The translations under genes were made by a program, and so were the position numbers. A stretch of DNA of 64,000 nt from an uncultured Spirochaetota bacterium (GTDB lineage: Bacteria; Spirochaetota; Spirochaetia; SZUA-6; Fen-1364), in assembly GCA_963745235.1 (NCBI GenBank), contig CAVUXE010000035.1:128001-192000 (forward strand), in the 5' to 3' direction. Below are positions 1-64,000 of the stretch, one piece after another. Positions within the stretch are counted from its first letter, which is position 1; the number at the start of each line of letters is the position of its first letter. The notes beneath the pieces were generated by a model. The model was not told where the DNA came from, searched no databases, and was given only the letters and a program-made list of their open reading frames with translations.

Positions 1-418
1 TCGCCGCCGGAGAGCGTGCCGCCGTACTGCGTTGCCCGCTCCTTCGAGACGGGGGAAGCTCTTGTAGACGCGCTCCAGGGTCTCGCTGGATCTCCGCCTG
101 GTCGTTGCGCGTGTAGGCGCCCATCATGAGGTTTTCCCGCACCGAAAGGGGCGCAAAGATCTTGCGGCCCTCGGGGACGTGGCTGATGCCCATCTGGACG
201 ATCTTCTCCGCGGGCACCGTGGAGATGTCCTGCCCCTTGAAGCTGATCGACCCGGTGCGGGAGCGCAGGAGGCCGGAGAGGGTGCGGAGGGTCGTGGACT
301 TGCCCGCGCCGTTGGCGCCGATCAGGGTGACGATCTCGCCCTCGTCGACGTTGAAGGAGATGCCCTGCAGCGCGTGGATGGCGCCGTAGTAGACGTTGAG
401 GTTCTCAACCTGCAGCAC
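1..418 (-). CDS. livF: Branched-chain amino acid ABC transporter ATP-binding protein (runs off window end; apparent frameshift near 100)
   Basis: Manual translation from GTG 418: VLQVENLNVYYGAIHALQGISFNVDEGEIVTLIGANGAGKSTTL...HVPEGRKIFAPLSVRENL; last gene of liv operon. Confidence 0.9.
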   Translation of the reverse strand, partial: MLQVENLNVYYGAIHALQGISFNVDEGEIVTLIGANGAGKSTTLRTLSGLLRSRTGSISFKGQDISTVPAEKIVQMGISHVPEGRKIFAPLSVRENLMMGAYTRNDQAEIQRDPGARLQELPPSRRSGQRSTAARSPAA

Positions 419-1209
419 TGCTCGCCGCTCCTTTGCCGAGGTACGCCTCGATGACCGTCTGGTTGCCCTGGATCTCCTTCGGGGTGCCCCGGGCGATGAC
501 CTCGCCGAAATCCATGACGGTGATCCACTCGCAGATGCCCATGACGACGCGCATCTGGTGCTCGATGAGGAGGATGGTGAGCTTGAACCGGTCCCGGATG
601 AAATGGATCAGGTCCATCAGCTCGATGATCTCCCGCGGGTTCATCCCCGCCGCCGGCTCGTCGAGGAGCAGGAGCTGCGGCTTGCAGGCCAGGGCCCGGG
701 CGATCTCCACCCGGCGCTGCTCGCCGTAGGGGAGGTTCTTGGCGATCTCCTCCGCAATCCCGTCCAGCTTGAAGATGGAAAGGAAATCCAGGGCCTGGTC
801 GGTGAGCTCCTTTTCCTTGTCGAGGAACTTCCTGGTGCGCAGGAAGGCTGTCCGAGAGGCCGTACCCGGCGTGCGGATGATAGGCGATGCGCACGTTGTC
901 CAGGACGGAGAGAGTTGGAGAAAAGGCGGATGTTCTGGAACGTCCGGGCGATGCCCAGGCGGGTGATCTCGTACGGTTCCGGCCCGTCGATCCGCTCACC
1001 ATCCAGATTGATGCTCCCGGAGGAGAGCTGGATGAGACCCGTGATGAGGTTGAACACGGTGGTCTTGCCCGCGCCGTTGGGCCCGATCAGGCCCCAGAGG
1101 GCGCCCGCGGGAGGGACAGGGAGAAGTTCTTCACCGCGCAGAGGCCGCCGAAAAACTTGGTGATCTCATCGATTTCCAGGAGAGCCCCAGGTGCATTCGA
1201 ATCCGCCAT
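405..1209 (-). CDS. livG: Branched-chain amino acid ABC transporter ATP-binding protein, split over several frames
   Basis: Pieces: LLEIDEITKFFGGL, GLIGPNGAGKTTVFN, GIARTFQNIRLF, LLLLDEPAAGMN...IEHQM...EAYLG (ORF 405-710). Confidence 0.85.
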
Positions 1210-1210
1210 G

Positions 1211-2594
1211 TCAGGACAACTCCTTCTGCCGTGCCGGATCTCCGCCGGCCGCTGTTTCACTGTTCGCTTTGCCGCGACGGAGCACTCTTTCAGCTTTCAG
1301 GAACCCCCACTCGATGTTCCCCAGAAGCCCCTGGGGACGGATCAGCATGAGAAGCAGCAGGGTTATCGGGTACAGGACGAAGCGCCAGGTGGGCGCTTCG
1401 GTCCCCATCTGGCCCAGGAGGACCCGGAGGAAGCCTTCCAGGAAGAAGATCCATGCGAAGGCCGCCGCAAGCGTTCCCGTCATGCTGCCCAGGCCTCCGA
1501 AAACCACGATGATGAGCGGGTTGAATCCGGCAATGAAGCTGAACGTATTGGGGCTGAGGAACCCGATGTAGTGGGCGTAGACACCGCCGCCGATTCCCGC
1601 CACGAAGCTTCCCAGCACAAACGCCAGGAGCTTCGAACCCGCGACATCGATCCCCATTGCTTTTGCCGCCGTCTCATCCTCTCGCACGGACATCGAGGCG
1701 CGGCCCGTGCTGGAGCGCACGAAGTTCCGCACGATCACGATGACGAGCATAAGGAAGATGAAGGCAGTTACCCAAGTCGTGAGCTTGGGGATCCCGATCA
1801 TCCCTCTGCCTCCCTTCATTTCAGGGAAGGGGAGGATGGTGTCCGAGTTCACCATGAGCGTCTGGACGACGATGGCAAAGCCCAGGGTGGCAATCCCGAA
1901 GTAGTCGCTTCCCAGCGTGAGCACCGGGCAGGCCGAAAAGGAAGCTCACTTCGGCGGCGAAAGCCCCTGCAAAGATGACGGCCAGGAAAAACACGATCTG
2001 CTGCACCGCGGGTGACGAAAGAGGACCGGGAGCCGCCGTGGTTCCAAACAGGGGTGTCAAGGTGGAAGCAAGCTCGCGGCCCGCGTACAGGGCCGCTGCT
2101 CCCGCAATGACCACGGCGATCAGGTAGAACGTGAAGGCGGAAAGGACGGGGATGCCCCGGCGCATCCGCAGCAAGCGGGCGACACCCATCCACGCCAGAG
2201 CCGCGAGAATGACCCCGAGGCCGACCACGAAGAAACCGCTCGCGTCGCCGTTGGTCCATCTGTAGGTGATGTCAGCCGCCGCGTACGCGCCAATCCCGTA
2301 GAAACCCCACTGGGCAAGGCTGAACTGGCCGTTGAACCCGTAGATGAGGTTCAAGCCGAGGCACACCATGGCCATCGTGACGGCCTGGTAGAGAAGGCCC
2401 TGGTCGAACACCGAGAAAACCGCAAAATCACCGAATTGAGCAAGGAAAGCGAGCTGAATCACGCCGAAGGCCAGCAATACCGTGAGCGCCTTCTGCCAGA
2501 GCGCTTTGCGCGCAAGCCCCCACATGAGCCCGTAAATCCAGGCGATGAGGAGGGCCATTTTTACGATCGTCAAAAAGAGATAGCTCAGTTCCAT
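1211..2594 (-). CDS. livM: Branched-chain amino acid ABC permease, frameshift near 1925
   Basis: ORFs 1821-2594 (GLNLIYGFNGQFSL) and 1211-1924 (SDYFGIATLGF, GRASMSVREDETAAKAMGI, GGLGSMTG) join into one LivM. Confidence 0.85.
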
Positions 2595-2603
2595 CCCGTC
2601 CCC

Positions 2604-3734
2604 CTAGGCCTTCTCGCCCGCCGGCTCCCCGAAAATACCGGTGGGACGGACGAGGAAGACGATGATCAGGATCGTGAACGACACCGCGTCACGCATGGGC
2701 GTGGAGATGTAGCTCATCGTGAGAGATTCAGCCTGTCCCATGATGAGGGCACCTACGAAGGCGCCGGGGATGTTGCCGATGCCGCCGAGCACCGCCGCAA
2801 CGAAGGCCTTGAGGCCGGGGAGGATGCCAAGCTGGGTCCAGATGGATTCGTACGCGATGGCGTACAAGACGCCGCCCATGCCGGCGAACGCCGCGCCGAC
2901 GGCGAAAGTGAAGGAGATCACACGGTCGACGTTTATCCCCATCAGCCGCGAGGTGGGCTTGTCGAATGAAGTGGCCCTCATTGCGATCCCGATCTTCGTC
3001 CTCCTGATAAGGAACTGCAGGAAGAGCTGCACCAGGACCGAGGCCGCAAGAATGATCAGGAAGATGTTGGAGAAAGTGATGGTATTGTCAGGAGAGGCCT
3101 GCCCTGAGTGAATTCGATGGATACCATCTTTGACGTACCACGCGGTGATGTCGAACGGGGCCTTGTAGGGAATGAACCGCGGAGAGAAAACAAACTGAAG
3201 CGCGCCGAAAAACTCCAGAAAGAACGAGACGCCGATGGCGGTAATAAGCGCCGCGATGCGCGGGGCATCCCGCAAGGGCTTGTATGCCACCCTTTCAATG
3301 GTAACGGCGAGCACGGTGCAGACCAGCATGGCAAGGAGAATGACGGTGATGGAACCGATGACCACAGAAAGTCCCTCCGGAACGCCGGGGAAGACCATCT
3401 CAGGCCACCGATGCAAGTGGAACTGCGCGACGGCATAGAAGCTGGTGAATGCACCCACCATGAAAATGTCGCCATGGGCGAAGTTGATCAACTTTACGAT
3501 GCCATACACCATCGTGTAGCCGAGGGCGATGAGCGCGTAGACGAACCCGAGCTTCAAGCCGTCAAGGACGTTCTGCAGGAACAGGATCGGGCTTCGCACG
3601 AAGTTGGTCACGAGGATGTAAGCCGCGAACAACGCAAGCAGGAGGAGAAACCCGTTTCCGACCCACGCCAGGGGCGCACGGTTTCTCCCCGCAATGGCGG
3701 ACGTGGCCGCAAGATGTTCGTTTTTCACAGGCAT
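2604..3734 (-). CDS. livH: Branched-chain amino acid ABC permease
   Basis: YALIALGYTMVYGIVKLINFAHGD; GLKAFVAAVLGGIGNIPGA; RPTGIFG. Confidence 0.93.
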   Translation of the reverse strand: MPVKNEHLAATSAIAGRNRAPLAWVGNGFLLLLALFAAYILVTNFVRSPILFLQNVLDGLKLGFVYALIALGYTMVYGIVKLINFAHGDIFMVGAFTSFYAVAQFHLHRWPEMVFPGVPEGLSVVIGSITVILLAMLVCTVLAVTIERVAYKPLRDAPRIAALITAIGVSFFLEFFGALQFVFSPRFIPYKAPFDITAWYVKDGIHRIHSGQASPDNTITFSNIFLIILAASVLVQLFLQFLIRRTKIGIAMRATSFDKPTSRLMGINVDRVISFTFAVGAAFAGMGGVLYAIAYESIWTQLGILPGLKAFVAAVLGGIGNIPGAFVGALIMGQAESLTMSYISTPMRDAVSFTILIIVFLVRPTGIFGEPAGEKA

Positions 3735-3767
3735 GTGCGCTCCGCTCTAGGTAAGATTGAAGAAATC

Positions 3768-3793
3768 GAGAGGGCAACCCTCGGGTTGCCCTC
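3768..3793. terminator. Stem-loop between binding-protein gene and livH (terminator or mRNA stabiliser)
   Basis: GAGGGCAACCC-TC-GGGTTGCCCTC inverted repeat. Confidence 0.6.
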
Positions 3794-3812
3794 TCCGAAA
3801 TGCTCTTTCAGG

Positions 3813-4964
3813 CTATGGAGAGACGAACGAGTCGAACACCTTCTTGCCGCCCTTCACGTGGATGATGACAGCCCCCTTGATGGGGTCGTGCTGGGCGTCA
3901 AAGGTGATCTTGCCGGACACTGCGTTGAAGGTGATTCCTTCCAACGCGGTCTTCACCTTGTCCGTGTTGTCCGCGCCGGCGTTCTGGATTCCCTGCAGCA
4001 GCAGGTTGGTGGCGTCATACGCAAGCGTAGCCAGGGCGTCGGGAACGATCGGCTTGCCCGAAGCGTCCTTGTACTTGTCTCCGTAGGCCTTCAGGAAGTT
4101 CTGCACCTCGGGCCGGGGGTCCGCGGGGTCATAGTGGTTGGTGTAGTAGCCGTTGTCAGCAGCTTTGACATCCAAGTCCGAAGAATCCCATCCATCTCCG
4201 CCCATGAACGGCGCGATGATGCCTTTTTCTTTTGCCTGCTTGGTCGCCAAGTTGACGACGTTGTAATAGTCGGGGAGGTACACAAGGTCTGGCTTTGCCG
4301 CTTTTACCTTTGCCAGGATGGCGGAGAAGTCAGTGTCCGTGCCCGTGTAGTTCTCTTTGCCGACGATCTGTCCGCCGAGCTGGGTGAAGGCGGCTTCAAA
4401 CGCTTCCGCCAGACCTTTCACGTAGTCGTTGCTCTGGTCGGCCATGACGAATGCCTTCTTGGCCTTCAGGTTGTTCACCGCGAACGTGGCCGCGACTTTG
4501 CCCTGGAAGGGGTCGATGAAGCATGCGCGGAAGATATACGGCTTCGTCGCGCCGGTCTTGTCCAACGTGACCGTCGGGTTGGTGGACGTCGGGGAGATCT
4601 GGATGACTTTCGCGGCGTTGGCAATCTCCGATATGGGGATTGAAGCCTTGGAGCACACTTCCCCGATGATGTAGTGCACTTTGTCCTGGTTGATGACCTT
4701 GTTGGCCGCATTCACCGCGGGGTCAGGGGTGCACTGGCTGTCCTCGACGATCGGCGTGATCTTCAGGCCGAGAACACCGCCTTTCGCGTTCCATTCATCG
4801 ATTGCGAGCAGGGCTCCATCACGGGTGGACACGCCGAATGTCGGGACGGGGCCCGACAGCGGCGCAAGCACGGCCACCTTGAGGACCTTGGGTGCCTGCT
4901 GGCAGCCGACGAACACTACGACGAGCGCCAGCGCGATGGCAACGAGCGACAGAAAACGCTTCAT
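3813..4964 (-). CDS. Branched-chain amino acid ABC substrate-binding lipoprotein (LivJ/LivK family)
   Basis: Lipobox VFVGC; PLSGPVPTFG, SPTSTNP, FRACFIDPFQG, GGDGWD. Confidence 0.92.
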   Translation of the reverse strand: MKRFLSLVAIALALVVVFVGCQQAPKVLKVAVLAPLSGPVPTFGVSTRDGALLAIDEWNAKGGVLGLKITPIVEDSQCTPDPAVNAANKVINQDKVHYIIGEVCSKASIPISEIANAAKVIQISPTSTNPTVTLDKTGATKPYIFRACFIDPFQGKVAATFAVNNLKAKKAFVMADQSNDYVKGLAEAFEAAFTQLGGQIVGKENYTGTDTDFSAILAKVKAAKPDLVYLPDYYNVVNLATKQAKEKGIIAPFMGGDGWDSSDLDVKAADNGYYTNHYDPADPRPEVQNFLKAYGDKYKDASGKPIVPDALATLAYDATNLLLQGIQNAGADNTDKVKTALEGITFNAVSGKITFDAQHDPIKGAVIIHVKGGKKVFDSFVSP

Positions 4965-5148
4965 TCTTTCCTCCTTCTATAGAATTTCTTTAAAAAGCGT
5001 TCTTGGTGATGAAACGGGGCTGAGCTCCCGGCCGGTCAGACCAGACTCAGCATACCCATCTTGCGAGTTACGTCTCCACCTCCTTGCGTGAGCGAACGAT
5101 GCCGCGAACCGGACCGCGGAGAGACTTTTTGGCAGGGAATCGTGGAAA

Positions 5149-5176
5149 ATAATACTCCCGCTGAACAAATTGTCAA
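5149..5176 (-). promoter_or_regulatory. Putative sigma70 promoter of liv operon
   Basis: TTGACA-16 nt-TATTAT on minus strand. Confidence 0.5.
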
Positions 5177-5208
5177 GCATCAAGGCCGCTCTCGCCGCGC
5201 TCATGGAG

Positions 5209-5604
5209 CTACGCAAGAAGCCTGTTGCGAACCTCGGGCAGCTCGCAGTACCAGAGCTCGACCGCCGAAAGGACCATCGCGACAGCGGCAATAATAACGT
5301 ACTCGGCGTCGAAGCGCTGGACCCCTCCTGCGTTTTCGGTCGCATGCGGAAGAAGCATCATCAGCCTGCTGATGATGTTGAACCCTTGGGAAAAGGACAG
5401 CAGGTACCAGGGCCAGGAAGCCGCGCTCTTGCGGAAGATAAGTTGGACGAGAGCAATGACCACGAGGAAAGAAAGGAAGATCGGGAGCCACCACTCCTGC
5501 GTGCGGGGCGAATACGAGGAGGCGGGCAAGATCAAGAGCGGCACAAGCTGAAACCAGAGAACGACATAGGCGACGACGCGGTTGCTGAGCAATTTTCGGA
5601 GCAT
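5209..5604 (-). CDS. Hypothetical membrane protein (about 4 TM)
   Basis: 131 aa ORF with four hydrophobic stretches. Confidence 0.7.
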   Translation of the reverse strand: MLRKLLSNRVVAYVVLWFQLVPLLILPASSYSPRTQEWWLPIFLSFLVVIALVQLIFRKSAASWPWYLLSFSQGFNIISRLMMLLPHATENAGGVQRFDAEYVIIAAVAMVLSAVELWYCELPEVRNRLLA

Positions 5605-5661
5605 GAAAGCACAATATCATGGGGGGAGACGGAATGTCGAGAGAAAATTTTCCCTCCCCCT

Positions 5662-5825
5662 TCGCCATCCAACACTGCGGAATACCGCAGTGGGGCTACA
5701 GGGCGCCTTCCGCACATCCCTGTGCTCGGCGCCCTCTCGCCATCCAACACTGCGGAATACCGCAGTGGGGCTACAGGGCGCCTTCCGCACATCCCTGTGC
5801 TCGGCGCCCTCTCGCCATCCATGGC
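5662..5825 (-). repeat. 75-bp tandem repeat (2 copies plus partial) of nested hairpins directly 3' of tRNA-Thr
   Basis: TCGCCATCC recurs at 5662, 5737 and 5812; each unit has CACTGCGG-AATA-CCGCAGTG and AGGGCGCC...GCACA-TCCC-TGTGC...GGCGCCCT stems. Confidence 0.92.
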
Positions 5826-5828
5826 TAG

Positions 5829-5901
5829 AGCCAAGACTGGGAATCGAACCCAGGACCTGCGCATTACGAGTGCGCTGCTCTACCAGCTGAGCTATCTTGG
5901 C
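5829..5901 (-). tRNA. tRNA-Thr(CGT), CCA not encoded
   Basis: GCCAAGATAGCTCAGCTGGTAGAGCAGCGCACTCGTAATGCGCAGGTCCTGGGTTCGATTCCCAGTCTTGGCT; cloverleaf, anticodon loop CTCGTAA. Confidence 0.96.
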
Positions 5902-5910
5902 GTGCCCGGC

Positions 5911-5939
5911 AGCATACAGAAATGGAATGGGAATGGCAA
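5911..5939 (-). promoter_or_regulatory. Sigma70 promoter for tRNA-Thr
   Basis: TTGCCA-17 nt-TATGCT, ending 10 nt upstream of the tRNA. Confidence 0.7.
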
Positions 5940-5955
5940 TGGGTGGCTGGCTGCG

Positions 5956-7445
5956 GGGTGCAAATTCCGGCTGTTGGTAGTTTTGGGGCTAGAAAGGTCC
6001 CTCCCAGCGCGTGGTAAACTACCACTGGCAAAAATCTCGAAGCTGGGAGGGAAAGGACAATGGATTCTCTGGTAACGCAAATCCTTGAAAACTTCAAGGC
6101 AGCATATGGGCTGAAGATCACCGACAGCAGCGACATGTTTCTGACCGAGAAGAACCTTCTGGAGTTCCTCATGAGACTGGGACGCGCAACCATGGGCGCC
6201 GTCTTCGAGCAGTTGGACACGGGCTATGAGGGAGCCGTCATTCGCAAAGACGCTCGGAAGTACAAGTTCGTAGGCTACCGCAGGACCAGTCTTCACGGAC
6301 TATTCGGGATGGTCGAATACCGGCGAGCCTACTACTTCAGTAAGCAAGAAGGCGGTGGGGGATACTTTCCCCAGGATGAGAAACTGGGAATCCAGATGCG
6401 ACACACTCCCGGCTGCCAGTACTTTCTCTCCTCCTTTACAGGGCGGGAGGCCTATCAAAAGAGCCTGGATCGGTTTCACGAGATCTTTCGCCCTGATGCA
6501 ACGGAGCTGATCTCCTTGAGGAAGTCCTTGGACATGGACGCAGAGTTGGGCGAGCGTCTGGAGGGGCTGCGACAAGAGGAGATCGCGCAGGTCTTCGACA
6601 AGAGGCAGCTCATAGCCAAAGAGAATGTGATCAAGGAGCGGATGGCAGTGTCGGTGGATGCCACGAAGCTTCGCCAGCGAGGAGAGGAAGAGCGAAGTGT
6701 TGATGGCAAAAGAACTTGCCCGACCGTGTGGCGCGATGTGAAGGTGGGGGCGGTCTCCTCGATTGGCTGGGACGAAAAGCAGCAGGAGGCGTTTTGCACA
6801 GCCAGCAGCTACGTCAGCGGCATCGAACACGCCGATGAGTTCTTCAAGCGCTTGACGGTGGAGGTGCAACGCCGAGCGGAGGATGTGAAAAAGACGCGGC
6901 TGGTGTTCCTGGCTGATGGGGCGAAGTGGATCTGGGATCGTTTCGTTGAGCTTGCTCCGCCCAACAGCACCTTCATTCTGGATTTCTATCACGCCTGCGA
7001 GCACGTCTCGGAGCTGTGCAAGAAACTCTATGGCGAACAGACTCCCGAGTACTGGAAACATTTCAAAGCTTGGAAAACCACCCTCTGGGAAGGAAAAGTC
7101 GAGACGTTCCTCCAAGAATTGCATGTGATTCGTGACATGGTTGAGCACAGGGACTACCGCGACCTCATCCAAGGGCAGATCGACTATTTCACCGACAACA
7201 AAGAAAGGATGCAGTATGACGTCTACCGTGGTGCCCGCCTTCCCATTGGCAGCGGCACCATCGAGAGTGCCTGTAAGAACGTCATCGCGGGCCGAATGAA
7301 GCAGGGAGGCATGACGTGGTCGGAGACAGGGGCAGACGGGATGCTGCAGATCCGCAGCTCCATTGCAAGCGGCCGCCATCTGCAGGATTTCCTGGCCACG
7401 CTGGACCGGGCAGCGTAAATCTACCTACTTATTGAAATCGCTCCC
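5956..7445 (+). mobile_element. Insertion sequence, ISKra4/ISLre2-like (Mutator-like DDE), 1490 bp
   Basis: 9-bp direct repeat CTGGCTGCG at 5947-5955 and 7446-7454; imperfect 25-bp terminal IRs (GGGTGCAAATTC...GGTAG vs GGGAGCGATTTC...GGTAG, 16/25 identical). Confidence 0.9.
6060..7418 (+). CDS. Transposase, ISKra4/UPF0236-type
   Basis: SVDAT, ADGAKWIW, LDFYHACEH, PIGSGTIESACKNVI..RMKQGGMTW. Confidence 0.92.
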   Translation: MDSLVTQILENFKAAYGLKITDSSDMFLTEKNLLEFLMRLGRATMGAVFEQLDTGYEGAVIRKDARKYKFVGYRRTSLHGLFGMVEYRRAYYFSKQEGGGGYFPQDEKLGIQMRHTPGCQYFLSSFTGREAYQKSLDRFHEIFRPDATELISLRKSLDMDAELGERLEGLRQEEIAQVFDKRQLIAKENVIKERMAVSVDATKLRQRGEEERSVDGKRTCPTVWRDVKVGAVSSIGWDEKQQEAFCTASSYVSGIEHADEFFKRLTVEVQRRAEDVKKTRLVFLADGAKWIWDRFVELAPPNSTFILDFYHACEHVSELCKKLYGEQTPEYWKHFKAWKTTLWEGKVETFLQELHVIRDMVEHRDYRDLIQGQIDYFTDNKERMQYDVYRGARLPIGSGTIESACKNVIAGRMKQGGMTWSETGADGMLQIRSSIASGRHLQDFLATLDRAA

Positions 7446-7463
7446 CTGGCTGCGCGTCTTTCA

Positions 7464-7490
7464 TCAAGGACCGCACCAGTCTTCCGATAA
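7464..7490 (+). promoter_or_regulatory. Sigma28 (FliA) promoter of flgF operon
   Basis: TCAA-15 nt-TCCGATAA, close to TAAA-N15-GCCGATAA consensus. Confidence 0.8.
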
Positions 7491-7544
7491 TGAGGAAGGG
7501 GAGAAGGACGCAGCGGGCCCCCATGGCTGCTGCAGGAGGTATCC

Positions 7545-8393
7545 GTGGTTCGTGGGCTGTACACGGGCGCAAGCGGGATGGTTGTCCAGATGAACCGCAT
7601 GGACGAGATTGCCAACAATCTCGCCAATGTGGATCTCAACGGTTACAAGAAGGACACCGCCATCGAGAAGGCTTTCCCCGAGATGCTGATGCGGCGAATG
7701 AACGACGACGCTGTCTATAAGTTCCCGATGGGATCCGTCGATTCTTCGCCGATCGTGGGCACCATCGGCACCGGCGTGGAGACAAACGAGGTTTACACGA
7801 ACTTTGCCCAGGGGCCGATGAAGCAGACGGAAAACGACTTCGACATGGCCCTCGATGGTGACGGCTTTTTCACGGTCCAGACCCCCCAGGGGGAGCGGCT
7901 CACCCGCAATGGCGCATTCCTTGTAAACAAGGACGGCTACCTGGTCACCAAGAGCGGGGACTACGTGCTCGGGGAGAACGGTCCCATCAAGCTGAAGAAG
8001 AACAACTTCGTGGTGGACCAGGACGGCACGGTGTGGCAGAACGCCACCTTCGCGGCGGACGACAAACGCCTCGTCTCCCAGCAGGAAAACCAGTGGGAGA
8101 ACATCGAGAAGGTGGATCGCCTGCGCGTCGTCGACGTCACCCGCAAGAGATACCTGCAGAAGCAGGGGAACTCGTACTGGCGGACCACGGACGAATCCGG
8201 GCCCGCGGACATCATTGGGCCCGACGCCCGGCCGAAGGTGCGCCAGGGCTTCCTGGAGGGCGCGAACGTGAACGCCGTCACCGAGATGGTGGAGATGATC
8301 GAGGTGAACCGCGCATACGACGCGAACCAGCGCACGGTACAGACGGAAGATTCCCTGATCGGAAAGCTCTGGAATGAGGTGGTGAGAGTATGA
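7545..8393 (+). CDS. flgF: Flagellar basal-body rod protein (FlgF/FlgG family)
   Basis: IANNLANVDLNGYKKD; LTRNGAF; QGFLEGANVNAVTEMVEMI. Confidence 0.85.
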   Translation: MVRGLYTGASGMVVQMNRMDEIANNLANVDLNGYKKDTAIEKAFPEMLMRRMNDDAVYKFPMGSVDSSPIVGTIGTGVETNEVYTNFAQGPMKQTENDFDMALDGDGFFTVQTPQGERLTRNGAFLVNKDGYLVTKSGDYVLGENGPIKLKKNNFVVDQDGTVWQNATFAADDKRLVSQQENQWENIEKVDRLRVVDVTRKRYLQKQGNSYWRTTDESGPADIIGPDARPKVRQGFLEGANVNAVTEMVEMIEVNRAYDANQRTVQTEDSLIGKLWNEVVRV

Positions 8394-9184
8394 TGCGATC
8401 ACTGTGGACAGCTGCGTCGGGCATGACCGGCCAGCAGTTCAACATAGACACGATTTCCAACAACCTGGCCAACGTGAACACCACGGGGTTCAAGCAGATG
8501 CGGCCGGATTTTGAAGACCTGCTGTACCAGACCGAACGACTGGCAGGCACGCCCGCCACCGAGGCCACGGTGGTGCCCACCGGCGTCCAGGTGGGTCATG
8601 GTGTCCGCCCGGCGGCAACACAGAAGATCTTCACCCAGGGCGCGCTGCAGCAAACGGGCAACCCTTCCGACATCGCCATCGAGGGTGATGGGTTCTTCCG
8701 CGTGCTGCAGTACGACGGAACCTATGGCTACACCAGGGACGGGTCGTTCAAGATCGACTCAAACGGCCAGCTTGTCACATCGGGCGGCTACAAGCTCCTG
8801 CCCGAAGTCGTGCTCCCTGAGGGGTTCGTCAACGACAGCCTGACGATATCCCAGGACGGACGGATCACCGTGAAGGTGGCAGGCAGTGACGATCCGGTGG
8901 ACGTTGGACAGCTGGAGATCTATCGCTTCGTCAACCCGGCGGGGCTGGAGTCGATTGGCGAGAACCTGATGAAGCTGACAAACGCTTCCGGTGACCCGAT
9001 CCCAGGCCGGCCGGGCTTCGATGGAATGGGCAAGACATTGCAGAGGTTCCTGGAGATGTCCAACGTTTCCGTGGTCAGGGAAATGGTCAACATGATAGTG
9101 GCCCAGAGGGCGTACGAGCTGAACTCCCGGGCAATCCAGACTTCCGACTCGATGCTCGCAACCGCCACGTCGTTGAAGCGGTAA
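8390..9184 (+). CDS. flgG: Flagellar distal rod protein
   Basis: MMRSLWTAASGM; ISNNLANVNTTGFK; YTRDGSF; LEMSNVSVVREMVNMIVAQRAYE. Confidence 0.96.
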   Translation: MMRSLWTAASGMTGQQFNIDTISNNLANVNTTGFKQMRPDFEDLLYQTERLAGTPATEATVVPTGVQVGHGVRPAATQKIFTQGALQQTGNPSDIAIEGDGFFRVLQYDGTYGYTRDGSFKIDSNGQLVTSGGYKLLPEVVLPEGFVNDSLTISQDGRITVKVAGSDDPVDVGQLEIYRFVNPAGLESIGENLMKLTNASGDPIPGRPGFDGMGKTLQRFLEMSNVSVVREMVNMIVAQRAYELNSRAIQTSDSMLATATSLKR

Positions 9185-9193
9185 CGGCACGCC

Positions 9194-9964
9194 ATGAGAC
9201 GCGCGCGGCGCCTCTTCGCGCTTCTCGGGTTGCTCCTCCTGGCAGCAGCGGCTGTTGAAGCGGGCGGAGTCACCATCTACGTCCAGCGTGTCCTGGTCAC
9301 CGACCCTGGTGACATCCGCCTGGGAGACCTGGTGCAGCCCGCCGGCGACACCCCTGCTGCCGCCGGGGAAACACTTGCGCTGAATGTCGCCACACTCTCC
9401 AATCACCTCCTCTACATACCCTCCCGCTCCTACATGGACAGCGTTGTGGGCGCCTTCGGACGTGACTCCATCTTCGTAGGGTCACGGAGTCTCGTGATCC
9501 CGCGCGGTCTCCTCCCGGACAACGAAGTCCCGCTCATGGACAAGCTCGTGGATTTTCTGAGCTCCTCCGGCGTGCTTGCAAACGATGTCGCGGACATAGA
9601 GCTTCGGACCGTACAGCTGATCGGAACCCTTCCCGCAAACGTTTCACCTTCGTTCCAGCTCGTGAGATCGTCGCGAGGGGGGGCCGTCGAGGTCTCGTAT
9701 ACGGCGAGCGGTGACGGCGGGCAGGCGAGCGGCAGGATCATCCTGGCGATGCAGGGAGACCCGCGCTCGGCGACGGCGGACGTTCGTGCGAGCGATCCTG
9801 TGCGCATTGTCTTTCACAGGGGACCCATCACCATTGAGACGCAGGGCAAGGCGCTGGGCGCCGCGGCGGTGGGTGAGACGGTGAACGTGCTGGTGACTGA
9901 CAGCCGCAAGAGCTTCTCCGGCAGGCTGCTGGCAGGGAAGGCGGTGGATGTTGAGCTTCCGTAG
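9194..9964 (+). CDS. flgA: P-ring assembly chaperone FlgA-like
   Basis: Signal peptide; C-terminal ITIETQGKALGAAAVGETVNV SAF-like motif; lies between flgG and flgI. Confidence 0.75.
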   Translation: MRRARRLFALLGLLLLAAAAVEAGGVTIYVQRVLVTDPGDIRLGDLVQPAGDTPAAAGETLALNVATLSNHLLYIPSRSYMDSVVGAFGRDSIFVGSRSLVIPRGLLPDNEVPLMDKLVDFLSSSGVLANDVADIELRTVQLIGTLPANVSPSFQLVRSSRGGAVEVSYTASGDGGQASGRIILAMQGDPRSATADVRASDPVRIVFHRGPITIETQGKALGAAAVGETVNVLVTDSRKSFSGRLLAGKAVDVELP

Positions 9965-10967
9965 AGCGTTGACCGTCAGCCTCCTCATGATGGGCGCCCT
10001 GGCGGCAGCCTGCGCGGCCCCGGTGGTCCGCATCAAGGACATTGCCTCAATCCAGGGCGTGCGGGGAAACCAGGTGCTGGGACTCGGGCTCGTGAGCGGA
10101 CTGAACGGGAAAGGGGATTCCTCGAGCGCTCCTCTCCTGCGTACGACAGTCTCTTCGCTTGTGGCGAGCTTTGGAGTCTCCTTGTCGCCGCAGGATGTTC
10201 GAAGCAAGAACGCGGCGGTGGTGATGGTGAGCGCGGAGCTGCCCGCCTTCGCCAGGTCGGGTGACCGCATCGATGTGATCGTTTCCAGTATTGGCGATGC
10301 GCGCGATCTGGACGGCGGGATACTCCTGCAGACCAACCTGCAGGCGGCCAATGGCCAGGTCTATGCGGTGGCGCAGGGGCGTGTAACCACGTCCCAGGAC
10401 CCCGCGGCAGCCAGGACCGTGGGGGCCGTCTCGCAGGGAGCGATCGTGGAAAAGGACGTCGTCTCCCAGTACCAGGCGAACAATGTCGTCTCGATACTCC
10501 TGCACAATCCGGACTTCGTCACCGCGAGCGCGGTCCAGAAGGCAATCAGCGGTGCTTTCAGCGGCATCACGGTGAACAGCCGCGACCCGTCGCTCATCGA
10601 GGTGCAGATCCCGCAGGACAGGAGGTCTGACCCCGTCGGGTTCCTGGCTCAGCTGGAGGCGCTCACGGTGACTCCGGACACGGTGGGACGCGTCGTGATA
10701 GACTCCGCAAGCGGCGTGATCGTCATGGGAGAGAAGGTCCGAATCGGGAAGGTTGCGGTGTCCTATCGAACCACGCGGGTCACCGTGGGCGCCGCGGCGG
10801 GCGGTCCTTCGGCAAATCCGGACCTGTTCGTCATCGGGGACACGACGACTGTCGACGATTTTGTTTCTGCCCTCAAGGGCGTGGGGCTCAAGGCCGACGT
10901 GATAATAGGCGTGCTCCAGGCGGTGGAGAAGGCGGGTGCCCTTTTTGGCACTCTCGTGGTAATGTAG
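9948..10967 (+). CDS. flgI: Flagellar P-ring protein
   Basis: RIKDIASIQGVRGNQVLGLGLVSGLNGKGD; KNAAVVMV; SIGDARDLDGG. Confidence 0.95.
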   Translation: MLSFRRALTVSLLMMGALAAACAAPVVRIKDIASIQGVRGNQVLGLGLVSGLNGKGDSSSAPLLRTTVSSLVASFGVSLSPQDVRSKNAAVVMVSAELPAFARSGDRIDVIVSSIGDARDLDGGILLQTNLQAANGQVYAVAQGRVTTSQDPAAARTVGAVSQGAIVEKDVVSQYQANNVVSILLHNPDFVTASAVQKAISGAFSGITVNSRDPSLIEVQIPQDRRSDPVGFLAQLEALTVTPDTVGRVVIDSASGVIVMGEKVRIGKVAVSYRTTRVTVGAAAGGPSANPDLFVIGDTTTVDDFVSALKGVGLKADVIIGVLQAVEKAGALFGTLVVM

Positions 10968-10981
10968 ACGGGGACTGAACA

Positions 10982-11284
10982 ATGCAGAGCATCAACCTGA
11001 CAAACTTGCATCCCTATCCGGTCGACACTGCCCGCGCCGGGCGACCGGCGGTGGACAAGCACAGCGAGCTGTACAAGGCGAGCGTGGATTTCGAGTCGCT
11101 TTTCATCCGGCAGATGCTGGAAGTCATGCGTAAGACCATCCACCGCGAAGACGACCTGCTGAACGGCGGGATGACTCAGGACGTTTTCGAAGGAATGCTG
11201 TATGATGAGTACGCGAAGAAGATGGCTGAGACCGCAGGGTTCGGGCTTGCGGACACCATCTATCGTCAGCTATCATCAAAATAA
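10982..11284 (+). CDS. flgJ: Single-domain rod-binding protein FlgJ
   Basis: FESLFIRQMLEVMRK...FEGMLYDEYAKKMA..GFGLADTIYRQL; no muramidase domain. Confidence 0.88.
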   Translation: MQSINLTNLHPYPVDTARAGRPAVDKHSELYKASVDFESLFIRQMLEVMRKTIHREDDLLNGGMTQDVFEGMLYDEYAKKMAETAGFGLADTIYRQLSSK

Positions 11285-11401
11285 TACGGACGAAGTGTAC
11301 TAGAAATCATACAAAACGCTGTTGAGCAGCCCGTGGAACGGTTACAGTATATCATCTCATTATATCGTAAACAATTACGGAACATTTATTAGTTTTCGCA
11401 T

Positions 11402-11417
11402 TGGCACGCTACTTGCT
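11402..11417 (+). promoter_or_regulatory. Sigma54 (-24/-12) promoter
   Basis: TGGCAC-GCTAC-TTGCT, perfect consensus, after an AT-rich intergenic tract. Confidence 0.85.
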
Positions 11418-11434
11418 TATTTATCATCCAGGAG

Positions 11435-12286
11435 ATGTCAATGAGCAAGAGGCGGGAGGCAACATCTTCCTTTGAGGACAACCTCAAAGCCTATTTCAAC
11501 CAGATCAAGAAGGCCCGGCTCCTGACCTTCGAAGAGGAGTTGGATCTTTCTCGACGGATACAGAAGGGCGATGAGAGCGCCCGCCGGCTTCTCATTGAGT
11601 CGAATCTCCGTCTCGTTGTCCGAATCGCCAAGAACTACCTGACCCCTGAGGTCTCCATCCTGGACCTCATCCAGGAGGGAAACATCGGCCTCATGAGGGC
11701 CGTGTCGAAGTACGATTTCAGGAAGAAGGTCAGGTTCAGCACGTATGCATCGTGGTGGATCAAGCAATCCATTGTGAGATCCCTGTCCAACAAGAAGAGG
11801 GTGATCCGTCTCCCCCACAGGCAGGAAGAGAAGCTTCGCAAGATCAACAAGGTCTACAACAATCTCTCGCAGGTGCTCATGCGGGAGCCGACCCTGGTGG
11901 AGATTGCGGGGGAGATCGGCCTGGAGGAAGAGGAGGTCGCCTCCATCATCAATTCATCCGGCTCCGTGGCGTCCCTGGATTCTTCCATCTCCCCGGATTC
12001 CGGCAGCCTCCACGACATAGTGGAGGACATGTCCTTCAATCCCGACCGGGAGCTGATGCGGAAAACCCTCCGTGAGGACACCCTCAAGTTCCTCGACGGA
12101 TTGCAGGAGAAGGAGCGCCGCATCCTTCTCTACCGCTTCTCCTTTGTGAGCGGAAGGCGTCATACACTCAAGAAGATAGGCGATGAGCTGGGCATCTCGC
12201 CGGAAACAGTGCGACAAATAGAGATCCGGGCCCTCAAGAAACTCAGAAGCTTCTCCGAAGAGCTGAAGGAGTATGTCTACAGTTGA
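11435..12286 (+). CDS. RNA polymerase sigma factor, RpoD/RpoS family lacking region 1.1 (RpoS-like)
   Basis: LIESNLRLVVRIAK; DLIQEGNIGLMRAVSKYD; RFSTYASWWIKQ; TLKKIGDELGISPETVRQIE. Confidence 0.9.
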   Translation: MSMSKRREATSSFEDNLKAYFNQIKKARLLTFEEELDLSRRIQKGDESARRLLIESNLRLVVRIAKNYLTPEVSILDLIQEGNIGLMRAVSKYDFRKKVRFSTYASWWIKQSIVRSLSNKKRVIRLPHRQEEKLRKINKVYNNLSQVLMREPTLVEIAGEIGLEEEEVASIINSSGSVASLDSSISPDSGSLHDIVEDMSFNPDRELMRKTLREDTLKFLDGLQEKERRILLYRFSFVSGRRHTLKKIGDELGISPETVRQIEIRALKKLRSFSEELKEYVYS

Positions 12287-12302
12287 CGCTTCGGAGTAGC
12301 GC

Positions 12303-13247
12303 GTGCGCCGACGCTCTTCGCACGCGCTCAGGATAGCCGCAGTCATAGTTACTCTCGCGGTCGCCGGCATCGCTGCCGTCCTCATTGCCTTTCTGCCCTC
12401 ATCAGCCGCTTCGGTTGCGGGTACCACGGTGGCCTCAGGATCCTCCGGCAGCTCGGGAGCGCAGGCCGCCCCGCCCCGGCCCCGGCGGGATACGCCGGCC
12501 AGCGAGCCAGTGGCCCCTCCGATCCACATCGAGCCGCAGGGAAAACTGGCGGTGATCCTTGACGATGCCGGCTACAGCCTTACGGAGCTCCAACCCTTCC
12601 TGGAGCTGCCGGGTCCGCTGACGGTTGCCGTTCTTCCCGATTTGCCGCACAGCGCGGAAGCGGCCCGGCGTGTGCTTGCCGCGGGAAAAGACCTGATCCT
12701 CCACTGCCCCATGGAAGCGGATGGAGATGAGGATCCCGGGCCCGGGGCGCTTCGCGTCGGGATGTCGGAAGAGCAGATCGACAGGATTCTTTCAGAGGAC
12801 TTTGCCTCCGTTCCGGGGGCAGTCGGAATGAACAACCATATGGGTTCACGGGCTACGGCTGACCCCGCCCTGATGGAGACGGTCCTGGGCTATCTCAAAC
12901 GGGAGGGTTTGTTCTTCGTGGACAGCAGGACCACTGCGGAAACCGTGGGGCCAGAGATTGCCCGGAGGCTCGGTGTGCCCTTCCTGCAGAGAAACCTGTT
13001 CATCGATGATGAGCGCAACGAAAAGTCCATCGCGGATGCGTTCAACGTGGGCGTGCGGGAAGCACGGACACGGGGGACGGCAGTCGTCATCGGGCATGTA
13101 CAGAACAAGGCAGTCCTGGATATACTGCGCACGGGGCGGAGAGAGTTGGCGGGGAACGGCGTCCGCCTGGCCCGCCTGGAAGAAATCATGAGCGAGACCC
13201 GGGTGGTCCAGCAGGGCCGGGATCGCACGGGAGCGCGCGTTTTTTGA
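12303..13247 (+). CDS. Divergent polysaccharide deacetylase family protein
   Basis: LAVILDDAG; ILHCPME; GMNNHMGS; FVDSRT; VIGH. Confidence 0.9.
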   Translation: MRRRSSHALRIAAVIVTLAVAGIAAVLIAFLPSSAASVAGTTVASGSSGSSGAQAAPPRPRRDTPASEPVAPPIHIEPQGKLAVILDDAGYSLTELQPFLELPGPLTVAVLPDLPHSAEAARRVLAAGKDLILHCPMEADGDEDPGPGALRVGMSEEQIDRILSEDFASVPGAVGMNNHMGSRATADPALMETVLGYLKREGLFFVDSRTTAETVGPEIARRLGVPFLQRNLFIDDERNEKSIADAFNVGVREARTRGTAVVIGHVQNKAVLDILRTGRRELAGNGVRLARLEEIMSETRVVQQGRDRTGARVF

Positions 13248-14257
13248 AGGTTCTTGGCATTGAGAGCTCGTGTGATGAATGCTCGGCCGCGGTCGTGGAA
13301 GACGGCCGCCGTATCCTCAGCAACATTGTCCTGAGCCAGGTGGATTTTCACAGGCCTTTCTACGGGGTCGTTCCCGAAATAGCCTCGCGAAAGCACGTGG
13401 AATGGATCAGTCCGGTGGTGCAGGACGCGCTGTCCGCCGCCGGCGTTGCCGTGCGAGACATCGACGCCGTGGCGGTGACCTACCGGCCGGGGCTCATAGG
13501 CTCCCTCCTCGTTGGATTGTCCTTTGCAAAAGGGCTTGCCTGGGCGCTCGGGAAGCCGTTCGTCGGGGTGGACCATATCCTCGCCCACCTGTATGCGCCG
13601 CACCTGGAGAATGACATCCCCTATCCCTACCTCGGAGTGCTGGTATCCGGGGGGCACACGATCATTGCCAGGGTGGACGGGCACGATACGATGAGGGTTC
13701 TTGGCACCACGATCGATGATGCGTGCGGCGAAGCCTTTGACAAGGTTGCCAAGCACTACGGGATCGGCTTTCCCGGGGGCGTTGCCATCGACAAGCTTGC
13801 CAGGACCGGGGATTCACGGGCGTTCCGATTCCCGCATCCCATCCTCAACAAGGGAGAAGCGTTTTATGACGTCTCCTATTCGGGGCTGAAGACTGCCGTC
13901 ATACACCAGGCGGACCAGTTCTGGAATGGAAGCGCGGAAAAGAGCATAGCAAACATCGCGGCGTCCTTTCAGCGCGCCGCAATCGACATTCTGGTGGACA
14001 GGGCAATCGCGGCTGCCACGGACACAGGCTTGCGGCGCATCGTTGCGGGAGGCGGGGTGGCGGCCAACAGTTACCTGAGGCAGCGAATGGCGGCAGAGAA
14101 GGGTCTGGAAGTCATCTTCCCGAGCCTGGCTTTGTGCACGGACAATGCGGCTATGGTGGCGGGACTTGGTTATCACGCCCTGATGGATGGCACCGCATCC
14201 GACTTTTCGCTCAATGCCGAAGCCCGCGTGCCCGTCTTCAAGCGAAACTATCCGTAG
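13244..14257 (+). CDS. tsaD: tRNA N6-threonylcarbamoyltransferase
   Basis: LGIESSCDE; GVVPEIASRKH; VSGGHT; DDACGEAFDKVA; CTDNAAM. Confidence 0.97.
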   Translation: MKVLGIESSCDECSAAVVEDGRRILSNIVLSQVDFHRPFYGVVPEIASRKHVEWISPVVQDALSAAGVAVRDIDAVAVTYRPGLIGSLLVGLSFAKGLAWALGKPFVGVDHILAHLYAPHLENDIPYPYLGVLVSGGHTIIARVDGHDTMRVLGTTIDDACGEAFDKVAKHYGIGFPGGVAIDKLARTGDSRAFRFPHPILNKGEAFYDVSYSGLKTAVIHQADQFWNGSAEKSIANIAASFQRAAIDILVDRAIAAATDTGLRRIVAGGGVAANSYLRQRMAAEKGLEVIFPSLALCTDNAAMVAGLGYHALMDGTASDFSLNAEARVPVFKRNYP

Positions 14258-14321
14258 AAAGGACGGCGAGCCCGCAACGCTGCCGGAAGCGCAAGCTGCC
14301 CGAAGCGCAACGCCGTTTTAT

Positions 14322-14350
14322 TTGACAACACACACTCCCGCGAGTAGACT
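14322..14350 (+). promoter_or_regulatory. Sigma70 promoter
   Basis: TTGACA-17 nt-TAGACT. Confidence 0.7.
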
Positions 14351-14369
14351 TCTGTAGCAGGAGCAGTGA

Positions 14370-14813
14370 ATGTACAACGTCCTGATACTCTGGGCGCCCG
14401 ATTCCGCCGAAACCCGCAAGGTTGTGGAGGTGGTTCGCGCAGCGTTCAACGAAGGGAAGTACAAAACCACGGTCAAGAAGGCTGATGAGTCGTCAATCGT
14501 TGACATCGCCGCCGCAGACGTCGTCATTTTCGGTCTCCAGAAGTCCTCCGCGGCGGAATTGCCGCCTGAGTACTCCGACCTGATGCGCGTGTTCAAAGGC
14601 GTGACCCTTGCCGGCAGGGCAGCCGGGGTTTTCTCCGTGGGAAGTGAGAAGGCCTCCGCAAAGATAAGAAAATCTCTCAAGGACACTGAAGTCGCGATCT
14701 TCGAAGAGGACCCGCTCTTTTCCAATGAAAAGTCGGAGAAGGTGTCAGAGGTCACCGAGTGGGCCAGAAAGCTTGCGGGGTTTTTCCAGGAAGTGAGGGG
14801 CGCTCGTGAATAG
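14370..14813 (+). CDS. Flavodoxin-like fold protein with degenerate FMN loop
   Basis: VLILW...ETRKVVEVV; DIAAADVVIFG; LAGRAAGVFS; VTEWARKL. Confidence 0.6.
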   Translation: MYNVLILWAPDSAETRKVVEVVRAAFNEGKYKTTVKKADESSIVDIAAADVVIFGLQKSSAAELPPEYSDLMRVFKGVTLAGRAAGVFSVGSEKASAKIRKSLKDTEVAIFEEDPLFSNEKSEKVSEVTEWARKLAGFFQEVRGARE

Positions 14814-15339
14814 CATTCTGGATGCAGCCATCCGCAAGGTGCCAGACTTTCCGAAGCCCGGCGTTCTGTTCTACGATATTACCGGGATACTTGTTGATCC
14901 AAAAGCCTTCGCCTACTGCATCGACCGGATGACGGAGCTCTATGCGGGCCTGCCGGTGGACGGGGTGGCCGCCATCGAATCCCGCGGCTTCATTTTTGCC
15001 GCCCCCTATGCCCATCGAAGAGGGCTCCCGCTGATATTGTTGCGGAAGAAGGGAAAGCTTCCCGGTGAGACGTACCGCGTGGCGTTCTCCCTCGAGTATG
15101 GGGAGGACGTCCTGGAGGTCCACAAGAGCGATCTGCATGCGGGGCAGAAGCTCCTGCTTGTTGATGACTTGATCGCAACCGGTGGTACTCTGCGGGCGGC
15201 CGCCCAGCTCCTCGCAATGGGAGGCGCCAAAGTGACTTCGATCTTTGGCGTTGTCGGTCTGCCGTTTCTCCACTACGAGAAGTCCCTCGGAGACTTCGAG
15301 GTCAAGACGCTCATTCAGTACGACAACGAGTGCGGCTGA
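14806..15339 (+). CDS. apt: Adenine phosphoribosyltransferase
   Basis: PDFPKPGVLFYDIT; IESRGF; RKKGKLPG; VDDLIATGGT. Confidence 0.96.
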   Translation: MNSILDAAIRKVPDFPKPGVLFYDITGILVDPKAFAYCIDRMTELYAGLPVDGVAAIESRGFIFAAPYAHRRGLPLILLRKKGKLPGETYRVAFSLEYGEDVLEVHKSDLHAGQKLLLVDDLIATGGTLRAAAQLLAMGGAKVTSIFGVVGLPFLHYEKSLGDFEVKTLIQYDNECG

Positions 15340-15348
15340 CGTCCGAGC

Positions 15349-16401
15349 TCAGCAGATTCGGGGCAGCAACAGGCCGCGCGGGAAATCCAGCAGGCGCTTT
15401 CCCCCGATGCTCGTCGTCATGATCACCGCGCCGGGGTTCCCAGAGGTGACTCTCCCAACGACCTTGGACTGACTTCCCAGGGCAAGCGACCTGAGGGCGC
15501 CGAGCGCCTTGTCCGCGGCTTCCGCGGCAACAAAGGCCACGAATACGCCCTCGTTCGCGATCTCAAGCGGATTGAGCCCCAGGAGGTCACAGACCGCCCT
15601 CACGTCCTGGTTGACGGGAAACTCGTCCTCTTCCACATCGATTCCCCAGGAAGCGCCAGAGGCGCCGAGGGAAGCGCCTACGACGCGCGGAGAAGCGCTT
15701 CCCACAACCTCGTTCAGCACAGCGGCCACCCCTCCGCGCGTCGCATCACGCATGAAATGAAGGGATTGACCCAGCGGGAACAGGGCGCTCGTCAGCGGAT
15801 AGAGGGAAGCCGCGTCGGAGCGCAGCGTGTCGCCGACAGGCAAAGACTCACGGGCCGCCAGGATGGTGATTCCATGAGCGCCCAGCGGGCCTGAGACGAT
15901 GATGGCATCTCCTGGTCTCACCGCGGACGGTGACAGGGCATGGGGGAAGACTCTGGTCCCGACCCCCGCGGTAGTCAGGAACAGCCCTCCGCCCTTGCCC
16001 TTGGGCACCACCTTGGTGTCCCCAGTGATAATGCGCGTTCCCGCTTCTTTGGCTGCTTCCGCTGCCGAGGCCAGGGCCCGTTGAAGCTGCGAGACAGGGA
16101 ACCCTTCCTCTATGACCATCGCCAGAGACAGGGAAATGGCCCGGGCGCCGCAGACGGCAAGATCGTTGCAGGTACCGAAGACGCACAACTTCCCGATGTC
16201 TCCTCCCGGGAAAAAGGGAGGGTCCACGACGTAACCGTCGGTTGTCAGGAGAAGCTCGGAGCCGGACGCAAGGGGAGTGGCGTCCGACAGCTCAGCATAG
16301 GCATCTGAGGCGAAAGCAGGGTAGATCACGGACTCCACCAGGTCCCGGGAGAGAGCACCTCCGCTGCCGTGCTCCAGCCTGATGAGCCCGTCCGCGCTCA
16401 T
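15349..16401 (-). CDS. hypE: Hydrogenase maturation protein HypE
   Basis: HGSGG; FFPGGDIGKL; TGDTKVV; RDATRGG; C-terminal LPRIC. Confidence 0.97.
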   Translation of the reverse strand: MSADGLIRLEHGSGGALSRDLVESVIYPAFASDAYAELSDATPLASGSELLLTTDGYVVDPPFFPGGDIGKLCVFGTCNDLAVCGARAISLSLAMVIEEGFPVSQLQRALASAAEAAKEAGTRIITGDTKVVPKGKGGGLFLTTAGVGTRVFPHALSPSAVRPGDAIIVSGPLGAHGITILAARESLPVGDTLRSDAASLYPLTSALFPLGQSLHFMRDATRGGVAAVLNEVVGSASPRVVGASLGASGASWGIDVEEDEFPVNQDVRAVCDLLGLNPLEIANEGVFVAFVAAEAADKALGALRSLALGSQSKVVGRVTSGNPGAVIMTTSIGGKRLLDFPRGLLLPRIC

Positions 16402-17478
16402 TTGCGCGCACCGTAGCGGAAATAGGCGGCGCAGGTTCCTTCCGAAGACACCATGCAGGGACCCACGGGATCATCAGGGGTGCATTTCCTTCCGAACAGG
16501 ACGCACTGGGGAGGCTGTGCTTTACCGGCAATCACGCGCGCACAGATGCAGCCTGGCGCCTCGGCGTCCCGGGCGGGGGGAAGCCTGAAACGTTTTTCCG
16601 CGTCCATGCGCGCAAGCTCCGGACGAAGACCCAGGCCTCCTCCGGGAATGACCCCCAGTCCGCGCCAGACGTCGTTTCGTGGCTCGAGACTCTTCTCGAT
16701 GACGGCGAGTGCCCGCGGATTACCCTCTGGCTTCACTGCCCGGGGATAGGCATTCTCCACGCGTTTTTCGCCCTTGTCGATCTGCCGCGCGAGGAGGAGG
16801 ATGCCGAGGAGCATGTCCAGAGGCTCGAACCCGGTGATCACCCCGGGTCTCCCGCCGTCCGCGGTGAGGAAGCCGTACGCCTCCTCTCCAATGATGACAG
16901 ATACGTGCCCCGGCAGGATGAAACCGTCAATTCCATGGTCCGGGCTGGAAAGCAGAAACCGGAAGCGCCGGAGGAACGGTCTTGAACGCCGTGTAGAAAA
17001 GAAGGTTCTCGACACCCTGCTCCTGCGCTTGGAAAAGGGTCGATACCACGGTCGGAATGGTGGTCTCGAATCCGACCGCGAGGAACACGACGGGCAGGGA
17101 AGAACGCTTTGCTATCTGGAGCAGCTCAGAGGGCGAATAGACGAGCTTCACGAGGTCTCGACCGGAAAGAGAGCTCAGCGCCCGGCCGCTTGTCCCCGGG
17201 ACTTTCAGCATGTCCCCGAAGGTCGCGATGACAGCCTGTCCGGACTCTGCAAGGGAAAGGGCATTGTCCACGTATCCGGCCGGGGTAACGCACACGGGGC
17301 ATCCGGGACCCGAGATGAGGTTGATTGCGGAGGGCAGCAGAGACTGGACGCCCTTGCGCCGCAGCTCCACAGTGTGTGTGCCGCACACCTCCATGAGGGA
17401 AAGCGGCCTCCCGATCCTGCGGACGCTCGTTTCGATCTCGGAGACCATGTCGGCAGCAAGCTGCTTCTCGTCATTCAT
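16398..17478 (-). CDS. hypD: Hydrogenase maturation protein HypD, frameshift near 16960
   Basis: MEVCGTH, GPGCPVC, GFETT (ORF 16927-17478); PGHVS, GPCMVSSEGTCAA (ORF 16398-17015). Confidence 0.92.
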
Positions 17479-17481
17479 CGC

Positions 17482-17712
17482 TCAGGCGTCTCCCGTGAGC
17501 TCCGCCATCTTGCGAAAGAGCGCGATCCTCTCCTCAGCCTCGGCAAGCGCCAGGATCTCGATGGCGAATCCGGCGTGGACAATCACGTGGTCGCCCGGCG
17601 CAGGGTTTTCCAGGAGAGACACGTCCACCTGGACGCTCACGTTCCCCTGGGAAACGATTGCCTTCTTTCCGTCAAGAATCCTGTCAATTCTCATGGGTGT
17701 TGCAAGACACAT
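17482..17712 (-). CDS. hypC: Hydrogenase chaperone HypC
   Basis: MCLATP; GDHVIVHAGFAI. Confidence 0.96.
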   Translation of the reverse strand: MCLATPMRIDRILDGKKAIVSQGNVSVQVDVSLLENPAPGDHVIVHAGFAIEILALAEAEERIALFRKMAELTGDA

Positions 17713-17725
17713 GCTTTCACCTCTT

Positions 17726-20035
17726 TCAGCTTTTTCCGCCCTGGAACCAGACCTGGCCTACGGAAAGCCCGCCGTCTCCCGGCGGTACTTTCTGATTCAG
17801 GAAAACCTCAAAACCGGATTGTATCAAGAGGGGGACAAGAAGCTCGCGGAGAAGGAGGTTCTGAAAGACGCCTCCGGAAAGCGCAACGCGCCGGATCCCG
17901 GTAATTTCCCTCATGCGTCTTGCCCCCTCGAGCGACGCCGCGGCTATGCACTGGTGAAAGAGGAGCGCCAGCTTCTCTACCGGCGCGCTGTTTCTCCTTT
18001 CCAGGAGAAGCGACAGGAGGGGGCGAGGGTCCGCCAGGAAACTCCGCTCGTCACCAGGGGAGGGCAGGAAAGGAACGAGCTCCATCATGGTGGAGGCGGA
18101 CGGCTCTTTTCCATCCCCACGCGCCAGGAGTCCGTGACCCTCCAGCCGTATGGGTCCTTCTCCCTCGTAGCTGACCGTGTCCACCAGGCCCAGAATGGAG
18201 GCGGCGGCGTCAAAAACGCGGCCAAGGGATGTGGACAGCGGGCAATTGACTCGCTTCTCGAGCATGGCCCGAAGAATCAGTCTCTGCGCTTCGGACAGCC
18301 CGGGCACCTCTCCGGCGGGTGAGAGCAGTGCGAATGCAATCCTCGCCGGATGGAGCACCGCCGCTTCTCCGCCGGGAAGCGCAAACGGAGCGAAGCTGCC
18401 AAGCCTCGTGAAGCCGCCGCGGGTCGCATGGAGGAACTCACCTCCCCATATCGTTCCGTCGGTGCCGTAGCCGGTGCCGTCGAAGGAAAGAGCCAGCGCC
18501 TCCTCCAGGCCGTGCTCTGCCATGACCGACAACGCGTGGGCGAAGTGGTGCTGCACGGCCGCGCCGCGCACCGGATGTCCGCCCGCCAGCTCGGTCGGAC
18601 GGTCTCCGAGCGCCCATGCAGTGGATCGGTAGAGCGGGTGCATGTCACGAACAATGAGATCGGGAACTGTCCCGTAGAGTGAGAGAGTCTGCTCGATGGT
18701 GGCGTCGAACTGCGCAAAGGTCTCAGCATCATCAAGGTCGCCGTTGAACGGGCACAGGTGGACATCGTCTCCCCGGGCAAGGGCGGGGGCGCTCTTCAGA
18801 TCTCCGCCCAGTCCAAGGATCACTCCTTTCACATCCGAGGACAAACCGACGAGGCGCGGCACCCAACCGCGCGAACGTCGCAGGAGAAACTCGCCGGATG
18901 ACTTCCCGGCTCGCACCACCGAATCGTCAGTGCGAAAAACGATCCGCCTGTCGTGGACAAGAAAAAGATCCGCGACATCTGCAAGTCTCTCCCGGGCGTC
19001 GAGCGGATCGGTGATTATCGGCTCACTCGCCTTGTTCCCGGATGTCATGACGAGGTGCTTGTAGGGGACGGGGAGCAACGGATGAAGAAAAAGCAGCGCA
19101 TGCAGGGGGGTGTAGGGGAGCATCACCCCGAGGGTCTGGGTATCAGAAACCCTCTGCAGCCAGGATGGGCCGTTTGCCCTGCGCGGTGCAATGACGATGG
19201 GGCTTTCGGCGCAGCAAAGCAGCTCTGCATCCCTCGACTCCAGGACGCAAAGCTCGTGCGCTTCAGAGATGTCTCGCACCATCAGCGCGAAGGGCTTCCG
19301 CTCCCGCTCCTTCGCGCGGCGCAATGCATCCATGGCACGCCGCGAGGCCGGGTCCGCGGCAAGGTGAAATCCTCCGATGCCCTGGAGGGCCACGATCCTC
19401 CCCTCCGCGAGCGCGCGGATGGCGTGCCTGATGGGGTCCCCCTCCAGAGGGGTCCCTGAGGCATCCACGCATGCCAACCGCGGTCCGCAGACCGGACAGG
19501 AATTGGTCTGGGAGTGGAACCTCCTGTCCAGCGGATCGGAAAACTCCGCCTTGCACGCGGGACACTGCTCGAACGGGCGCATGGAGGTATTTTCCCTGTC
19601 GAACGGAGTCCTCTCCACTATGGAGTAGCGCGGACCGCACTGGGTGCAGGTGATGAACGGATACAGGTACCGCCTGTCCGCGGGATCCAGAAGCTCGCGC
19701 GCGCAGTCTGGACACAGGGGGAGATCCGGCGGAATGGGCGGGAATGCGAAGCGGTCCGCCGCGCTTTCCCGGATCGAAAACCCGCTTCCATCGCTTTCGA
19801 GCGGAATGTCGGATTCCATGACGGCTTCGAGCCGGGCCGCCCCGGGAAGCCGTGCCCGAAGCTCCGGCAGAAAGGAGCTGACGTCACGGTCCTGACCCTG
19901 GACCTCCGCTATAACCTCCGAGCGCCGGTTCTGAACAAACCCGCCAAGCCCCAGCCCTGTCGCAACTCGAAAAACCGTGGGGCGAAAGCCTACGCCTTGA
20001 ACCGTGCCGAGGAAGGTGAATCTCCTGCGCAGCAC
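17726..20035 (-). CDS. hypF: Carbamoyltransferase HypF (probable start GTG 20035)
   Basis: GTVQGVGFRP acylphosphatase domain; CTQCGPRY zinc fingers; QHHFAH; FDGTGYG; PGDGGLSVGQ. Confidence 0.95.
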   Translation of the reverse strand: MLRRRFTFLGTVQGVGFRPTVFRVATGLGLGGFVQNRRSEVIAEVQGQDRDVSSFLPELRARLPGAARLEAVMESDIPLESDGSGFSIRESAADRFAFPPIPPDLPLCPDCARELLDPADRRYLYPFITCTQCGPRYSIVERTPFDRENTSMRPFEQCPACKAEFSDPLDRRFHSQTNSCPVCGPRLACVDASGTPLEGDPIRHAIRALAEGRIVALQGIGGFHLAADPASRRAMDALRRAKERERKPFALMVRDISEAHELCVLESRDAELLCCAESPIVIAPRRANGPSWLQRVSDTQTLGVMLPYTPLHALLFLHPLLPVPYKHLVMTSGNKASEPIITDPLDARERLADVADLFLVHDRRIVFRTDDSVVRAGKSSGEFLLRRSRGWVPRLVGLSSDVKGVILGLGGDLKSAPALARGDDVHLCPFNGDLDDAETFAQFDATIEQTLSLYGTVPDLIVRDMHPLYRSTAWALGDRPTELAGGHPVRGAAVQHHFAHALSVMAEHGLEEALALSFDGTGYGTDGTIWGGEFLHATRGGFTRLGSFAPFALPGGEAAVLHPARIAFALLSPAGEVPGLSEAQRLILRAMLEKRVNCPLSTSLGRVFDAAASILGLVDTVSYEGEGPIRLEGHGLLARGDGKEPSASTMMELVPFLPSPGDERSFLADPRPLLSLLLERRNSAPVEKLALLFHQCIAAASLEGARRMREITGIRRVALSGGVFQNLLLRELLVPLLIQSGFEVFLNQKVPPGDGGLSVGQVWFQGGKS

Positions 20036-20110
20036 GGTGTAAGGATACCGGGAAGCGCTCTCGTTGACCACTGCCGCACTCGCGTGTACTGTGTCCGCGG
20101 GAGGCACGCA

Positions 20111-21175
20111 ATGGGGAAAGTCATTCTCAAGGCGCAGGATCTGGACGGATACCTGACAGCAGCGGACAAGGCCACGATTCAGGATATGAATGGCAGGTTC
20201 GACAAGGTGCTGCAGCGTTTTGCCGTGCTTTCCGATCCGTCCCGGGAGAAGGAAAAGGACAGGGCGACGGAAGAGCTCATTGGGCTGTACAACGAGCTGG
20301 GCCACGCGATGCGAGAGATCGTTGCCAAGGAGCCGCGCGTGCACGTCTACTCCTTCGAGACTCCCCGCGAGGTGCATGGGGAGGTTTCACGCCTCATCGC
20401 GAAGCTTCGCGACTCCCGCACCGAGAATCCGGAGTTCCTCTATTATACCCAGCGCGCGTATGAGCTGCTTTTCAATTTCGCCTTCGGCTCCGCGGCGGAC
20501 AGGAAGAAGAACCACATCGTTGTGAAGACCCCCGTCACGCTCCCCATCCAGAACTACGCCGTGCACAAGATTCCCGACGTTGACGAGCGCATCGAGAACT
20601 CGGTGATGTGCGTCATGCTGCGCGGGGCGCTTCTCCCCGCCATGATCATGTCGAAAGAGATCCAGGAGTACTCATCCCGTGGGTACGTCACCCCGTTCGC
20701 GCTGTTCAAGATCTCGCGAGATGACACCAAGGTCGAGAGCAACATGGAATACGTGCTCAACCTCGATCTCTCCTATTTCGATCCCGCCGCCCTGGACGGA
20801 AAGGACCTGTTCTTCGCTGACCCCATGAATGCAACGGGAGGCAGCCTCGTCACGGTGGTCAAATACCTCCTTGATCACGGGGTGAAGCCGCGGTCCATCA
20901 AGTTTTTCAACGTCATCTCGGTCCTCAAGGGAGCCTTGAGGATCGTTCGAGCCCTGGAAACGGCGGAGATCTACACTCTGTGGATGGATCCGATTCTCAA
21001 CAACAAGGCGTACATCCTCCCCGGACTGGGAGACGCAGGGGACCGCATAAATGGTCACGACAACGATGAGAGACCGCGGAACATAATCCAGCTCATAGCG
21101 GATTACGGAACTGCCATTGTCTCTCTCTACCGAGAGCAGGTGAGGAAGATCGAGCAGACGGTGCTCGGAGGCTGA
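20111..21175 (+). CDS. upp: Uracil phosphoribosyltransferase, long form with N-terminal helical extension
   Basis: MLRGA; DPMNATGGS; LNNKAYILPGLGDAGDR. Confidence 0.88.
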   Translation: MGKVILKAQDLDGYLTAADKATIQDMNGRFDKVLQRFAVLSDPSREKEKDRATEELIGLYNELGHAMREIVAKEPRVHVYSFETPREVHGEVSRLIAKLRDSRTENPEFLYYTQRAYELLFNFAFGSAADRKKNHIVVKTPVTLPIQNYAVHKIPDVDERIENSVMCVMLRGALLPAMIMSKEIQEYSSRGYVTPFALFKISRDDTKVESNMEYVLNLDLSYFDPAALDGKDLFFADPMNATGGSLVTVVKYLLDHGVKPRSIKFFNVISVLKGALRIVRALETAEIYTLWMDPILNNKAYILPGLGDAGDRINGHDNDERPRNIIQLIADYGTAIVSLYREQVRKIEQTVLGG

Positions 21176-21181
21176 GCGCGC

Positions 21182-21566
21182 CTACCCTCCGAGGTTCTCC
21201 CGCACCTTGTCCACAAGCGTGCGCGGATCCACGGGCTTTTCCAGGAACTCATTCGACGGGAAGGAAGTCCTCATCTTTCTTTCGGTCGAAAGAAAACCCG
21301 GTACGTGCCCCGACGCTGGTGACCATGACTATGGGAATGCAGGAAAGCTGGGGATCCTGTTTCATCGAGTAAGTCACCTGGAACCCTTCGTCATCCGTGT
21401 TCATCATGACATCCAGGATCATGAGGTCAGGCCGCGTCGAGCGCGCCTTGGTGATGGCGTCCGCTCCATTTGTCGCCCAGTCTACTCCGTAGCCCTCGGC
21501 CTCCAGGACGATCTTCATCGACTCGAACACATCCCTGTCGTCATCGACAATGAGTATCTTCTTCAT
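21182..21566 (-). CDS. Single-domain response regulator, frameshift near 21252
   Basis: KILIVDDD; DLMILDVMM; IVMVTS; continues EFLEKPVDP in adjacent frame. Confidence 0.85.
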
Positions 21567-22054
21567 GGCAGAAGTCCTACCTCCTCTTTGATTCTCGCCC
21601 GCATCTCGGGCAGTCGAGCCAGGATTTGCCGGGAAAGCCCGCGGCCGTCTCCCATGTCCGCGCCCTCGATCCCCATGATCCGTACCTGCCCAGCGCACCC
21701 CAGGCCCTCCAGGAGGCTGAGCGCTTCCGCAAGGTCCGCGTCATGCGGGGACAGTCCCCCTCCGCGCGCCGTGAGCGCCGCTTCGCCGGGCGCGAACATT
21801 CGAAACTCGCCGGCCGGCAGGCCCATGTGCGCCGCGTCCACCAGGATGACCCAGCGGCCATCAACCGCGTGGGCCGCCGCCAGGAGACTGTCCATCCCCG
21901 CCGGAACCACGGCAATGTCCCTGGCGGCCTCGGGCACCCAGGCCCCCGCGTCAAGCTCTTCCCGCAGCCCTTCTACGACGAGGACGCCGACTCCGTCATC
22001 CCGCTTCTCGATGTTGCCGAGGCCGACAATGCTGACGGCCTGTCTGGAGCTCAT
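21563..22054 (-). CDS. Hydrogenase maturation endopeptidase
   Basis: VGLGNIEKRDDGVG; ILVDAA; LSPH; follows large-subunit gene. Confidence 0.9.
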   Translation of the reverse strand: MSSRQAVSIVGLGNIEKRDDGVGVLVVEGLREELDAGAWVPEAARDIAVVPAGMDSLLAAAHAVDGRWVILVDAAHMGLPAGEFRMFAPGEAALTARGGGLSPHDADLAEALSLLEGLGCAGQVRIMGIEGADMGDGRGLSRQILARLPEMRARIKEEVGLLP

Positions 22055-23366
22055 TTCTGGGCGCCTCGGAACTCCACGTCCAGGAAATGCACCGAGCACG
22101 AAATGCACGGGTCATACGCGCGCACAAGCATCTCCAGCGTGAGAGTCATCTGGTCCTGGGACATCCCCTTGTTGATCATCCAGGGGACGAGCTCCCGCAT
22201 GTCATCGTCAATCGACTGCGTATTCTGCGTCGTCGGGATGATGCAGTTGGCCTTCACGATCTGGCCCCGGTTGTCATAGATATAGTCGTGGAAGAGAATG
22301 CCGCGCGGCACCTCGGTGGCTTCCGCGCCCCGGCCTTCGCGCAGCTTATCCGGGACCGCCGGCTTCTCATCACGGATTCCCTGTGCAAGAAGCTGGTCCA
22401 GGAGCCTGAGGGATTCCTCCACAACGTGAACCGTCTCCACCAGCTGCGCGGCGGTGTTGAGGAAGGGGTTCTTGACAATCGGCTTGAGGCCAAGCTGGTC
22501 CGCGACGCTGCGGGCCAGGGGATTCAGGAGGTCGAAGTTGTTGTTGAGACGCCCGAGGGCTCCCACGAAGTACGAGGAGCGCGCGTGGCGGCAGTGCTTG
22601 GCGGTGGAGTGAGGAACAACGAACTCATTGGTCACCGAGAGGTAGTCATCCACGGGCGAAAGCCCCGTGTCGGTGGAGGCGATCTTCCCGTCGTAGAAGG
22701 CGTACTCCCCGTGATCCCGGAGCCCCACGTATTCGGTTTCCCGCTCGAACGCCGGGAACTTGTCTACCAGGCTCTTGAGCAGCTCCAGGGAGGCCTTGGC
22801 GTCCGGCACCATCTGGTTGGCCAGCATGTCCCGTATCCACCGCAGGTCCCCCATGGACGGCAGCCTGGTGAAGCCGCCCGGCACGAGCCTGTTGGGGTGA
22901 ATGGTCCGCCCCCCAGCCTGTCGCAGATGTCGTTGGCGAGCTTCTTCATGCGAAGCGCCATCTTGACCACGTCCGGGTGTGAGCCTGCCAGGGGCACCAC
23001 GGAGGGCACTCCCAGCAGATCAGGGGCGGCCAGGAAATAGATGTGCAGGACGTGGCTTTGCATTGTGGCCCCGTAGGTAAGGAGCTTGCGAAGGAGCACT
23101 GTCTGCTCGCTCACGGGGATCCCGAGGGCCTTTTCGGTTGCCTTCAGGGAGGTCACCTGGTGGCCGACCGAGCAAATGCCGCATATCCTCGAGGTGATGA
23201 GGGCGATATCGGTGTACGAGAACCCCTTGACCATCGCCTCGAAATAACGGGGCGGCTCGACCACCTCCAGGTGGGAGGTGATCAGTTTCCCTTCTTTCAT
23301 GTCTATGACGATGTTCCCGTGGCCTTCGACGCGCGTCACGTACGGGACCTCGATCTTCAGAGACAT
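22051..23366 (-). CDS. Group 3b [NiFe] hydrogenase large (alpha) subunit, frameshift near 22905
   Basis: TRVEGHG; L1 RICGICSVGH; EVPRG; L2 DPCISCSVH plus cleavable C-terminal tail. Confidence 0.92.
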
Positions 23367-23394
23367 GCTTGTCCGGGTGCCTGCTGCGAGGGTG

Positions 23395-24150
23395 CTACTC
23401 ATCTTTCTTCTCCTCCAGCTCAACGTAGTTGGAGTTGAACATGTAGAATCGGTTCCTGATCTGGTGCATGGAAAGCTTGTATTTTTCCATCACGTCCCGG
23501 GCGGCGTTCTTGTTGAGGTCCGGGACGACCCCCCGGCAGCCGAAGCAATAGTGCCCGTTGGACGGGCAGGCCGCGTTGCATCCCGCGCGGGTAACGGGAC
23601 CCATGCACACGGTCCCGTAATCATAGAGACATTCATTTTCCAGCGCCTTGCATTCCACGCAGACCGCGTGCTCCGGAATGACCGGCTTCTTTCCGGTCAG
23701 GATGGCGGAGAGCACGCGCTTGAACTCCTTGTTGTCCATGGGGCAGCCCGGCACGAAGTAATCAACCTTCACGACATCCGACACCGGCTGGGCTTTGATG
23801 GAAGGGAATAGGTACTTGTCCGCCCCGTAGACTTCCTGCTTCACGGCATCGATGTCCATCCTGTTGCGGATGGCGTTGATTCCGCCGATATGCGCGCATG
23901 CGCCAAGGGCCACAAGGACCTTGGCCTGCCGCCGGATCTTGTGAATCCTTTCCACGCAGTGGGGAGTGCTGATGGATCCCTCGACAAAAGCGATCTCGTA
24001 GTCATCACGCCTGTCCGAGATGGCTTCCCGAAAGTTGACCAGCTCAACCAGGCCCAGGATGTCAAGGATATCGTCCTCGAGGTTCAGCTTCGACAGCTGG
24101 CATCCCTCACACGACGTGAAGTCGAAAAAGGCCACTTTCGGTTTGCTCAC
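23395..24150 (-). CDS. Group 3b hydrogenase small (delta) subunit
   Basis: FDFTSCEGCQ; GACA; VPGCP; VCVEC; CMGPVTRAGCNAACP..CFGCRG. Confidence 0.92.
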   Translation of the reverse strand: MSKPKVAFFDFTSCEGCQLSKLNLEDDILDILGLVELVNFREAISDRRDDYEIAFVEGSISTPHCVERIHKIRRQAKVLVALGACAHIGGINAIRNRMDIDAVKQEVYGADKYLFPSIKAQPVSDVVKVDYFVPGCPMDNKEFKRVLSAILTGKKPVIPEHAVCVECKALENECLYDYGTVCMGPVTRAGCNAACPSNGHYCFGCRGVVPDLNKNAARDVMEKYKLSMHQIRNRFYMFNSNYVELEEKKDE

Positions 24151-25010
24151 TGGATGGCCTCCTTCAGGTCCTTGATCCTGCCGTAATTGAACACCGGCCC
24201 CTCCTGGCAGACGTAGACGTTGTTGATCTGGCAGTGCCCGCACTTGCCGACTCCGCACTTCATCTTGCGTTCCAGGGACACATAGATCTGCTCATCCCGA
24301 AGGCCTTTCGAGCGAAGGGCGAGGATTGCGAACTTGTACATGACCGGGGGACCGCAAATGGCGGCCACCGTGTTGGGCACGTCCAGCTTCAGGTCCGGGA
24401 CGAGGGTTGTGATCACTCCCAGGTGACCGTTCCAGTCCGGGGCGGCGCGGTCCACCGTCACGTGGTATTCCAGGTCCTTGCGCGTCTCCCAGGATTTCCT
24501 CTCATCCCGGAAGATGAACTCTGAGGGATGCTTGACTCCGTAGAGAACGACGACCCTTCCGAAGTCTCCCCGCCTGCCCGGATGGAGCAGCGTGTTGATG
24601 AGAGAACGAAGCGGCGGAAGCCCGAGCCCGGCGGCCACGAAGATCACGTCCTTGCCCTGGAGCCCCTCCACATCGAATCCCTTTCCAAATGGCCCTCGGA
24701 TCCCGATCTTGTCTCCTGTTTTCAGACGATGCAGGGCTGAGCTGAGGTTCCCGACGTCGCGAACCACCATCTCGAAGGTGCCTTTCGCGAGCGGCGAGGA
24801 ACAGATGGAAATGGGTGCTTCTCCGATCCCCATGAGGGAGACCTGCACGAACTGGCCCGGCTGGTGTCCCAGGTCCCGACCCCCGGGAAGCCTCACTTCG
24901 AAGAGCGTTTCCAGGGCGGACATTTTTTCCACCCGCACCACGTCAGCGACCTCGGGAACGTAGATGTTTTTTTCCGTTGCGGCCCGGGCCGCAATGCTCG
25001 TTGATGCCAT
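24147..25010 (-). CDS. Group 3b hydrogenase gamma subunit (FAD/NAD(P)-binding, 2Fe-2S)
   Basis: PGQF; GEAPISI; RGPFG; CGPPVM; SLERKMKCGVGKCGHC. Confidence 0.92.
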   Translation of the reverse strand: MASTSIAARAATEKNIYVPEVADVVRVEKMSALETLFEVRLPGGRDLGHQPGQFVQVSLMGIGEAPISICSSPLAKGTFEMVVRDVGNLSSALHRLKTGDKIGIRGPFGKGFDVEGLQGKDVIFVAAGLGLPPLRSLINTLLHPGRRGDFGRVVVLYGVKHPSEFIFRDERKSWETRKDLEYHVTVDRAAPDWNGHLGVITTLVPDLKLDVPNTVAAICGPPVMYKFAILALRSKGLRDEQIYVSLERKMKCGVGKCGHCQINNVYVCQEGPVFNYGRIKDLKEAIQ

Positions 25011-25021
25011 CGCCTTACCTC

Positions 25022-26011
25022 CTACAGAAGGGCGTTCATCACGTCGACGATGTTTATCTGCGCCGTGCACTGACGAACGCACCTTCCGCAGCCGACACAG
25101 AACGGCTGCCCTTTCCCGTCGGTGATATAGGCGAACTTCCGCGACATGCGGTGACGCACGCGGTCATGGCGCTTGTCCCGGAAGGCTTCTCCACCTGCCA
25201 CCTTTGTGAAGTCGAGGAACTGGCAGGAATCCCACGCGCGGATGCGAGAGCCCTTGTCCGTGCCCAGCACGACCTGGTCATCCACGTCGAAGCAGTAGCA
25301 TGTTGGACAACAGACGTTGCAGGTTCCGCACGAATGGCACTTCCTGGCCGTTTCCTTCCAGACGGGGTGATTGTATGCCCCATGGAATATCTCCCGAATG
25401 CCGGCAATGGACTGTTTGAGCTTGTTCTTGAAATGAACCACGGGATCCCCGGGACAGTCGCAGTCCACCAGGAGCTCCTTGATGGCGGTAGCCACGTCCC
25501 TGCCCCGGTCCGTCAGAGCTTCCACGCGGTAGTGATCATCGAAGCGCGTCAGGAACGCATCAAAGCCGTCCTTCATGCTCGTCGGGACGCCCACCGAGTC
25601 CGCGAAGTGGAAGGAATCCGGCTCATACGTTACGCCGACGAATACCGAATTGCGTCTGCGCTCTATCCATGTGCTGTCTTTGACCCCTGAGGTGAAGGCA
25701 TGGTCAAGTCTGAAGACGCCCTGGAGCTCGTAGTTGTGGATCCCGAAGTACAGCGTCGGCTTGCTCTCCAGCTGAGGTACTGATACTGCCTGGGTCTTCC
25801 TGTCGAACGTGAAAATCACGTCGGACGGCGGTAGGAAGAACTTCTTGAGGGGCAGAATGGTGGTTGGGTAGTCCAGAGTCACCTGGGACGGTTCCTGGAC
25901 GGCGGCAAAGACGAAGCTCTTGCCTTTTGGCGTTGCGGCTACGATCTGGTACTTTTTGCTGAGGAGGGTAACCGCCTCAGATACTTTTGACCTGGGGATG
26001 GCCCGCTGCAT
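25022..26011 (-). CDS. Group 3b hydrogenase beta subunit (4Fe-4S, AsrA-like)
   Basis: CHSCGTCNVCCPTCYCF; WDSC; CVGCGRCVRQC. Confidence 0.92.
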   Translation of the reverse strand: MQRAIPRSKVSEAVTLLSKKYQIVAATPKGKSFVFAAVQEPSQVTLDYPTTILPLKKFFLPPSDVIFTFDRKTQAVSVPQLESKPTLYFGIHNYELQGVFRLDHAFTSGVKDSTWIERRRNSVFVGVTYEPDSFHFADSVGVPTSMKDGFDAFLTRFDDHYRVEALTDRGRDVATAIKELLVDCDCPGDPVVHFKNKLKQSIAGIREIFHGAYNHPVWKETARKCHSCGTCNVCCPTCYCFDVDDQVVLGTDKGSRIRAWDSCQFLDFTKVAGGEAFRDKRHDRVRHRMSRKFAYITDGKGQPFCVGCGRCVRQCTAQINIVDVMNALL

Positions 26012-26144
26012 GTGTTGCGCCTCCTGGGTCTTTGTTGATCTTGACCTATTTGATCATTTATTAACGATTTTGTCAAGTATTCGCGATAAAGATCACGACA
26101 TAACGTCTATGGATTGCTTGTCCTTTGGTTTTCTGTTTGATATC

Positions 26145-26810
26145 ATGCGCGCCACTATGGCACTGTTCCTGATCGGCTCTCTTCCTCTTTTCTTCCTTCT
26201 TTTCGTCTGGCTTCCGTGGAGTCCGAAAAGGGCGCCCGAAGCGTCTTTTGTGGTTGGGACGTTCCTCAAAGGCGTCCTCATGTTCTTTCCCGGGTACCTG
26301 GTCCTCCTGATAGCGCGGAGGATCTTCGGTTTTTCGTACTCCGGATTCCTTCTTTTCCTGTCCCTTCTCCAACGCGATCAGCTGTTTCCGCTGCTTGCAG
26401 GCATGGGCTGCCTGCTGATCCTGACGAGCAAGCTTCAGATCTCGGGGATAGAAGAAGAGAATTTTCTCGGCGTTTTCGCTTTCCTCGCGGGCTTCCTGGC
26501 CATGGAGAACATTGCAGACCTTGTTCGTGCATGGGGGAACTGGAGCTCGTACATCCTGTTCCTGCTCCCTATTCAGAGGCTTTCCATCGTGCTTCTTGTT
26601 TCCCTGGTCGCTCGAAGGTTCTTTCCCTGGGAGGGGCGGGACGCGGCCTTCTTCCTTGCCACAGGCGCGGCACTTGCCGTTGGCTTGACCGTCCCCGCGT
26701 TCCTTTTCTTTATCGATCGCGAGGGCTGGTCGATACTGCTGACGGTGCTGCCGCTGTTCGCGGCCGTGATTTCCTTTGCGATGCGTTTCCCGCGGGTGCT
26801 TCGGGCCTAG
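26145..26810 (+). CDS. Hypothetical multi-pass membrane protein
   Basis: About seven hydrophobic segments; start uncertain. Confidence 0.7.
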   Translation: MRATMALFLIGSLPLFFLLFVWLPWSPKRAPEASFVVGTFLKGVLMFFPGYLVLLIARRIFGFSYSGFLLFLSLLQRDQLFPLLAGMGCLLILTSKLQISGIEEENFLGVFAFLAGFLAMENIADLVRAWGNWSSYILFLLPIQRLSIVLLVSLVARRFFPWEGRDAAFFLATGAALAVGLTVPAFLFFIDREGWSILLTVLPLFAAVISFAMRFPRVLRA

Positions 26811-26840
26811 ACCCTGGCTTCGGCCAACCACGTTGGCGTG

Positions 26841-26916
26841 GAACGGGTACCGCGTGCTCGCCGAACGGGTACGGCGTATTCGCCGAACGGGTACTCCCGT
26901 ACTCCCGTACTCCGTA
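26841..26916. repeat. Short nested tandem repeats between convergent genes
   Basis: GAACGGGTAC at 26841, 26863 and 26885 (22-bp period), then GTACTCCC repeats. Confidence 0.75.
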
Positions 26917-26928
26917 GTCGCGTATCCC

Positions 26929-27900
26929 CTACGCGTTTCCCGCGCTGCCCACCACTTCCTTGTTCTTGCGCTCTATAAGCTTGGTGAGCTCATCACGCGC
27001 AGGCCCGAGGTAGTTGCGCGGATCGAACCCCTTGGGATCCTCTGCGAACGCCTTGCGGATCATGGCCGTCATGACCAGCCTGCCATCCGAGTCGATGTTT
27101 ATCTTGCAGACGGCTGACCGTGCGGCCCTGCGGAGCTGTTCTTCCGGGATCCCGACCGCCCCGTCCAGTTTCCCGCCGTATTTGTTGATGATATCAACAT
27201 ACTCCTTCACGACCGACGACGCTCCGTGAAGGACAATGGGGAAACCAGGAATCCGCCGCTCCACTTCCTCGAGGATGTCGAAACGCAGCGTCGGCATGGG
27301 ATCACCGGGCTTGAGCTTGAACTTGTACGCGCCGTGCGAGGTGCCAATCGAGATGGCCAGGCTGTCAACGCCGGTCTTCTTCACGAAGTCCTCCACGTCG
27401 TTCGGGTCTGTGTAGTGGGATTTCTCCGATGCAACCTCGTCTTCAATGCCGGCAAGGACGCCCAGCTCACCCTCCACGGTCACGTCGTGGGTATGGGCAA
27501 ACTGCACCACCTTCTTCGTGACCTCCACGTTCTTGTCATAGGGCAGGGACGAGCCGTCTATCATGACCGACGAGAATCCGCTTTCGATGCACGAAACACA
27601 CAGCTCGTAGGAGTCTCCATGATCGAGGTGAAGGGCAACAGGGATGGTGAGACCTGCGGCCTTGATCATCTCCATGGCTCCCTGGGCCATGTACTGCAGG
27701 AGGACCTGGTTGGCGTACTTCCGAGCGCCCTTGGAAACCTGGAGGATGACCGGGGACCGGCTGTTCATGCATCCCTGGATGATGGCCTGCAGCTGCTCCA
27801 TGTTGTTGAAGTTGTATGCGGGAATGGCGTATTTGCCTGCCATTGCCTTGCGGAACATTTCTCGAGTGTTCACGAGACCGAGCTCTTTGTAGCTGACCAT
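26929..27900 (-). CDS. fba: Class II fructose-bisphosphate aldolase
   Basis: ALHLDHG; SSVMIDGS; VEGELG; IGTSHGAYK; VLHGASS; KINID. Confidence 0.95.
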   Translation of the reverse strand: MVSYKELGLVNTREMFRKAMAGKYAIPAYNFNNMEQLQAIIQGCMNSRSPVILQVSKGARKYANQVLLQYMAQGAMEMIKAAGLTIPVALHLDHGDSYELCVSCIESGFSSVMIDGSSLPYDKNVEVTKKVVQFAHTHDVTVEGELGVLAGIEDEVASEKSHYTDPNDVEDFVKKTGVDSLAISIGTSHGAYKFKLKPGDPMPTLRFDILEEVERRIPGFPIVLHGASSVVKEYVDIINKYGGKLDGAVGIPEEQLRRAARSAVCKINIDSDGRLVMTAMIRKAFAEDPKGFDPRNYLGPARDELTKLIERKNKEVVGSAGNA

Positions 27901-27966
27901 TGAGTTTCCTCCCGAAAAGGTATGAAATAGTATCCCGCGATGCACTCACACTGTCAAGGGCGGGAT

Positions 27967-28910
27967 GTGTCTTCACGCGCTTCCCTGAAGCGCGCGCTTT
28001 GTGCAACGGTCCTTTTTGGCTGCGCCGTGCTGACGAGCGGGTGCTGGAACGGCCGCGTCCTCTTTGCCATGGAAGAATCCTATTGGGCCGCGGAAGGGGG
28101 AGGCGCGCTTCTTCACCGTTCTCTTTTTCGCGCTTCGTTTGCGCATGGCTACTTTCCGGGATTCCTTCTCATCAGAACGCAGGAGGATCCTGTAGCGAGT
28201 CTCCGCAGAGAGCTGACGATCCATCATTACAGGGCCGCTGTGGTCGGCCCGCTTTTGTCCCTGGACCCGCAGGTCTTCACGGCAGTCCCTCCCTCCACTC
28301 GTCTGCTGCTTGTTGACGGCGCGAGTGCCGCCGCTCCCCCGGCAACATGGTTCGCCTGGTGTTCGACCGAAGAGAAGCATTTCGAATTGCCGGGTCGGCG
28401 GCTGGACTGGCTATCCGTCACCAGGCCGGCGGAACGCTTACCAATGCGCTTGCCTCCCGGATTGGCGTCCTTCTCTCGATTCATCCCTCGGGAACCCAGG
28501 AGGAGCTTTCTGCTTTCATGGCAGGAGTGGCGCAGGCCCTCGACGGCGGGCAGCCGTCAATCAGGAGTCTTTCCGACCCCGTCGATCGCAACGCCGTTCA
28601 ATCTGCCATCGAGCAGATGCGACGGGACGGGGTAGAGATCTTTCTATTGTTCATGGGCGCCCCTGATTCATGGGCGCTGGATACGCTGAGAAACGCGGGG
28701 GGAAGCGCAATTGTCTCGGACTGGGCGCCATCGCGGGCCTTCCCCGCCCAGGTTTTTCTCTCCGTAGATACGGATCTTGCCGGCGGAGTTGCACGCTTCC
28801 TGGCACAGGCGCACACCGGGGAAGGCATCGTGAGCGGTCCCGTGAGGATTGTCGCCGGGAAGGCTCTGCCAATTCCTTCGGAGGTCGCAGCCCAGGTGGC
28901 TGCCCGGTGA
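27967..28910 (+). CDS. Putative lipoprotein, BMP/periplasmic-binding-like, frameshift near 28345
   Basis: Lipobox LTSGC; second frame FDRREAFRIAG... Confidence 0.55.
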
Positions 28911-28960
28911 GAGCGAAAAGCCTTTCGGCTGCGCGCGTTGCCATGGAAGGGGAAAAAAAT

Positions 28961-28989
28961 TTGACAAGGGGTTGCCCCAGAAATATAAT
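28961..28989 (+). promoter_or_regulatory. Sigma70 promoter of flaA pair
   Basis: Perfect TTGACA-17 nt-TATAAT. Confidence 0.85.
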
Positions 28990-29041
28990 TTCGAGTGACT
29001 TGGAAACTGACTGCGTTCCGCTTTTGCAAAAGGAGACGGGC

Positions 29042-29785
29042 ATGACGCCAGGATTGAGAGCGTTCCTCGGCACAGCGATGACTTTCATACTCCTTTTCAC
29101 CGCCGGTGGGGTCTCTGCGCAGGACAACACCGTGAGCCTGCAGGTGCGGCCCCTGATAACCTTCGATGATCAGGCGAAAGCGGGCAACTGGATCGTTCAA
29201 GGAAGCAAGTTTGCGACACAGGGCTTTCCTCAGTACAAGTTGGTGAAAGCCTGGCCTGAAGCGGTGTACGGCCGCAACAAGGAAAACAGGGACCTGTACT
29301 CCATGGGGATCCATAGCAAGTTCGATCGCAAGGGGTACAACTACATCGAGATCATTCCTGCCACAAAGGACAGTTCGGGAAACATAGTCCCAACAACCAT
29401 TCCCATCCCCGGCAAGGTGCAGCGCATGGATGTCTGGGTATGGGGCTCGAACTACAATTACACCATGGACCTCTTCCTGCGGGACTACCGCGGGATAGAC
29501 CACGTTCTCCACCTTGGCTCGCTGCAGTTCATGGGTTGGCGGGACCTGGCGGTATCCGTGCCGGGCTCCATTCCCCAGTCGCGCAGGTATATTCCCCAGT
29601 TCCAGGGCCTCGAGCTGACGAAGCTGGTCATCTGGACCGCACCGGAGGAAAAGGTGGACGACTACTGGGTGTTCCTTGACGAGCTCACCATCCTCACGGA
29701 CATGTACCAGACCCGATACGATGGCGAGGACCTGGCTGATCCTGACTACCTGAACCAGATCTGGTCGCAGCAGGCGAGCAAGTAG
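29042..29785 (+). CDS. flaA: Flagellar filament outer-layer (sheath) protein
   Basis: Signal peptide; FDRKGYNYIEI; DVWVWGSNYNY; LGSLQFMGWRDL. Confidence 0.9.
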   Translation: MTPGLRAFLGTAMTFILLFTAGGVSAQDNTVSLQVRPLITFDDQAKAGNWIVQGSKFATQGFPQYKLVKAWPEAVYGRNKENRDLYSMGIHSKFDRKGYNYIEIIPATKDSSGNIVPTTIPIPGKVQRMDVWVWGSNYNYTMDLFLRDYRGIDHVLHLGSLQFMGWRDLAVSVPGSIPQSRRYIPQFQGLELTKLVIWTAPEEKVDDYWVFLDELTILTDMYQTRYDGEDLADPDYLNQIWSQQASK

Positions 29786-29790
29786 GAGGC

Positions 29791-30588
29791 ATGAAGATGA
29801 AAGCGTCACTGGTTCTCACCTTCTGTGCCGCCTCCCTGGTGCTCGCTTCTCCGTTGTTCGCCCAGGCTACGGGTACCCAGGGTACACAGACACAGGGCAC
29901 GCAGACACAGGCGACTCAGCCGCAAAGCCCTCCGGCGCAGAATGTCTCCGTGGGGCAGCCTAACCCGGAAAATATCGGAAAAGACCAGGCCCAGCAGCTC
30001 CTGGAAGAGCTGTCGGTTTCGAAGTTCGAGGATTCGGCTTTCTGGGGCGGGAGCATGCCCCTGGACATGGGCGTCATTGCCCTCAAGAGGCTCGAAGGGA
30101 GCCCTGCGGGCAAGAAGCCGATCGAGCAGGAAGTCAAACTGGGCATCAAGGAAGAGGACAAGTACGTCCTGGGCGTCAAGGTGAGCTTCTTTCACCGCGG
30201 CGACTCGTTCTTCACCGTGTACCCTGCCAACCCTCTTCCGATTGCCGGAATCGTGAAGACTGTCTCCGTCTGGGTAGTGGGCAGGAACTACAACCACGTG
30301 CTGAAGCTCCTCTTCACGGACTCCATGGGCCGGCCCCAGGAGGTCACGGTGGGGACCCTGAACTTCATTGGGTGGAAACAACTGACAGTCGCAATCCCGC
30401 CGACGGTCGTGCAGCAGGATTTCCACTACGGCACGGCCAGCGGCATCACCATCACGGGCTTTCGAATCGAGACGGATCCGCTTGACACCTATGGAACCTA
30501 CTACGTCTACTTCGACGATCTTCGTGCCGTCACGGATCTTTTTGGCCAATCAAAGCGTGACACGGACGACATGGCTGATGGCTGGTGA
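29791..30588 (+). CDS. flaA: Flagellar filament outer-layer (sheath) protein, second paralogue
   Basis: YVLGVKVSF; SVWVVGRNYNH; LNFIGWKQL; YFDDLRAVTD; Thr/Gln-rich N-terminal linker. Confidence 0.88.
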   Translation: MKMKASLVLTFCAASLVLASPLFAQATGTQGTQTQGTQTQATQPQSPPAQNVSVGQPNPENIGKDQAQQLLEELSVSKFEDSAFWGGSMPLDMGVIALKRLEGSPAGKKPIEQEVKLGIKEEDKYVLGVKVSFFHRGDSFFTVYPANPLPIAGIVKTVSVWVVGRNYNHVLKLLFTDSMGRPQEVTVGTLNFIGWKQLTVAIPPTVVQQDFHYGTASGITITGFRIETDPLDTYGTYYVYFDDLRAVTDLFGQSKRDTDDMADGW

Positions 30589-30613
30589 TTCAGCGCTCCT
30601 GGCCTGCCACTGG

Positions 30614-30643
30614 AGAGCCCTCGCGGAGACGCGAGGGCTTTTA
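30614..30643 (+). terminator. Rho-independent terminator
   Basis: AGCCCTCGCG-GAGA-CGCGAGGGCT-TTT. Confidence 0.8.
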
Positions 30644-30674
30644 TTTCACCGGACCGGGTGATAGAGTTTCTGTC

Positions 30675-31493
30675 ATGACTCCCGAGGAGGAGCTCGCCCG
30701 GCTCAACCGCGTGATTCATCAATACGAGAGCGTGTTCAAGACGACCACGGACAGCGAGCAACGCCGCAGAGTGGTGAAGCAGCTCAAGGATTTGAAGGAC
30801 TACAGAGAGAAGCTCGTGGCCGTCAACGTACTTGATGCAAAGGCCGAAGAGCAGGCGGAAGAGACTTCGGACGATCTCGCCCAGTTCCCGTTTCTGCGGA
30901 CACTTGTCGCCAGGGAAGCGGACTTGCAGCCGCGGCTTCGCGTGCAGCATTTCTGGGCCCGAGACGAGGAGCCAACGCCCGCGCAGCAAGAGATATTTCA
31001 CCTCATGCTGCACATGCGGTGGTTCAGAGAGGAGTTTCTGCCTTTTCTGACGGAGAAGCGCTTGAAGCTTGACTTCAAGTTTTCCCTTGATCGCGACGGG
31101 TTCTACGCCAGGTTCCAGGATGTCGAGCGAAAACTGGAAGATTTCCGTGAAGAGGTCACGCGATTAGGCGAAGGCGTTGCAGGCCGCGAGATGGAGCTGG
31201 AGGTGCGCAAGCGCATGAGCAAGCTCACGAGGCAGATCGAGGCCGATGCGTCAAAGCTGTTCCAAGCGGTGAAGTTTTTCGCCCGGGAGCTGGTTGAAGA
31301 CGCGGATGGCGAGGGAGTGAAGTGCCTCAACGGGGCAGAGCGTATAGCGTTCGACTCTATCGAGGGCACCAGGGCGCTCGAAGGTCGCACGGTGCGCAGC
31401 GCCCTCGACGAGCTGGCCAGGCTGGCCTCTGAGGTGGAAGAGTACCTCAACGTACCCGGACATCGAAAGCCAGGAGAGATAGCGTGCAGATAG
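30675..31493 (+). CDS. Hypothetical helical protein
   Basis: 272 aa ORF, overlaps start of bactofilin gene. Confidence 0.7.
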   Translation: MTPEEELARLNRVIHQYESVFKTTTDSEQRRRVVKQLKDLKDYREKLVAVNVLDAKAEEQAEETSDDLAQFPFLRTLVAREADLQPRLRVQHFWARDEEPTPAQQEIFHLMLHMRWFREEFLPFLTEKRLKLDFKFSLDRDGFYARFQDVERKLEDFREEVTRLGEGVAGREMELEVRKRMSKLTRQIEADASKLFQAVKFFARELVEDADGEGVKCLNGAERIAFDSIEGTRALEGRTVRSALDELARLASEVEEYLNVPGHRKPGEIACR

Positions 31494-31909
31494 ACATCGA
31501 GGCGAACTCCACCATCGGGGAAGAGTCTTTTTTCGAGGGGTCGTATGCTGTCAGGGGAAGCCTGCGCATTGACGGGCGGTTCGAAGGAAAATCCCTGCTG
31601 GTGGACCAGCTGCAGATAGGGCCAAAGGGAAGGGTCAGGACCGACATTATCGCCACCAGCGTCGTGGTGGAGGGCGTCATCATCGGCAATATCACATCGT
31701 CCCGACGTATTCTCCTCCTCTCCTCCGCGCGCGTGCTTGGCGACATCAAGACTCCCGAGCTGATCATCCAGGACGGGGTCGTCCTGGAAGGCAGGTGCAC
31801 CATCAGCCACATCCAGATCGAGAACACGCTGCAGTACATCGAAGCGCTCTACGCGAAATCAGCGGAAAGTCTTGACATTTCTGCGGTGTTTGGATATGTA
31901 TCGTACTGA
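31484..31909 (+). CDS. Bactofilin (polymer-forming cytoskeletal protein)
   Basis: STIGEESFFEG..LRIDGRFEG..VVVEGVIIGNI..VLGDIKTPELIIQDGVVLEGRC. Confidence 0.9.
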   Translation: MQIDIEANSTIGEESFFEGSYAVRGSLRIDGRFEGKSLLVDQLQIGPKGRVRTDIIATSVVVEGVIIGNITSSRRILLLSSARVLGDIKTPELIIQDGVVLEGRCTISHIQIENTLQYIEALYAKSAESLDISAVFGYVSY

Positions 31910-31914
31910 CTCGA

Positions 31915-31985
31915 TTCCCGGTAGTGTAACGGTAGCACAAAAGACTCTGGATCTTTTTGTGGGGGTTCGAATCCTCCCCGGGAAA
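31915..31985 (+). tRNA. tRNA-Gln(CTG)
   Basis: TTCCCGG...CCGGGAA acceptor stem; anticodon loop CTCTGGA; GGTTCGAATCC T-loop. Confidence 0.94.
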
Positions 31986-32006
31986 GAACGGCCGTGAGGC
32001 AGCAGT

Positions 32007-32078
32007 GGCCCCTTCGTCTATCGGTTAGGACATGAGATTCTCAATCTTAAAAGAGGGGTTCGATTCCCCTAGGGGCTA
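32007..32078 (+). tRNA. tRNA-Glu(CTC)
   Basis: GGCCCCT...AGGGGCT acceptor stem; anticodon loop TTCTCAA; GGTTCGATTCC T-loop. Confidence 0.94.
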
Positions 32079-32104
32079 AATCGGGAGAGAAGAACCCGAA
32101 AGCG

Positions 32105-32141
32105 AAGGGTGGTCGCAGAGAGGCGGCCACCCTTTTCTTTT
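32105..32141 (+). terminator. Terminator after tRNA pair
   Basis: AAGGGTGGTCGC-AGAGAG-GCGGCCACCCTT followed by T-tract. Confidence 0.75.
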
Positions 32142-32315
32142 GCCCGATCTCCATGAGAGGGTGGTATCAGTCCCACGCCGAGGCGATCTTCGGCGAACGC
32201 ATACACCGCTACGCACAGGCGCCATCCCCGCTGCGGTTTGGCGGCCGCGATCAACTAATGTTGATTCTGGTCACCGCGACCATTTCGTCGCGACCGGCGC
32301 TGCTTGAGGCCGCGC

Positions 32316-33275
32316 TTAAGTTGCTGCGGCGGCGAAGTCGACGCCGGAAACCTTGACGACGGCCTGCCAGGCGGCTTCCTGGTTGGCGCGATCGTGAAAA
32401 TGCGGGTGACGCATCGCCTCAATTGGGCCTGTGAGCTTCTTCGGCGCCGAGGCGAAGAATTGGCCCGAGACGTTGGTTCCGAACTCCGAGGCCTGGAGGT
32501 ACCGGCGAGCTGCGGTCTCCGGCGTCTGAGACATGCCGGGGATGAGCTTCACCAGTGGAATCATCAGCCACTTCATGACCGGGCCAGCGTTTCGCACCGC
32601 CTTGGTGTCGGGCGCGCTGCCGGGCGAGACGGCGTACACGGCCATGCCGGAGGGTAGCCGGCGGGCCAGCGCCGCGGCCCACCAAGCGACGACGAGCTTC
32701 GCGTCGGCATACGCCCGGTTGGGCTGGTACTTCACGTTCGGCCCGCTGCGCACCAGGGCTTCCACCGCGGCGCTTCGGTCACCGTGGTGGTGTTTGGTCG
32801 CGAAGGCCGCCACGTCGGTGTAGCTGAACATAGGGACGTCCCCTCGGGCAGGTTCCGCGCCGGCGATAACAATCCGCGCGTTGGGGCTCAGCAGTTTGGC
32901 GCGGAGCAACCCGACAGTCAGTTGATGATGGCCGATTAGCGGGGCCTGAGCCGCCTCGACGCCCGCCGCGGTGAGCATGCGCGCCTTGCCACCGACCATC
33001 CCAGCATTGAGCAGTAGGAAATCGATCGGCCGACCTCGCTTAACCAGCTCGGCGAGGGCGGACTGGACGCTGGTCGGTGCGTTCAGATCCAGCTCCAGCG
33101 GCGTGAAGACCTGGGTCTTGGTCTCAGCCGCGAGCTGAGCGGCCGTTTCCTGGACCCGGGCCAGGCTGCGGCCGGTGACGATGACCTGACGGTAGCCCTT
33201 GATGGCGAGCATGCTGGCTGCCGCATAACCGAGCCCGGAGGTGGTGCCGGTGACGATAGCGATCGAATGTTCCAT
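32316..33275 (-). CDS. Short-chain dehydrogenase/reductase
   Basis: IVTGTTSGLG; LLLNAG; YADAK (YxxxK). Confidence 0.9.
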   Translation of the reverse strand: MEHSIAIVTGTTSGLGYAAASMLAIKGYRQVIVTGRSLARVQETAAQLAAETKTQVFTPLELDLNAPTSVQSALAELVKRGRPIDFLLLNAGMVGGKARMLTAAGVEAAQAPLIGHHQLTVGLLRAKLLSPNARIVIAGAEPARGDVPMFSYTDVAAFATKHHHGDRSAAVEALVRSGPNVKYQPNRAYADAKLVVAWWAAALARRLPSGMAVYAVSPGSAPDTKAVRNAGPVMKWLMIPLVKLIPGMSQTPETAARRYLQASEFGTNVSGQFFASAPKKLTGPIEAMRHPHFHDRANQEAAWQAVVKVSGVDFAAAAT

Positions 33276-33361
33276 GAGCTGCTCCTTGTTGAAGGTCGAG
33301 TCGTGAGGCCCCGCGAGGCCAGGGCCAGCTTGCTAATTTCGAACTGTTCGGTTATAATATA

Positions 33362-34030
33362 TTGGTGCGATGGAATTTGTCAAGGAGTTTTGAACTAAAT
33401 GTTTCACAATGCCCCAGGCCCCGTGGACGACCACGTAGCTTCGACGAGAGGGACGCGCTGGAAAAGGCGACTCAGGTGTTTTGGTCGAAAGGTTATGACG
33501 GAGTGACGATCGACGATCTCGTCGCCGGGATGGGCGTGGGACGGCCGAGCCTGTATTCCGTCTTCGGAGACAAGCGGACGTTGTTCTTGCGGGTCCTTAA
33601 GGGGTATGCGGAGAAGAAAGGCGCTCTCGCTGCGAAGGCACTCCTCTCGCCGCGCACTCTTCGCGACTCGGTCGCTGGTTTCCTCAGGCACGCCGTCGAA
33701 AGCGCGACGAAGAAAGGATCCGCTCAGGGGTGTCTTCTCGAGTGCGTCGCGCCGCTTGTGGACGACGCTGAGGTCCGGGAATTCCTGCAGAACGCTGCCG
33801 CAGCCGCCGTGGCGCTGGTGGAAGGTCGTTTCCGGGACGGGATCACCGCTGGAGAAATCCCGTCCGACTTTCCGGTGGCCGTCCGCGCAAGCCTGCTCAT
33901 TGATTTTGCTCGTGGCCTTGCCATGCGTGCGCAGATAGGCGCGCCGCGCAAGACGCTTCTCAGGGATGCCGAGGAAGCGGTCGACTTGATGCTCCTGTCA
34001 CGGCGTGGAAACGCGGTGCCAGAACGTTGA
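33362..34030 (+). CDS. TetR/AcrR family regulator, divergent from the SDR (start uncertain)
   Basis: RGRPRSFDE; FWSKGYDGVTIDDL; PSLYSVFGDK; GCL. Confidence 0.9.
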   Translation: MVRWNLSRSFELNVSQCPRPRGRPRSFDERDALEKATQVFWSKGYDGVTIDDLVAGMGVGRPSLYSVFGDKRTLFLRVLKGYAEKKGALAAKALLSPRTLRDSVAGFLRHAVESATKKGSAQGCLLECVAPLVDDAEVREFLQNAAAAAVALVEGRFRDGITAGEIPSDFPVAVRASLLIDFARGLAMRAQIGAPRKTLLRDAEEAVDLMLLSRRGNAVPER

Positions 34031-34294
34031 TGCTGGATGGCGTGAAATCGGAGCAAGCAACTTAGCCGCAGGACCGTGCCGTGATTAGAGCTGCGCCATG
34101 CCTCCATTGACGGCGAGTTCCCCGCCGGTATGCTCATTGTCTCCATATGAGGGTCATGCTCATCAGCCATTTGTTGGGCCAGGTGCGGCAACCACCATCA
34201 AACACGCTCTTGGTATCATTAAGGTCTCACGAGGGAACCTGAAGTTCAGGGGAGCACTGTACAGATTTGGTCTTTTCCTAATCCCTGCCCCCCC

Positions 34295-34589
34295 ACCTGC
34301 GTCCATTGCGGCTTCGACGGGCGCGGGTTCGACGCCTGGATGCAGTTGACCGTAGACCATCTCAGGCCCCGGAACTCCGGTGGCACGGATGATCCGGACA
34401 ATCTGGTCGTTGCCTGCCATTCCTGCAACTCAGTGACCAGCAGGGATGACCTTCCCACCAGCGGCCACGCGAGAGGACATTCTCGCACAGAAGCGCGCCA
34501 GGGTACGCGAGAGGCGGGCTGTGTTCTATGAGCATTGGTTGAAGACGGTCGCTCCGGGCTTCTTGGACCGCCCCTTGCCAGGAGTCTGA
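34295..34589 (+). pseudogene. HNH endonuclease remnant (5' truncated, frameshift near 34445)
   Basis: TCVHCG...LTVDHLRPRNSGGTDDPDNLVVACHSCN. Confidence 0.75.
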
Positions 34590-34761
34590 GCTGTCACGCC
34601 ATCAGCTTTCTCCAATGCGGAGCCGCATCCCGGCGCCAGCATATGCCGGGAGCCGACTGACACATTGTACGTCACGGTTCCCACGGGCTCGCCGGGCCGG
34701 TAGCGCGCCCCCAAGTCGTACTGAACGAAAATTCGCATCTCTGGAACTTCGGGCTTTCCTA

Positions 34762-34774
34762 CCCTAGGGGCTAA
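34762..34774 (+). repeat. Duplicate of tRNA-Glu 3' end (att-like)
   Basis: CCCTAGGGGCTAA identical to 32067-32079, followed by a terminator-like hairpin with arms AGGGCGTCC/GGACGCCCT. Confidence 0.65.
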
Positions 34775-34856
34775 CGAACCAGAGGGCGTCCTGAAGAGGG
34801 ACGCCCTTTCTGTCTTGACTGCGACGGTCGCCCTCACCGATCACGGTTGTCGTCTG

Positions 34857-35219
34857 CTACCTCTTGGCCGTGTGCTTCCTTTTCGCCGCGGCCTTTCTGC
34901 CGTTGACCCTGCCTTTTGGGCTTTGCTTGCGGGCCACGGACACGGCCCGACCACCCTCGGGGTACCCCGCTTTGGCCTTCTGCGTGCGAACATAGTAGCG
35001 CAGCACGGCATTGATCCTCGTCTGATAGCCGGGGCCCGGCCGTCTGAACCATTCGTAGACCGCCGGATCAAGACGGATGGTGATCGTGCGGCTCAACTCT
35101 CGCGCCAACTCCTCGGGGCTGGGGAAGTCGTCCTCCACGGTCTCCGAGGCCGCAAGCGCCTCCGCGATCTCCGGCGGTGCATCCGTGTACCTATCGTCTG
35201 AACCGATTCGCTTGTTCAT
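34857..35219 (-). CDS. brnA: BrnA family antitoxin with basic C-terminal tail
   Basis: ITIRLDPAVYEWFR..GPGYQTRINAVLRYY. Confidence 0.88.
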   Translation of the reverse strand: MNKRIGSDDRYTDAPPEIAEALAASETVEDDFPSPEELARELSRTITIRLDPAVYEWFRRPGPGYQTRINAVLRYYVRTQKAKAGYPEGGRAVSVARKQSPKGRVNGRKAAAKRKHTAKR

Positions 35220-35475
35220 AGATCATCCTTCCCTCACGCCAGTAGCCAGCCCCGATAATCCTCACCGTCTCGCTTCTTCGGGTGAAGCGAACGGTCAACA
35301 CGGCACCGGAGACCTGACCGAGCAGGAAGTATCTCTGCTCCCGTCCGCTACTGTGCTTACGGTCCGCCCTGGTGACCCGCCGGGGATCCAGCCAAGCCCG
35401 CACCGCTTCGGCGAAGCTCACTCCGTGCTTCTGCTGGTTCTCGCGATCCTTGAGCGGGTCCCACTCGAAGTCCAC
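35191..35475 (-). CDS. brnT: BrnT family toxin
   Basis: FEWDPLKDRENQQKHGVSFAEA...EQRYFLLG...VRFTRR..VRIIGA. Confidence 0.9.
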   Translation of the reverse strand: MDFEWDPLKDRENQQKHGVSFAEAVRAWLDPRRVTRADRKHSSGREQRYFLLGQVSGAVLTVRFTRRSETVRIIGAGYWREGRMIYEQANRFRR

Positions 35476-35499
35476 GGTTTAAGGTAGTGCATACATACA

Positions 35500-35917
35500 A
35501 AATGTCAATACCGGGGCGAACCGATTGGGTACCTATGTGTTGACGAATTCCCTGTCGGAGCTTCGAAGCGCGACTGCCGACGTACAGGATGCCGTCACGG
35601 TTGCGTTTGGCGTCCTCAGCGTTCGCGCGGGATTTGTGAATCGACTGACCTGAGCCTTCGGCCCATCTCGTGTAGTGTTGATGGAGCAGAGTTGCGGGGA
35701 GGATCGGCGCAGTGCGGACAAGGTAGACGGCGTTTTTCCACTGCCGGGAGATCACGGAGACATACCGCCTGAGTTCATCGTCTGCACGGAGTGAAGAAGA
35801 TGGGACGCGTACGAACTCCCACTCAGAAGGTATCTCAAGAAGGAGGACACGCTGCAACTCATCAACCATTCGCGGGAGGGAAGCCTGTAGCGCTTCGCGA
35901 ACGAAGACGGTCATCAC
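35500..35917 (-). pseudogene. Possible GIY-YIG-like nuclease fragment
   Basis: AVYLV ... ILYVGS..KLRQGIRQH; ORF degenerates where it runs into brnT. Confidence 0.4.
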
Positions 35918-35978
35918 GTCTCTCCTCAGGAAGGCTAGGCGCTTTTACCCATACATCCTCGGCTCTTGGCCCGGCAGC

Positions 35979-36394
35979 CTATGATGCCCATTTACTGAGA
36001 TGCGCTTCAAGGAACCGTCTAGGGTTGACGATTTCCACATTCCCATATCGCGACACCTTCAATAGTTGCTTGTCTCCTGTAACGACGTACCTGGCAGATC
36101 CGGCGATGGCACACGCGAGGACCTTGTCATCATCGGGATCGCTGCAAACAGGCTCCGGCAAGGGTAGGGCTTCCACTATTCCGCACTCACCGCAACGAGA
36201 TCGAGAATACCAGAAACGTCTACGAGAGGAAACTTTTCCGCCAACTCCTCTGCAACTCTCTGGTACTCATTCAGGATGTCTGTTGAGACCAGCAGGTCGA
36301 TTCTCCCATCGCGCCATGCGCCGAGGATCTCATGGGGAGGGCCGGCGAAGAAGATAGCGGACATGAGTACGTTGGTGTCCAGTACGATCTTCAC
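35979..36394 (-). CDS. PIN-domain toxin, frameshift near 36178
   Basis: MKIVLDTNVLMSA ... CSDPDDDKVLACA...VVTGDKQLL. Confidence 0.88.
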
Positions 36395-36654
36395 CTCTGG
36401 GATCTGACCTTGGTGACAGCCGCCCTGATGTCAGATCTCCTGAGCCCAGCCTGCCTTGCTTGCCTGCGCGCGCGGGCGATAAGCTCGTCGAACTCCTCCA
36501 TCTTGGGCGGTGAGATCGTCTTGAGGATTACCGTGTCCTTTTCCCCCACAACCACAAACTGAGATCCGGGCCCTAGCCTCAGACGTTTTCGAATGTACTC
36601 GGGGATAACCACTTGACCTTTTGAAGACATCTTGGTGGTAGCTATTTGCGCCAT
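36391..36654 (-). CDS. AbrB/MazE/SpoVT family antitoxin
   Basis: TTKMSSKGQVVIPEYIRKRLRL; overlaps PIN gene start (GTGA). Confidence 0.9.
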   Translation of the reverse strand: MAQIATTKMSSKGQVVIPEYIRKRLRLGPGSQFVVVGEKDTVILKTISPPKMEEFDELIARARRQARQAGLRRSDIRAAVTKVRSQR

Positions 36655-36787
36655 ATTGGGCTCCTTCAGGTGATCTTACCTGTAAGAACAACGACTTGCG
36701 TCAGGACTGGCAGGCGTACTTTTCGCTTCGGGCTTCAAGGCAGACGTTGATATGATGGCCTGATCGATCGCGATTGTCTCTGCGCTC

Positions 36788-37033
36788 TCAACCGAGCAGG
36801 CTATCTTTCTGGGCGGTATGCTTCGTCTTTTTTGCGGCCTTTCTGACGGCACCGTTCGCCTTGCCCTTGGGGCTTCGCCTGCGGGCCACAGCTGATGATG
36901 GCTCTCGTGGCCCTGCTCTGCGCGCCGCCGGAGACCTGTTCTCCGAAGGTGACACGGTCTGACCGGTCTCCGGGTGCCCAGCTTTGGCCTTCTGCGTGCG
37001 AACATAGTACCGCAGCACGGCATTGATCCGTCG
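36788..37033 (-). pseudogene. 3' remnant of a second brnA copy
   Basis: 36981-37029 matches 34969-35017 at 48/49 nt; RINAVLRYYVRTQKAKAG plus basic tail. Confidence 0.8.
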
Positions 37034-37175
37034 TGCTGCTGACCATGCCGGCGAGCATTTCCATCTTTCCGGTTTCCTTCATTCGCATCCGCTTTCGCGG
37101 TGTCAAGTCTCTTATCCGCCAACAGCCGGGAGTACATCTGCCTCCCAGAAGCGCACAGTCTCTCGGGCCGAAAGC

Positions 37176-37232
37176 TTGACAGTCCTCGCGGAAGGAACTA
37201 CAGTATATAAGCAGTTGCAATACATAGCAACT
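37176..37232 (+). promoter_or_regulatory. Sigma70 promoter with downstream palindromic operator (likely ArsR site)
   Basis: TTGACA-17 nt-TACAGT; AGTTGC-N8-GCAACT at 37213-37232. Confidence 0.7.
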
Positions 37233-37258
37233 TCTAACTTACTTAAGAAGGAAATCGC

Positions 37259-37633
37259 ATGGACGAGGAGATCTTCGAGCTGCACGCGGATGTCTGCCGT
37301 ACGCTTTCCAACCCGAAGCGGTTGAAAATTCTCAACGCCCTGCGGGACGGGGAAATACCAGTCAGCCGGATCCTGGCCAAGATGGGCCGTATCGGCAAGG
37401 CCAACCTCTCCCAGCACTTGGCGGTGATGCGCCAGAAAGGAGTGGTGGCTGCCCGAAGAGAGGGCAACCTCATCTATTACCGGATTTCCAGCCCCAAGAT
37501 CATTCAGGCGTGCGACCTCATGCGAGAGGTGCTTTTCGAGCAGCTTGAGGGGAAGGGCGCGCTCTTCCTGAAATATGCGAAGTGGACGGAGACAAGACTC
37601 GGACGACGCGCCAGGGCGGCTGTTCGCTCGTGA
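37259..37633 (+). CDS. ArsR/SmtB family regulator
   Basis: LSNPKRLKILNAL; NLSQHLAVMR; RREGNLIYYRI. Confidence 0.92.
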   Translation: MDEEIFELHADVCRTLSNPKRLKILNALRDGEIPVSRILAKMGRIGKANLSQHLAVMRQKGVVAARREGNLIYYRISSPKIIQACDLMREVLFEQLEGKGALFLKYAKWTETRLGRRARAAVRS

Positions 37634-37656
37634 GGGAAAGTCAGGGAGAGGCAAGA

Positions 37657-38373
37657 ATGACGGGAACGAAAGAGCCCTTGGCCGCACAATTCGACCGCAT
37701 GGCTGACGGGTACGATTCCTGGTACCAGACGCCCCTGGGTGCCCGCAGTGATGCCCTCGAGAGGGAAGCGGTTTTCTCTCTCGCAGAAGCAGTACCGGGG
37801 GAATACGCGCTTGATGTCAGCTGCGGGACAGGAAATTATGCCCTTGCTTTGGCGGGCCAGGGAGTCAGGGTTTCTGCCATTGATGCCTCCTCACAGATGC
37901 TGCAGATCGCGCAGTCAAAGGCAGCTCGGCAGGGACTCTCCATCGATTTCAAGCGGGGGACAGCGGAAGATATGCCTTTCGCCAACGACTCCTTCGACCT
38001 CGTGACGGCAGTTCTCCTGTTGGAGTTCGCGCCCTCTCCACGGAAGGTCCTTTCCGAGATGCTGCGGGTCCTTACGCCGGCCGGCCGTCTGGTCATAGGA
38101 GTCCTGGGTAGTCACAGCCTCTGGGCGGCAACCAGACGCGCCAGGAGCCTGTTTGTTCCCTCGATATGGAACGGAGCAACCTTTTTCAGCCCTCGGTCGA
38201 TGGTAGATCTCCTTCGAGAAGCCGGAGCACATTCCATCCGATGGAAAAGCGCCATCTACTTTCCCCCGGTCAGGAATGGCTGGCTGCTGGACCGCTTCCA
38301 GGCGCTGGAGGGCATCGGGCAGAAAGTTTTCCCTGGTCTGGGGGCCTTTTTTGCGGTCAGGGTCGAAAAGTGA
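37657..38373 (+). CDS. Class I SAM-dependent methyltransferase
   Basis: YDSWYQTPLG; LDVSCGTG; MPFANDSFD; EMLRVLTPAG. Confidence 0.9.
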   Translation: MTGTKEPLAAQFDRMADGYDSWYQTPLGARSDALEREAVFSLAEAVPGEYALDVSCGTGNYALALAGQGVRVSAIDASSQMLQIAQSKAARQGLSIDFKRGTAEDMPFANDSFDLVTAVLLLEFAPSPRKVLSEMLRVLTPAGRLVIGVLGSHSLWAATRRARSLFVPSIWNGATFFSPRSMVDLLREAGAHSIRWKSAIYFPPVRNGWLLDRFQALEGIGQKVFPGLGAFFAVRVEK

Positions 38374-38382
38374 GGCGACACT

Positions 38383-38784
38383 ATGATGCATGGTGGGATG
38401 ATGTTCTCTCCATGGGGGACTCCCTTCGGCGGATTCTGGTTCCTTCTCATACCGGTGACGATTTTCATCGCCATGGGGATTTTCAGGCTATTGCTTTCCA
38501 CCGGCCGCCGAAGGGAACGGAAGGGGCGGGAACTTCGCAAAATGCCAATACAGGAACAGATCATCAAGCTGGCATATCGGAAAGGCGGCCTCCTTACCGT
38601 GACCGACACAGTTGCCGAGACTGGCCTCTCCTTCAAGAAGGCAGAAAAGGTTCTGAACGGCATGGTGGACTTTTCCCGCGTGAACATGCGTGTCAGTGAC
38701 TCCGGGATCATGGTCTAGGAGTTCGTGGAGATCCTGCACAAGGATCTGGAAACGGCGAAGACTCTCCACGAGATGGGAGTCTGA
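38383..38784 (+). CDS. Small membrane protein with winged-helix-like C-terminus, in-frame TAG at 38716
   Basis: One TM, then KGGLLTVTDTVAETGLSFKKAEKVL...SGIMV*EFVEI; frame stays open to TGA at 38784. Confidence 0.6.
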
Positions 38785-38816
38785 CGGCTCGTGCTGGTTT
38801 GAAAGTGAGGTCTTGA

Positions 38817-40058
38817 ATGGCAAAGAAAACAGTTCTCATTCTCGGCGGGGGGATGGGAGGAATCAGCGCTGCTTCCGAGCTTCGAAGGCTGCTGCCTCCG
38901 GAACACAAGATAGTCCTGATTGAGAAGGAGGCACAGCACGCGTTTGCTCCTTCTTTCCTCTGGTTGATGAGCGGAGACCGCGCGCCGGGAGACATCGTGC
39001 GGAATGTCCACCGGATGGTCCCTACCGGGGTTGAAGTGATAGTCGACCAGGTGGAAGCAATCGACCTCTCATCCCGCAGCGTGAGGACATCATCACGCGC
39101 GATGTCCTATGATTTCCTGATTGTATCCCTTGGCGCGGAGCTCGCGCCTGAAATGATCCCGGGCCTGGGTGAAGCCGCCTCCACGTTCTACACCTTCGAT
39201 GGCGCCTTGAAGCTCAAGGAGACGCTGCGCGATTTCGCCGGCGGTACCGTGGCCCTCGTCGTGAGCTCCCTCCCGTATAAATGTCCGGGGGCGCCGCATG
39301 AGGGGGCCATGCTGATCGCAGATGTCCTGCACCGCCGCGGCCTTGAAAGCAAGGCGAGCATTCACCTGTTCACCCCCGAGGCGCAGCCGATGCCGGTTGC
39401 CGGACCTGGCCTCGGTGCGTCGGTCAGAGGAATGCTCGAGGAAAGGAAGATCGCCTTCCATCCCCTCAGCAAGCTGCTTTCTGTGGAGGCTTCGAAACGC
39501 GAGCTTCAGTTCGAAGGGCAGCCACCGTTCTCCTACGACCTCCTCGTCGCGGTGCCGCCGCACCGCGGCCACCGCGTAGCCCGTGAAGCCGGGCTTGCGA
39601 ATGAGGCAGGATGGATTCCTGTCGACCGCAATACCCTTGCCACTCGCCACGAGGGGGTCTTCGCCATCGGAGATGCCACTGCGCTTCAGATTCCCGGCCG
39701 CTGGAAGCCCGACGTGCAGATGCTATTGCCCAAAGCCGGTGTATTCGCGCATACGCAAGCCCTCGTGGTCGCGCGGAACATCGCGGCCGAGTTGAACGGC
39801 TCCGCCCAGAGAGTCACGTTCATGGGGGATGGCTACTGTGCACTCGAGTGCGGGCGGGGACGCGCAGGGTTCGCCTTTGGGAACTTCTTGGCCGAACCTC
39901 ATCCAGAGATCGAAATGCGGCGGCCGGGGCGGAGCATGCACCTTGGCAAAGTGCTTTTCGAGAAATACTGGCTCGGGCGAGGTATGAAGCGAAAAGGCTT
40001 GCGTATCGTTGGGAACTTGGCCGCGCGGCTGTTGGGAATGCCGGCGCTGCTGGAATAA
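38817..40058 (+). CDS. Sulfide:quinone oxidoreductase-like FAD oxidoreductase
   Basis: ILGGGMGG; YKCPGAPHE; FAIGDAT; PKAGVFA; GYCALE. Confidence 0.8.
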   Translation: MAKKTVLILGGGMGGISAASELRRLLPPEHKIVLIEKEAQHAFAPSFLWLMSGDRAPGDIVRNVHRMVPTGVEVIVDQVEAIDLSSRSVRTSSRAMSYDFLIVSLGAELAPEMIPGLGEAASTFYTFDGALKLKETLRDFAGGTVALVVSSLPYKCPGAPHEGAMLIADVLHRRGLESKASIHLFTPEAQPMPVAGPGLGASVRGMLEERKIAFHPLSKLLSVEASKRELQFEGQPPFSYDLLVAVPPHRGHRVAREAGLANEAGWIPVDRNTLATRHEGVFAIGDATALQIPGRWKPDVQMLLPKAGVFAHTQALVVARNIAAELNGSAQRVTFMGDGYCALECGRGRAGFAFGNFLAEPHPEIEMRRPGRSMHLGKVLFEKYWLGRGMKRKGLRIVGNLAARLLGMPALLE

Positions 40059-40073
40059 AGGAGGATTTGAAGG

Positions 40074-40430
40074 ATGGCGAAAACTCTCAGCATGATTCTC
40101 TGGACGGCGCCGTACGGGTGCCAGAACACGAGCACCGCCCTCAAGCTTGCACGGGCGGCCACGAAAAAAGGGTATTCCGTCAGGCTCTTCGCATCCGGGG
40201 ATGGCGTTCACAATTTCACCAAGGACCAAAAGGCGAGCGGAGCTCCTCATGCCGAGAGGGAGTTTTCGGAGGCTCTGCAAACGGGCTTGAAGGTTGAGCT
40301 TTGCGGAACCTGCCTCAATTTCCGAGGAATCAAGGCCGAGGATATCGTCTCTGGAGCCGAGCGGAGCACCATGAAGAACCTCTTCTCCATGGTCAAGGAA
40401 AGCGACGTCTGCATCACTCTCTGGACATAA
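40074..40430 (+). CDS. DsrE/TusD family sulfur-relay protein
   Basis: TAPYG; FASGDGV; LCGTCLNFRG with conserved Cys. Confidence 0.85.
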   Translation: MAKTLSMILWTAPYGCQNTSTALKLARAATKKGYSVRLFASGDGVHNFTKDQKASGAPHAEREFSEALQTGLKVELCGTCLNFRGIKAEDIVSGAERSTMKNLFSMVKESDVCITLWT

Positions 40431-40440
40431 GGAAGGGAAA

Positions 40441-40809
40441 ATGACGGATACGGTCTGCCTTATCATCAGGAAAGCACCATACGGGAAAATCAACGCGGCC
40501 GAGGCAGTCAGGCACGTCAACGGCGCCCTGGCAAGCGGTCTTGAACCTTTGGTAATTCTCATGGGCGATGGGGTCTATCTTGCCAGGGATAATCAGCATG
40601 CGGCGAAAGCGGGCTGGACTTCACTTTCGGACGCCCTCAGCCAGGTTCCCACGTCGAAGGGCGGGGAAGGAGCACGCTTCTACGTGCATCAAGAGTCTCT
40701 CGCCGATCGCGGGATTGAGCCCGACGGCCCGATGAAGCAATTCAAGGTTGTTTCCAGCCAGGAAATGGCCGGTTTTGTTGCGAGTTGCCCGAGGATGCTT
40801 CTCTTCTAA
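40441..40809 (+). CDS. DsrF/TusC-like protein
   Basis: RKAPYG..AAEAVR; MGDGVY; SLADRG. Confidence 0.75.
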   Translation: MTDTVCLIIRKAPYGKINAAEAVRHVNGALASGLEPLVILMGDGVYLARDNQHAAKAGWTSLSDALSQVPTSKGGEGARFYVHQESLADRGIEPDGPMKQFKVVSSQEMAGFVASCPRMLLF

Positions 40810-40822
40810 CAGGAGGTCCAAG

Positions 40823-41146
40823 GTGAAACCGATTCTCATGATTATCTCCAGCTCTCCTGACACGCCGGAAGCCCAGCAGGCGCTGGAATTGGCGCAAAGC
40901 TTGTTGGAGGCAGGAAACGAATTGGGTATCTTCTACCTTCAAGATGGCGTGTACCACGCCACGGGTCCGTGGGGCTCTCACGAGGTTCTCTCAAACGGGA
41001 CGGTGGTTCATTATTGCCTGCGGGAAGATCTGGAAATGAGAGGGTTCAAGGCGGATGATGTGGCTCATCCCGTCATGCTGTCGGACTATGACGATCTTGT
41101 GGACCTCATGATGGAAAGATCCGGGCAGACCCTCGGAGCTTTCTAA
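40823..41146 (+). CDS. DsrH/TusB-like protein
   Basis: LQDGVY; LREDLEMRG; DYDDLVDL. Confidence 0.75.
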   Translation: MKPILMIISSSPDTPEAQQALELAQSLLEAGNELGIFYLQDGVYHATGPWGSHEVLSNGTVVHYCLREDLEMRGFKADDVAHPVMLSDYDDLVDLMMERSGQTLGAF

Positions 41147-41315
41147 GGGGCGTACGAGATGACAGGCCAGGACGTAACAGGTTCGCGACCCGGTGCATCA
41201 ACGCAGGAGAGAGCTCGACGAGAAAGGCGCCATGCGAAACGCCCCTTTACAGCCGCTCGATCGAGGAGAAGCTTGCCAGCATCGCGGGCGTCGAAGCCGG
41301 CTCGGATACCATTGA

Positions 41316-41912
41316 ATGAAGCTTCGCCAAAGTGACATGCCTGAGGAAGCGTACTGGGAAACGCTTCTTGATGTGGACGGCATCCTGCAACGCCTTCGTA
41401 TCGGCAAAGAGCTGCAAGACGTTGTCGAGCTGGGCTGCGGCTATGGCACCTTCTCTCTCCCGGTCGCCGCATCAATCTCGGGTGCTCTTCGCGCATTCGA
41501 TATCGATGCGGCCATGGTAGGACGAACACGTCAACGCGCGGAGGAACGCGGGATACGTAATCTCCTCTGCGAGCAGCGCGACGTCTTCCACGACGGTTTT
41601 GGCGTTGACGCAGGTTCGCAGGATGCCTGTCTTCTTTTCAATATCCTTCACTGCGAACAGCCGGCCCGTATCCTGCAGGAAGCCGCCCGCGCCATCAGCG
41701 GGCAAGGGTCCGTGTTCGTCATCCACTGGCGCCACGACCCTGCAACGCCGCGGGGACCATCGCTTGACATCCGCCCTCGACCCGAAGATTGCATCCGATG
41801 GGCAGAAGCAGCGGGCCTTCAGCCGACCGAAAACGGTGCTGTCGACCTGCCGCCTTACCACTATGGACTTGTCCTGAAGAAGCTTACCGAGGTGTCAGGT
41901 CACACAGCATAG
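41316..41912 (+). CDS. Class I SAM-dependent methyltransferase
   Basis: VVELGCGYGTF; LFNILH; IHW...PRGP; DLPPYHYG. Confidence 0.88.
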   Translation: MKLRQSDMPEEAYWETLLDVDGILQRLRIGKELQDVVELGCGYGTFSLPVAASISGALRAFDIDAAMVGRTRQRAEERGIRNLLCEQRDVFHDGFGVDAGSQDACLLFNILHCEQPARILQEAARAISGQGSVFVIHWRHDPATPRGPSLDIRPRPEDCIRWAEAAGLQPTENGAVDLPPYHYGLVLKKLTEVSGHTA

Positions 41913-41968
41913 AAGACCGCCTGTGACACAAAGCGTTGCACAGCGAGACCTGGATGTCGTCGCGCTGT

Positions 41969-43627
41969 TCACGTCCCGTTTGATCCCTTCAGCCTCCGAT
42001 AGCGGCGGATCAGCGCGTTGGTGGAGCTGTCGTGCGACAGGGCAGGGTCACTCCTGCTCTCGAGCTCGGGGACGATTTTCTTTGCCAGGACCTTGCCGAG
42101 CTCGACGCCCCACTGGTCGAAGGAGTCAATGCTCCAGATCGTCCCCTGCGTGAATACGCTGTGCTCGTACAGGGAAACCAGGAGCCCCAGTGTCTCCGGC
42201 GTCAACCGTTCGGCCAGGATAGTATTGGTGGGACGATTGCCCTCGAAGACCCGATGCGGCGCAAGAGTGCCGTCCGTTCCCTCGGCCTTGACTTCGTCTT
42301 CCGTCTTGCCGAATGCCAGCGCCTCTGTCTGCGCAAACAGATTTGCCATGAGGAGATCATGCTGGTTGCCCACCGGGTTCAAGGTCTTGCAGAAGCCGAT
42401 GAAATCGCACGGGATCAGCTTTGTCCCCTGATGGACGAGCTGATAGAAGGAGTGCTGGCCATTTGTGCCCGGTTCTCCCCAGTAAATGGGGGCCGTCTGA
42501 TAGCTGACGCCCCTGCCGTCAAGGGTGACATGCTTCCCGTTGCTCTCCATTGTCAGCTGCTGCAGGTACGCCGGGAATCGCTTGAGGTACTGGTCGTAGG
42601 GCAGCAGGGCGACGGTCTGGGCATCGAAGAAGTTGTTGTACCAGACCGTGAGCAGGCCCATGAGGACGGGAAGGTTCTTTTCGAATGGCGCCGCGCGGAA
42701 GTGGTCATCCATGGCACGAAAGCCGGAAAGCATCAACCGGAAGTTTTCCGGTCCGATTGCGATCATGGTCGACAGCCCGATGGCTGAGTCCATTGAGTAG
42801 CGCCCGCCCACCCAGTCCCAGAAGCCGAACATGTTTGCCGTGTCGATGCCGAACTTCGCCACCTCCTCCGCATTGGTGGAAACGGCGACAAAGTGCTTTC
42901 GCACGGCTTCCGCGCCGCCAAGCTTGCGCAGGCTCCACGCCCGGGCGGCATGCGCGTTGGTCAACGTTTCCAGGGTCGTGAAAGTCTTTGAGCAGATGAT
43001 GAACAGGGTCTCTTCAGGATCCAGGTCGCGCACTGTTTCAGAAAAGTCAGTGCCATCAACGTTGGAGACAAAGCGGAAGCTCATGTCCCGCCGGCTGTAG
43101 TGACGGAGGGCCTCGTAGGCCATCACGGGGCCAAGGTCCGACCCGCCTATCCCGATATTGACAACGTTGCGGATGCGCTTCCCCGTGTGTCCGCGCCACG
43201 CTCCGTCGCGCACCTGGTCGGCGAAGTCCGCCATCCCGTCAAGCACTGCCCGCACCTCGGGAACCACGTCCACGCCGTCCACCACAATCCGCTCGCCCTC
43301 CCGCGCCCGCAAGGCGGTGTGAAGGACGGCGCGCTTTTCCGTCACGTTGATCTTCTCTCCGCTGAACATCGCTTCCGTGCGCGCGCGAAGGCCGGACTCC
43401 TCCGCAAGTTGCAGCAGCAGCCGGATGGTCTCATCAGTCACCCGGTTCTTGGAGTAGTCGAGGTAGATACCGGCGGCTTCGACCGTGAAGCGCTCGCCTC
43501 GCCGGGGATCTTCCGCAAAGAGCTCGCGCAGGTGCAGCGTTCGCATCTTCCTGGAGTGCGCTTCCAGCGCCTTCCACGCCGGGCGTTCGGTGAGCGGCTG
43601 TATGGGTGCGGATGAGTTGCGGGTCAC
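41969..43627 (-). CDS. pgi: Glucose-6-phosphate isomerase
   Basis: DYSKN; [10 protein letters not shown]; [10 protein letters not shown]; MESNGK; [10 protein letters not shown]. Confidence 0.97.
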
Positions 43628-43816
43628 GGTCACCTCCTCCGGGCCTCCCACCAGGCCCGCTGTCCAGACACAATCTATTGCACAAAAGGTGCCTGCGTCA
43701 AAGCTCGTCAACTGATATTTCAGCCGCCGGCGCCAGCCGTCAGCCGCCCGCCTCCGGCGCTTGCCCGAGGATGTTGCAATTTATGATATTCGGCCCTACA
43801 GAGGAAAGGAGACGCA

Positions 43817-44299
43817 ATGTACAAGACGAAGAACGATCTGCCGGAGAAAGTTCGAGCCGAGATGGTGACGCTTCTGCAGCAGCGGCTCGCTGACTGTATT
43901 GACCTCGTGACACAGGCCAAGCAGGCCCACTGGAACGTCAAGGGACCGAGCTTCATCGCGCTGCATGAGTTGTTCGACGAGGTCTATGCCCACGCGGGTG
44001 ACTCCGCTGACCTGATCGCGGAGCGAATCGTCCAGCTTGGCGCTGTTGCCGAGGGCACCGCGCGTATCGCGGCAAAGCGGTCCGGGCTGGCAGAGTACCC
44101 TCTTGAGATTGCAAACGGCAAAGATCATGTCGAGGCGTTGTCTCGCGCCCTGGCCTACACGGCTGAGAGCATCCGCAGCTCGATCGACCGGGCGGACGAG
44201 ATGGGGGACAAAGGCACGGCCGACATTTTCACGGAGATTGTGAGGAGCCTCGACAAGGACCTGTGGTTTGTCGAGGCGCACCTCCAGGCCGAGCGATAG
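43817..44299 (+). CDS. dps: DNA starvation/stationary phase protection protein
   Basis: KQAHWNVKGPSFIALHELFDE; DLIAERI; DKDLWF. Confidence 0.95.
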   Translation: MYKTKNDLPEKVRAEMVTLLQQRLADCIDLVTQAKQAHWNVKGPSFIALHELFDEVYAHAGDSADLIAERIVQLGAVAEGTARIAAKRSGLAEYPLEIANGKDHVEALSRALAYTAESIRSSIDRADEMGDKGTADIFTEIVRSLDKDLWFVEAHLQAER

Positions 44300-44403
44300 C
44301 CCCCGGGCAGGCGCCGTGCGGGTTCCCCGAAAATCGCCAGGCCGCGGCAGGGAGTGCAGGCGCCGTGGCGCCTCCGGCGGACCGGGGCGCGCGCTCGCGG
44401 ATC

Positions 44404-45357
44404 TCATTTCTTTCGCCGGGACAGGACCGCGGCCAGGATGATGAGACCCTTGATGATCTGCTGGTAGTAGGATTGGACGTTGTACTGGTTGAGGAGGTTG
44501 TCGATGACTCCCAGGATGAGCACTCCCCAGAACGTCCCGATGGCCCCTCCTCCGCCCCCGCCCAGGATGCCGCCGCCGATGACCACAGCCGCGATGGCAT
44601 CCAGCTCAAAGCCCGCACCGAAGCTGGGCTGCGCAATTCCCAGCCGGGAGGAAAGGAGGACTCCTGCCATCGCCGCGAAGAACCCGCACAGGATGTAGGC
44701 AAGGAGCAGGTGTCCCTTGACGTTGATGCCGGCAAGCCGCACGGCTTCCTCGTTGCCGCCGATGGCAACGACGGCCCTGCCCGGAATTGTCCGGTTCAGG
44801 AAGACCCAGATGACGAAGAAGCAGATCACCATGATGACCGACGCGGTGGGCACGGGGCCAATGAATCCGCCGCCAAGAAGCGCTCGGAACGCAGGGTCCA
44901 CCGGTGTCTGCGGGGTTTCCGAGAAGACGTACGTCACGCCTCGAACCACACCCATGGTCGCAAGGGTGACGATGAAAGGCTGCAGCTTGAACCGCGCGAT
45001 AAAGAAGCCGTTTGCAGTGCCAACTGCTATCCCTGCCACGAGGGCCACCAGGATGGCCGCCGGCATGGGCATCTGTTTCTGGAGGCCCGTGGCCATGATC
45101 CCGCACAGCGCGACGGTGGAGCCCACCGACAGGTCGACGCCTCCGGTGAGGATCACCACCAGCATGCCGATGCTGATGAGGCCGTTGGTGACGATCTGGC
45201 GAGAGATGTTGATGAGGTTCCTGGAGGTGAAGAAGGTCTCAGAGACCAGCGAGCTGATGAGGATCAGCACGACGAAGATCCCGACAAAAGCGAAATCCGA
45301 CCAGCGGATCCTCGCCGTTTCCCGCATCCTGTCGACAAATGGAACCGCAGCCTTCAT
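44404..45357 (-). CDS. Monosaccharide ABC permease (RbsC family)
   Basis: GGVDLSVGS; PFIVTLATM; AIGGNEEAVRLAGI; ELDAIAAVVIGG. Confidence 0.93.
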   Translation of the reverse strand: MKAAVPFVDRMRETARIRWSDFAFVGIFVVLILISSLVSETFFTSRNLINISRQIVTNGLISIGMLVVILTGGVDLSVGSTVALCGIMATGLQKQMPMPAAILVALVAGIAVGTANGFFIARFKLQPFIVTLATMGVVRGVTYVFSETPQTPVDPAFRALLGGGFIGPVPTASVIMVICFFVIWVFLNRTIPGRAVVAIGGNEEAVRLAGINVKGHLLLAYILCGFFAAMAGVLLSSRLGIAQPSFGAGFELDAIAAVVIGGGILGGGGGGAIGTFWGVLILGVIDNLLNQYNVQSYYQQIIKGLIILAAVLSRRKK

Positions 45358-46868
45358 GTTTGTCCCCCGCTGTTGATCACGCCTGCCGCGCGCTGGAGCA
45401 GTATTTCCTCGTTCGCTTCTGCGCGGTCCAGGTTTCCTACGAGCCTGCCTTCCCGCATGACGAGAATCCGGTCACTCATTCCCAGGACCTCGGGCATCTC
45501 TGATGAGATGAGCAGCACGCCCACTCCTGTTTCGACCAGGCTGTTGATGAGGTGGTAGATTTCCACCTTCGCGCCGATGTCCACCCCGCGGGTGGGCTCG
45601 TCAAGGAGAAGCACCTTGGGCTGCGAAAGGAGCCACTTGGCAAGCACCACCTTCTGCTGGTTTCCTCCGCTCAACGTCCGCACGGATCTGCCGAGAGCCG
45701 CCGTCCGCACGGCCAGCGCATCCACCTTTTCCTGCACAAGGACCGTCTGCCGCGCGGTGTCCAGGAACATGCCGTGGCCCATGCGGGGAAGGGAGGCAAG
45801 GCTCACGTTGTCGCGGACCGAGCAGCTCATCACCAGGCCGTCCCGCTTGCGGTCCTCCGTCACCAGGGAGACCCCCGCGTTCACCGCGTCCCGGGGGGAC
45901 CGCAGCCGCACGGGCTTCCCCTGGACGCTGATGCGTCCCGAGGTTGCCGGCTCCGCGCCGAAGATGCTCCTCGCAACCGCTGTCCTCCCGCTTCCGACGA
46001 GCCCGAACATGCCAACCACCTCACCGCGGCGCACGGAGAAGGTGACTTTTTGAAACTCTCCCTCCCGGCCCAGGTCCTCGACGCAAAGCACCTCTTCTCC
46101 CGGGGGCACGGAGCGCCGGGGATAGATCTCCTCCACCGACCGTCCCACCATCATCCTGATCAGGTCATCCTGGCTCACGGATACGGTGGGCACCGTGCCC
46201 ACCACCTCGCCGTCACGAAGCACCGTGATGCGGTCAGCGATCTCGAAAACCTCTTCCAGGCGATGGGAGATGTACAGCACGAGCGTGCCCTCCGCCTTCA
46301 GGCGGCGGATGAGGGAGAAAAGAAGGGCCAGCTCGTCCTTGGAGAGCACCGCGGAGGGCTCGTCAAGGATGAGAATCCTCGGCTTCTCCGCCAGCGCCTT
46401 GGCGATCTCCACGACCTGCTGGTGGGATACGCTGAGCCGCGAGACCCGTGTGCGCGCGTCCAGCGCGGTGAACCCCAGGCCGCTGAGGATTGTGCGGGCC
46501 TGGGAGCGCGCCTGGCGCCAGTGGACCCAGAGGCCGCCGCTGTTCGGCAGCCTTCCCATGAGGATGTTCTCCGCGATGGTCAGGTGCGGCACGAGGCTGA
46601 ACTCCTGGTGGACGGCCCGAATGCCCAGCCTGTTCGCCTGGTGGGGAGTGCTCATTGTCACGGGCGCTCCGCCGATCACGATCCTCCCGGAATCCGGAGT
46701 GACTGCTCCCGAGAGGACATTCATCAGGGTCGACTTGCCCGCGCCGTTCTCTCCGACAAGGGCGTGGATCTCCCCGATGGATGCGGACATGCTCACGTCC
46801 CGGAGGGCCACGGTGCCTCCGAATCTTTTGTAGATGCTCTGCATGGACAAGAAGCAATCACTGCTCAT
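45354..46868 (-). CDS. Monosaccharide ABC ATP-binding protein, tandem NBD (RbsA family)
   Basis: GENGAGKSTL; LDEPSAVL; LSGGNQQKV; DEPTRGVDIGAK. Confidence 0.95.
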   Translation of the reverse strand: MSSDCFLSMQSIYKRFGGTVALRDVSMSASIGEIHALVGENGAGKSTLMNVLSGAVTPDSGRIVIGGAPVTMSTPHQANRLGIRAVHQEFSLVPHLTIAENILMGRLPNSGGLWVHWRQARSQARTILSGLGFTALDARTRVSRLSVSHQQVVEIAKALAEKPRILILDEPSAVLSKDELALLFSLIRRLKAEGTLVLYISHRLEEVFEIADRITVLRDGEVVGTVPTVSVSQDDLIRMMVGRSVEEIYPRRSVPPGEEVLCVEDLGREGEFQKVTFSVRRGEVVGMFGLVGSGRTAVARSIFGAEPATSGRISVQGKPVRLRSPRDAVNAGVSLVTEDRKRDGLVMSCSVRDNVSLASLPRMGHGMFLDTARQTVLVQEKVDALAVRTAALGRSVRTLSGGNQQKVVLAKWLLSQPKVLLLDEPTRGVDIGAKVEIYHLINSLVETGVGVLLISSEMPEVLGMSDRILVMREGRLVGNLDRAEANEEILLQRAAGVINSGGQT

Positions 46869-48313
46869 AGGGGTGGCGCGGGGAATGCATTATGGACAAG
46901 GATCACCTTCTGCTCGGTCATCTCGTCAAGCGTATCATGAAGCCCCTCGCGGCCGTACCCGCTCATCTTGGTCCCGCCGAAGGGAAGGTTCTCCGAGCGG
47001 AGGGCCGAGGACCAGTTCACGATGACCCCTCCCACCTCGAGCCGGTCCGCAATCGTGAGGGCACGGGAGATATCACTCGTGAAGACGGCCGCCTGAAGAC
47101 CGAATGAGCTGTCATTTGCCATGGTCACTGCCTCAGCCTCGGTGGAGAAGGGGACCACGGGAGCGACGGGACCGAACGTCTCTTCCCTGAAGAGCGGAAC
47201 GGAGCTGGGCACGTCCGCGAGCACCGTTGGCGTCACGAAGGATCCGCGTCTCTGCCCGCCGAAGAGCAGCCGAGCGCCGGCTTTCACCGCCTCCACGGTG
47301 GCGGCCTCCACTTTCCGGGCGGCTTCCTCGCTGATCAGGGGGCCTACGTCCGTCTCCTCCCGCAGCTGGTCTCCCACGCAAAGCGTCCTTGCCCTGGCGG
47401 AAAGCCGCTCGCAGAAATCTCCGTAGACCCGTCGATCCACGAAGACCCTCTTCACTGCGCAGCAGATCTGGCCGTTGCCCCGGGCCAGGCGGCCCAGGAC
47501 CACGGCCTCCGCCGCTTTCTCCAGGTCCGCGTCCGCGCAGACGATGGTGGCGTCATTCCCTCCGAGCTCGAGGTGGACCTTCTTCAGCGTTTCCGCGCCG
47601 AGCTGTGCCAGACGGATCCCCACCGCCGTGCTCCCCGTGACCGAGACCATGCGCACCACCGGGCTGCGGGCCAGCAGCTCTCCGACCTGCTCCCCCGGCC
47701 CCGTTACCATCTGGTGAGCTCCGCGGGGAAGACCTGCGTCTTCCAGGATGCCGGCGATTTTCAGGAGAGTGAGGGGGCAGGCGCTGGGAGGTTTCGCAAT
47801 CACGGCGTTGCCGGCGGCAAGGGCGGGAGCGGCCTTGTGCGCATACAGCTCCACCGGATAGTTGAAAGGAACGATGGCAGCGATGACGCCCAGCGGCTGG
47901 CGAACGGTCATGGCGAAATGCCTTTCATTGCCGGGCACCGCGTCCATGGGAATCATGCGGCCGAAGATGCGCCTGCCTTCCTCCGCAAACCCCCGGAAGA
48001 TCCGAGCCGTGACGTCCACCTCGTCCCTGGTCTGGCGGATCGGCTTGCCGTTCTCCCGGGCCAGGAGCGTTGCAAGCTCCTCCCTGCGGTCATGGATGAC
48101 ATCCGCGGCCGCGGCCAGGATGGCGGACCGCTTGTGCGCGGGCAGAGCCCGCATGCGCCCGCTGCCCTCCACCGCCGCCTGCAGGGCGCGCTGCACGTCC
48201 GCCGCCGCGGCAACGGGGACGGTGTCGATGGCTTCCGCGGTCCCGGGGTTGCTGACTGTTTGAGTCTTTCCATCTCCAGCGGCCACCCACTGGCCGTCGA
48301 TGAGCATTTTCAT
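46865..48313 (-). CDS. Aldehyde dehydrogenase family protein
   Basis: PFNYP; TGSTAVG; LELGGND; GQICCA; EETFGP. Confidence 0.93.
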   Translation of the reverse strand: MKMLIDGQWVAAGDGKTQTVSNPGTAEAIDTVPVAAAADVQRALQAAVEGSGRMRALPAHKRSAILAAAADVIHDRREELATLLARENGKPIRQTRDEVDVTARIFRGFAEEGRRIFGRMIPMDAVPGNERHFAMTVRQPLGVIAAIVPFNYPVELYAHKAAPALAAGNAVIAKPPSACPLTLLKIAGILEDAGLPRGAHQMVTGPGEQVGELLARSPVVRMVSVTGSTAVGIRLAQLGAETLKKVHLELGGNDATIVCADADLEKAAEAVVLGRLARGNGQICCAVKRVFVDRRVYGDFCERLSARARTLCVGDQLREETDVGPLISEEAARKVEAATVEAVKAGARLLFGGQRRGSFVTPTVLADVPSSVPLFREETFGPVAPVVPFSTEAEAVTMANDSSFGLQAAVFTSDISRALTIADRLEVGGVIVNWSSALRSENLPFGGTKMSGYGREGLHDTLDEMTEQKVILVHNAFPAPPL

Positions 48314-48332
48314 GTGTGATCTCCGGAAAGGA

Positions 48333-48360
48333 CCCCGGCCTCTGAGCGCAGAGGCCGGGG
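48333..48360. terminator. Stem-loop after binding-protein gene
   Basis: CCCCGGCCTCTG-AGCG-CAGAGGCCGGGG. Confidence 0.65.
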
Positions 48361-48367
48361 AAAGATG

Positions 48368-49321
48368 CTAAAACACGCTCTCTGGAATGTAGAACCTGGC
48401 CACGTTGTCGATCGTGATCAGAGGCGACGGCAGAACGGTGTCCTTCTCCGACTGCGCGCCCGCCAGGAGAGCCATGAGCCGGGTGAATCCGGCGCGGCCT
48501 ATCTGGTCAGAGCTGTTCAGCCCCGTCGCGGCGTAGTTCGTCTTTTTCATGATCTGTTCCAGTGCAGCCTTCTCGCCGTCCACCCCGCAGATGAAGATCT
48601 GGCTGGTCCGGCCGGCATCACCTATGGCCTTCTGGGCGCCCAGCGCCATGGAGTCATTCTCCGCGAATACGGCGTCAATCTGGTTGTACTTTGCAAGCAA
48701 GTCCTCCATGAGCTTGAACCCGCCGTCTGAGCTCCAGCCGCCGAAGTTGGGCGCCATGACGACCTCTATCTTGCTCTTCTTCACTTCGGAGAGCATGCCG
48801 TTGGTGCGGTCAAGGCCGATGGAGTTGTCGGCAGGCCCCCCGCGCAGCACCACAAGGCGGCCCTTGCCGCCCAGCCGCTTCACGATGTACTCCCCGTCCT
48901 GCTTTCCGATGGCAAGGTTGTCCGGGCCCACCCAGCTCGTGTAGTCCCCGCCTTTGAGCTTGCGGTCGACCAGGACCACGGGCACTCCCGCCTTCTTGAT
49001 TGCGTCCAGAGCCTCTGGAGCCGCCTCGAGCCAGGCGGCGCTTATGATGAGCCCGCTCACGTTCTGCGCAAGCACGTCTTCGACATCCGAGGTCAGCTTC
49101 TGCGCGTCCCCCTTCGCATCAGTGGTGACGAGCTTGATGTTGCCGAAGTGCTCACACTCCTGTTTCACCGCCTGCGACATGCCGATGAAATACGGGCTCG
49201 TGAGCGCCAGGTTCACCATGCCGATCTTGATCTGGCCTTTCCCCTGCGCTGCCGCGGAAGTGGCGGAAAATGCCAGGGCAACCGCGCAAAGAATGAACAC
49301 CAGGAACCGGAGCTTTTTCAT
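48368..49321 (-). CDS. Sugar ABC substrate-binding protein (RbsB-like)
   Basis: Signal peptide; SPYF; VVLVDR; VGPDN; AENDSMALGA; GVDG. Confidence 0.92.
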   Translation of the reverse strand: MKKLRFLVFILCAVALAFSATSAAAQGKGQIKIGMVNLALTSPYFIGMSQAVKQECEHFGNIKLVTTDAKGDAQKLTSDVEDVLAQNVSGLIISAAWLEAAPEALDAIKKAGVPVVLVDRKLKGGDYTSWVGPDNLAIGKQDGEYIVKRLGGKGRLVVLRGGPADNSIGLDRTNGMLSEVKKSKIEVVMAPNFGGWSSDGGFKLMEDLLAKYNQIDAVFAENDSMALGAQKAIGDAGRTSQIFICGVDGEKAALEQIMKKTNYAATGLNSSDQIGRAGFTRLMALLAGAQSEKDTVLPSPLITIDNVARFYIPESVF

Positions 49322-49385
49322 ATGTCTCCTCCCTTTCGGTTGAGAGATGGGGCCGGAAGACTTCCAGCCTTGGCCCTCACGAGCA

Positions 49386-49402
49386 TGCATGCTCCGTGCC
49401 AA
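49386..49402 (-). promoter_or_regulatory. Sigma54 promoter of sugar ABC operon
   Basis: TTGGCAC-GGAGC-ATGCA on minus strand, about 65 nt upstream of the start codon. Confidence 0.8.
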
Positions 49403-49485
49403 GGCGGAGGGTCGACAGAAAGCCGGTCGGTGTGTTTTGCAACTTATTGTATCACAGCAGGTTATGCGACGGAATGGAAGAAGCG

Positions 49486-49515
49486 TTGACAGCTGCATCC
49501 AGCCGCGGATATAGT
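49486..49515 (+). promoter_or_regulatory. Sigma70 promoter of regulator pair
   Basis: TTGACA-18 nt-TATAGT. Confidence 0.65.
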
Positions 49516-49551
49516 GAATGTGTAGAATTTACCCAATTCGCGGGAGTCGGC

Positions 49552-50893
49552 TTGAGTAATAATCACGAGCAGCGCGCCGCATCCAATCTGCTCATTGTGG
49601 ACGACAAGGTGAAGCTTTGCCGGAGCCTTGCCCGCAATTTCGAGCACGTGGGGTTTACCACATCCATTGCCACAACGGGGCAGGAAGCCGTTGCGCGGTT
49701 CTCGGCCGCCCGGATGGACGCGGTGCTTCTGGACATCATGCTCGGGGAGGAAAGCGGCATCGACATCCTCACGAAGCTTCTCGCCGTGGACAAGAATGTC
49801 CCCGTGATCATGATCACCGGCTACGCCTCGGTGGACAGCGCGGTGCAATCTCTGAAGCTCGGCGCGTTCGACTACGTGAAGAAGCCGCTGGACTTCGAGG
49901 AGCTCCTGAAGACCGTGGAGAAAGCGTGCGAGTTCTCCCGCCTGCGGGAGGAGAACAGCAAGCTGCGGTCCCGGCTCAAGGAGCTGTCAGCAACCATCGT
50001 TACCCGGGATGCCCGCATGGGGGCACTGATCCGCAAGGTGGAAAAGCTTGCCGCCACCGACCTTCCGCTGCTGATCTGTGGAGAGAGCGGGACGGGGAAA
50101 GAGGTCCTGGCTGACTACGCGCATTCGGCGTCCGCGCGAAGCGCCGCGGCCATGGTGAAGATCAACTGCGTCGCCTTCCCCGAGACGCTTCTCGACAACG
50201 AGCTCTTCGGCCATGAGAAGGGCGCGTACACGGGGGCGGATTCCGTTTTCAAGGGCCTGTTCGAGAAAGCAGACGGGAGCACCCTCTTTCTTGATGAGAT
50301 CGGCGACATGCCGCTCGGCATCCAGGCCAAAATCCTCAGGACGCTGCAGAACAACGAGATCAGGCGGCTGGGAGGAAATGACACCATTCGAGTGAACGTG
50401 CGCTTCATTGCCGCGACGAACAAGGACCTCGCGGAGCTGATCAGGAAGGGCCAGTTCCGGGAGGACCTTTTCTACCGGCTGAACGCCGCGGTTCTTTCCA
50501 TCCCCTCTCTCAGGGAACGCCGCGACGACATCCCGCTCCTCGTGGAGCATTTCCTTCGCGGCTATCCCGTCGCGCAAGGATGTGACCGCCGAGGTGATGG
50601 AAAAGTTCCTCCCGTACGACTGGCCCGGAAACGTTCGGGAGCTGAAGAACGTGGTCAACTACGCGGCGGCAATGTCCTCGGGAGACAGCATCGGGATCGA
50701 GGACCTTCCGGTGCATTTCCTGGAAGGCACGCGCGCCGCGGCCGGCGGGAATATCCGCGAGGACATGGAGAGGGCCCTCATCCTCAAGGTCCTGCAGAGC
50801 ACCAAGTACAACCGTTCGAAGACCGCCGAGCTCCTGATCATGAGCCGCAAGACCCTCTACACCAAGATGGCGAAGTATGGTCTCAACTCCTGA
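49552..50893 (+). CDS. NtrC-family sigma54-dependent response regulator, frameshift near 50570
   Basis: REC (LLIVDD, LLDIML); AAA+ (GESGTGKE, HEKGAYTGA, FLDEIG, FREDLFYRL); second frame WPGNVREL and Fis-type HTH. Confidence 0.92.
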
Positions 50894-52727
50894 GGCGGTT
50901 TCGACGGAGACCGATCTCCTTCGCCTTGCCCACGTGTGCCTGGACTACGGGCAGGTGGAGGCGCTCAAGGATGTCAACCTTGTGCTTCGCGGTTCGACCG
51001 TCCACGCCATCGTAGGTGAGCACGGGGCGGGGAAGTCTTCCCTCGGGATGGTGATCAGCGGCAACGTGCGGCCGCGCCGGGGACACGTGGAGCTGGACAA
51101 CCGGCGCTTCGACTCCCTCACCACCCGCACGGCCCACCGGCTGGGCATCGAGATGGTCTACCAGCAGGTGCAGCTCAACACCTTCTTCACGGTGGCGGAG
51201 AATATCTTCTTCCTGAACAAGTCACTGGCGCGGCGCGGCCTGCTCAGCCAGCGGCGCCTCGCACGCGAGGCCCAGACATTCCTTGACCAGCAAGGCTTCA
51301 ACCTGGACCCGACCGAGGTCGTCAAGAACCTCAACCTCCCCGACCGGGTCCTCATCTCCATCCTTGCGGCTCTGCAGAAACGGCCCCGGCTCCTCATCCT
51401 GGACGAAGCGCTGGAAAAGCTCTCTTCTTCGGATTTGCCGAAAATCATGCGCGCGCTGAACCAGATGAAATCCGAGGGGATGGCAATCCTCTTCATCACG
51501 CACCGCATCGACGACGTGTATGATCTTGCCGACCGGGTGAGCATCGTGAAAAACGGGGAGATCCTGGTGACCGATGATGTCGGACACATCGACAAGATGA
51601 ATCTCCTGCGCCTGACATACACCCAGGTCTACTCCCTGGAAAACGCCGGCAACCGAAAGCGGGAGTTCAACCAGTTCCTCAAGTACAACGAGGCGGTCCT
51701 CCTCAATCTCCCGGTGAACCTCATCGTGGTCGACGGGGAAGAGCGGGTGAAGATCGTGAACGAGCGCTGCAAGGGGTATTTTCACCTTGGGGACGCTCCT
51801 ATCGCCAACCAGCCCCTGGAGAGGCTTCTCGGTGCGGAGAACCAGGAGACCCTCTCGCTCATCCGCGAGGCCTTCCGGTCCGAGGAGGGGAACGCCTTCT
51901 ACCATGTTCCGCTTGCCATCGCGGGGGACGACACCGTGAACAACGTGCGGACGCTTCCGATCTACGACGAGGAGCGGCTCATCGGGAACATCATCATCAT
52001 CGAGGACATCACGGAGTTCGACAAGCTGCAGAAACAGGTCATCCTCTCGGAGAAGCTCGCCTCCGTGGGGCTCCTTGCCGCGGGGGTGGCGCACGAGATC
52101 AACAACCCCCTGGAGATCGTCTACAACTACCTCAAGTACATCAAGTACTCCTTCGATGACGCGAAGCTCCATGAGACGGTGGACGAGCTGCACGAGGAGA
52201 TCACCTACATCGCGGGGATCGTTCGCGACCTCCTGTCCCTCTCCGGCACCGCACAGGTCCAGAGGGAAGGGATCGACATCAACGAGATGATCAGGAGCAC
52301 CGTGGGCCTGCTTCGCCACAGCGCGCACGAGAAGCTCATCACCATGGCATTCGGCTCGCAGGAAAGGGAGCTGACCCTTACGGTCAACCGGAACGAGATC
52401 AAGCAGGTGATCCTCAACCTCGTGAAGAACAGCTTCGAGGCCATGCCGGGCGGCGGGCAGATCAGCATCGAAACCTCGCGGGCGCTGGACGAACGGGGAC
52501 GACCGTGCGCTTCGATCGTGTTCAGCGACACGGGCCCCGGGATACCGGACGCGAACCTCACCAACGTCTTCATCCCTTTCTACTCCACCAGGAAGGGAAA
52601 GGGGGATCACGTCGGGCTTGGTCTTTCCATCTGTTACGGGATCATCAAGCGCCATGACGGGAGCATGAGCGTGAGGAACCTGGAGCGCGCCGGGTGCCGC
52701 TTCACCATACGGCTTCCCCTGCCATGA
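50877..52727 (+). CDS. Fusion: sugar-ABC-type ATPase domain + PAS + NtrB-type histidine kinase, no TM segments
   Basis: GEHGAGKSS, VYQQ, LLILDE, FITHR; PAS (AVLLNLPVNLIVVD...EDITE); AHEINNPL; NLVKNS, DTGPGI, GLGLSI. Confidence 0.9.
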   Translation: MVSTPEAVSTETDLLRLAHVCLDYGQVEALKDVNLVLRGSTVHAIVGEHGAGKSSLGMVISGNVRPRRGHVELDNRRFDSLTTRTAHRLGIEMVYQQVQLNTFFTVAENIFFLNKSLARRGLLSQRRLAREAQTFLDQQGFNLDPTEVVKNLNLPDRVLISILAALQKRPRLLILDEALEKLSSSDLPKIMRALNQMKSEGMAILFITHRIDDVYDLADRVSIVKNGEILVTDDVGHIDKMNLLRLTYTQVYSLENAGNRKREFNQFLKYNEAVLLNLPVNLIVVDGEERVKIVNERCKGYFHLGDAPIANQPLERLLGAENQETLSLIREAFRSEEGNAFYHVPLAIAGDDTVNNVRTLPIYDEERLIGNIIIIEDITEFDKLQKQVILSEKLASVGLLAAGVAHEINNPLEIVYNYLKYIKYSFDDAKLHETVDELHEEITYIAGIVRDLLSLSGTAQVQREGIDINEMIRSTVGLLRHSAHEKLITMAFGSQERELTLTVNRNEIKQVILNLVKNSFEAMPGGGQISIETSRALDERGRPCASIVFSDTGPGIPDANLTNVFIPFYSTRKGKGDHVGLGLSICYGIIKRHDGSMSVRNLERAGCRFTIRLPLP

Positions 52728-52781
52728 GAGAGGCCGCGGCGCCCGTCAAGGAGGACGCCGCGTCTTCCTCTGTTCTCTCTC

Positions 52782-53654
52782 CTAGCGGAACAGCTGCAGG
52801 ACCGTCTGCGGTTTCGTGTTTGCCTGCGCCAGCATGGCGGTTGAGGACTGCACAAGGATGCGGTCCTTCACGAACTCCACCATCTGCGCCGCCATGTCGG
52901 TGTCCCTGATCAGGCTCTCGGCCGCCTGGAGGTTCTCCGCGCCGACAGCCAGCCCCTTCATGGCGTACTCCAGCCTGTTCTGGTAGGCTCCCAGGTCCGC
53001 CCTCTGCTTGTTGACGAGCCTCAGGGCGTGGTCCAGCACCCCGATGGCCGCGTTGGCGTGATCCGGGGAGGACAGGGAGATGAAGGTGGCGTTGGCCGGT
53101 AGGCCGTTGGCTCCCTGGATCCCCAGCCCCTGGGCGGTCATGGTGCCGATGTACACGCGGGTTCTCTGGTCCATGTTGGCCCCGATCTGCAGCCACATGC
53201 TGCCGGTGACCGCGTTCTCTCCCGTGGAGCGGGCGAAACGGCCGGTGAGCATGTTCATGCCGTTGAACTGGGCGTGGGAGGCGATGCGGTTGACCTCTGC
53301 CACGAGGGCGGAAACCTCCACCTGGATCTGCATACGGTCTTCGTCGGAGTAGATGCCGTTGGAGGCCTGCACCGACAGCTCGCGCAGCCTCTGCATGATG
53401 TCCTGGCTCTCCTGGAGGTAGCCTTCCGCGGTCTGGATGAAGGAGATGCCGTTCTGAGCGTTGTTTTCCGCCTGGCGGAGGCCGCGGATCTGGGAACGCA
53501 TCTTCTCCGAGACTGCCAGCCCGGATGCGTCGTCCCCCGCGCGGTTGATGCGCATGCCGGACGACAACTTCTCCATGTCCTTGTCCCCCTGGATGTTATT
53601 GAAGAACAACTGGCGGTCGGCGAAGAGGGCGCTCATGTTGTGATTGATGACCAT
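52782..53654 (-). CDS. flaB: Flagellin core protein (spirochaete FlaB type)
   Basis: MVINHNMSA; [32 protein letters not shown]; [12 protein letters not shown]. Confidence 0.96.
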
Positions 53655-53714
53655 CGAATCCTCCTTGAACGTACGGGCCCGGACGTCCCTGTCCGGGGAT
53701 GCACTCTCTTCAAT

Positions 53715-53741
53715 GGTCGGAAGATTTCAGGGATGTATGAG
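53715..53741 (-). promoter_or_regulatory. Putative sigma28 promoter of flaB
   Basis: TCAT-15 nt-TCCGACCA on minus strand. Confidence 0.55.
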
Positions 53742-53806
53742 CACGAGTGGCTGGTACTTTTGGCCGGGAAACCGTACAATCCTGCCAGCGAGAGAGGAGG
53801 AAAGGG

Positions 53807-54016
53807 ATGAGCGGAAGTAGCGCGGTGGTTGGCGGGATCATTTCGCTGGTGCTGTGCGTTGGTTCGGTTCTGGCAGTGTTCCTGAACAGGGTTAATCATC
53901 CACGTCGTTTCATATTCTTCATCGTTCTTGCTGCCATCTTCCTTGTTGCGGGGATCTTCCTGCTCGTCAGGGGGAAAGCGGGCGGGACGGGGAGCGCGCC
54001 AGCAGCGTCCAAATGA
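53807..54016 (+). CDS. Small hypothetical membrane protein
   Basis: 69 aa, two TM segments, purine-rich RBS. Confidence 0.6.
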   Translation: MSGSSAVVGGIISLVLCVGSVLAVFLNRVNHPRRFIFFIVLAAIFLVAGIFLLVRGKAGGTGSAPAASK

Positions 54017-54210
54017 TCGCCTGGCTCGGAGACTGGGTCGGCTGGGGCTGGGGGATAGCCCTGGTTGTCTGGCTCCTGGGCACGGCCTTCATACTGTTGT
54101 TTGTCGACAGGCTCTTTCGGAGCCGGCTCCAGACGGCTGTGGCCATGATAGTCTGGACGGTCCTTCTCCTGGCGGCAACGACGCGGATATTCGGGCTGAA
54201 ACCTCCCTGA
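54013..54210 (+). CDS. Small hypothetical membrane protein
   Basis: 65 aa, two TM segments, ATGA coupling with upstream ORF. Confidence 0.6.
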   Translation: MIAWLGDWVGWGWGIALVVWLLGTAFILLFVDRLFRSRLQTAVAMIVWTVLLLAATTRIFGLKPP

Positions 54211-54218
54211 CAGACAGC

Positions 54219-55805
54219 TCAGGGCGCTGCCGAGTTGCCGTTGACGAAGTTGTTGTAGTAGTACTCCAGTCCGTCCATGAGGGCCTGCCAGGAAGCTTCT
54301 ATTATGTTCTCATCAACGCCGACGGTATCCCATGACTGTTCGCCGTCCGAGGTCGTGATGAAAACCCGCACACGCGCTGCCGTGGCCCGCTCCGGGTCCA
54401 GCACCCTGACGCGATAGTCGGTGAGCTTCAGCTTCTCAAGGAATGGATGCAGGGGCAGCAGGGCGTCCTTCAGAGCCGCGCTCAAGGTGTCCACCGGACC
54501 GTCACCCACGCCGGCCCCCATCAGGAGGTTCCCGTTCACCCGGACGAAGATCCGGCCCACGCTCTTGGGAGGGGTCCCCCCGGCCTTGTAGTTTTCCAGG
54601 TGGTAGTTGCTGAGCTCGAGCAGAGGCGTGTATGTCTTGAGCACCTTCCTGATCACAAGGTCGAAGGAGGCTTCCGCCGCCTCGTACTCGTAGCCAACCT
54701 CCTCCAGACGCTTCAGCTCGTCCAGCAGCCGGGTGACTTCCTCCGAGTTCTTGTCGAAGTCCCCGTACCGGGCCAGCTTCTTGATGATGGTTGCCTTGCC
54801 GGCAAGCTCGGAAAGGAGCACGCGGCGCTCGTTGCCCACCAGGGCGCCGTCGATGTGCTCCATGAGGTGGGGTGCCTTGCTGATGACGTCAGCGTGCTGG
54901 CCGCCCTTGTGTGAGAAGGCCGCTTCCCCCACGTACGGCCAGCGCTTTTCAGGGATGATGTTCGCCTTCTCCGCCACGAAACGCGAGAGCATGGTGAGGT
55001 GCTTCAGGTTTGCGCACGCGGTGGCTTCCCGCTTGAGCTTGAGGCACAGGGTGGGGATCAGGATGCACAGGTTGAGGTTCCCGCATCTCTCCCCCCAGCC
55101 GTTGATGGTTCCCTGGACATGGATGGACCCTTTCTCCACGGCGACCAGCGCGTTCGCGACTGCATTTCCTGTGTCGTCATGAAAATGGACCCCGATGGGC
55201 CCCAGCTCGGCCATCGGCAGCTCATCCAGGATCCGGGCCACCTCGGAGGGCAGGGTGCCGCCGTTGGTGTCGCACAGCACCAGGCAGTCCGCCCCCGCTG
55301 CCCGCCCCGCTCTCAGCACCCGCAGGGCATAGGCGGGGTCATCCTTGTAGCCGTCGAAGAAGTGCTCCAAGTCGAAGAATACCTCCCGCCCCTCCTTCTT
55401 CAACGTGCTGAGGGAGTCCCCAATCATGGCGAGGTTTTCCTCATCCGTGGTCTGGAGGACCTGCTTCACGTGCGCCCGCCACGTCTTTCCGACAACGATG
55501 ACCGTTGGGGTTTCGGCGTTGAGCAGCGCCGTGACCTGCGGGTCCGAGGCGGCTTTTCCGCCCGGCTTGCGCGTCGACCCGAAGGCGACAACGCGCGCGT
55601 GGCGCAGATTTTCCTTTCTCATGCGCTGGAAGAACTCGGCCTCCTTGCGGTTGGAAAGCGGGAACCCGCCCTCGATGTAGTCGATGCCGAACTCGTCCAT
55701 CGTCAATGCGATCTGGACCTTGTCCTCCAGTGTGTAGTTGATTCCCTGGCCCTGCATGCCGTCACGCAGGGTCGTATCATAGATGTGAACGCGGCTGCCG
55801 CTCAT
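54219..55805 (-). CDS. cimA: Citramalate synthase
   Basis: YDTTLRDGMQG; AFGSTR; CDTNGG; GWGERCGN; AFSHKGGQH; NIIEASWQAL. Confidence 0.9.
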   Translation of the reverse strand: MSGSRVHIYDTTLRDGMQGQGINYTLEDKVQIALTMDEFGIDYIEGGFPLSNRKEAEFFQRMRKENLRHARVVAFGSTRKPGGKAASDPQVTALLNAETPTVIVVGKTWRAHVKQVLQTTDEENLAMIGDSLSTLKKEGREVFFDLEHFFDGYKDDPAYALRVLRAGRAAGADCLVLCDTNGGTLPSEVARILDELPMAELGPIGVHFHDDTGNAVANALVAVEKGSIHVQGTINGWGERCGNLNLCILIPTLCLKLKREATACANLKHLTMLSRFVAEKANIIPEKRWPYVGEAAFSHKGGQHADVISKAPHLMEHIDGALVGNERRVLLSELAGKATIIKKLARYGDFDKNSEEVTRLLDELKRLEEVGYEYEAAEASFDLVIRKVLKTYTPLLELSNYHLENYKAGGTPPKSVGRIFVRVNGNLLMGAGVGDGPVDTLSAALKDALLPLHPFLEKLKLTDYRVRVLDPERATAARVRVFITTSDGEQSWDTVGVDENIIEASWQALMDGLEYYYNNFVNGNSAAP

Positions 55806-55868
55806 CCCGCGCTCCTTCCGTGTCGTGCCAGAAGGTGTGGCATCCATCCTCCTTGTCGCATGATCTCC

Positions 55869-57413
55869 TCAGACAGCATCATCGCCATTCCCGCTCGCCT
55901 TTCGTGCCGCCAGGTACGCTTTCCAGCGATTGAGCGCGTTGACGTACGCCCGCGCGCTCGCCTCCAGGATGTCCGTCGAAGCTCCCCGTCCCACGAACTT
56001 CTTCCCGTCGATCTCAACGGATGTGCTCACCTCTCCGATTGCCTGCTTGCCGGGCGTGACCGCCTGCACGACATACTCCAGCAGCTTCGTGGTGAGCCCC
56101 AGGGACCTGTCGATTGCGTTGAAGATGGCGTCCACGGGTCCGTCCCCGGTTGCGGCCTCTTCGTAGCGCTCACCCCCGGCCACTATCCGCACGGTCGCCG
56201 TCGGCACGGCAAGGTTTCCCGACTGGATGTTGAAGTAGTCCAGGCTGTAGGTCTCCGTCTCATGGCCCAGCTCGTCGGCCACGATGATGTACAGGTCGTC
56301 GTCGTAGACTTCCTTCTTGCGGTCCGCAATGGTCAGGAACCTCTCATACGCCTTTTTCAGCTCCTCCTCGGTCAACCCGATTCCAAGCTCGCCCAGGCGG
56401 TTTCGAAAACCGTGGAGGCCGGAGTGTCTGCCCAGGACCAGCTGGCTGGCGTCCCGGCCGACGGACTCCGGAGTCATGATCTCGTAGGTTTCCCGGTTCT
56501 TCAGAACGCCGTCCTGGTGGATCCCTGACTCGTGGGCGAACGCGTTCTCTCCCGTGATCGGCTTGTTCCGCGGAATGGGGAATCCGATGGTGTTTGCCAG
56601 GAGGCGCGAGCTGTTGTAGATCTGCTTCGTGTTGACCCCCGTTGTGTAGGGAAGCCGGTCCTTGCGGACCGCGAGGGCCATGACGAACTCCTCCAGGGAC
56701 GCATTCCCCGCCCTCTCCCCGATCCCGTTGATGGTCACCTCCACCTGGCGGGCGCCAGCCTGGACGGCGGAGACGGAATTGGCAACCGCGAGACCCAGGT
56801 CGTTGTGGCAGTGGACGGAGACGATCGCCTTCGCGATGTTCGGCGTCCCCTCGAAAATCCGCCTCAGGAACTCGGAAAACTCGTCCGGCACCGCGTACCC
56901 CACGGTATCCGGGATGTTGATGATGGTGGCCCCGGCATCGATGACCTTCTCTATGATCCTGCACAGGAAAGGGACCTCGGATCGCGTGGCGTCCTCGGGG
57001 GAGAACTCGACCTCTGCAACCTTCCTGCGAGCGTGGCGCACCGCGCTCACGGCCATCTCCACCACGTCGTCCGGGTCCTTCCGCAGCTTGAACTTCATGT
57101 GGATGGCGGAGGTCGCAATGAAGGTGTGGATCCGAGGGTGCGCGGCCTCATGGATGGCCTCCACGGCGCTGTCGATGTCCTTCTCCAGGGCGCGGGCAAG
57201 CCCCGCGATGGTGCAGCTTCTCACCTGGCGCGCAATGAGACGGCACCCTTCGAACTGGTGCGGTGAGGAGATGGGGAAACCCGCCTCGATCACGTCCACC
57301 CCGAGGCGTGCGAGCTGCCGGGCGATCTCCAGCTTCTGCTCCACGCTCATGGAGGCGCCCGGTGACTGCTCGCCGTCGCGCAGCGTCGTGTCGAAAATCT
57401 GTACTCTTTCCAT
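55869..57413 (-). CDS. leuA: 2-isopropylmalate synthase
   Basis: FDTTLRDGEQSPG; HCHNDLGLA; GIGERAGN; HESGIHQDG. Confidence 0.95.
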   Translation of the reverse strand: MERVQIFDTTLRDGEQSPGASMSVEQKLEIARQLARLGVDVIEAGFPISSPHQFEGCRLIARQVRSCTIAGLARALEKDIDSAVEAIHEAAHPRIHTFIATSAIHMKFKLRKDPDDVVEMAVSAVRHARRKVAEVEFSPEDATRSEVPFLCRIIEKVIDAGATIINIPDTVGYAVPDEFSEFLRRIFEGTPNIAKAIVSVHCHNDLGLAVANSVSAVQAGARQVEVTINGIGERAGNASLEEFVMALAVRKDRLPYTTGVNTKQIYNSSRLLANTIGFPIPRNKPITGENAFAHESGIHQDGVLKNRETYEIMTPESVGRDASQLVLGRHSGLHGFRNRLGELGIGLTEEELKKAYERFLTIADRKKEVYDDDLYIIVADELGHETETYSLDYFNIQSGNLAVPTATVRIVAGGERYEEAATGDGPVDAIFNAIDRSLGLTTKLLEYVVQAVTPGKQAIGEVSTSVEIDGKKFVGRGASTDILEASARAYVNALNRWKAYLAARKASGNGDDAV

Positions 57414-57967
57414 TACTCTCTCTCCTTCTTCTGACCTGTTCTCCCGCCCCGTGTGGTGCGCCGCGCCGGCCCCGCGCCCGGCAACGGCGTCTTCCTGCTC
57501 CTCTCCAGGGAGACGAGCCCGCTTCTCGCCATCTCCACGAGCCCGTACGGCGTGAGAAGGGCGATGAAATCGTCGATCTTTTCCGCCGAGCCTGTCAGCT
57601 CCAGTGACATGGTGTCGTGCCCGACGTCCATGACCTGGGCCTTGAAGACATCCGCAACCTGGAATATCTCCCCCCTCTGGGAGGGCTTCGCGCTTACCTT
57701 GACCAGCAGGAGCTCCCGGTGCAGCGCGGGAAGCCCGGTCAGGTCCGTCACGCGGATCACGTCGATGAGACGGTTGAGCTGCTTCTTGATCTGCTCAACG
57801 ATGAGATCATCTCCCTGGCATGCCAGGGTGATCCTCGTGACGGTCGGATCAGCCGTCACGCCGGCAGTGATGCTCTCCAGGTTGTAGCCCCTTCCGGAGA
57901 AGAGCCCCGCGATGCGCGCCAGCACGCCCTGCCTGTTTTCAACGAGCATGGAGACAATATGTTTCAT
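57413..57967 (-). CDS. ilvN: Acetolactate synthase small subunit
   Basis: LVENRQGVLARIAGLFSGRGYNLES; EQIKKQLNRLIDV. Confidence 0.95.
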   Translation of the reverse strand: MKHIVSMLVENRQGVLARIAGLFSGRGYNLESITAGVTADPTVTRITLACQGDDLIVEQIKKQLNRLIDVIRVTDLTGLPALHRELLLVKVSAKPSQRGEIFQVADVFKAQVMDVGHDTMSLELTGSAEKIDDFIALLTPYGLVEMARSGLVSLERSRKTPLPGAGPARRTTRGGRTGQKKERE

Positions 57968-57976
57968 GTGTCTGTC

Positions 57977-59701
57977 CTATGCATTCATCATCTCGTCAAT
58001 GCCGGCGCCGGCGGGAACCATGGGCCACACATTTGCTTCCCGCGAAATGTGGAAGTCCAGGAACACGGGCCTGTCAGTCACCCTGGCCGCTTCCTCCAGG
58101 GCAGGGCGGATTTCCTCCGGCAGCGTAACCCTGATTCCTACGGCGCCGTACGCCTGCGCGAGCTTCACGAAATCCGGCGCGTACGGCGGGCAGGCTTTCC
58201 CCGGGTCCGCGCAGTCCGGCGGGCAGTCCACCGCGCGGTCGAGGCAGACCCCGGAGTAGCGCCGCGCGTAGAACGCCTCCTGCCACTGGCGCACCATCCC
58301 GAGATAGCCGTTGTTGAGGATGGCCACGATCACGGGCAGCTTTTCCGCAACCGCCGTGCCGAGCTCCTGGATGTTCATCTGGATGGAGCCGTCACCCGCG
58401 ATGTCGATCACCCGCTTCCCCGGGTTGCCCAGCTGCGCGCCGATTGCCGCGGGGAAGCCGTAGCCCATGGTTCCGAGCCCGCCGGAGGTGAGGAACGTGC
58501 GCGCTTCATGGAAGGTGTAGTACTGCGCGGTCCACATCTGGTTCTGGCCGACCTCCGTCGTGATGACAGCGTCCGGGAACGCTGCGGCTATGGAGCGAAT
58601 GACATGGCTGGGAGAGAGACCGCCGTTGCCGGGGACCTCCGCCAGGGGGTGCGTACGCATCCATTCCTCTGTCTGCGCCTGCCAGTCGCTGATCGAAGGC
58701 GCCGTCACGACGGGAAGGAAGTCTTCCAGGAAGAGTCCTGCGTCCCCGACAATGGGCACCTCCACCTGCACGTTGCGCGAGATGGAGGAGGGGTCGATGT
58801 CCACGTGCACCACCGTGGCGTGCGGGGCGAACTGTTTCAGGTTTCCCGTGGCCCGGTCATCGAAACGGGAGCCGATGGCAAAGAGGAGGTCGCAATTCTG
58901 GACCGCGATGTTGGCCGCGTAGGTGCCGTGCATTCCCAGCATCCCCAGGAACCGTGGATGATCGCTGGGGAGCGTGCCGATCCCCATGAGTGATGCGACA
59001 ACCGGAACCCCCGTGCGGGCAATCAGCTCACGAAACTGCCCGGAGGCGCCGGAGATGTTAATGCCGCCCCCCGCGTAGAAAAGGGGCCGCTTTGCCTCAG
59101 CCAGCACCTGCGCCGCCCTTCGGATCTGCAGGGGATGGCCGCGGTACACGGGATTGTACCCCCGAATGGACACGGACTCCGGGATGGGCTCCGCGGATGC
59201 CTCGGTCAGAACGTCCTTGGGAATGTCCACCAGCACGGGGCCGGGGCGGCCCGTTCGGGCGATGTGGAATGCCTCCCGGAGGATGCGCCCGAGGTCCTTC
59301 CTGTTGCTCACCAGGTAGTTGTGCTTGGTGACCGACCGGGAGATGCCCACGATGTCAGCCTCCTGGAACGCGTCGTTTCCAATCATGTTGCGGGAGACCT
59401 GCCCGGTGATGACCACGAGGGGAACGGAGTCGAAGTTCGCGGTTGCAAGGCCGGTGACCGTGTTCGTTGCTCCCGGACCGCTTGTCACCAGGCAGACTCC
59501 GACTTTTCCCGTGGAGCGGGCGTACCCGTCCGCCGCGTGCACCGCGCCCTGCTCGTGACGGGTGAGGACCAGCCTGATTTCCCTTTCTCCATACAGGGCG
59601 TCGAATGCCGGTATGACGACCCCCCCGGGGAAACCGAAGAGGACCTCCACCTTCTCCGTTTTGAGGGTCTCTACGAGAAGCGAGGCGCCGCTGCGTTTCA
59701 T
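57977..59701 (-). CDS. ilvB: Acetolactate synthase large subunit
   Basis: RHEQGA; TSGPGATN; SGGLGTMG; GDGSIQMN; GMVRQWQ. Confidence 0.96.
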   Translation of the reverse strand: MKRSGASLLVETLKTEKVEVLFGFPGGVVIPAFDALYGEREIRLVLTRHEQGAVHAADGYARSTGKVGVCLVTSGPGATNTVTGLATANFDSVPLVVITGQVSRNMIGNDAFQEADIVGISRSVTKHNYLVSNRKDLGRILREAFHIARTGRPGPVLVDIPKDVLTEASAEPIPESVSIRGYNPVYRGHPLQIRRAAQVLAEAKRPLFYAGGGINISGASGQFRELIARTGVPVVASLMGIGTLPSDHPRFLGMLGMHGTYAANIAVQNCDLLFAIGSRFDDRATGNLKQFAPHATVVHVDIDPSSISRNVQVEVPIVGDAGLFLEDFLPVVTAPSISDWQAQTEEWMRTHPLAEVPGNGGLSPSHVIRSIAAAFPDAVITTEVGQNQMWTAQYYTFHEARTFLTSGGLGTMGYGFPAAIGAQLGNPGKRVIDIAGDGSIQMNIQELGTAVAEKLPVIVAILNNGYLGMVRQWQEAFYARRYSGVCLDRAVDCPPDCADPGKACPPYAPDFVKLAQAYGAVGIRVTLPEEIRPALEEAARVTDRPVFLDFHISREANVWPMVPAGAGIDEMMNA

Positions 59702-61377
59702 GACTTGCCTCGAACGGCCCCCTGCGATGCAGGGCCAACGCTTGCCGCGTAAGCATCAAGGAAGGAGCTCCCCGTCGACCTCACGGGGGGGCGGAACGCC
59801 GCCATCCTTCTCTGCCATTCTTTCGGGTCGATAAGAAGGTCGAGAGTTTTCCCGGGGATGTCAACGCGAATCCTGTCTCCGTCTTTCACAATGCCGAGGG
59901 GGCCGCCGGCGGCTGCCTCAGGGGTCACGTGACCGATGGAGGCCCCGCGGCTCGCTCCCGAGAACCTTCCGTCCGTGATCAAGGCCACCTCCTTGTCCAG
60001 CCCTATTCCCGCAATGGCCGATGTGGGTGAAAGCATCTCCCGCATGCCGGGTCCGCCCCGCGGACCTTCGTAGCGGATCACAACGACGTCGCCGGCACGT
60101 ATCTTTCCTCCCAGGATCGCCTCCTGCGCGCGCTCCTCGCAGTCGAAAACTCTCGCCGGTCCTTCGTGCACGAGCATGGAGGGGTCCACGGCCGCCTTCT
60201 TGACCACACATCCCTCGGGCGCGAGGTTGCCCTTCAGCACGGCAAGCCCTCCCTCGGCATGGTAGGGCTTTTCAGGCCGCGCAATGAAAGTTCCATCGGG
60301 TTCGGGCGCTTTTTCAAAAGACGCGGAGAGCGGCCTGCCGGACACCGTGACGGCCCGGTCATTGAGGCTGCCCATTTTCGCGAGCGTCTTCAGCACAGCC
60401 GGAATCCCGCCGGCCGAGTGCAGTTGCTCCATGTAATGGGGGCCGGAGGGCGCAAGCGAGCACAGGTGGGGGACCTGCGCGCTGATCCTGTCAAAGTCAT
60501 CCAGGGTGAGCTTCACCCCGGCGCAGGCCGCAATGGCGGGGAGGTGCAGCGCGGTGTTCGTGGACCCGCCAAGCGCCATGTCCAGCGCAACAGCGTTGAG
60601 GAACGCGTCCCGGGTCAGGATTTTCCGCGGACGAAGGTCTTCCACTACGGCCCTGACAGCCGCGCGCCCGGCCTCCCGCGCCAGCCGGCACCTGTCCGCG
60701 TAAACGGCCGGAATGGTCCCGTTTCCAGGGAGGGCAATTCCAAGCGCCTCCGCGAGGCAGTTCATGGAGTTTGCCGTGAAAAGCCCGGCGCAGGACCCGG
60801 TACCAGGGCACGCGCCGCACTCCAGGTCCTCGAGCTCCTGATCTCCCATTTTCCCGACGCCGTGCCTGCCCACGGCTTCGAAGACAGCTTCGAGCCCGAC
60901 CGGCCGACCCTCGAACCTGCCCGCCAGCATGGGCCCGCCGGAAACAAGGACAGAAGGGATGTCCAGCCGGGCAGCGGCCATCAGCATGCCGGGGACGATC
61001 TTGTCGCAGCTTGCCACCAGGACGAGGCCGTCCAGCCCGTGCGCCTGGGCGACGATCTCCACGGAGTCCGCAATCAGGTCCCTGCTGGGAAGCGAGTACT
61101 TCATCCCGGCGTGTCCCATGGCAAGGCCGTCACATACGCCGATGGTGCCGAACTCGCAGGCGATTCCGCCCTCGGACCAGATGCCTTCTTTCACGTGCTC
61201 CGCGACCTTGCGCAGGTCCCGGTGGCCCGGGATGAGCTCGCTGAAAGAGTTGGCGATGCCGATGACCGGCTTGCCGGCTGACGAGCGGTCCCATCCGAGG
61301 GCATGGAGGAGGCTCCTGTGCGGCGCGCGGGCCACCCCGTCCTGCACCGTCCCGCTTCTTCGATCCTTTGTTTCCAT
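59698..61377 (-). CDS. ilvD: Dihydroxy-acid dehydratase
   Basis: VCDGLAMGH; CDKIVPG; GGSTN; YEGPRGGPGMREM; TDGRFSG. Confidence 0.96.
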   Translation of the reverse strand: METKDRRSGTVQDGVARAPHRSLLHALGWDRSSAGKPVIGIANSFSELIPGHRDLRKVAEHVKEGIWSEGGIACEFGTIGVCDGLAMGHAGMKYSLPSRDLIADSVEIVAQAHGLDGLVLVASCDKIVPGMLMAAARLDIPSVLVSGGPMLAGRFEGRPVGLEAVFEAVGRHGVGKMGDQELEDLECGACPGTGSCAGLFTANSMNCLAEALGIALPGNGTIPAVYADRCRLAREAGRAAVRAVVEDLRPRKILTRDAFLNAVALDMALGGSTNTALHLPAIAACAGVKLTLDDFDRISAQVPHLCSLAPSGPHYMEQLHSAGGIPAVLKTLAKMGSLNDRAVTVSGRPLSASFEKAPEPDGTFIARPEKPYHAEGGLAVLKGNLAPEGCVVKKAAVDPSMLVHEGPARVFDCEERAQEAILGGKIRAGDVVVIRYEGPRGGPGMREMLSPTSAIAGIGLDKEVALITDGRFSGASRGASIGHVTPEAAAGGPLGIVKDGDRIRVDIPGKTLDLLIDPKEWQRRMAAFRPPVRSTGSSFLDAYAASVGPASQGAVRGKS

Positions 61378-61402
61378 GTATCCTTCTCCCTGTTGCCGAA
61401 AA

Positions 61403-61436
61403 TAAAAAGGGCCGTTCCCCCGAAGGAGAACGGCCC
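61403..61436 (-). terminator. Attenuator terminator upstream of ilvD
   Basis: GGGCCGTTCTCC-TTCG-GGGGAACGGCCC-TTTTT on minus strand. Confidence 0.85.
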
Positions 61437-61465
61437 GCTGAATACGCCTTTCTGGCGTCAGCGAT

Positions 61466-61567
61466 CTACCCCTCGGGGCGTCCGATTCTCCTTGCAAGGA
61501 GAAGGCTAATAAGGATGAGTCCACCGGAAATGAGGGAAGATATGGCGTGCTGACTTTCAACGCTCAT
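61466..61567 (-). CDS. ilv/leu operon leader peptide (33 aa)
   Basis: MSVESQHAISSLISGGLILISLLLARRIGRPEG*; Ile/Leu cluster directly ahead of terminator. Confidence 0.8.
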   Translation of the reverse strand: MSVESQHAISSLISGGLILISLLLARRIGRPEG

Positions 61568-61610
61568 GGTGAACAAATATATAGTGCGGCGGGGGTGCTG
61601 CTGTCAAGTA

Positions 61611-63099
61611 TCAGAAGGTGTTTTTCCGGTCTTCGAACGATTTCTGGAGGCGCTCGAGGACCTTCATGAACCTTTCCTCCGAATCGATCCCGAACTCGCC
61701 CAGGACCGGCTTCTCCAGCTGCTCGAAGGTCACGTACCTTCGCTCCATGTCGCTCATGGCGCTGGCCAGGTAGACGCAGAAGACGACTTCCTTGTACTGA
61801 ACGGGCACGCTGAGCGGATCGTGATGGTGCTTGATGCCGAAGACAAGCTGTTCGGGGAAGTTCCATTTGCGCGCAATGAGCGCGCCGATCTCCGCGTGGT
61901 TCAGCCCGAAGGAAAAACGCTCCAGGATCCGCGGCGGGATGTCCTTCTCCTTGCAGAACCTCGTCATCTGCTCCATGGCCTCCGGGTGGAGGTACGTGAC
62001 GATGATCTGGCCCAGGTCATGGAGGATGCCGGAGACGTACGCGTCGTCCAGCAGGTCGCTCTTCGGTCTGAAGCTTCGCGCCAGGAGGAACGCGTAGAAA
62101 GCGACCTTGAAGGAGTGGTCCCACAGGGGTTTCATCTCCGCGTACTGCTCGCGGAGGATCTTCATGGCTCCATAGGAGTAGAGCAGGTTCCTCAGTCCCT
62201 TCATCCCGACGATCTTCACTCCCTGGAGGATGTTGTTCACTCTCTGGGGAAGCATGTAGTAGGCGGAGTTCACCAGCTTCAGCAGGTCCGCGGTGAGAGC
62301 GGGGTCCATGGCAATGCGGGCGGAAATCCTGGTGACCGTTGCCTTGGGATCTTCCGTGAGCCTGATCAACTCCATCACGACCTCGGGGAAATGGGGCAGG
62401 GAGTCGACGTCCCGCACGATGGCCTGCGTCAGCACGTTGATCTTTTCCAGCTGGACCTTGCTCATGGGGATGAGAACGGAGGCGATGGTCATCCCGTCCC
62501 GCGCCTCGATGGAGAAAGCCTCTTCCCCCAGTCCGAGTCTCTTGAGAAATTGCAGGAGGATCAGGATTCCCAGGCCAGCTCCCTCCCGGGAATCGAGGGG
62601 CGCGGCAAGGGCCTCCACGAAGGAATGGTACGCTCGCGCTCGAGCAATGCGGTCGTAGATGCGCGCCTGCTCGCTGGTCGTCAGCTCCGCGGAGTTTCGC
62701 ACGGAAATGGCCAGGTTTCCGCCCGTGGTATGAAAGGTGACGCTGATGAAAAGCTGCCGCCTGCGCAGCCGCTCCAGCCAGTGCTCCAGGTGCAGCGTCA
62801 TCTCCGCGCGGAAGCCTCTCATGCCCCTCTCGTAGTCTTCGTCGCGGGTGATGTCCAGGCCCTTCTCCTCGAAATAGAGGCGCTTCGTGTTCGCCTTCTG
62901 CGCATTTGACGATGAGCTCTTTCAGGCAATAGGAGAGTGGCTCGAGGATCCGCTCCTGTCCGAGCTCGGCAAGGTATATTTCCAGGATCCTGTCCAGCAG
63001 CGCATGGGAATCGTGGGGGAGGCTGGTGAGCTTGAAGGTCAGGGGAACGGATCTGAGCGCAGCCCTCTGGATTTCCGCGATGTCGATCCGCGGGGCCAT
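61611..63099 (-). CDS. HDOD-domain protein with N-terminal ATPase-like domain, frameshift near 62905
   Basis: LKELIV..; EGAGLG; DPALTADLLKLVNSAYY; LWDHS; GILHDLG; HAEIGALIARKWNFP. Confidence 0.88.
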
Positions 63100-64000
63100 C
63101 AGGAGACCGTGCCGCGCAGTCGCTTCGGGGTCCGTGCCCTCTCGGGCGGGTCGACTCTTGCGGGGCGTTCCAGGAAGGCATCCAGCATCTGGATCCTTTT
63201 GAACGTCTCCCGGTTCGAAACGAAGACGTCCACGACGTCCGGATCGAAATGCGTGCCTCTCTCCGAGACGATGACCCTGACGGCCTCTTCGTGGGGGAGC
63301 GTCCCCTTGTAGCTGCGTTTGCTGGTGAGGGCATCGTAGACATCCGCCAGGGCCACGATGCGCGCGGAGAGCGGGATGTCTTCTCCCGCGAGGCCGTCCG
63401 GATATCCTGACCCGTCCCACCGCTCATGGTGGGACAAGGCGATCTCCTTCCCGATGGAAAGGAAAGACTCCCGTTTGAGCTCGCGGTCCACCGCCCTCAA
63501 CGCCTCGCCGCCCAGGCGGGCGTGCATCTTGATCTTTTCGAACTCCTCAGGGGACAGCCGCCCTGTCTTCCTCAGGACCGCCTCATCGAGCCCCATTTTC
63601 CCGACATCATGCAGCACGGAAGACAGGCAGAGATCTTCGATGTAGTCCGGAGTGATGTAGTCCGCGTACGGGGGCAAAATGGCCAGCCCGGTGGCGAGGA
63701 CCCGGGTGTATTCCCGGATCCTCTCCAGGTGCCTGCTGTTGTCCAGGTCGCGGTATTCGGTGAGCCGCGCGAACCCGAGGACGGCTCCGGACTGCGTCTC
63801 ACGGATCTGCTGGAAGGACTCCTGCAGCTTCCTTTCCAGCCGCACGCGCTCGGTGAGATCCCGCTCCATGATCGCGTAGGCGATGGTTTCCCCCGTGGTT
63901 GTGGTGAGCGCGGAATACGAGGCGTACGTGAACTTGACGCTTCCGTCCCGGCACTTTCGAGGCACGTCGGTTTCCACGAAACGCCCTTTGTTCGTGTCCA
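63099..64000 (-). CDS. PAS + HD-GYP phosphodiesterase (5' part beyond window)
   Basis: HLERI; LHDVGK; HHERWDGSGYP; ALADVYDALTSKRSYK. Confidence 0.92.
   Translation of the reverse strand, partial: DTNKGRFVETDVPRKCRDGSVKFTYASYSALTTTTGETIAYAIMERDLTERVRLERKLQESFQQIRETQSGAVLGFARLTEYRDLDNSRHLERIREYTRVLATGLAILPPYADYITPDYIEDLCLSSVLHDVGKMGLDEAVLRKTGRLSPEEFEKIKMHARLGGEALRAVDRELKRESFLSIGKEIALSHHERWDGSGYPDGLAGEDIPLSARIVALADVYDALTSKRSYKGTLPHEEAVRVIVSERGTHFDPDVVDVFVSNRETFKRIQMLDAFLERPARVDPPERARTPKRLRGTVS

Follow-up and report, generated by a model that had tools for sequence, protein, structure and literature searches.

A soil-spirochaete module occupies positions 44404..52727 of the window (the whole stretch of DNA analysed, 64,000 nucleotides), where a leftward CUT2-type sugar ABC transporter operon lies beside a rightward pair of genes encoding a transcriptional activator and a histidine kinase. 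The N-terminal part of the kinase is a nucleotide-binding domain (NBD) of the importer type, and the question raised by the locus is what such a kinase reads and which genes it controls. The gene content and both directions of transcription had been proposed in an earlier note, and were borne out by the Pfam assignments and the inspection of the promoter sites. The features of the module are listed below.

44404..45357, minus strand: CUT2 permease, RbsC/AraH-like, 317 aa, last gene of the operon (Pfam BPD_transp_2, 1.2e-47)
45354..46868, minus strand: tandem-NBD motor ATPase, 504 aa (Pfam ABC_tran, found twice)
46865..48313, minus strand: aldehyde dehydrogenase, 482 aa, within the transporter operon (Pfam Aldedh, 1.8e-157)
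48368..49321, minus strand: periplasmic sugar-binding protein, 317 aa, first gene of the operon (Peripla_BP_4, 3.7e-51)
49353..49367, minus strand: 15-nt inverted repeat, CYGGAAGTYTTCCRG in the mRNA sense, within the predicted 5' leader (conserved in the leaders of 12/12 orthologues)
49386..49401, minus strand: sigma-54 type -24/-12 promoter, TGGCACGGAGCATGCA (pattern match, orthologue conservation)
49486..49515, plus strand: sigma-70 type promoter of the activator-kinase operon (TTGACA-18-TATAGT, 11 of 12 positions)
49519..49535, no strand: 17-bp palindrome TGnGTA-N5-TACnCA, candidate activator site (upstream activating sequence and auto-operator; conservation)
49552..50893, plus strand: NtrC/AtoC-like sigma-54 activator with REC, AAA+ with GAYTGA, lid and HTH_8 (Pfam, the AAA+ part as Sigma54_activat; orthologues)
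50877..51626, plus strand: kinase residues 1-250, ABC nucleotide-binding domain of the CUT2 NBD1 type (ABC_tran, 3.4e-21)
51627..52727, plus strand: kinase residues 251-616, linker, PAS, HisKA (His406) and HATPase_c (Pfam)

The sugar importer operon

The CUT2 set is complete within one operon, which encodes a Peripla_BP_4 protein, a fused double-NBD ATPase and a BPD_transp_2 permease, with either a 4-nt overlap or a 54-nt gap between neighbouring genes. As had been claimed earlier, 44404 is the end of the operon, because its left neighbour is a Dps/ferritin gene on the plus strand. A 203-aa ORF immediately left of the permease was rejected as spurious, the true gene there being this plus-strand one.

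The binding protein has a hydrophobic N-terminus with a signal peptide, and GGAGGAG lies 5 nt 5' of its ATG. Its closest solved structure is 4ry9_A (E 2.6e-40), and by NCBIfam it is RbsB-like with a score under the cut-off. The nearest NCBIfam models of the permease are the ribose and arabinose permeases, both under cut-off, and the motor ATPase is AraG/XylG/RbsA-like, again with scores under the cut-offs. The clue to the sugar is thus the likeness to ribose-type binding proteins only, with every score under its cut-off. In the motor ATPase, NBD1 carries an H-loop, a Walker A that fits the consensus and the signature LSVSHQQ, and NBD2 has the Walker A GSGRT and the signature LSGGNQQ and is missing the H-loop His. 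The full set of components resembles the CUT2 systems (TC 3.A.1.2) RbsABC, AraFGH, XylFGH and YtfQRT, as does an ATPase in which one site fits the consensus and the other is degenerate.

CUT2 importers are usually under the control of LacI, AraC or XylR-type regulators. In contrast, the present operon probably lies under sigma-54 two-component control and has an aldehyde dehydrogenase gene inside it. By NCBIfam this enzyme comes closest to lactaldehyde dehydrogenase (488 bits, under the cut-off of 650); such a gene was found in 11/11 orthologous loci of the genus, and the more distant modules lack it. The earlier suggestion that the arrangement replaces LacI/ROK control fits the locus, where a repressor gene is absent.

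Promoters, activator and conserved linkage

The sigma-54 site that the earlier note had placed ahead of the transporter operon withstood the analysis. The reverse complement of 49386-49402 is TTGGCACGGAGCATGCA, and the promoter within it matches the sigma-54 consensus TGGCAC-N5-TTGCW at 10 of the 11 specified positions, with the GG and GC cores 10 nt apart. Two matches to TGGCAC-N6-TGCW were seen in the window against 0.19 expected, and a scan with a stricter sigma-54 consensus returned only 96 sites in the whole 5.85-Mb genome. Across 12 orthologues the GG and GC of the -24/-12 elements were invariant, whereas the N5 spacer drifted. In 33/42 modules the 450 nt that precede the activator gene contain a divergent sigma-54-like site, paralogous and distant modules also have sigma-54-like sites ahead of the transporter, and the DNA-binding domain of rpoN was found in the genome at G000:C9:14093-14572. 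Transcription is predicted to start at about 49375, approximately 54 nt 5' of the binding-protein ATG; only 0.06-0.07 of the words were present in the RNA sequencing runs. The inverted repeat of the predicted leader had two matches in the window (0.00 expected), and one position of its arm covaries, being C-G in 8 orthologues, U-A in 3 and U.G in the window.

The sigma-70 type promoter was likewise conserved in TTGACA and TA..T among 12 orthologues. Directly after its -10 box lies the 17-bp palindrome, which was found in 12/12 orthologues, approximately 118 nt from the -24 element, and in 0/30 other modules. It was the one candidate activator site seen; activators of the NtrC kind usually use at least two sites.

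The activator frame shifts in the window near 50570, which yields a false 539-aa ORF ending at 51015. The contigs of 4/4 runs (the likely source run and three others) had one base fewer at 50570-50572. The 1-nt excess is therefore an assembly error, and the activator gene is intact, with the TTG at 49552 as its start and the TGA at 50891-50893 as its stop. Its parts share one frame in eight orthologous loci (L110-L113, L115-L117 and L119), and all nine orthogroup activators examined have GAYTGA, an F-to-Y variant of GAFTGA, and keep the receiver Asp in its LLDIML context. Several further genes of the window's assembly are split. The identification of an NtrC-type activator overlapping the kinase gene was thus upheld, and the extent of the overlap was corrected, since in the restored frame it amounts to 17 nt, counted from the kinase ATG at 50877, not 139.

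A check of synteny, which the earlier note had called for, revealed that the linkage is conserved. The six-gene order, with the 17-nt activator-kinase overlap and the divergent operons, was found in 11/11 same-genus orthologous loci, where the ATPase and permease were counted if the contig extends that far. The genome of the window holds four such modules. Beyond the genus, 42 full-length kinase genes were collected on 41 stretches from Spirochaetota and KSB3; the activator precedes the kinase in all 42 (40 as one match, 2 as split matches), and a CUT2 ATPase or permease lies within ~7 kb of the kinase gene in 41. The exception, locus L133, has no CUT2 gene within 8 kb, and its neighbours are LacI-araBDA instead. 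Judged from these conserved sequences, regulatory wiring that runs from the kinase to the activator and on to the transporter's own sigma-54 promoter is well supported.

The NBD-kinase and its predicted contact

The kinase gene (50877-52727, plus strand) encodes 616 aa, in which Pfam places ABC_tran at 30-179, PAS_4 at 277-381, HisKA at 398-456 and HATPase_c at 505-615. These domains fill the protein, and a search of the kinase for a hydrophobic segment found none (maximum KD19 1.39). By its sequence the kinase is soluble and has no sensor of its own in the membrane or periplasm. In 58 sequences the H, N, G1 and G2 boxes did not vary (H406, N514/N518, D551-G553-G555 and G580-G582).

The PAS-HisKA-HATPase_c core, the REC-AAA+-HTH_8 activator and the sigma-54 promoter of a catabolic or uptake operon recall AtoS-AtoC. 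Unlike the present kinase, AtoS lacks an NBD, sits in the membrane and has a periplasmic loop. Equivalence to AtoS and AtoC was rejected, as the scores fell well under the NCBIfam equivalog cut-offs (209 bits against 646 for the AtoS-like kinase core, and 362 against 714 for the N-part of the activator against the AtoC-type model).

The kinase NBD resembles the N-terminal half of YtfR/AraG by NCBIfam. Inside the importer NBD1 lineage, a branch (SH-aLRT 99) sets all 42 kinase NBDs apart; in this sequence tree, the kinase NBD is one clade derived from the first NBD of the importer. The structure of the domain was modelled at pLDDT ~85-90. Its motifs are the Walker A GEHGAGKSS, the Q-loop YQQ, the Walker B LLILDEA and the H-loop ITHR; K53, Q96, D176 and E177 were invariant, H209 was found in at least 90% of sequences, and the groove residues L100, V106, E108 and N109 were almost invariant. 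The signature LSGGQ is absent and is replaced by LNLPDR in the window and by the conserved consensus LNLSDR in the family. Given this loss, transporter-style closure of the NBD driven by ATP is doubtful. As the input end of the kinase copies the ATP-binding domain of the transporter, the cell probably reads the transporter directly.

A complex prediction for the permease and the kinase NBD gave 0.75, with an interface of the textbook type, against 0.43 for the best of three controls; pairing this NBD with another permease as a control still gave 0.43. The predicted contacts join permease residues 185-211, which include the conserved loop GGNEEA..AGINV (residues ~197-211), to NBD residues 82-125, including the Q-loop. 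The runs agreed in at least 93% of contacts, with a partner pLDDT of at least 79. The mark used was reached by 58/80 solved complexes and 2/110 mismatched pairs, a calibration that applies only roughly because the alignments were self-made. As an NBD on a permease is the textbook interface, passing the prediction shows likeness, not binding, and the pass may mirror the mere general resemblance of any NBD to any ABC permease.

A proposed circuit and its alternatives

We somewhat favour a reading of the whole module in which the transporter is read via the kinase NBD, and the signal passes to the activator and on to the transporter's own sigma-54 promoter. The genes for the binding protein, aldehyde dehydrogenase, motor ATPase and permease would be transcribed from that promoter, which would be silent until the activator is phosphorylated. 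The soluble dimeric kinase, with its copy of the importer's first NBD at the N-terminus, would be the partner of the activator, and the coupling loop that the CUT2 permease exposes to the cytoplasm would most likely be the docking site for the Q-loop groove of the NBD. Motion of the permease caused by the sugar-loaded binding protein would then be relayed through the NBD, linker and PAS to the kinase core, where His406 would phosphorylate the receiver Asp of the activator. The palindrome at 49519-49535, ~150 bp upstream, would be where the activator assembles in order to open the -24/-12 promoter. Such a chain from transporter to promoter had been put forward in the earlier note. Its regulatory part stands on the conserved gene order, the promoter core and the presence of rpoN, and the NBD step, which is less well supported, draws on the conservation of the Q-loop and groove and on one prediction.

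The geometry of the receptor is less certain. A full tandem ATPase already serves the permease dimer, which leaves no NBD site on it obviously free, and the kinase would then have to compete with the motor ATPase or bind a separate pool of permease. We tentatively suggest that the two NBD1-like domains of the kinase dimer replace the motor ATPase on some permease dimers, so that the binding protein, the permease dimer and the kinase dimer would together form a complex dedicated to reception.

The PAS domain could instead be the true sensor, with the two-component system still in control of the sigma-54 operon. PAS domains commonly bind ligands, and this one, which lies between the NBD and the kinase core and was modelled with a normal PAS fold, would read a cytoplasmic small molecule such as the imported sugar or its product; the NBD would be an ATP/ADP-sensing or dimerising accessory, and the transporter would be untouched. 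The invariant Walker A and B motifs, from which nucleotide binding is probably retained, are consistent with this, as is L133, where the kinase-activator pair persists without a neighbouring transporter. However, the conserved Q-loop and groove, which make the contacts to the membrane domain in ABC systems, the adjacency to CUT2 genes in 41/42 cases and a docking prediction that passed its controls would all be left unexplained, and we regard this reading as rather unlikely.

A contact of the opposite or a different sense appears less likely still. An idle permease might sequester and silence the kinase until transport frees it, which would combine induction with homeostatic negative feedback; or the NBD might compete with the motor ATPase and thereby regulate transport as well, or pair with that ATPase in place of the permease. 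An idle transporter that holds the kinase off fits the same data as the positive loop, and it would solve a start-up problem, as a sigma-54 promoter without basal activity could not provide the permease for the first signal. Competition would also be the simplest geometry, since the ATPase normally fills the NBD sites of the permease dimer, and the conserved LNLSDR suggests a new constrained contact. The sole complex prediction run, however, sets the NBD on the permease.

The systems known from other bacteria bear on this choice. In E. coli, PstSCAB-PhoU-PhoR and MalK-MalT rely on the NBD of the transporter itself, which communicates with PhoU and the PAS of PhoR or with MalT. There too a regulator is informed of transport status from the NBD side of an ABC importer, and by analogy the restraint that the transporter exerts in both systems would favour the opposite sense; in the present module, by contrast, a second dedicated NBD is fused to the kinase and its signature motif is replaced. 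BceRS-BceAB of Firmicutes offers a likeness in that a kinase without its own ligand-binding sensor is thought to read an ABC transporter and to induce its genes. BceS sits in the membrane, contacts the permease BceB, which belongs to an exporter-type system, and acts through an OmpR-type regulator and a sigma-70 promoter, whereas the kinase described here is soluble with its own NBD and is paired with a CUT2 sugar importer and a sigma-54 activator. Bce-type modules combine an intramembrane-sensing kinase, a BceB-type permease with a large extracellular domain and an OmpR-type regulator, and membership was ruled out by the soluble kinase, the BPD_transp_2 permease and the NtrC-type regulator. 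We found no published description of this NBD-kinase design in the literature.

That the adjacency is functionless, with the pair regulating something else or the module decaying, is highly improbable: the activator frameshift in the window and the other split genes of the assembly would suit it, but the frameshift is absent in the contigs of 4/4 runs, the linkage and promoter are conserved across phyla and the catalytic motifs are all intact.

If the kinase dimer does replace the motor ATPase on some permease dimers, as tentatively suggested above, the membrane domains of an ABC importer would do the transmembrane sensing for a soluble histidine kinase. Autophosphorylation would then be gated by the mechanics of an NBD, not by a HAMP or periplasmic domain, and the change from LSGGQ to LNLSDR would represent the adaptation of a motor domain to a signalling domain.

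Organization of the divergent operons and the activator reading frame

The region 44404–52727 was resolved by Pfam annotation into two divergent operons, with four genes running leftward and two rightward. The genes, together with one that is convergent with the transporter operon, are as follows:

48368–49321, minus strand: Peripla_BP_4 binding protein (Pfam)
46865–48313, minus strand: aldehyde dehydrogenase (Pfam)
45354–46868, minus strand: ABC ATPase with two nucleotide-binding domains, NBD1 and NBD2 (Pfam)
44404–45357, minus strand: BPD_transp_2 permease (Pfam)
49552–50893, plus strand: NtrC/AtoC-like activator with REC, AAA+ (GAYTGA), lid and HTH_8
50877–52727, plus strand: kinase of 616 aa (the NBD-kinase) with ABC_tran 30–179, PAS_4 277–381, HisKA 398–456 and HATPase_c 505–615
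43817–44299, plus strand: Dps/ferritin-like protein of 160 aa

In NCBIfam, the best models for the three transporter proteins were those of CUT2-type sugar importers for ribose, arabinose and xylose, with every score below the equivalog cut-off, and ribose-type binding proteins were the closest solved relatives of the binding protein. No hydrophobic segment was found in the kinase. Its AlphaFold2 model, obtained from an alignment of 58 sequences, had a mean pLDDT of 74.7, with the NBD predicted confidently and the linker (241–270) at low confidence; the PAS domain, a helical hairpin and then the catalytic domain follow. Among the solved structures searched, no entry spanned both halves of the kinase.

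A 203-aa ORF abutting the permease gene on the minus strand (43796–44407) was considered as a fifth operon gene and rejected, as it had no family match and was not found in the orthologues. It is spurious given that the Dps/ferritin gene occupies the plus strand there, and is an artefact of high G+C. At the start of the window, a run of ORFs without Pfam matches (887–7418) showed a third-position G+C of 0.56–0.60, versus ∼0.8 in the operon, and terminated in a UPF0236-like ORF; this stretch may be foreign or mobile DNA.

The activator frame changes near 50570 in the window, which yields a false ORF of 539 aa and an apparent overlap of 139 nt with the kinase gene. Contigs of four runs, one of them possibly the source run and three from other samples and studies, were compared over 49300–51300. 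All four had an identical local sequence with one base fewer at 50570–50572, which restores a single frame from TTG at 49552 to TGA at 50891–50893. The frameshift is therefore an assembly error, and a pseudogene was ruled out, since the extra base is absent from the likely source run as well as from the three others. Both parts of the activator also lay in one frame in eight orthologous loci (L110–L113, L115–L117 and L119). The overlap of the kinase and activator genes described in the earlier note was upheld; it measures 17 nt after frame repair and recurs in the orthologous loci.

Indel errors appear common in this assembly, as several other genes are split likewise. Two further CUT2 ATPases and one NBD-kinase paralogue of the window's own genome (G000) were divided into adjacent frames (contigs C9:145.6–147.1k, C28:144.7–146.2k and C75:69.5–71.3k), and a HypD fragment in the window (16398–17015, minus strand) matched only profile positions 166–351. 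Conclusions drawn from ORFs of this genome should be read with such errors in mind. At 49384, the contigs of two other samples (X2 and X3) carried T instead of C. The change, a difference between strains, falls two bases beyond the −12 element and does not affect the promoter core.

Linkage and distribution of the kinase family

The earlier note looked to synteny of the six genes across genomes, and the gene order was indeed kept in all 11 same-genus orthologous loci as far as the contigs reach, with kinase identities of 68–84%. In four loci of a more divergent group (45–48% identity), the dehydrogenase was missing while the transporter, activator and kinase were retained. The window's genome contained four activator–kinase pairs, every one beside a CUT2 transporter, and the same arrangement recurred in six loci at greater distance, which belong to candidate division KSB3 and to other Spirochaetota.

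A search of genome contigs was dominated by ordinary kinases, and the full architecture was present in only 6 of the 80 loci kept. Of 45 pooled stretches, four (L005, L124, L140 and own_C75) were set aside for a split or late-starting kinase match; the remaining 41 stretches held 42 full-length kinase genes. The activator lay just upstream of the kinase in each case, as one match in 40 of the 42 and as a split match in the other two, and a CUT2 ATPase or permease was located within ∼7 kb of 41 of them. The exception was L133 (G173:C31, 7662–16130), where no CUT2 gene was found within 8 kb and the pair is followed by a LacI-type regulator, araB, araD and araA. A divergent sigma-54-like site is nonetheless present upstream at this locus, whose pair may control a transporter encoded elsewhere.

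In 33 of the 42 modules, the 450 nt preceding the activator gene contain a divergent site of this kind. In six of the nine modules without it (L027_4815, L134, L135, L141, L142 and own_C9), the closest transporter gene shares the strand of the kinase, and in the co-directional module of the window's own genome a sigma-54-like site precedes the transporter. Two complete activator–kinase–transporter modules were arranged back to back on one uncultured Spirochaetota contig (L027, 1–13900), and G015, a genome of the window's genus, had six kinase matches. Multiplication apparently involves whole modules.

At E ≤ 1e-60, a kinase match was detected in 17 of the 18 further genomes of the genus and in 12 of 400 genomes sampled from elsewhere in the phylum, so the distribution is patchy. 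The family is large: 118 of the best 120 protein-database matches carried ABC_tran, HisKA and HATPase_c, and only generic names were attached to family members among these 120. The matches listed came from Spirochaetia, KSB3/Moduliflexus-type bacteria and Desulfobacterota.

Promoters and regulatory elements

The leftward operon had been assigned to a −24/−12 site and the rightward one to a sigma-70-like promoter, and both assignments withstood an intergenic alignment of the window with its 11 same-genus orthologues. The sigma-54 type site, TGGCACGGAGCATGCA, is the reverse complement of 49386–49401; its GG and GC cores were invariant in the 12 sequences and its spacer varied freely. The sigma-70 site at 49486–49515 reads TTGACA-18-TATAGT (11 of 12 positions matching), and its −35 and −10 elements were conserved. 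The sigma-54 pattern occurred twice in the window against 0.19 expected, a genome-wide consensus scan returned 96 comparable sites in 5.85 Mb, and the genome encodes a sigma-54 DNA-binding domain.

The second occurrence, TGGCACGCTACTTGCT (11402–11417, plus strand), has perfect cores, comes after flagellar rod and ring genes and lies ∼18 nt upstream of a sigma-factor gene (11435–12286, plus strand) with sigma-70 regions 1.2, 2, 3 and 4, for which RpoS/RpoD were the best NCBIfam models, below cut-off. This arrangement, in a free-living soil or peat spirochaete, recalls the RpoN–RpoS cascade that operates in Borrelia.

A 17-bp palindrome, TGnGTA-N5-TACnCA (49519–49535), is positioned immediately past the −10 box and ∼118 nt from the −24 element. 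All 12 orthologues carry it, whereas none of 30 non-orthologous modules does, a pattern that fits a candidate site specific to this activator. The absence from the other modules marks it as orthogroup-specific and uninformative on the family at large. No second activator site was evident, as an inverted-repeat scan gave short hexamers only; a semi-conserved block near 49441–49458 was considered and set aside for lack of clear likeness to the palindrome.

The predicted leader contains a 15-nt inverted repeat, CYGGAAGTYTTCCRG (49353–49367, minus strand), with one covarying arm position, U·G in the window and C–G or U–A in the orthologues. It could serve either as a DNA operator or, in the transcript, as a small RNA hairpin. 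The orthologues' consensus is repeated without mismatch inside pgi, 6.6 kb away (42737–42751, plus strand), giving two matches in the window against 0.00 expected; this copy was absent from the orthologous loci. Genome-wide, the element had 33 matches at up to two mismatches.

Ancestry, predicted docking and possible role of the kinase NBD

In the motor ATPase, NBD1 has consensus Walker A and H-loop motifs with the signature LSVSHQQ, while NBD2, with the canonical signature LSGGNQQ, shows a degenerate Walker A and lacks the H-loop histidine, an asymmetry typical of its family. The kinase NBD was ∼35% identical to NBD1 versus ∼23% to NBD2. It retains Walker A (GEHGAGKSS), the Q-loop (YQQ), Walker B with the catalytic glutamate and the H-loop; LNLPDR replaces LSGGQ, and this replacement is itself conserved across the family as LNLSDR. 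A tree of the 42 kinase NBDs with 34 neighbouring NBD1s and 34 NBD2s, from a quick LG+G4 search that gave long-branch warnings, gathered every kinase NBD on one side of a branch with an SH-aLRT of 99. The group sits within the NBD1 part of the tree and is separated from NBD2 with a value of 100, and several of its subclades mirrored those of the neighbouring ATPases. The tree points to one old fusion that would since have travelled with its transporter. Repeated recent capture of a neighbour's NBD was rejected for this sample and quick tree, as the kinase NBDs group apart from all 34 neighbouring NBD1s.

One complex was predicted, between the full permease (18-row alignment) and kinase residues 1–262 (58-row alignment). 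The score was 0.75 in three runs, with contact agreement of at least 93% and partner pLDDT of at least 79, and the three controls gave 0.00, 0.00 and 0.43. In the calibration of the method, which is only roughly valid for custom alignments, 58 of 80 solved complexes and 2 of 110 mismatched pairs attained the mark. The predicted contacts joined permease residues 185–211 and 268–269, the conserved GGNEEA..AGINV cytoplasmic loop, to NBD residues 61–63 and 82–125, which take in the Q-loop together with the initial helices of the helical subdomain and are conserved in the kinase family. This is the textbook interface between an NBD and a membrane domain; the pass therefore indicates that the kinase NBD still looks able to dock on the permease, not that binding occurs. 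No close CUT2 ATPase was among the best sequence matches in solved structures.

The results support a two-component system whose dedicated target is the sigma-54 promoter of the adjoining importer. In the most economical reading, the NBD would plug into the permease and report its state. Alternatively, the PAS domain might be the sensor and the NBD, with its Walker motifs retained, might only bind nucleotide. The contact could also be inhibitory, with an idle transporter keeping the kinase off, which would in addition overcome the difficulty that a tight sigma-54 promoter has in starting up. A third option places the motor ATPase as the partner of the NBD, while the contact predicted here was with the permease.

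The closest described systems are Bce-type modules, PstSCAB–PhoU–PhoR and MalK–MalT. All three rely on a kinase or regulator that is a separate protein contacting a transporter; here, in contrast, a transporter-type NBD is fused within the kinase itself. To our knowledge, described transporter-based sensing always involves a separate kinase or regulator in contact with the transporter. A full-text literature search, with subscription journals and supplements beyond its reach, returned no paper on an NBD–histidine-kinase fusion. A Pfam count table in PMC2853384 and passages of a sigma-54 regulon survey (PMC12316311) made no mention of one.

The fused NBD offers a direct, mutable handle (Q-loop, Walker A and altered signature) on the conversion of transport status into phosphorylation. 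With the promoter, leader element and palindrome conserved, a heterologous host would allow direct tests of the regulatory claims. Should the docking model hold, the family would represent a route from an ABC importer to a receptor, as well as a compact, portable sugar-inducible sigma-54 switch.

Follow-up and report, generated by a model that had tools for sequence, protein, structure and literature searches.

The window (the whole 64,000-nucleotide stretch of DNA that was analysed, from an uncultured Spirochaetota bacterium) holds the gene of a sensor histidine kinase carrying an ABC nucleotide-binding domain (NBD), the gene of a sigma-54-dependent response regulator immediately before it, and a divergent CUT2 sugar-importer operon that includes an aldehyde dehydrogenase gene (Table 1). 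In the assembly the regulator gene contains one extra base near 50570-50572, missing from the contigs of 4 out of 4 runs, and because of it the kinase appears to overlap an upstream ORF (49396-51015) by 139 nt, an overlap that we discarded as an artefact. The corrected regulator ends at 50893 and overlaps the kinase start by 17 nt, and its HTH (HTH_8) was recovered in the shifted frame. We also rejected a 203-aa ORF (43796-44407, minus strand) as a member of the operon: its product is Arg/Pro-rich with no family match, and the opposite strand encodes a ferritin-like protein.

Table 1. Features of the kinase locus, in positions of the window
Feature	Position	Strand	Details
NBD-PAS-HisKA-HATPase_c sensor kinase (P0001)	50877..52727	+	616 aa; profile matches, homologues, independent contigs
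ABC nucleotide-binding domain, NBD1 type	50907..51620	+	residues 11-248; profiles, model, tree
Variable NBD-PAS linker	51621..51668	+	residues 249-264; pLDDT <50, columns vary in alignment
PAS domain and N-terminal cap helix	51669..52007	+	residues 265-377; Pfam match, model
DHp/HisKA helices, phospho-acceptor H406 in AHEINNPL	52011..52238	+	residues 379-454
HATPase_c catalytic domain	52266..52718	+	residues 464-614; invariant N514/N518, D551-G553-G555, G580-G582
Sigma-54-dependent response regulator (REC, AAA+, HTH)	49552..50893	+	family matches; two frames in assembly
Sigma-54 -24/-12 promoter motif TGGCACGGAGCATGCA	49386..49401	-	65 nt upstream of binding-protein start codon
Periplasmic sugar-binding protein (Peripla_BP_4)	48368..49321	-	likely start ATG 49321 after GGGAGGAG ribosome-binding site
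Aldehyde dehydrogenase, within transporter operon	46865..48313	-	Aldedh, 525 bits
Tandem CUT2 ATPase (P0122)	45354..46868	-	NBD1 GENGAGKST/LSVSHQQ/ISHR; NBD2 GSGRT/LSGGNQQK/ISSE
CUT2 permease (BPD_transp_2, P0123)	44404..45357	-	coupling helix about residues 188-211 (GGNEEAVRLAG)

The kinase is encoded in one uninterrupted frame, and all Pfam matches of its product exceeded the curated cut-offs: ABC_tran (residues 30-179, 76.7 bits; cut-off, 25), PAS_4 (residues 277-381, 29.3 bits), HisKA (residues 398-456, 34.3 bits) and HATPase_c (residues 505-615, 78 bits). As in HisKA-type kinases, which have an H-box His in the DHp domain and N, G1, F and G2 boxes in HATPase_c, H406, the catalytic-domain residues listed in Table 1 and F565-P567-F568 were invariant in 28 of 28 orthologues. 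The NBD was modelled with a pLDDT of about 85-92, and a fold search with the model found the PAS domain to resemble those of PAS/LOV kinases such as 4GCZ. No membrane helix was found in the kinase, whose top 19-residue Kyte-Doolittle mean was 1.39 (in a DHp helix) versus 2.57 in the permease. The protein is a kinase without a membrane or periplasmic sensor, in which the NBD takes the place of the normal sensor; the preliminary description had proposed just such a soluble kinase, with an NBD1 of the RbsA/MglA type as input, and Pfam, NCBIfam, the tree described below and hydropathy bear this out. Contigs of four runs from four independent sequencing studies had zero inserted or deleted letters in the kinase gene, and the NBD-PAS junction was spanned by record 15 of X2 (51469-51922) and record 29 of X4 (51401-51684); none of these independent contigs has an indel or stop that would separate the NBD from the kinase. 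The best match of residues 268-615 was AtoS (NCBIfam, 208.7 bits, below the model cut-off of 646). AtoS is membrane-bound and lacks an NBD, in contrast to the soluble, NBD-bearing kinase described here; AtoS and NtrB partner NtrC-type regulators, and the partner here likewise combines REC, sigma-54 AAA+ and HTH_8 domains.

To call genes at the related loci, we used a third-codon-position G+C criterion together with tblastn mapping, and set aside ORF choice by length only, which picks antisense ORFs in G+C-rich DNA; binding proteins were mapped across loci using seven binding-protein queries. A sigma-54 response regulator lay directly upstream of the kinase at all 27 loci, a complete CUT2 importer trio was present in the flank of 25 of the 27, and a sigma-54 motif preceded the importer operon in 21 of 26 operons. 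At one locus (L099) the regulator-kinase pair adjoins an arabinose catabolic operon, with no transporter within 8 kb. Transporter ATPases that appeared to be split into single-NBD partners on contigs C28 and C9 were rejected as such, each consisting of two or three adjoining frames in an indel-prone assembly. With REC, AAA+ and Fis-type HTH domains in the regulator, a -24/-12 motif at the operon and an rpoN gene in the source genome, the locus has the composition of a sigma-54 (NtrC-type) system, and on sequence grounds there is good support for a circuit in which the kinase and its regulator switch on the divergent CUT2 operon from the sigma-54 promoter. In two RNA runs (X19 and X20), just 0.05 of the sampled words were present.

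Residues 14-257 of the kinase align to positions 1-243 of the NCBIfam models YtfR, AraG, AlsA and XylG, that is, to the N-terminal NBD of CUT2 ATPases, and all equivalog models scored far below their cut-offs (e.g., YtfR, 160.7 against 850). In the tree, a clade of NBD1s plus kinase NBDs and a clade of NBD2s each had a support of 100, placing the kinase NBD on the NBD1 side; the kinase NBDs themselves formed two clades (support 100 each), neither nested with the cognate ATPase. Profile alignment and tree together indicate that the domain at the input of the kinase was copied long ago from the NBD1 half of a CUT2 sugar-importer ATPase. The CUT2 ATPases (TC 3.A.1.2) RbsA, AraG, XylG, MglA, YtfR and AlsA have a first NBD like that of the kinase, with the A-loop, Walker A, Q-loop, Walker B with catalytic Glu and H-loop in common, but they also have an NBD2, whereas the kinase lacks the tandem NBD1-NBD2 layout (~500 aa) and continues from its single NBD into PAS and histidine kinase domains.

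The key residues of the kinase NBD are Y24 (A-loop), G47-S55 (Walker A), Q96, D176-E177 (Walker B and catalytic) and H209. All but the first were invariant or nearly so in 28 orthologues, and in 55 kinase NBDs the aromatic A-loop residue, Walker A, Q96, D176-E177 and H209 were conserved at about 0.7-0.95 each, with all but the A-loop residue at 0.9 or higher. The ATP-binding and catalytic residues are all kept. The Walker A GEHGAGKSS, Q-loop YQQ, Walker B LLILDE and H-loop ITHR named in the preliminary description are all there, and the signature and D-loop are degenerate as it had stated: LNLPDR (family consensus LNLSDR) and EALEKL occupy the places of an LSGGQ signature and a SALD-type D-loop. 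CUT2 ATPases have LS[VI][AG]xQQ and EPT(S)AL at these two positions, and GEN in Walker A where the kinase has GEH (His for Asn). Among residues conserved in transporter NBD1s, P83, E97, P102 and G113 on the membrane-domain face and Q158, P178 and T179 on the partner-NBD face are relaxed in the kinases, the last three, conserved at 0.79-0.95 in transporter NBD1s, being replaced. The modelled NBD fold resembles LptB, MJ1267 and CbiO-type NBDs (target TM-scores up to 0.85). Among the solved structures listed as matches by a search with the NBD sequence and a fold search, no title named a CUT2 transporter, which left no solved relative from which to take contact residues.

Full-length homologues near CUT2 sugar ABC operons, for which the preliminary description had proposed a search, exist in large numbers. 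ABC_tran, HisKA and HATPase_c were found together in 118 proteins, at 49-98% identity, among the 120 best homologues; two short fragments made up the remainder. The best 150 representatives matched by the NBD alone comprised 42 clear fusions and 2 further full-length proteins, 91 tandem ATPases, and no convincing stand-alone form of the NBD; these 150 matches hold no fewer than 44 full-length clusters of the family at the 50% identity level. A pattern-based search for related loci returned 80, of which 6 were full-length relatives, one of its two patterns being common in kinases. The source genome encodes three further copies of the kinase, giving four paralogous modules with their own importer each; several small, complete spirochaete genomes (G094 and G030) have a single module apiece. 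Homologues are fused rather than encoded by two genes: the lone copy in the genome with seemingly split NBD and kinase genes (contig C75) was shown by tblastn to be one gene in two frames (residues 2-213 and 214-600) with a 1-nt frameshift, and was rejected as a split form. The family occurs in Spirochaetota, KSB3/Moduliflexota and Desulfobacterota (at least one record, Desulfomarina). A full-text literature search gave no description of an NBD-kinase fusion, in agreement with the earlier remark that no characterised example was known, and the family is widespread and apparently unstudied.

The kinase NBD ends in the fusion precisely where a tandem ATPase has its NBD1-NBD2 linker. Accidental fusion of two adjacent genes would produce such a joint, and the NBD could accordingly be read as the leftover of a local gene fusion, with no input role and a kinase regulated through PAS only. 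We regard this as highly improbable: the NBD and its intact ATP-binding motifs have been retained in both of the deep clades and in several phyla (Spirochaetota, KSB3, the Desulfomarina record), residues specific to the family are conserved (H49, K181, D212, I238-D239-K240, Y248-T249-Q250), and an NBD-less homologue is absent among close relatives, truncated fragments aside.

The complex of the NBD (residues 11-250) with two copies of the permease was predicted alongside three controls. It scored 0.63, versus 0.01 for the best of the three controls, passing a mark that 58 out of 80 solved complexes had reached at calibration, as had 2 out of 110 mismatched pairs; the runs shared 96% or more of their contacts, and partner pLDDT was at least 82. 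In the prediction, permease residues 188-211 (coupling helix) meet the Q-loop groove of the NBD (residues 95, 99-104, 108 and 112-113), which puts the NBD on the coupling helix in the canonical way. The pair resembles solved transporters, and the pass may therefore reflect likeness only; through the same likeness, any CUT2-like NBD might dock alike. Conservation was 0.94 at the permease contact residues versus 0.79 overall, and 0.89-0.96 among orthologues at the groove core (L100, F104, E108). With buried and surface residues pooled, the predicted NBD contacts as a whole scored 0.51 in the 28 orthologues versus 0.64 elsewhere in the domain (as high or higher in 9907 of 10000 random sets); the same positions gave 0.34 versus 0.49 in 55 kinase NBDs (4995/5000) and 0.47 versus 0.51 in 43 true transporter NBD1s (3801/5000). 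By this sequence measure the predicted contacts are less conserved in kinase NBDs than in transporter NBD1s, which counts against docking, as does the complete ATPase kept at every locus, which would compete for the permease. The docking on the neighbouring permease suggested in the preliminary description thus has the complex prediction in its favour and the conservation of the contact positions against it.

The most likely reading, which we infer tentatively, is that the kinase NBDs sit on the permease and, when moved or recruited according to the state of the importer, switch the kinase, whose regulator then activates the operon. A kinase dimer would offer two NBDs, which would sit on both coupling helices of the homodimeric permease and compete there with the motor ATPase. 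Once the sugar-loaded binding protein has docked on the outer side, the two NBDs would be driven to close with ATP, just as they do in an ordinary importer; this movement, or the recruitment itself, would switch autophosphorylation at H406, and the phosphorylated regulator would activate the importer operon. It is possible, if rather doubtful, that the ABC importer thereby doubles as a transmembrane receptor, in which a kinase dimer with two captured NBD1s replaces the motor ATPase under the permease dimer, and the loaded binding protein brings about NBD closure and kinase activation.

Another possibility, to which we give limited credence, is that the NBD works off the transporter as an ATP/ADP switch, perhaps dimerising on ATP, and so lets the energy state gate the kinase; the signal from the sugar would then enter elsewhere, e.g., as an imported sugar or metabolite bound by the cytoplasmic PAS, and the transporter would only be the target. 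Within the NBD, conservation is highest in the ATP-binding core, the membrane-domain and NBD-NBD interface positions of transporter NBD1s are relaxed or replaced, all members have a conserved PAS, and L099 has no adjoining transporter. The linker to the PAS is flexible, and its variable sequence and low model confidence make it poorly suited to rigid signal transmission. A generic energy sensor, however, need not stay with one transporter type at nearly all loci, nor exist as four paralogues each with its own importer; output wiring could explain that linkage, and synteny with the importer can be accounted for by the output of the circuit alone. The passed complex prediction and the conserved groove residues L100, F104 and E108 also speak against such a switch.

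It is decidedly unlikely that the kinase NBD pairs instead with the transporter ATPase, the NBD2 signature LSGGNQQK completing its Walker A site so that the motor's ATP cycle is read directly. The two are complementary, the kinase NBD being NBD1-like (canonical Walker A, catalytic Glu and H-loop, weak signature) and the neighbouring NBD2 having GSGRT and LSGGNQQK without the H-loop His, and the retention of E177 and H209 suggests that hydrolysis, and hence a competent partner signature, still matters. The site is, however, already occupied by the NBD1 of the tandem ATPase, which is covalently tied to NBD2; the D-loop, at the NBD-NBD interface, is remodelled, and the split-looking ATPases on C28 and C9 reflect frame changes and not separate genes.

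How a cytoplasmic kinase becomes informed of extracellular substrates is a long-standing problem, and the solutions known use separate proteins (Bce modules, Pst-PhoU-PhoR, binding proteins docking on periplasmic kinase domains). BceS is a separate, intramembrane-sensing kinase with two membrane helices; the exporter that it binds is of the FtsX type and its permease has a large outer domain, and the regulator is of the OmpR type; in the MalK-MalT pair, the state of an ABC importer ATPase controls a transcription regulator. A kinase with a built-in transporter NBD would couple the uptake machinery to gene control in a compact and genetically tractable way, and the family, being large, conserved across phyla and equipped with a defined target promoter, would be a good object for studying the communication between NBD and permease, the role of the degenerate signature motif and regulatory specificity in sugar specialists with dozens of CUT2 importers. 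If the importer does act as a receptor, that receptor would be an assembly of transporter components with an NBD reserved for signalling, and would range over Spirochaetota, KSB3/Moduliflexota and Desulfobacterota (one record or more). In the flux-sensing Bce modules of Firmicutes (BceAB-BceS), the kinase likewise lacks its own sensor and is thought to read an ABC transporter whose expression it also induces (PMC4513084, PMC10314905, PMC6978683). The system described here is not a member of this group, having a soluble kinase with no membrane helix and a covalent NBD, a binding-protein-dependent CUT2 importer with a BPD_transp_2 permease, and a sigma-54 regulator; it may work like a Bce module. 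In PstSCAB-PhoU-PhoR, the ATPase state of an ABC importer is relayed to the transcription system (PMC6978683). Both this system and MalK-MalT use separate proteins and the transporter's own ATPase, whereas the kinase here contains an extra, dedicated NBD. In CbrA/CrbS, an SLC5 symporter domain is fused to the kinase through STAC, the transporter piece serving as input (PMC5715377). In that case the fused part is a membrane permease taken from a secondary transporter, whereas the kinase here carries an ATPase domain, which is cytoplasmic and belongs to an ABC-type primary transporter.

We searched the kinase against Pfam, where its four domains all exceeded the curated cut-offs. NCBIfam profiles aligned residues 14-257 with positions 1-243 of the tandem CUT2 sugar-importer ATPases YtfR, AraG, AlsA and XylG, and residues 268-615 with AtoS; since all scores were far below the equivalog cut-offs, the kinase is none of these five proteins. 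Its highest 19-residue hydropathy mean was 1.39, in the DHp helix, versus 2.57 in the neighbouring permease, and we therefore assign it no membrane helix. In an AlphaFold model built with 28 homologues as input (mean pLDDT 77.5), the nucleotide-binding domain (NBD) is confident over residues 11-248; a linker of low confidence (249-264) leads to a PAS domain, and a DHp hairpin and a catalytic domain complete the protein. In Foldseek, hits to the N-terminal part were ABC NBDs, among them LptB, MJ1267 and CbiO, and the C-terminal half resembled PAS/LOV kinases (4GCZ). By profile, fold and ATP-site motifs the N-terminal domain is an ABC NBD, followed by PAS, HisKA and HATPase domains in a protein lacking membrane helices, as the preliminary description had it.

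The gene was also described there as one uninterrupted frame, which is borne out by 616 open codons and by sequencing data. We compared positions 49500-52800 with Logan contigs from four runs of four studies (soil and peat metagenomes) and found the kinase gene free of inserted or deleted letters. The NBD-PAS junction, where read support had been called for, was spanned by record 15 of run X2 (51469-51922) and record 29 of run X4 (51401-51684). The single indel in the whole interval was one base absent at 50570/50572 in all four runs, within the upstream gene for a sigma-54-dependent response regulator. A tblastn search with a relative's regulator aligned its residues 3-335 and 337-442 in two successive frames, of which the second encodes the AAA+ lid and Fis-type HTH. 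Because the four runs lack the base and the regulator shifts frame there, the window's assembly holds one extra base at 50570-50572, probably an assembly error or strain variant and not a sign of a dead gene. With the base removed, the regulator gene runs 17 nt into the start of the kinase gene; the 139-nt overlap of the raw ORF table was rejected as wrong. Elsewhere in the genome, a paralogous kinase on contig C75 (L091, 8960-10757) lies in two adjoining frames, and transporter ATPase genes on C9 (L089, 4605-6129) and C28 (L090, 5658-7165) in two or three. The assembly thus seems prone to single-base indels, and apparent split genes in it are therefore not to be trusted.

To describe the family, we retrieved the 120 best whole-protein homologues, 118 of which were full-length fusions (PF00005 + PF00512 + PF02518; 49-98% identity), the other two being short fragments (470 and 487 aa). 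Where any of these 120 had a named source, it was a Spirochaetia MAG, a KSB3 bacterium (Moduliflexus, Vecturithrix) or, in one record, Desulfomarina. We then searched residues 1-265 against 1.84 billion representatives and sorted the best 150 matches into 42 clear kinase fusions, two more full-length proteins missed by the H-box pattern, 91 tandem ATPases (24-33% identity) and 15 fragments or other ABC fusions. Short proteins in this set mostly stopped inside PAS or DHp, and no convincing stand-alone form of the kinase-type NBD was seen among the 150. Full-length homologues thus exist in large numbers, with the two halves fused and not encoded as separate genes; the one kinase copy of this genome that looked split is a 1-nt frameshift. 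The family is patchy in the phylum, with a match at E <= 1e-60 in 13 of 401 sampled genomes (10 of 153 genera; no more than three candidates were scored in each genome). The window's genome (5.85 Mb, 104 contigs, 85.7% complete) carries four copies: the one studied here, two intact ones (31-32% identity) and one frameshifted. Tandem CUT2-type ATPases are encoded in it dozens of times, since frames of about 500 aa are open in many of its 152 matches; with only four such kinases, most of its CUT2 importers are regulated otherwise. No ABC-NBD fused to a histidine kinase was described in the full-text literature searched, which excludes most subscription journals, in line with the earlier remark that no characterised example was known. 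Nor did the fusion appear in the available passages of reviews on protein-activity sensing (PMC6978683) and on binding proteins in signalling (PMC8050422), or in those of a 2005 signalling-protein census (PMC1183210).

We placed 112 NBDs in a tree (IQ-TREE quick search, LG+G4), in which the NBD2 halves of tandem ATPases formed one clade and the NBD1 halves with the kinase NBDs the other (both support 100). The kinase NBD is thus NBD1-like by descent and not a tandem ATPase, agreeing with the reported resemblance of the first 250 or so residues to the N-terminal NBD of RbsA/MglA-type ATPases. Kinase NBDs fell into clade A (49 rows, including the window's protein, KSB3 loci and Treponema-labelled loci) and clade B (6 rows, including the other three copies of this genome), each with support 100; their union was present in the best tree with support of just 69. 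As no kinase NBD was sister to NBD1 of its own neighbouring ATPase in this tree, the fusion is old.

Residues were compared between 55 kinase NBDs and 43 transporter NBD1s. Both sets keep the aromatic A-loop, Walker A, Q96, N109, D176-E177 and H209. Conserved in NBD1s and relaxed or replaced in kinases are K22, G26, D67, P83, E97, P102, G113 and M247-G249-R250, together with Q158 of the signature and P178 and T179 of the D-loop; in these last two motifs the kinase NBD departs from the ABC standard, and both had rightly been called degenerate. Conserved in kinase NBDs alone are H49 (GEH versus GEN), P170, L179, K181, D212, I238-D239-K240 and Y248-T249-Q250. The signature position reads LNLSDR in clade A, and clade B retains an NBD1-like LSxAQQ and Pro at position 102. 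In this pattern the ATP site is kept and both interfaces are remodelled, which fits either a changed, perhaps more specific, transporter contact or exit from the transporter cycle. That the NBD is a functionless relic is very improbable beside the kept ATP site. The neighbouring ATPase has the asymmetry that is usual in CUT2 proteins, with a good Walker A (GENGAGKST) and weak signature (LSVSHQQ) in NBD1, and GSGRT, LSGGNQQK and no H-loop His in NBD2. Pairing of the kinase NBD with this NBD2 would suit its NBD1-like descent; with the remodelled interfaces on the other side, we consider it improbable.

Features of the kinase locus in the window and domains of the kinase
Feature	Position	Strand	Remark
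Phosphoglucose isomerase	41969-43711	-	
203-aa ORF	43796-44407	-	rejected
Ferritin-like protein	43817-44299	+	Pfam Ferritin, 93.9 bits
Permease	44404-45357	-	
Tandem ATPase	45354-46868	-	
Aldehyde dehydrogenase	46865-48313	-	inside ABC operon, between binding protein and ATPase
Binding protein	48368-49321	-	
Sigma-54 motif TGGCACGGAGCATGCA	49386-49401	-	65 nt upstream of binding-protein ATG
Regulator	~49552-50893	+	extra base removed
Kinase	50877-52727	+	
ABC_tran	residues 30-179		Pfam, E 3.4e-21
PAS_4	residues 277-381		Pfam
HisKA	residues 398-456		Pfam
HATPase_c	residues 505-615		Pfam
Flagellin	52782-53654	-	directly downstream of kinase
Two LeuA-like genes, acetolactate synthase small and large subunits	54219-59701	-	

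The 203-aa ORF that follows the permease seems to be spurious (Arg/Pro-rich, no family match) and a ferritin-like gene lies on the opposite strand, which makes the permease gene the last of the importer operon. The flagellin, LeuA-like and acetolactate synthase genes are ordinary neighbours outside the module.

We collected 27 kinase loci (4 from this genome, 7 in six genome-collection loci and 16 from 12 further phylum genomes), among which kin are not independent. The regulator lay directly upstream of the kinase on the same strand in all 27, and binding protein, ATPase and permease were all within the fetched flank in 25, so that homologues do sit beside CUT2 sugar operons, as was to be checked. 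At L103 the contig stops after binding protein and permease. L099 (G143:C31, 3800-15126), the sole locus without an adjacent importer, has no transporter within 8 kb of its regulator-kinase pair, and after the pair come a LacI-type regulator, araB (FGGY kinase), araD (class II aldolase/epimerase) and araA (L-arabinose isomerase); its sigma-54 motif, at 6310 (-), is oriented towards a gene encoding a Big_5 + ice-binding-like protein. In 21 of 26 cases a sigma-54 -24/-12 motif lay upstream of the importer operon and faced it. In 431 kb, with both strands read, the pattern matched 44 times; 22 of the matches lie elsewhere, or about one in every 39 kb of strand. rpoN was found in the window's genome. 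Control of the importer operon by the regulator-kinase pair is well supported. L027 (3686-15496) holds two back-to-back regulator/kinase pairs, each with a complete CUT2 operon and sigma-54 motif, and in a KSB3 genome an MCPsignal chemoreceptor with a Peripla_BP_4 sugar-binding domain is encoded near the module (L001, 13726-16365, -).

The preliminary description proposed that the NBD may dock on the neighbouring permease. We predicted NBD residues 11-250, with their alignment, against two permease copies (alignment of 40), and obtained a score of 0.63 (median of three runs), a mark that at calibration 58 of 80 solved complexes attained, along with 2 of 110 mismatched pairs; the highest of three controls scored 0.01. 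The runs had 96% or more of their contacts in common, and partner pLDDT was at least 82. The interface comprised permease residues 188-211 (GGNEEAVRLAG, coupling helix) and 268-269 and NBD residues 61, 63, 82-84, 87, 95, 99-104, 108, 112-113, 115, 118 and 121-124; this predicted interface is the textbook one. Because NBD-permease complexes of other ABC families have been solved, this pass may show likeness only. Docking ranks first among the mechanisms, at a little below even chances. Each of the two NBDs of a kinase dimer would sit on one coupling helix of the permease dimer; ATP and loaded binding protein would make the NBDs close, and either closure or recruitment would switch the kinase. 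How the signal passes from NBD to kinase is inferred in every model. The logic of the system resembles that of MalK-MalT, of which it is no member. It is likewise akin to, and no member of, Bce-type flux sensing (PMC4513084, PMC10314905, PMC6978683), Pst-PhoU-PhoR (PMC6978683) and transporter-domain kinases such as CrbS (PMC5715377).

Conservation, computed with buried and exposed positions not separated, was lower at the NBD contact positions than in the rest (0.51 versus 0.64 in 28 orthologues; 9907 of 10000 random sets as high or higher), and again among the 55 kinase NBDs (0.34 versus 0.49; 4995 of 5000); equivalent positions in true transporter NBD1s gave 0.47 versus 0.51 (3801 of 5000). 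This test counts against simple canonical docking, in line with the remodelled interfaces described above, and leaves the proposal favoured by structure prediction and opposed by conservation on the NBD side. A nucleotide switch, with sugar sensed through PAS, agrees with the kept ATP site and the variable contact positions; against it stands the docking score, and we regard it as possible, if rather unlikely. For docking on the permease, contact residues on the permease side are very conserved (0.94 versus 0.79 overall), and the groove core of the NBD (L100, F104, E108) still reaches 0.89-0.96 among orthologues.
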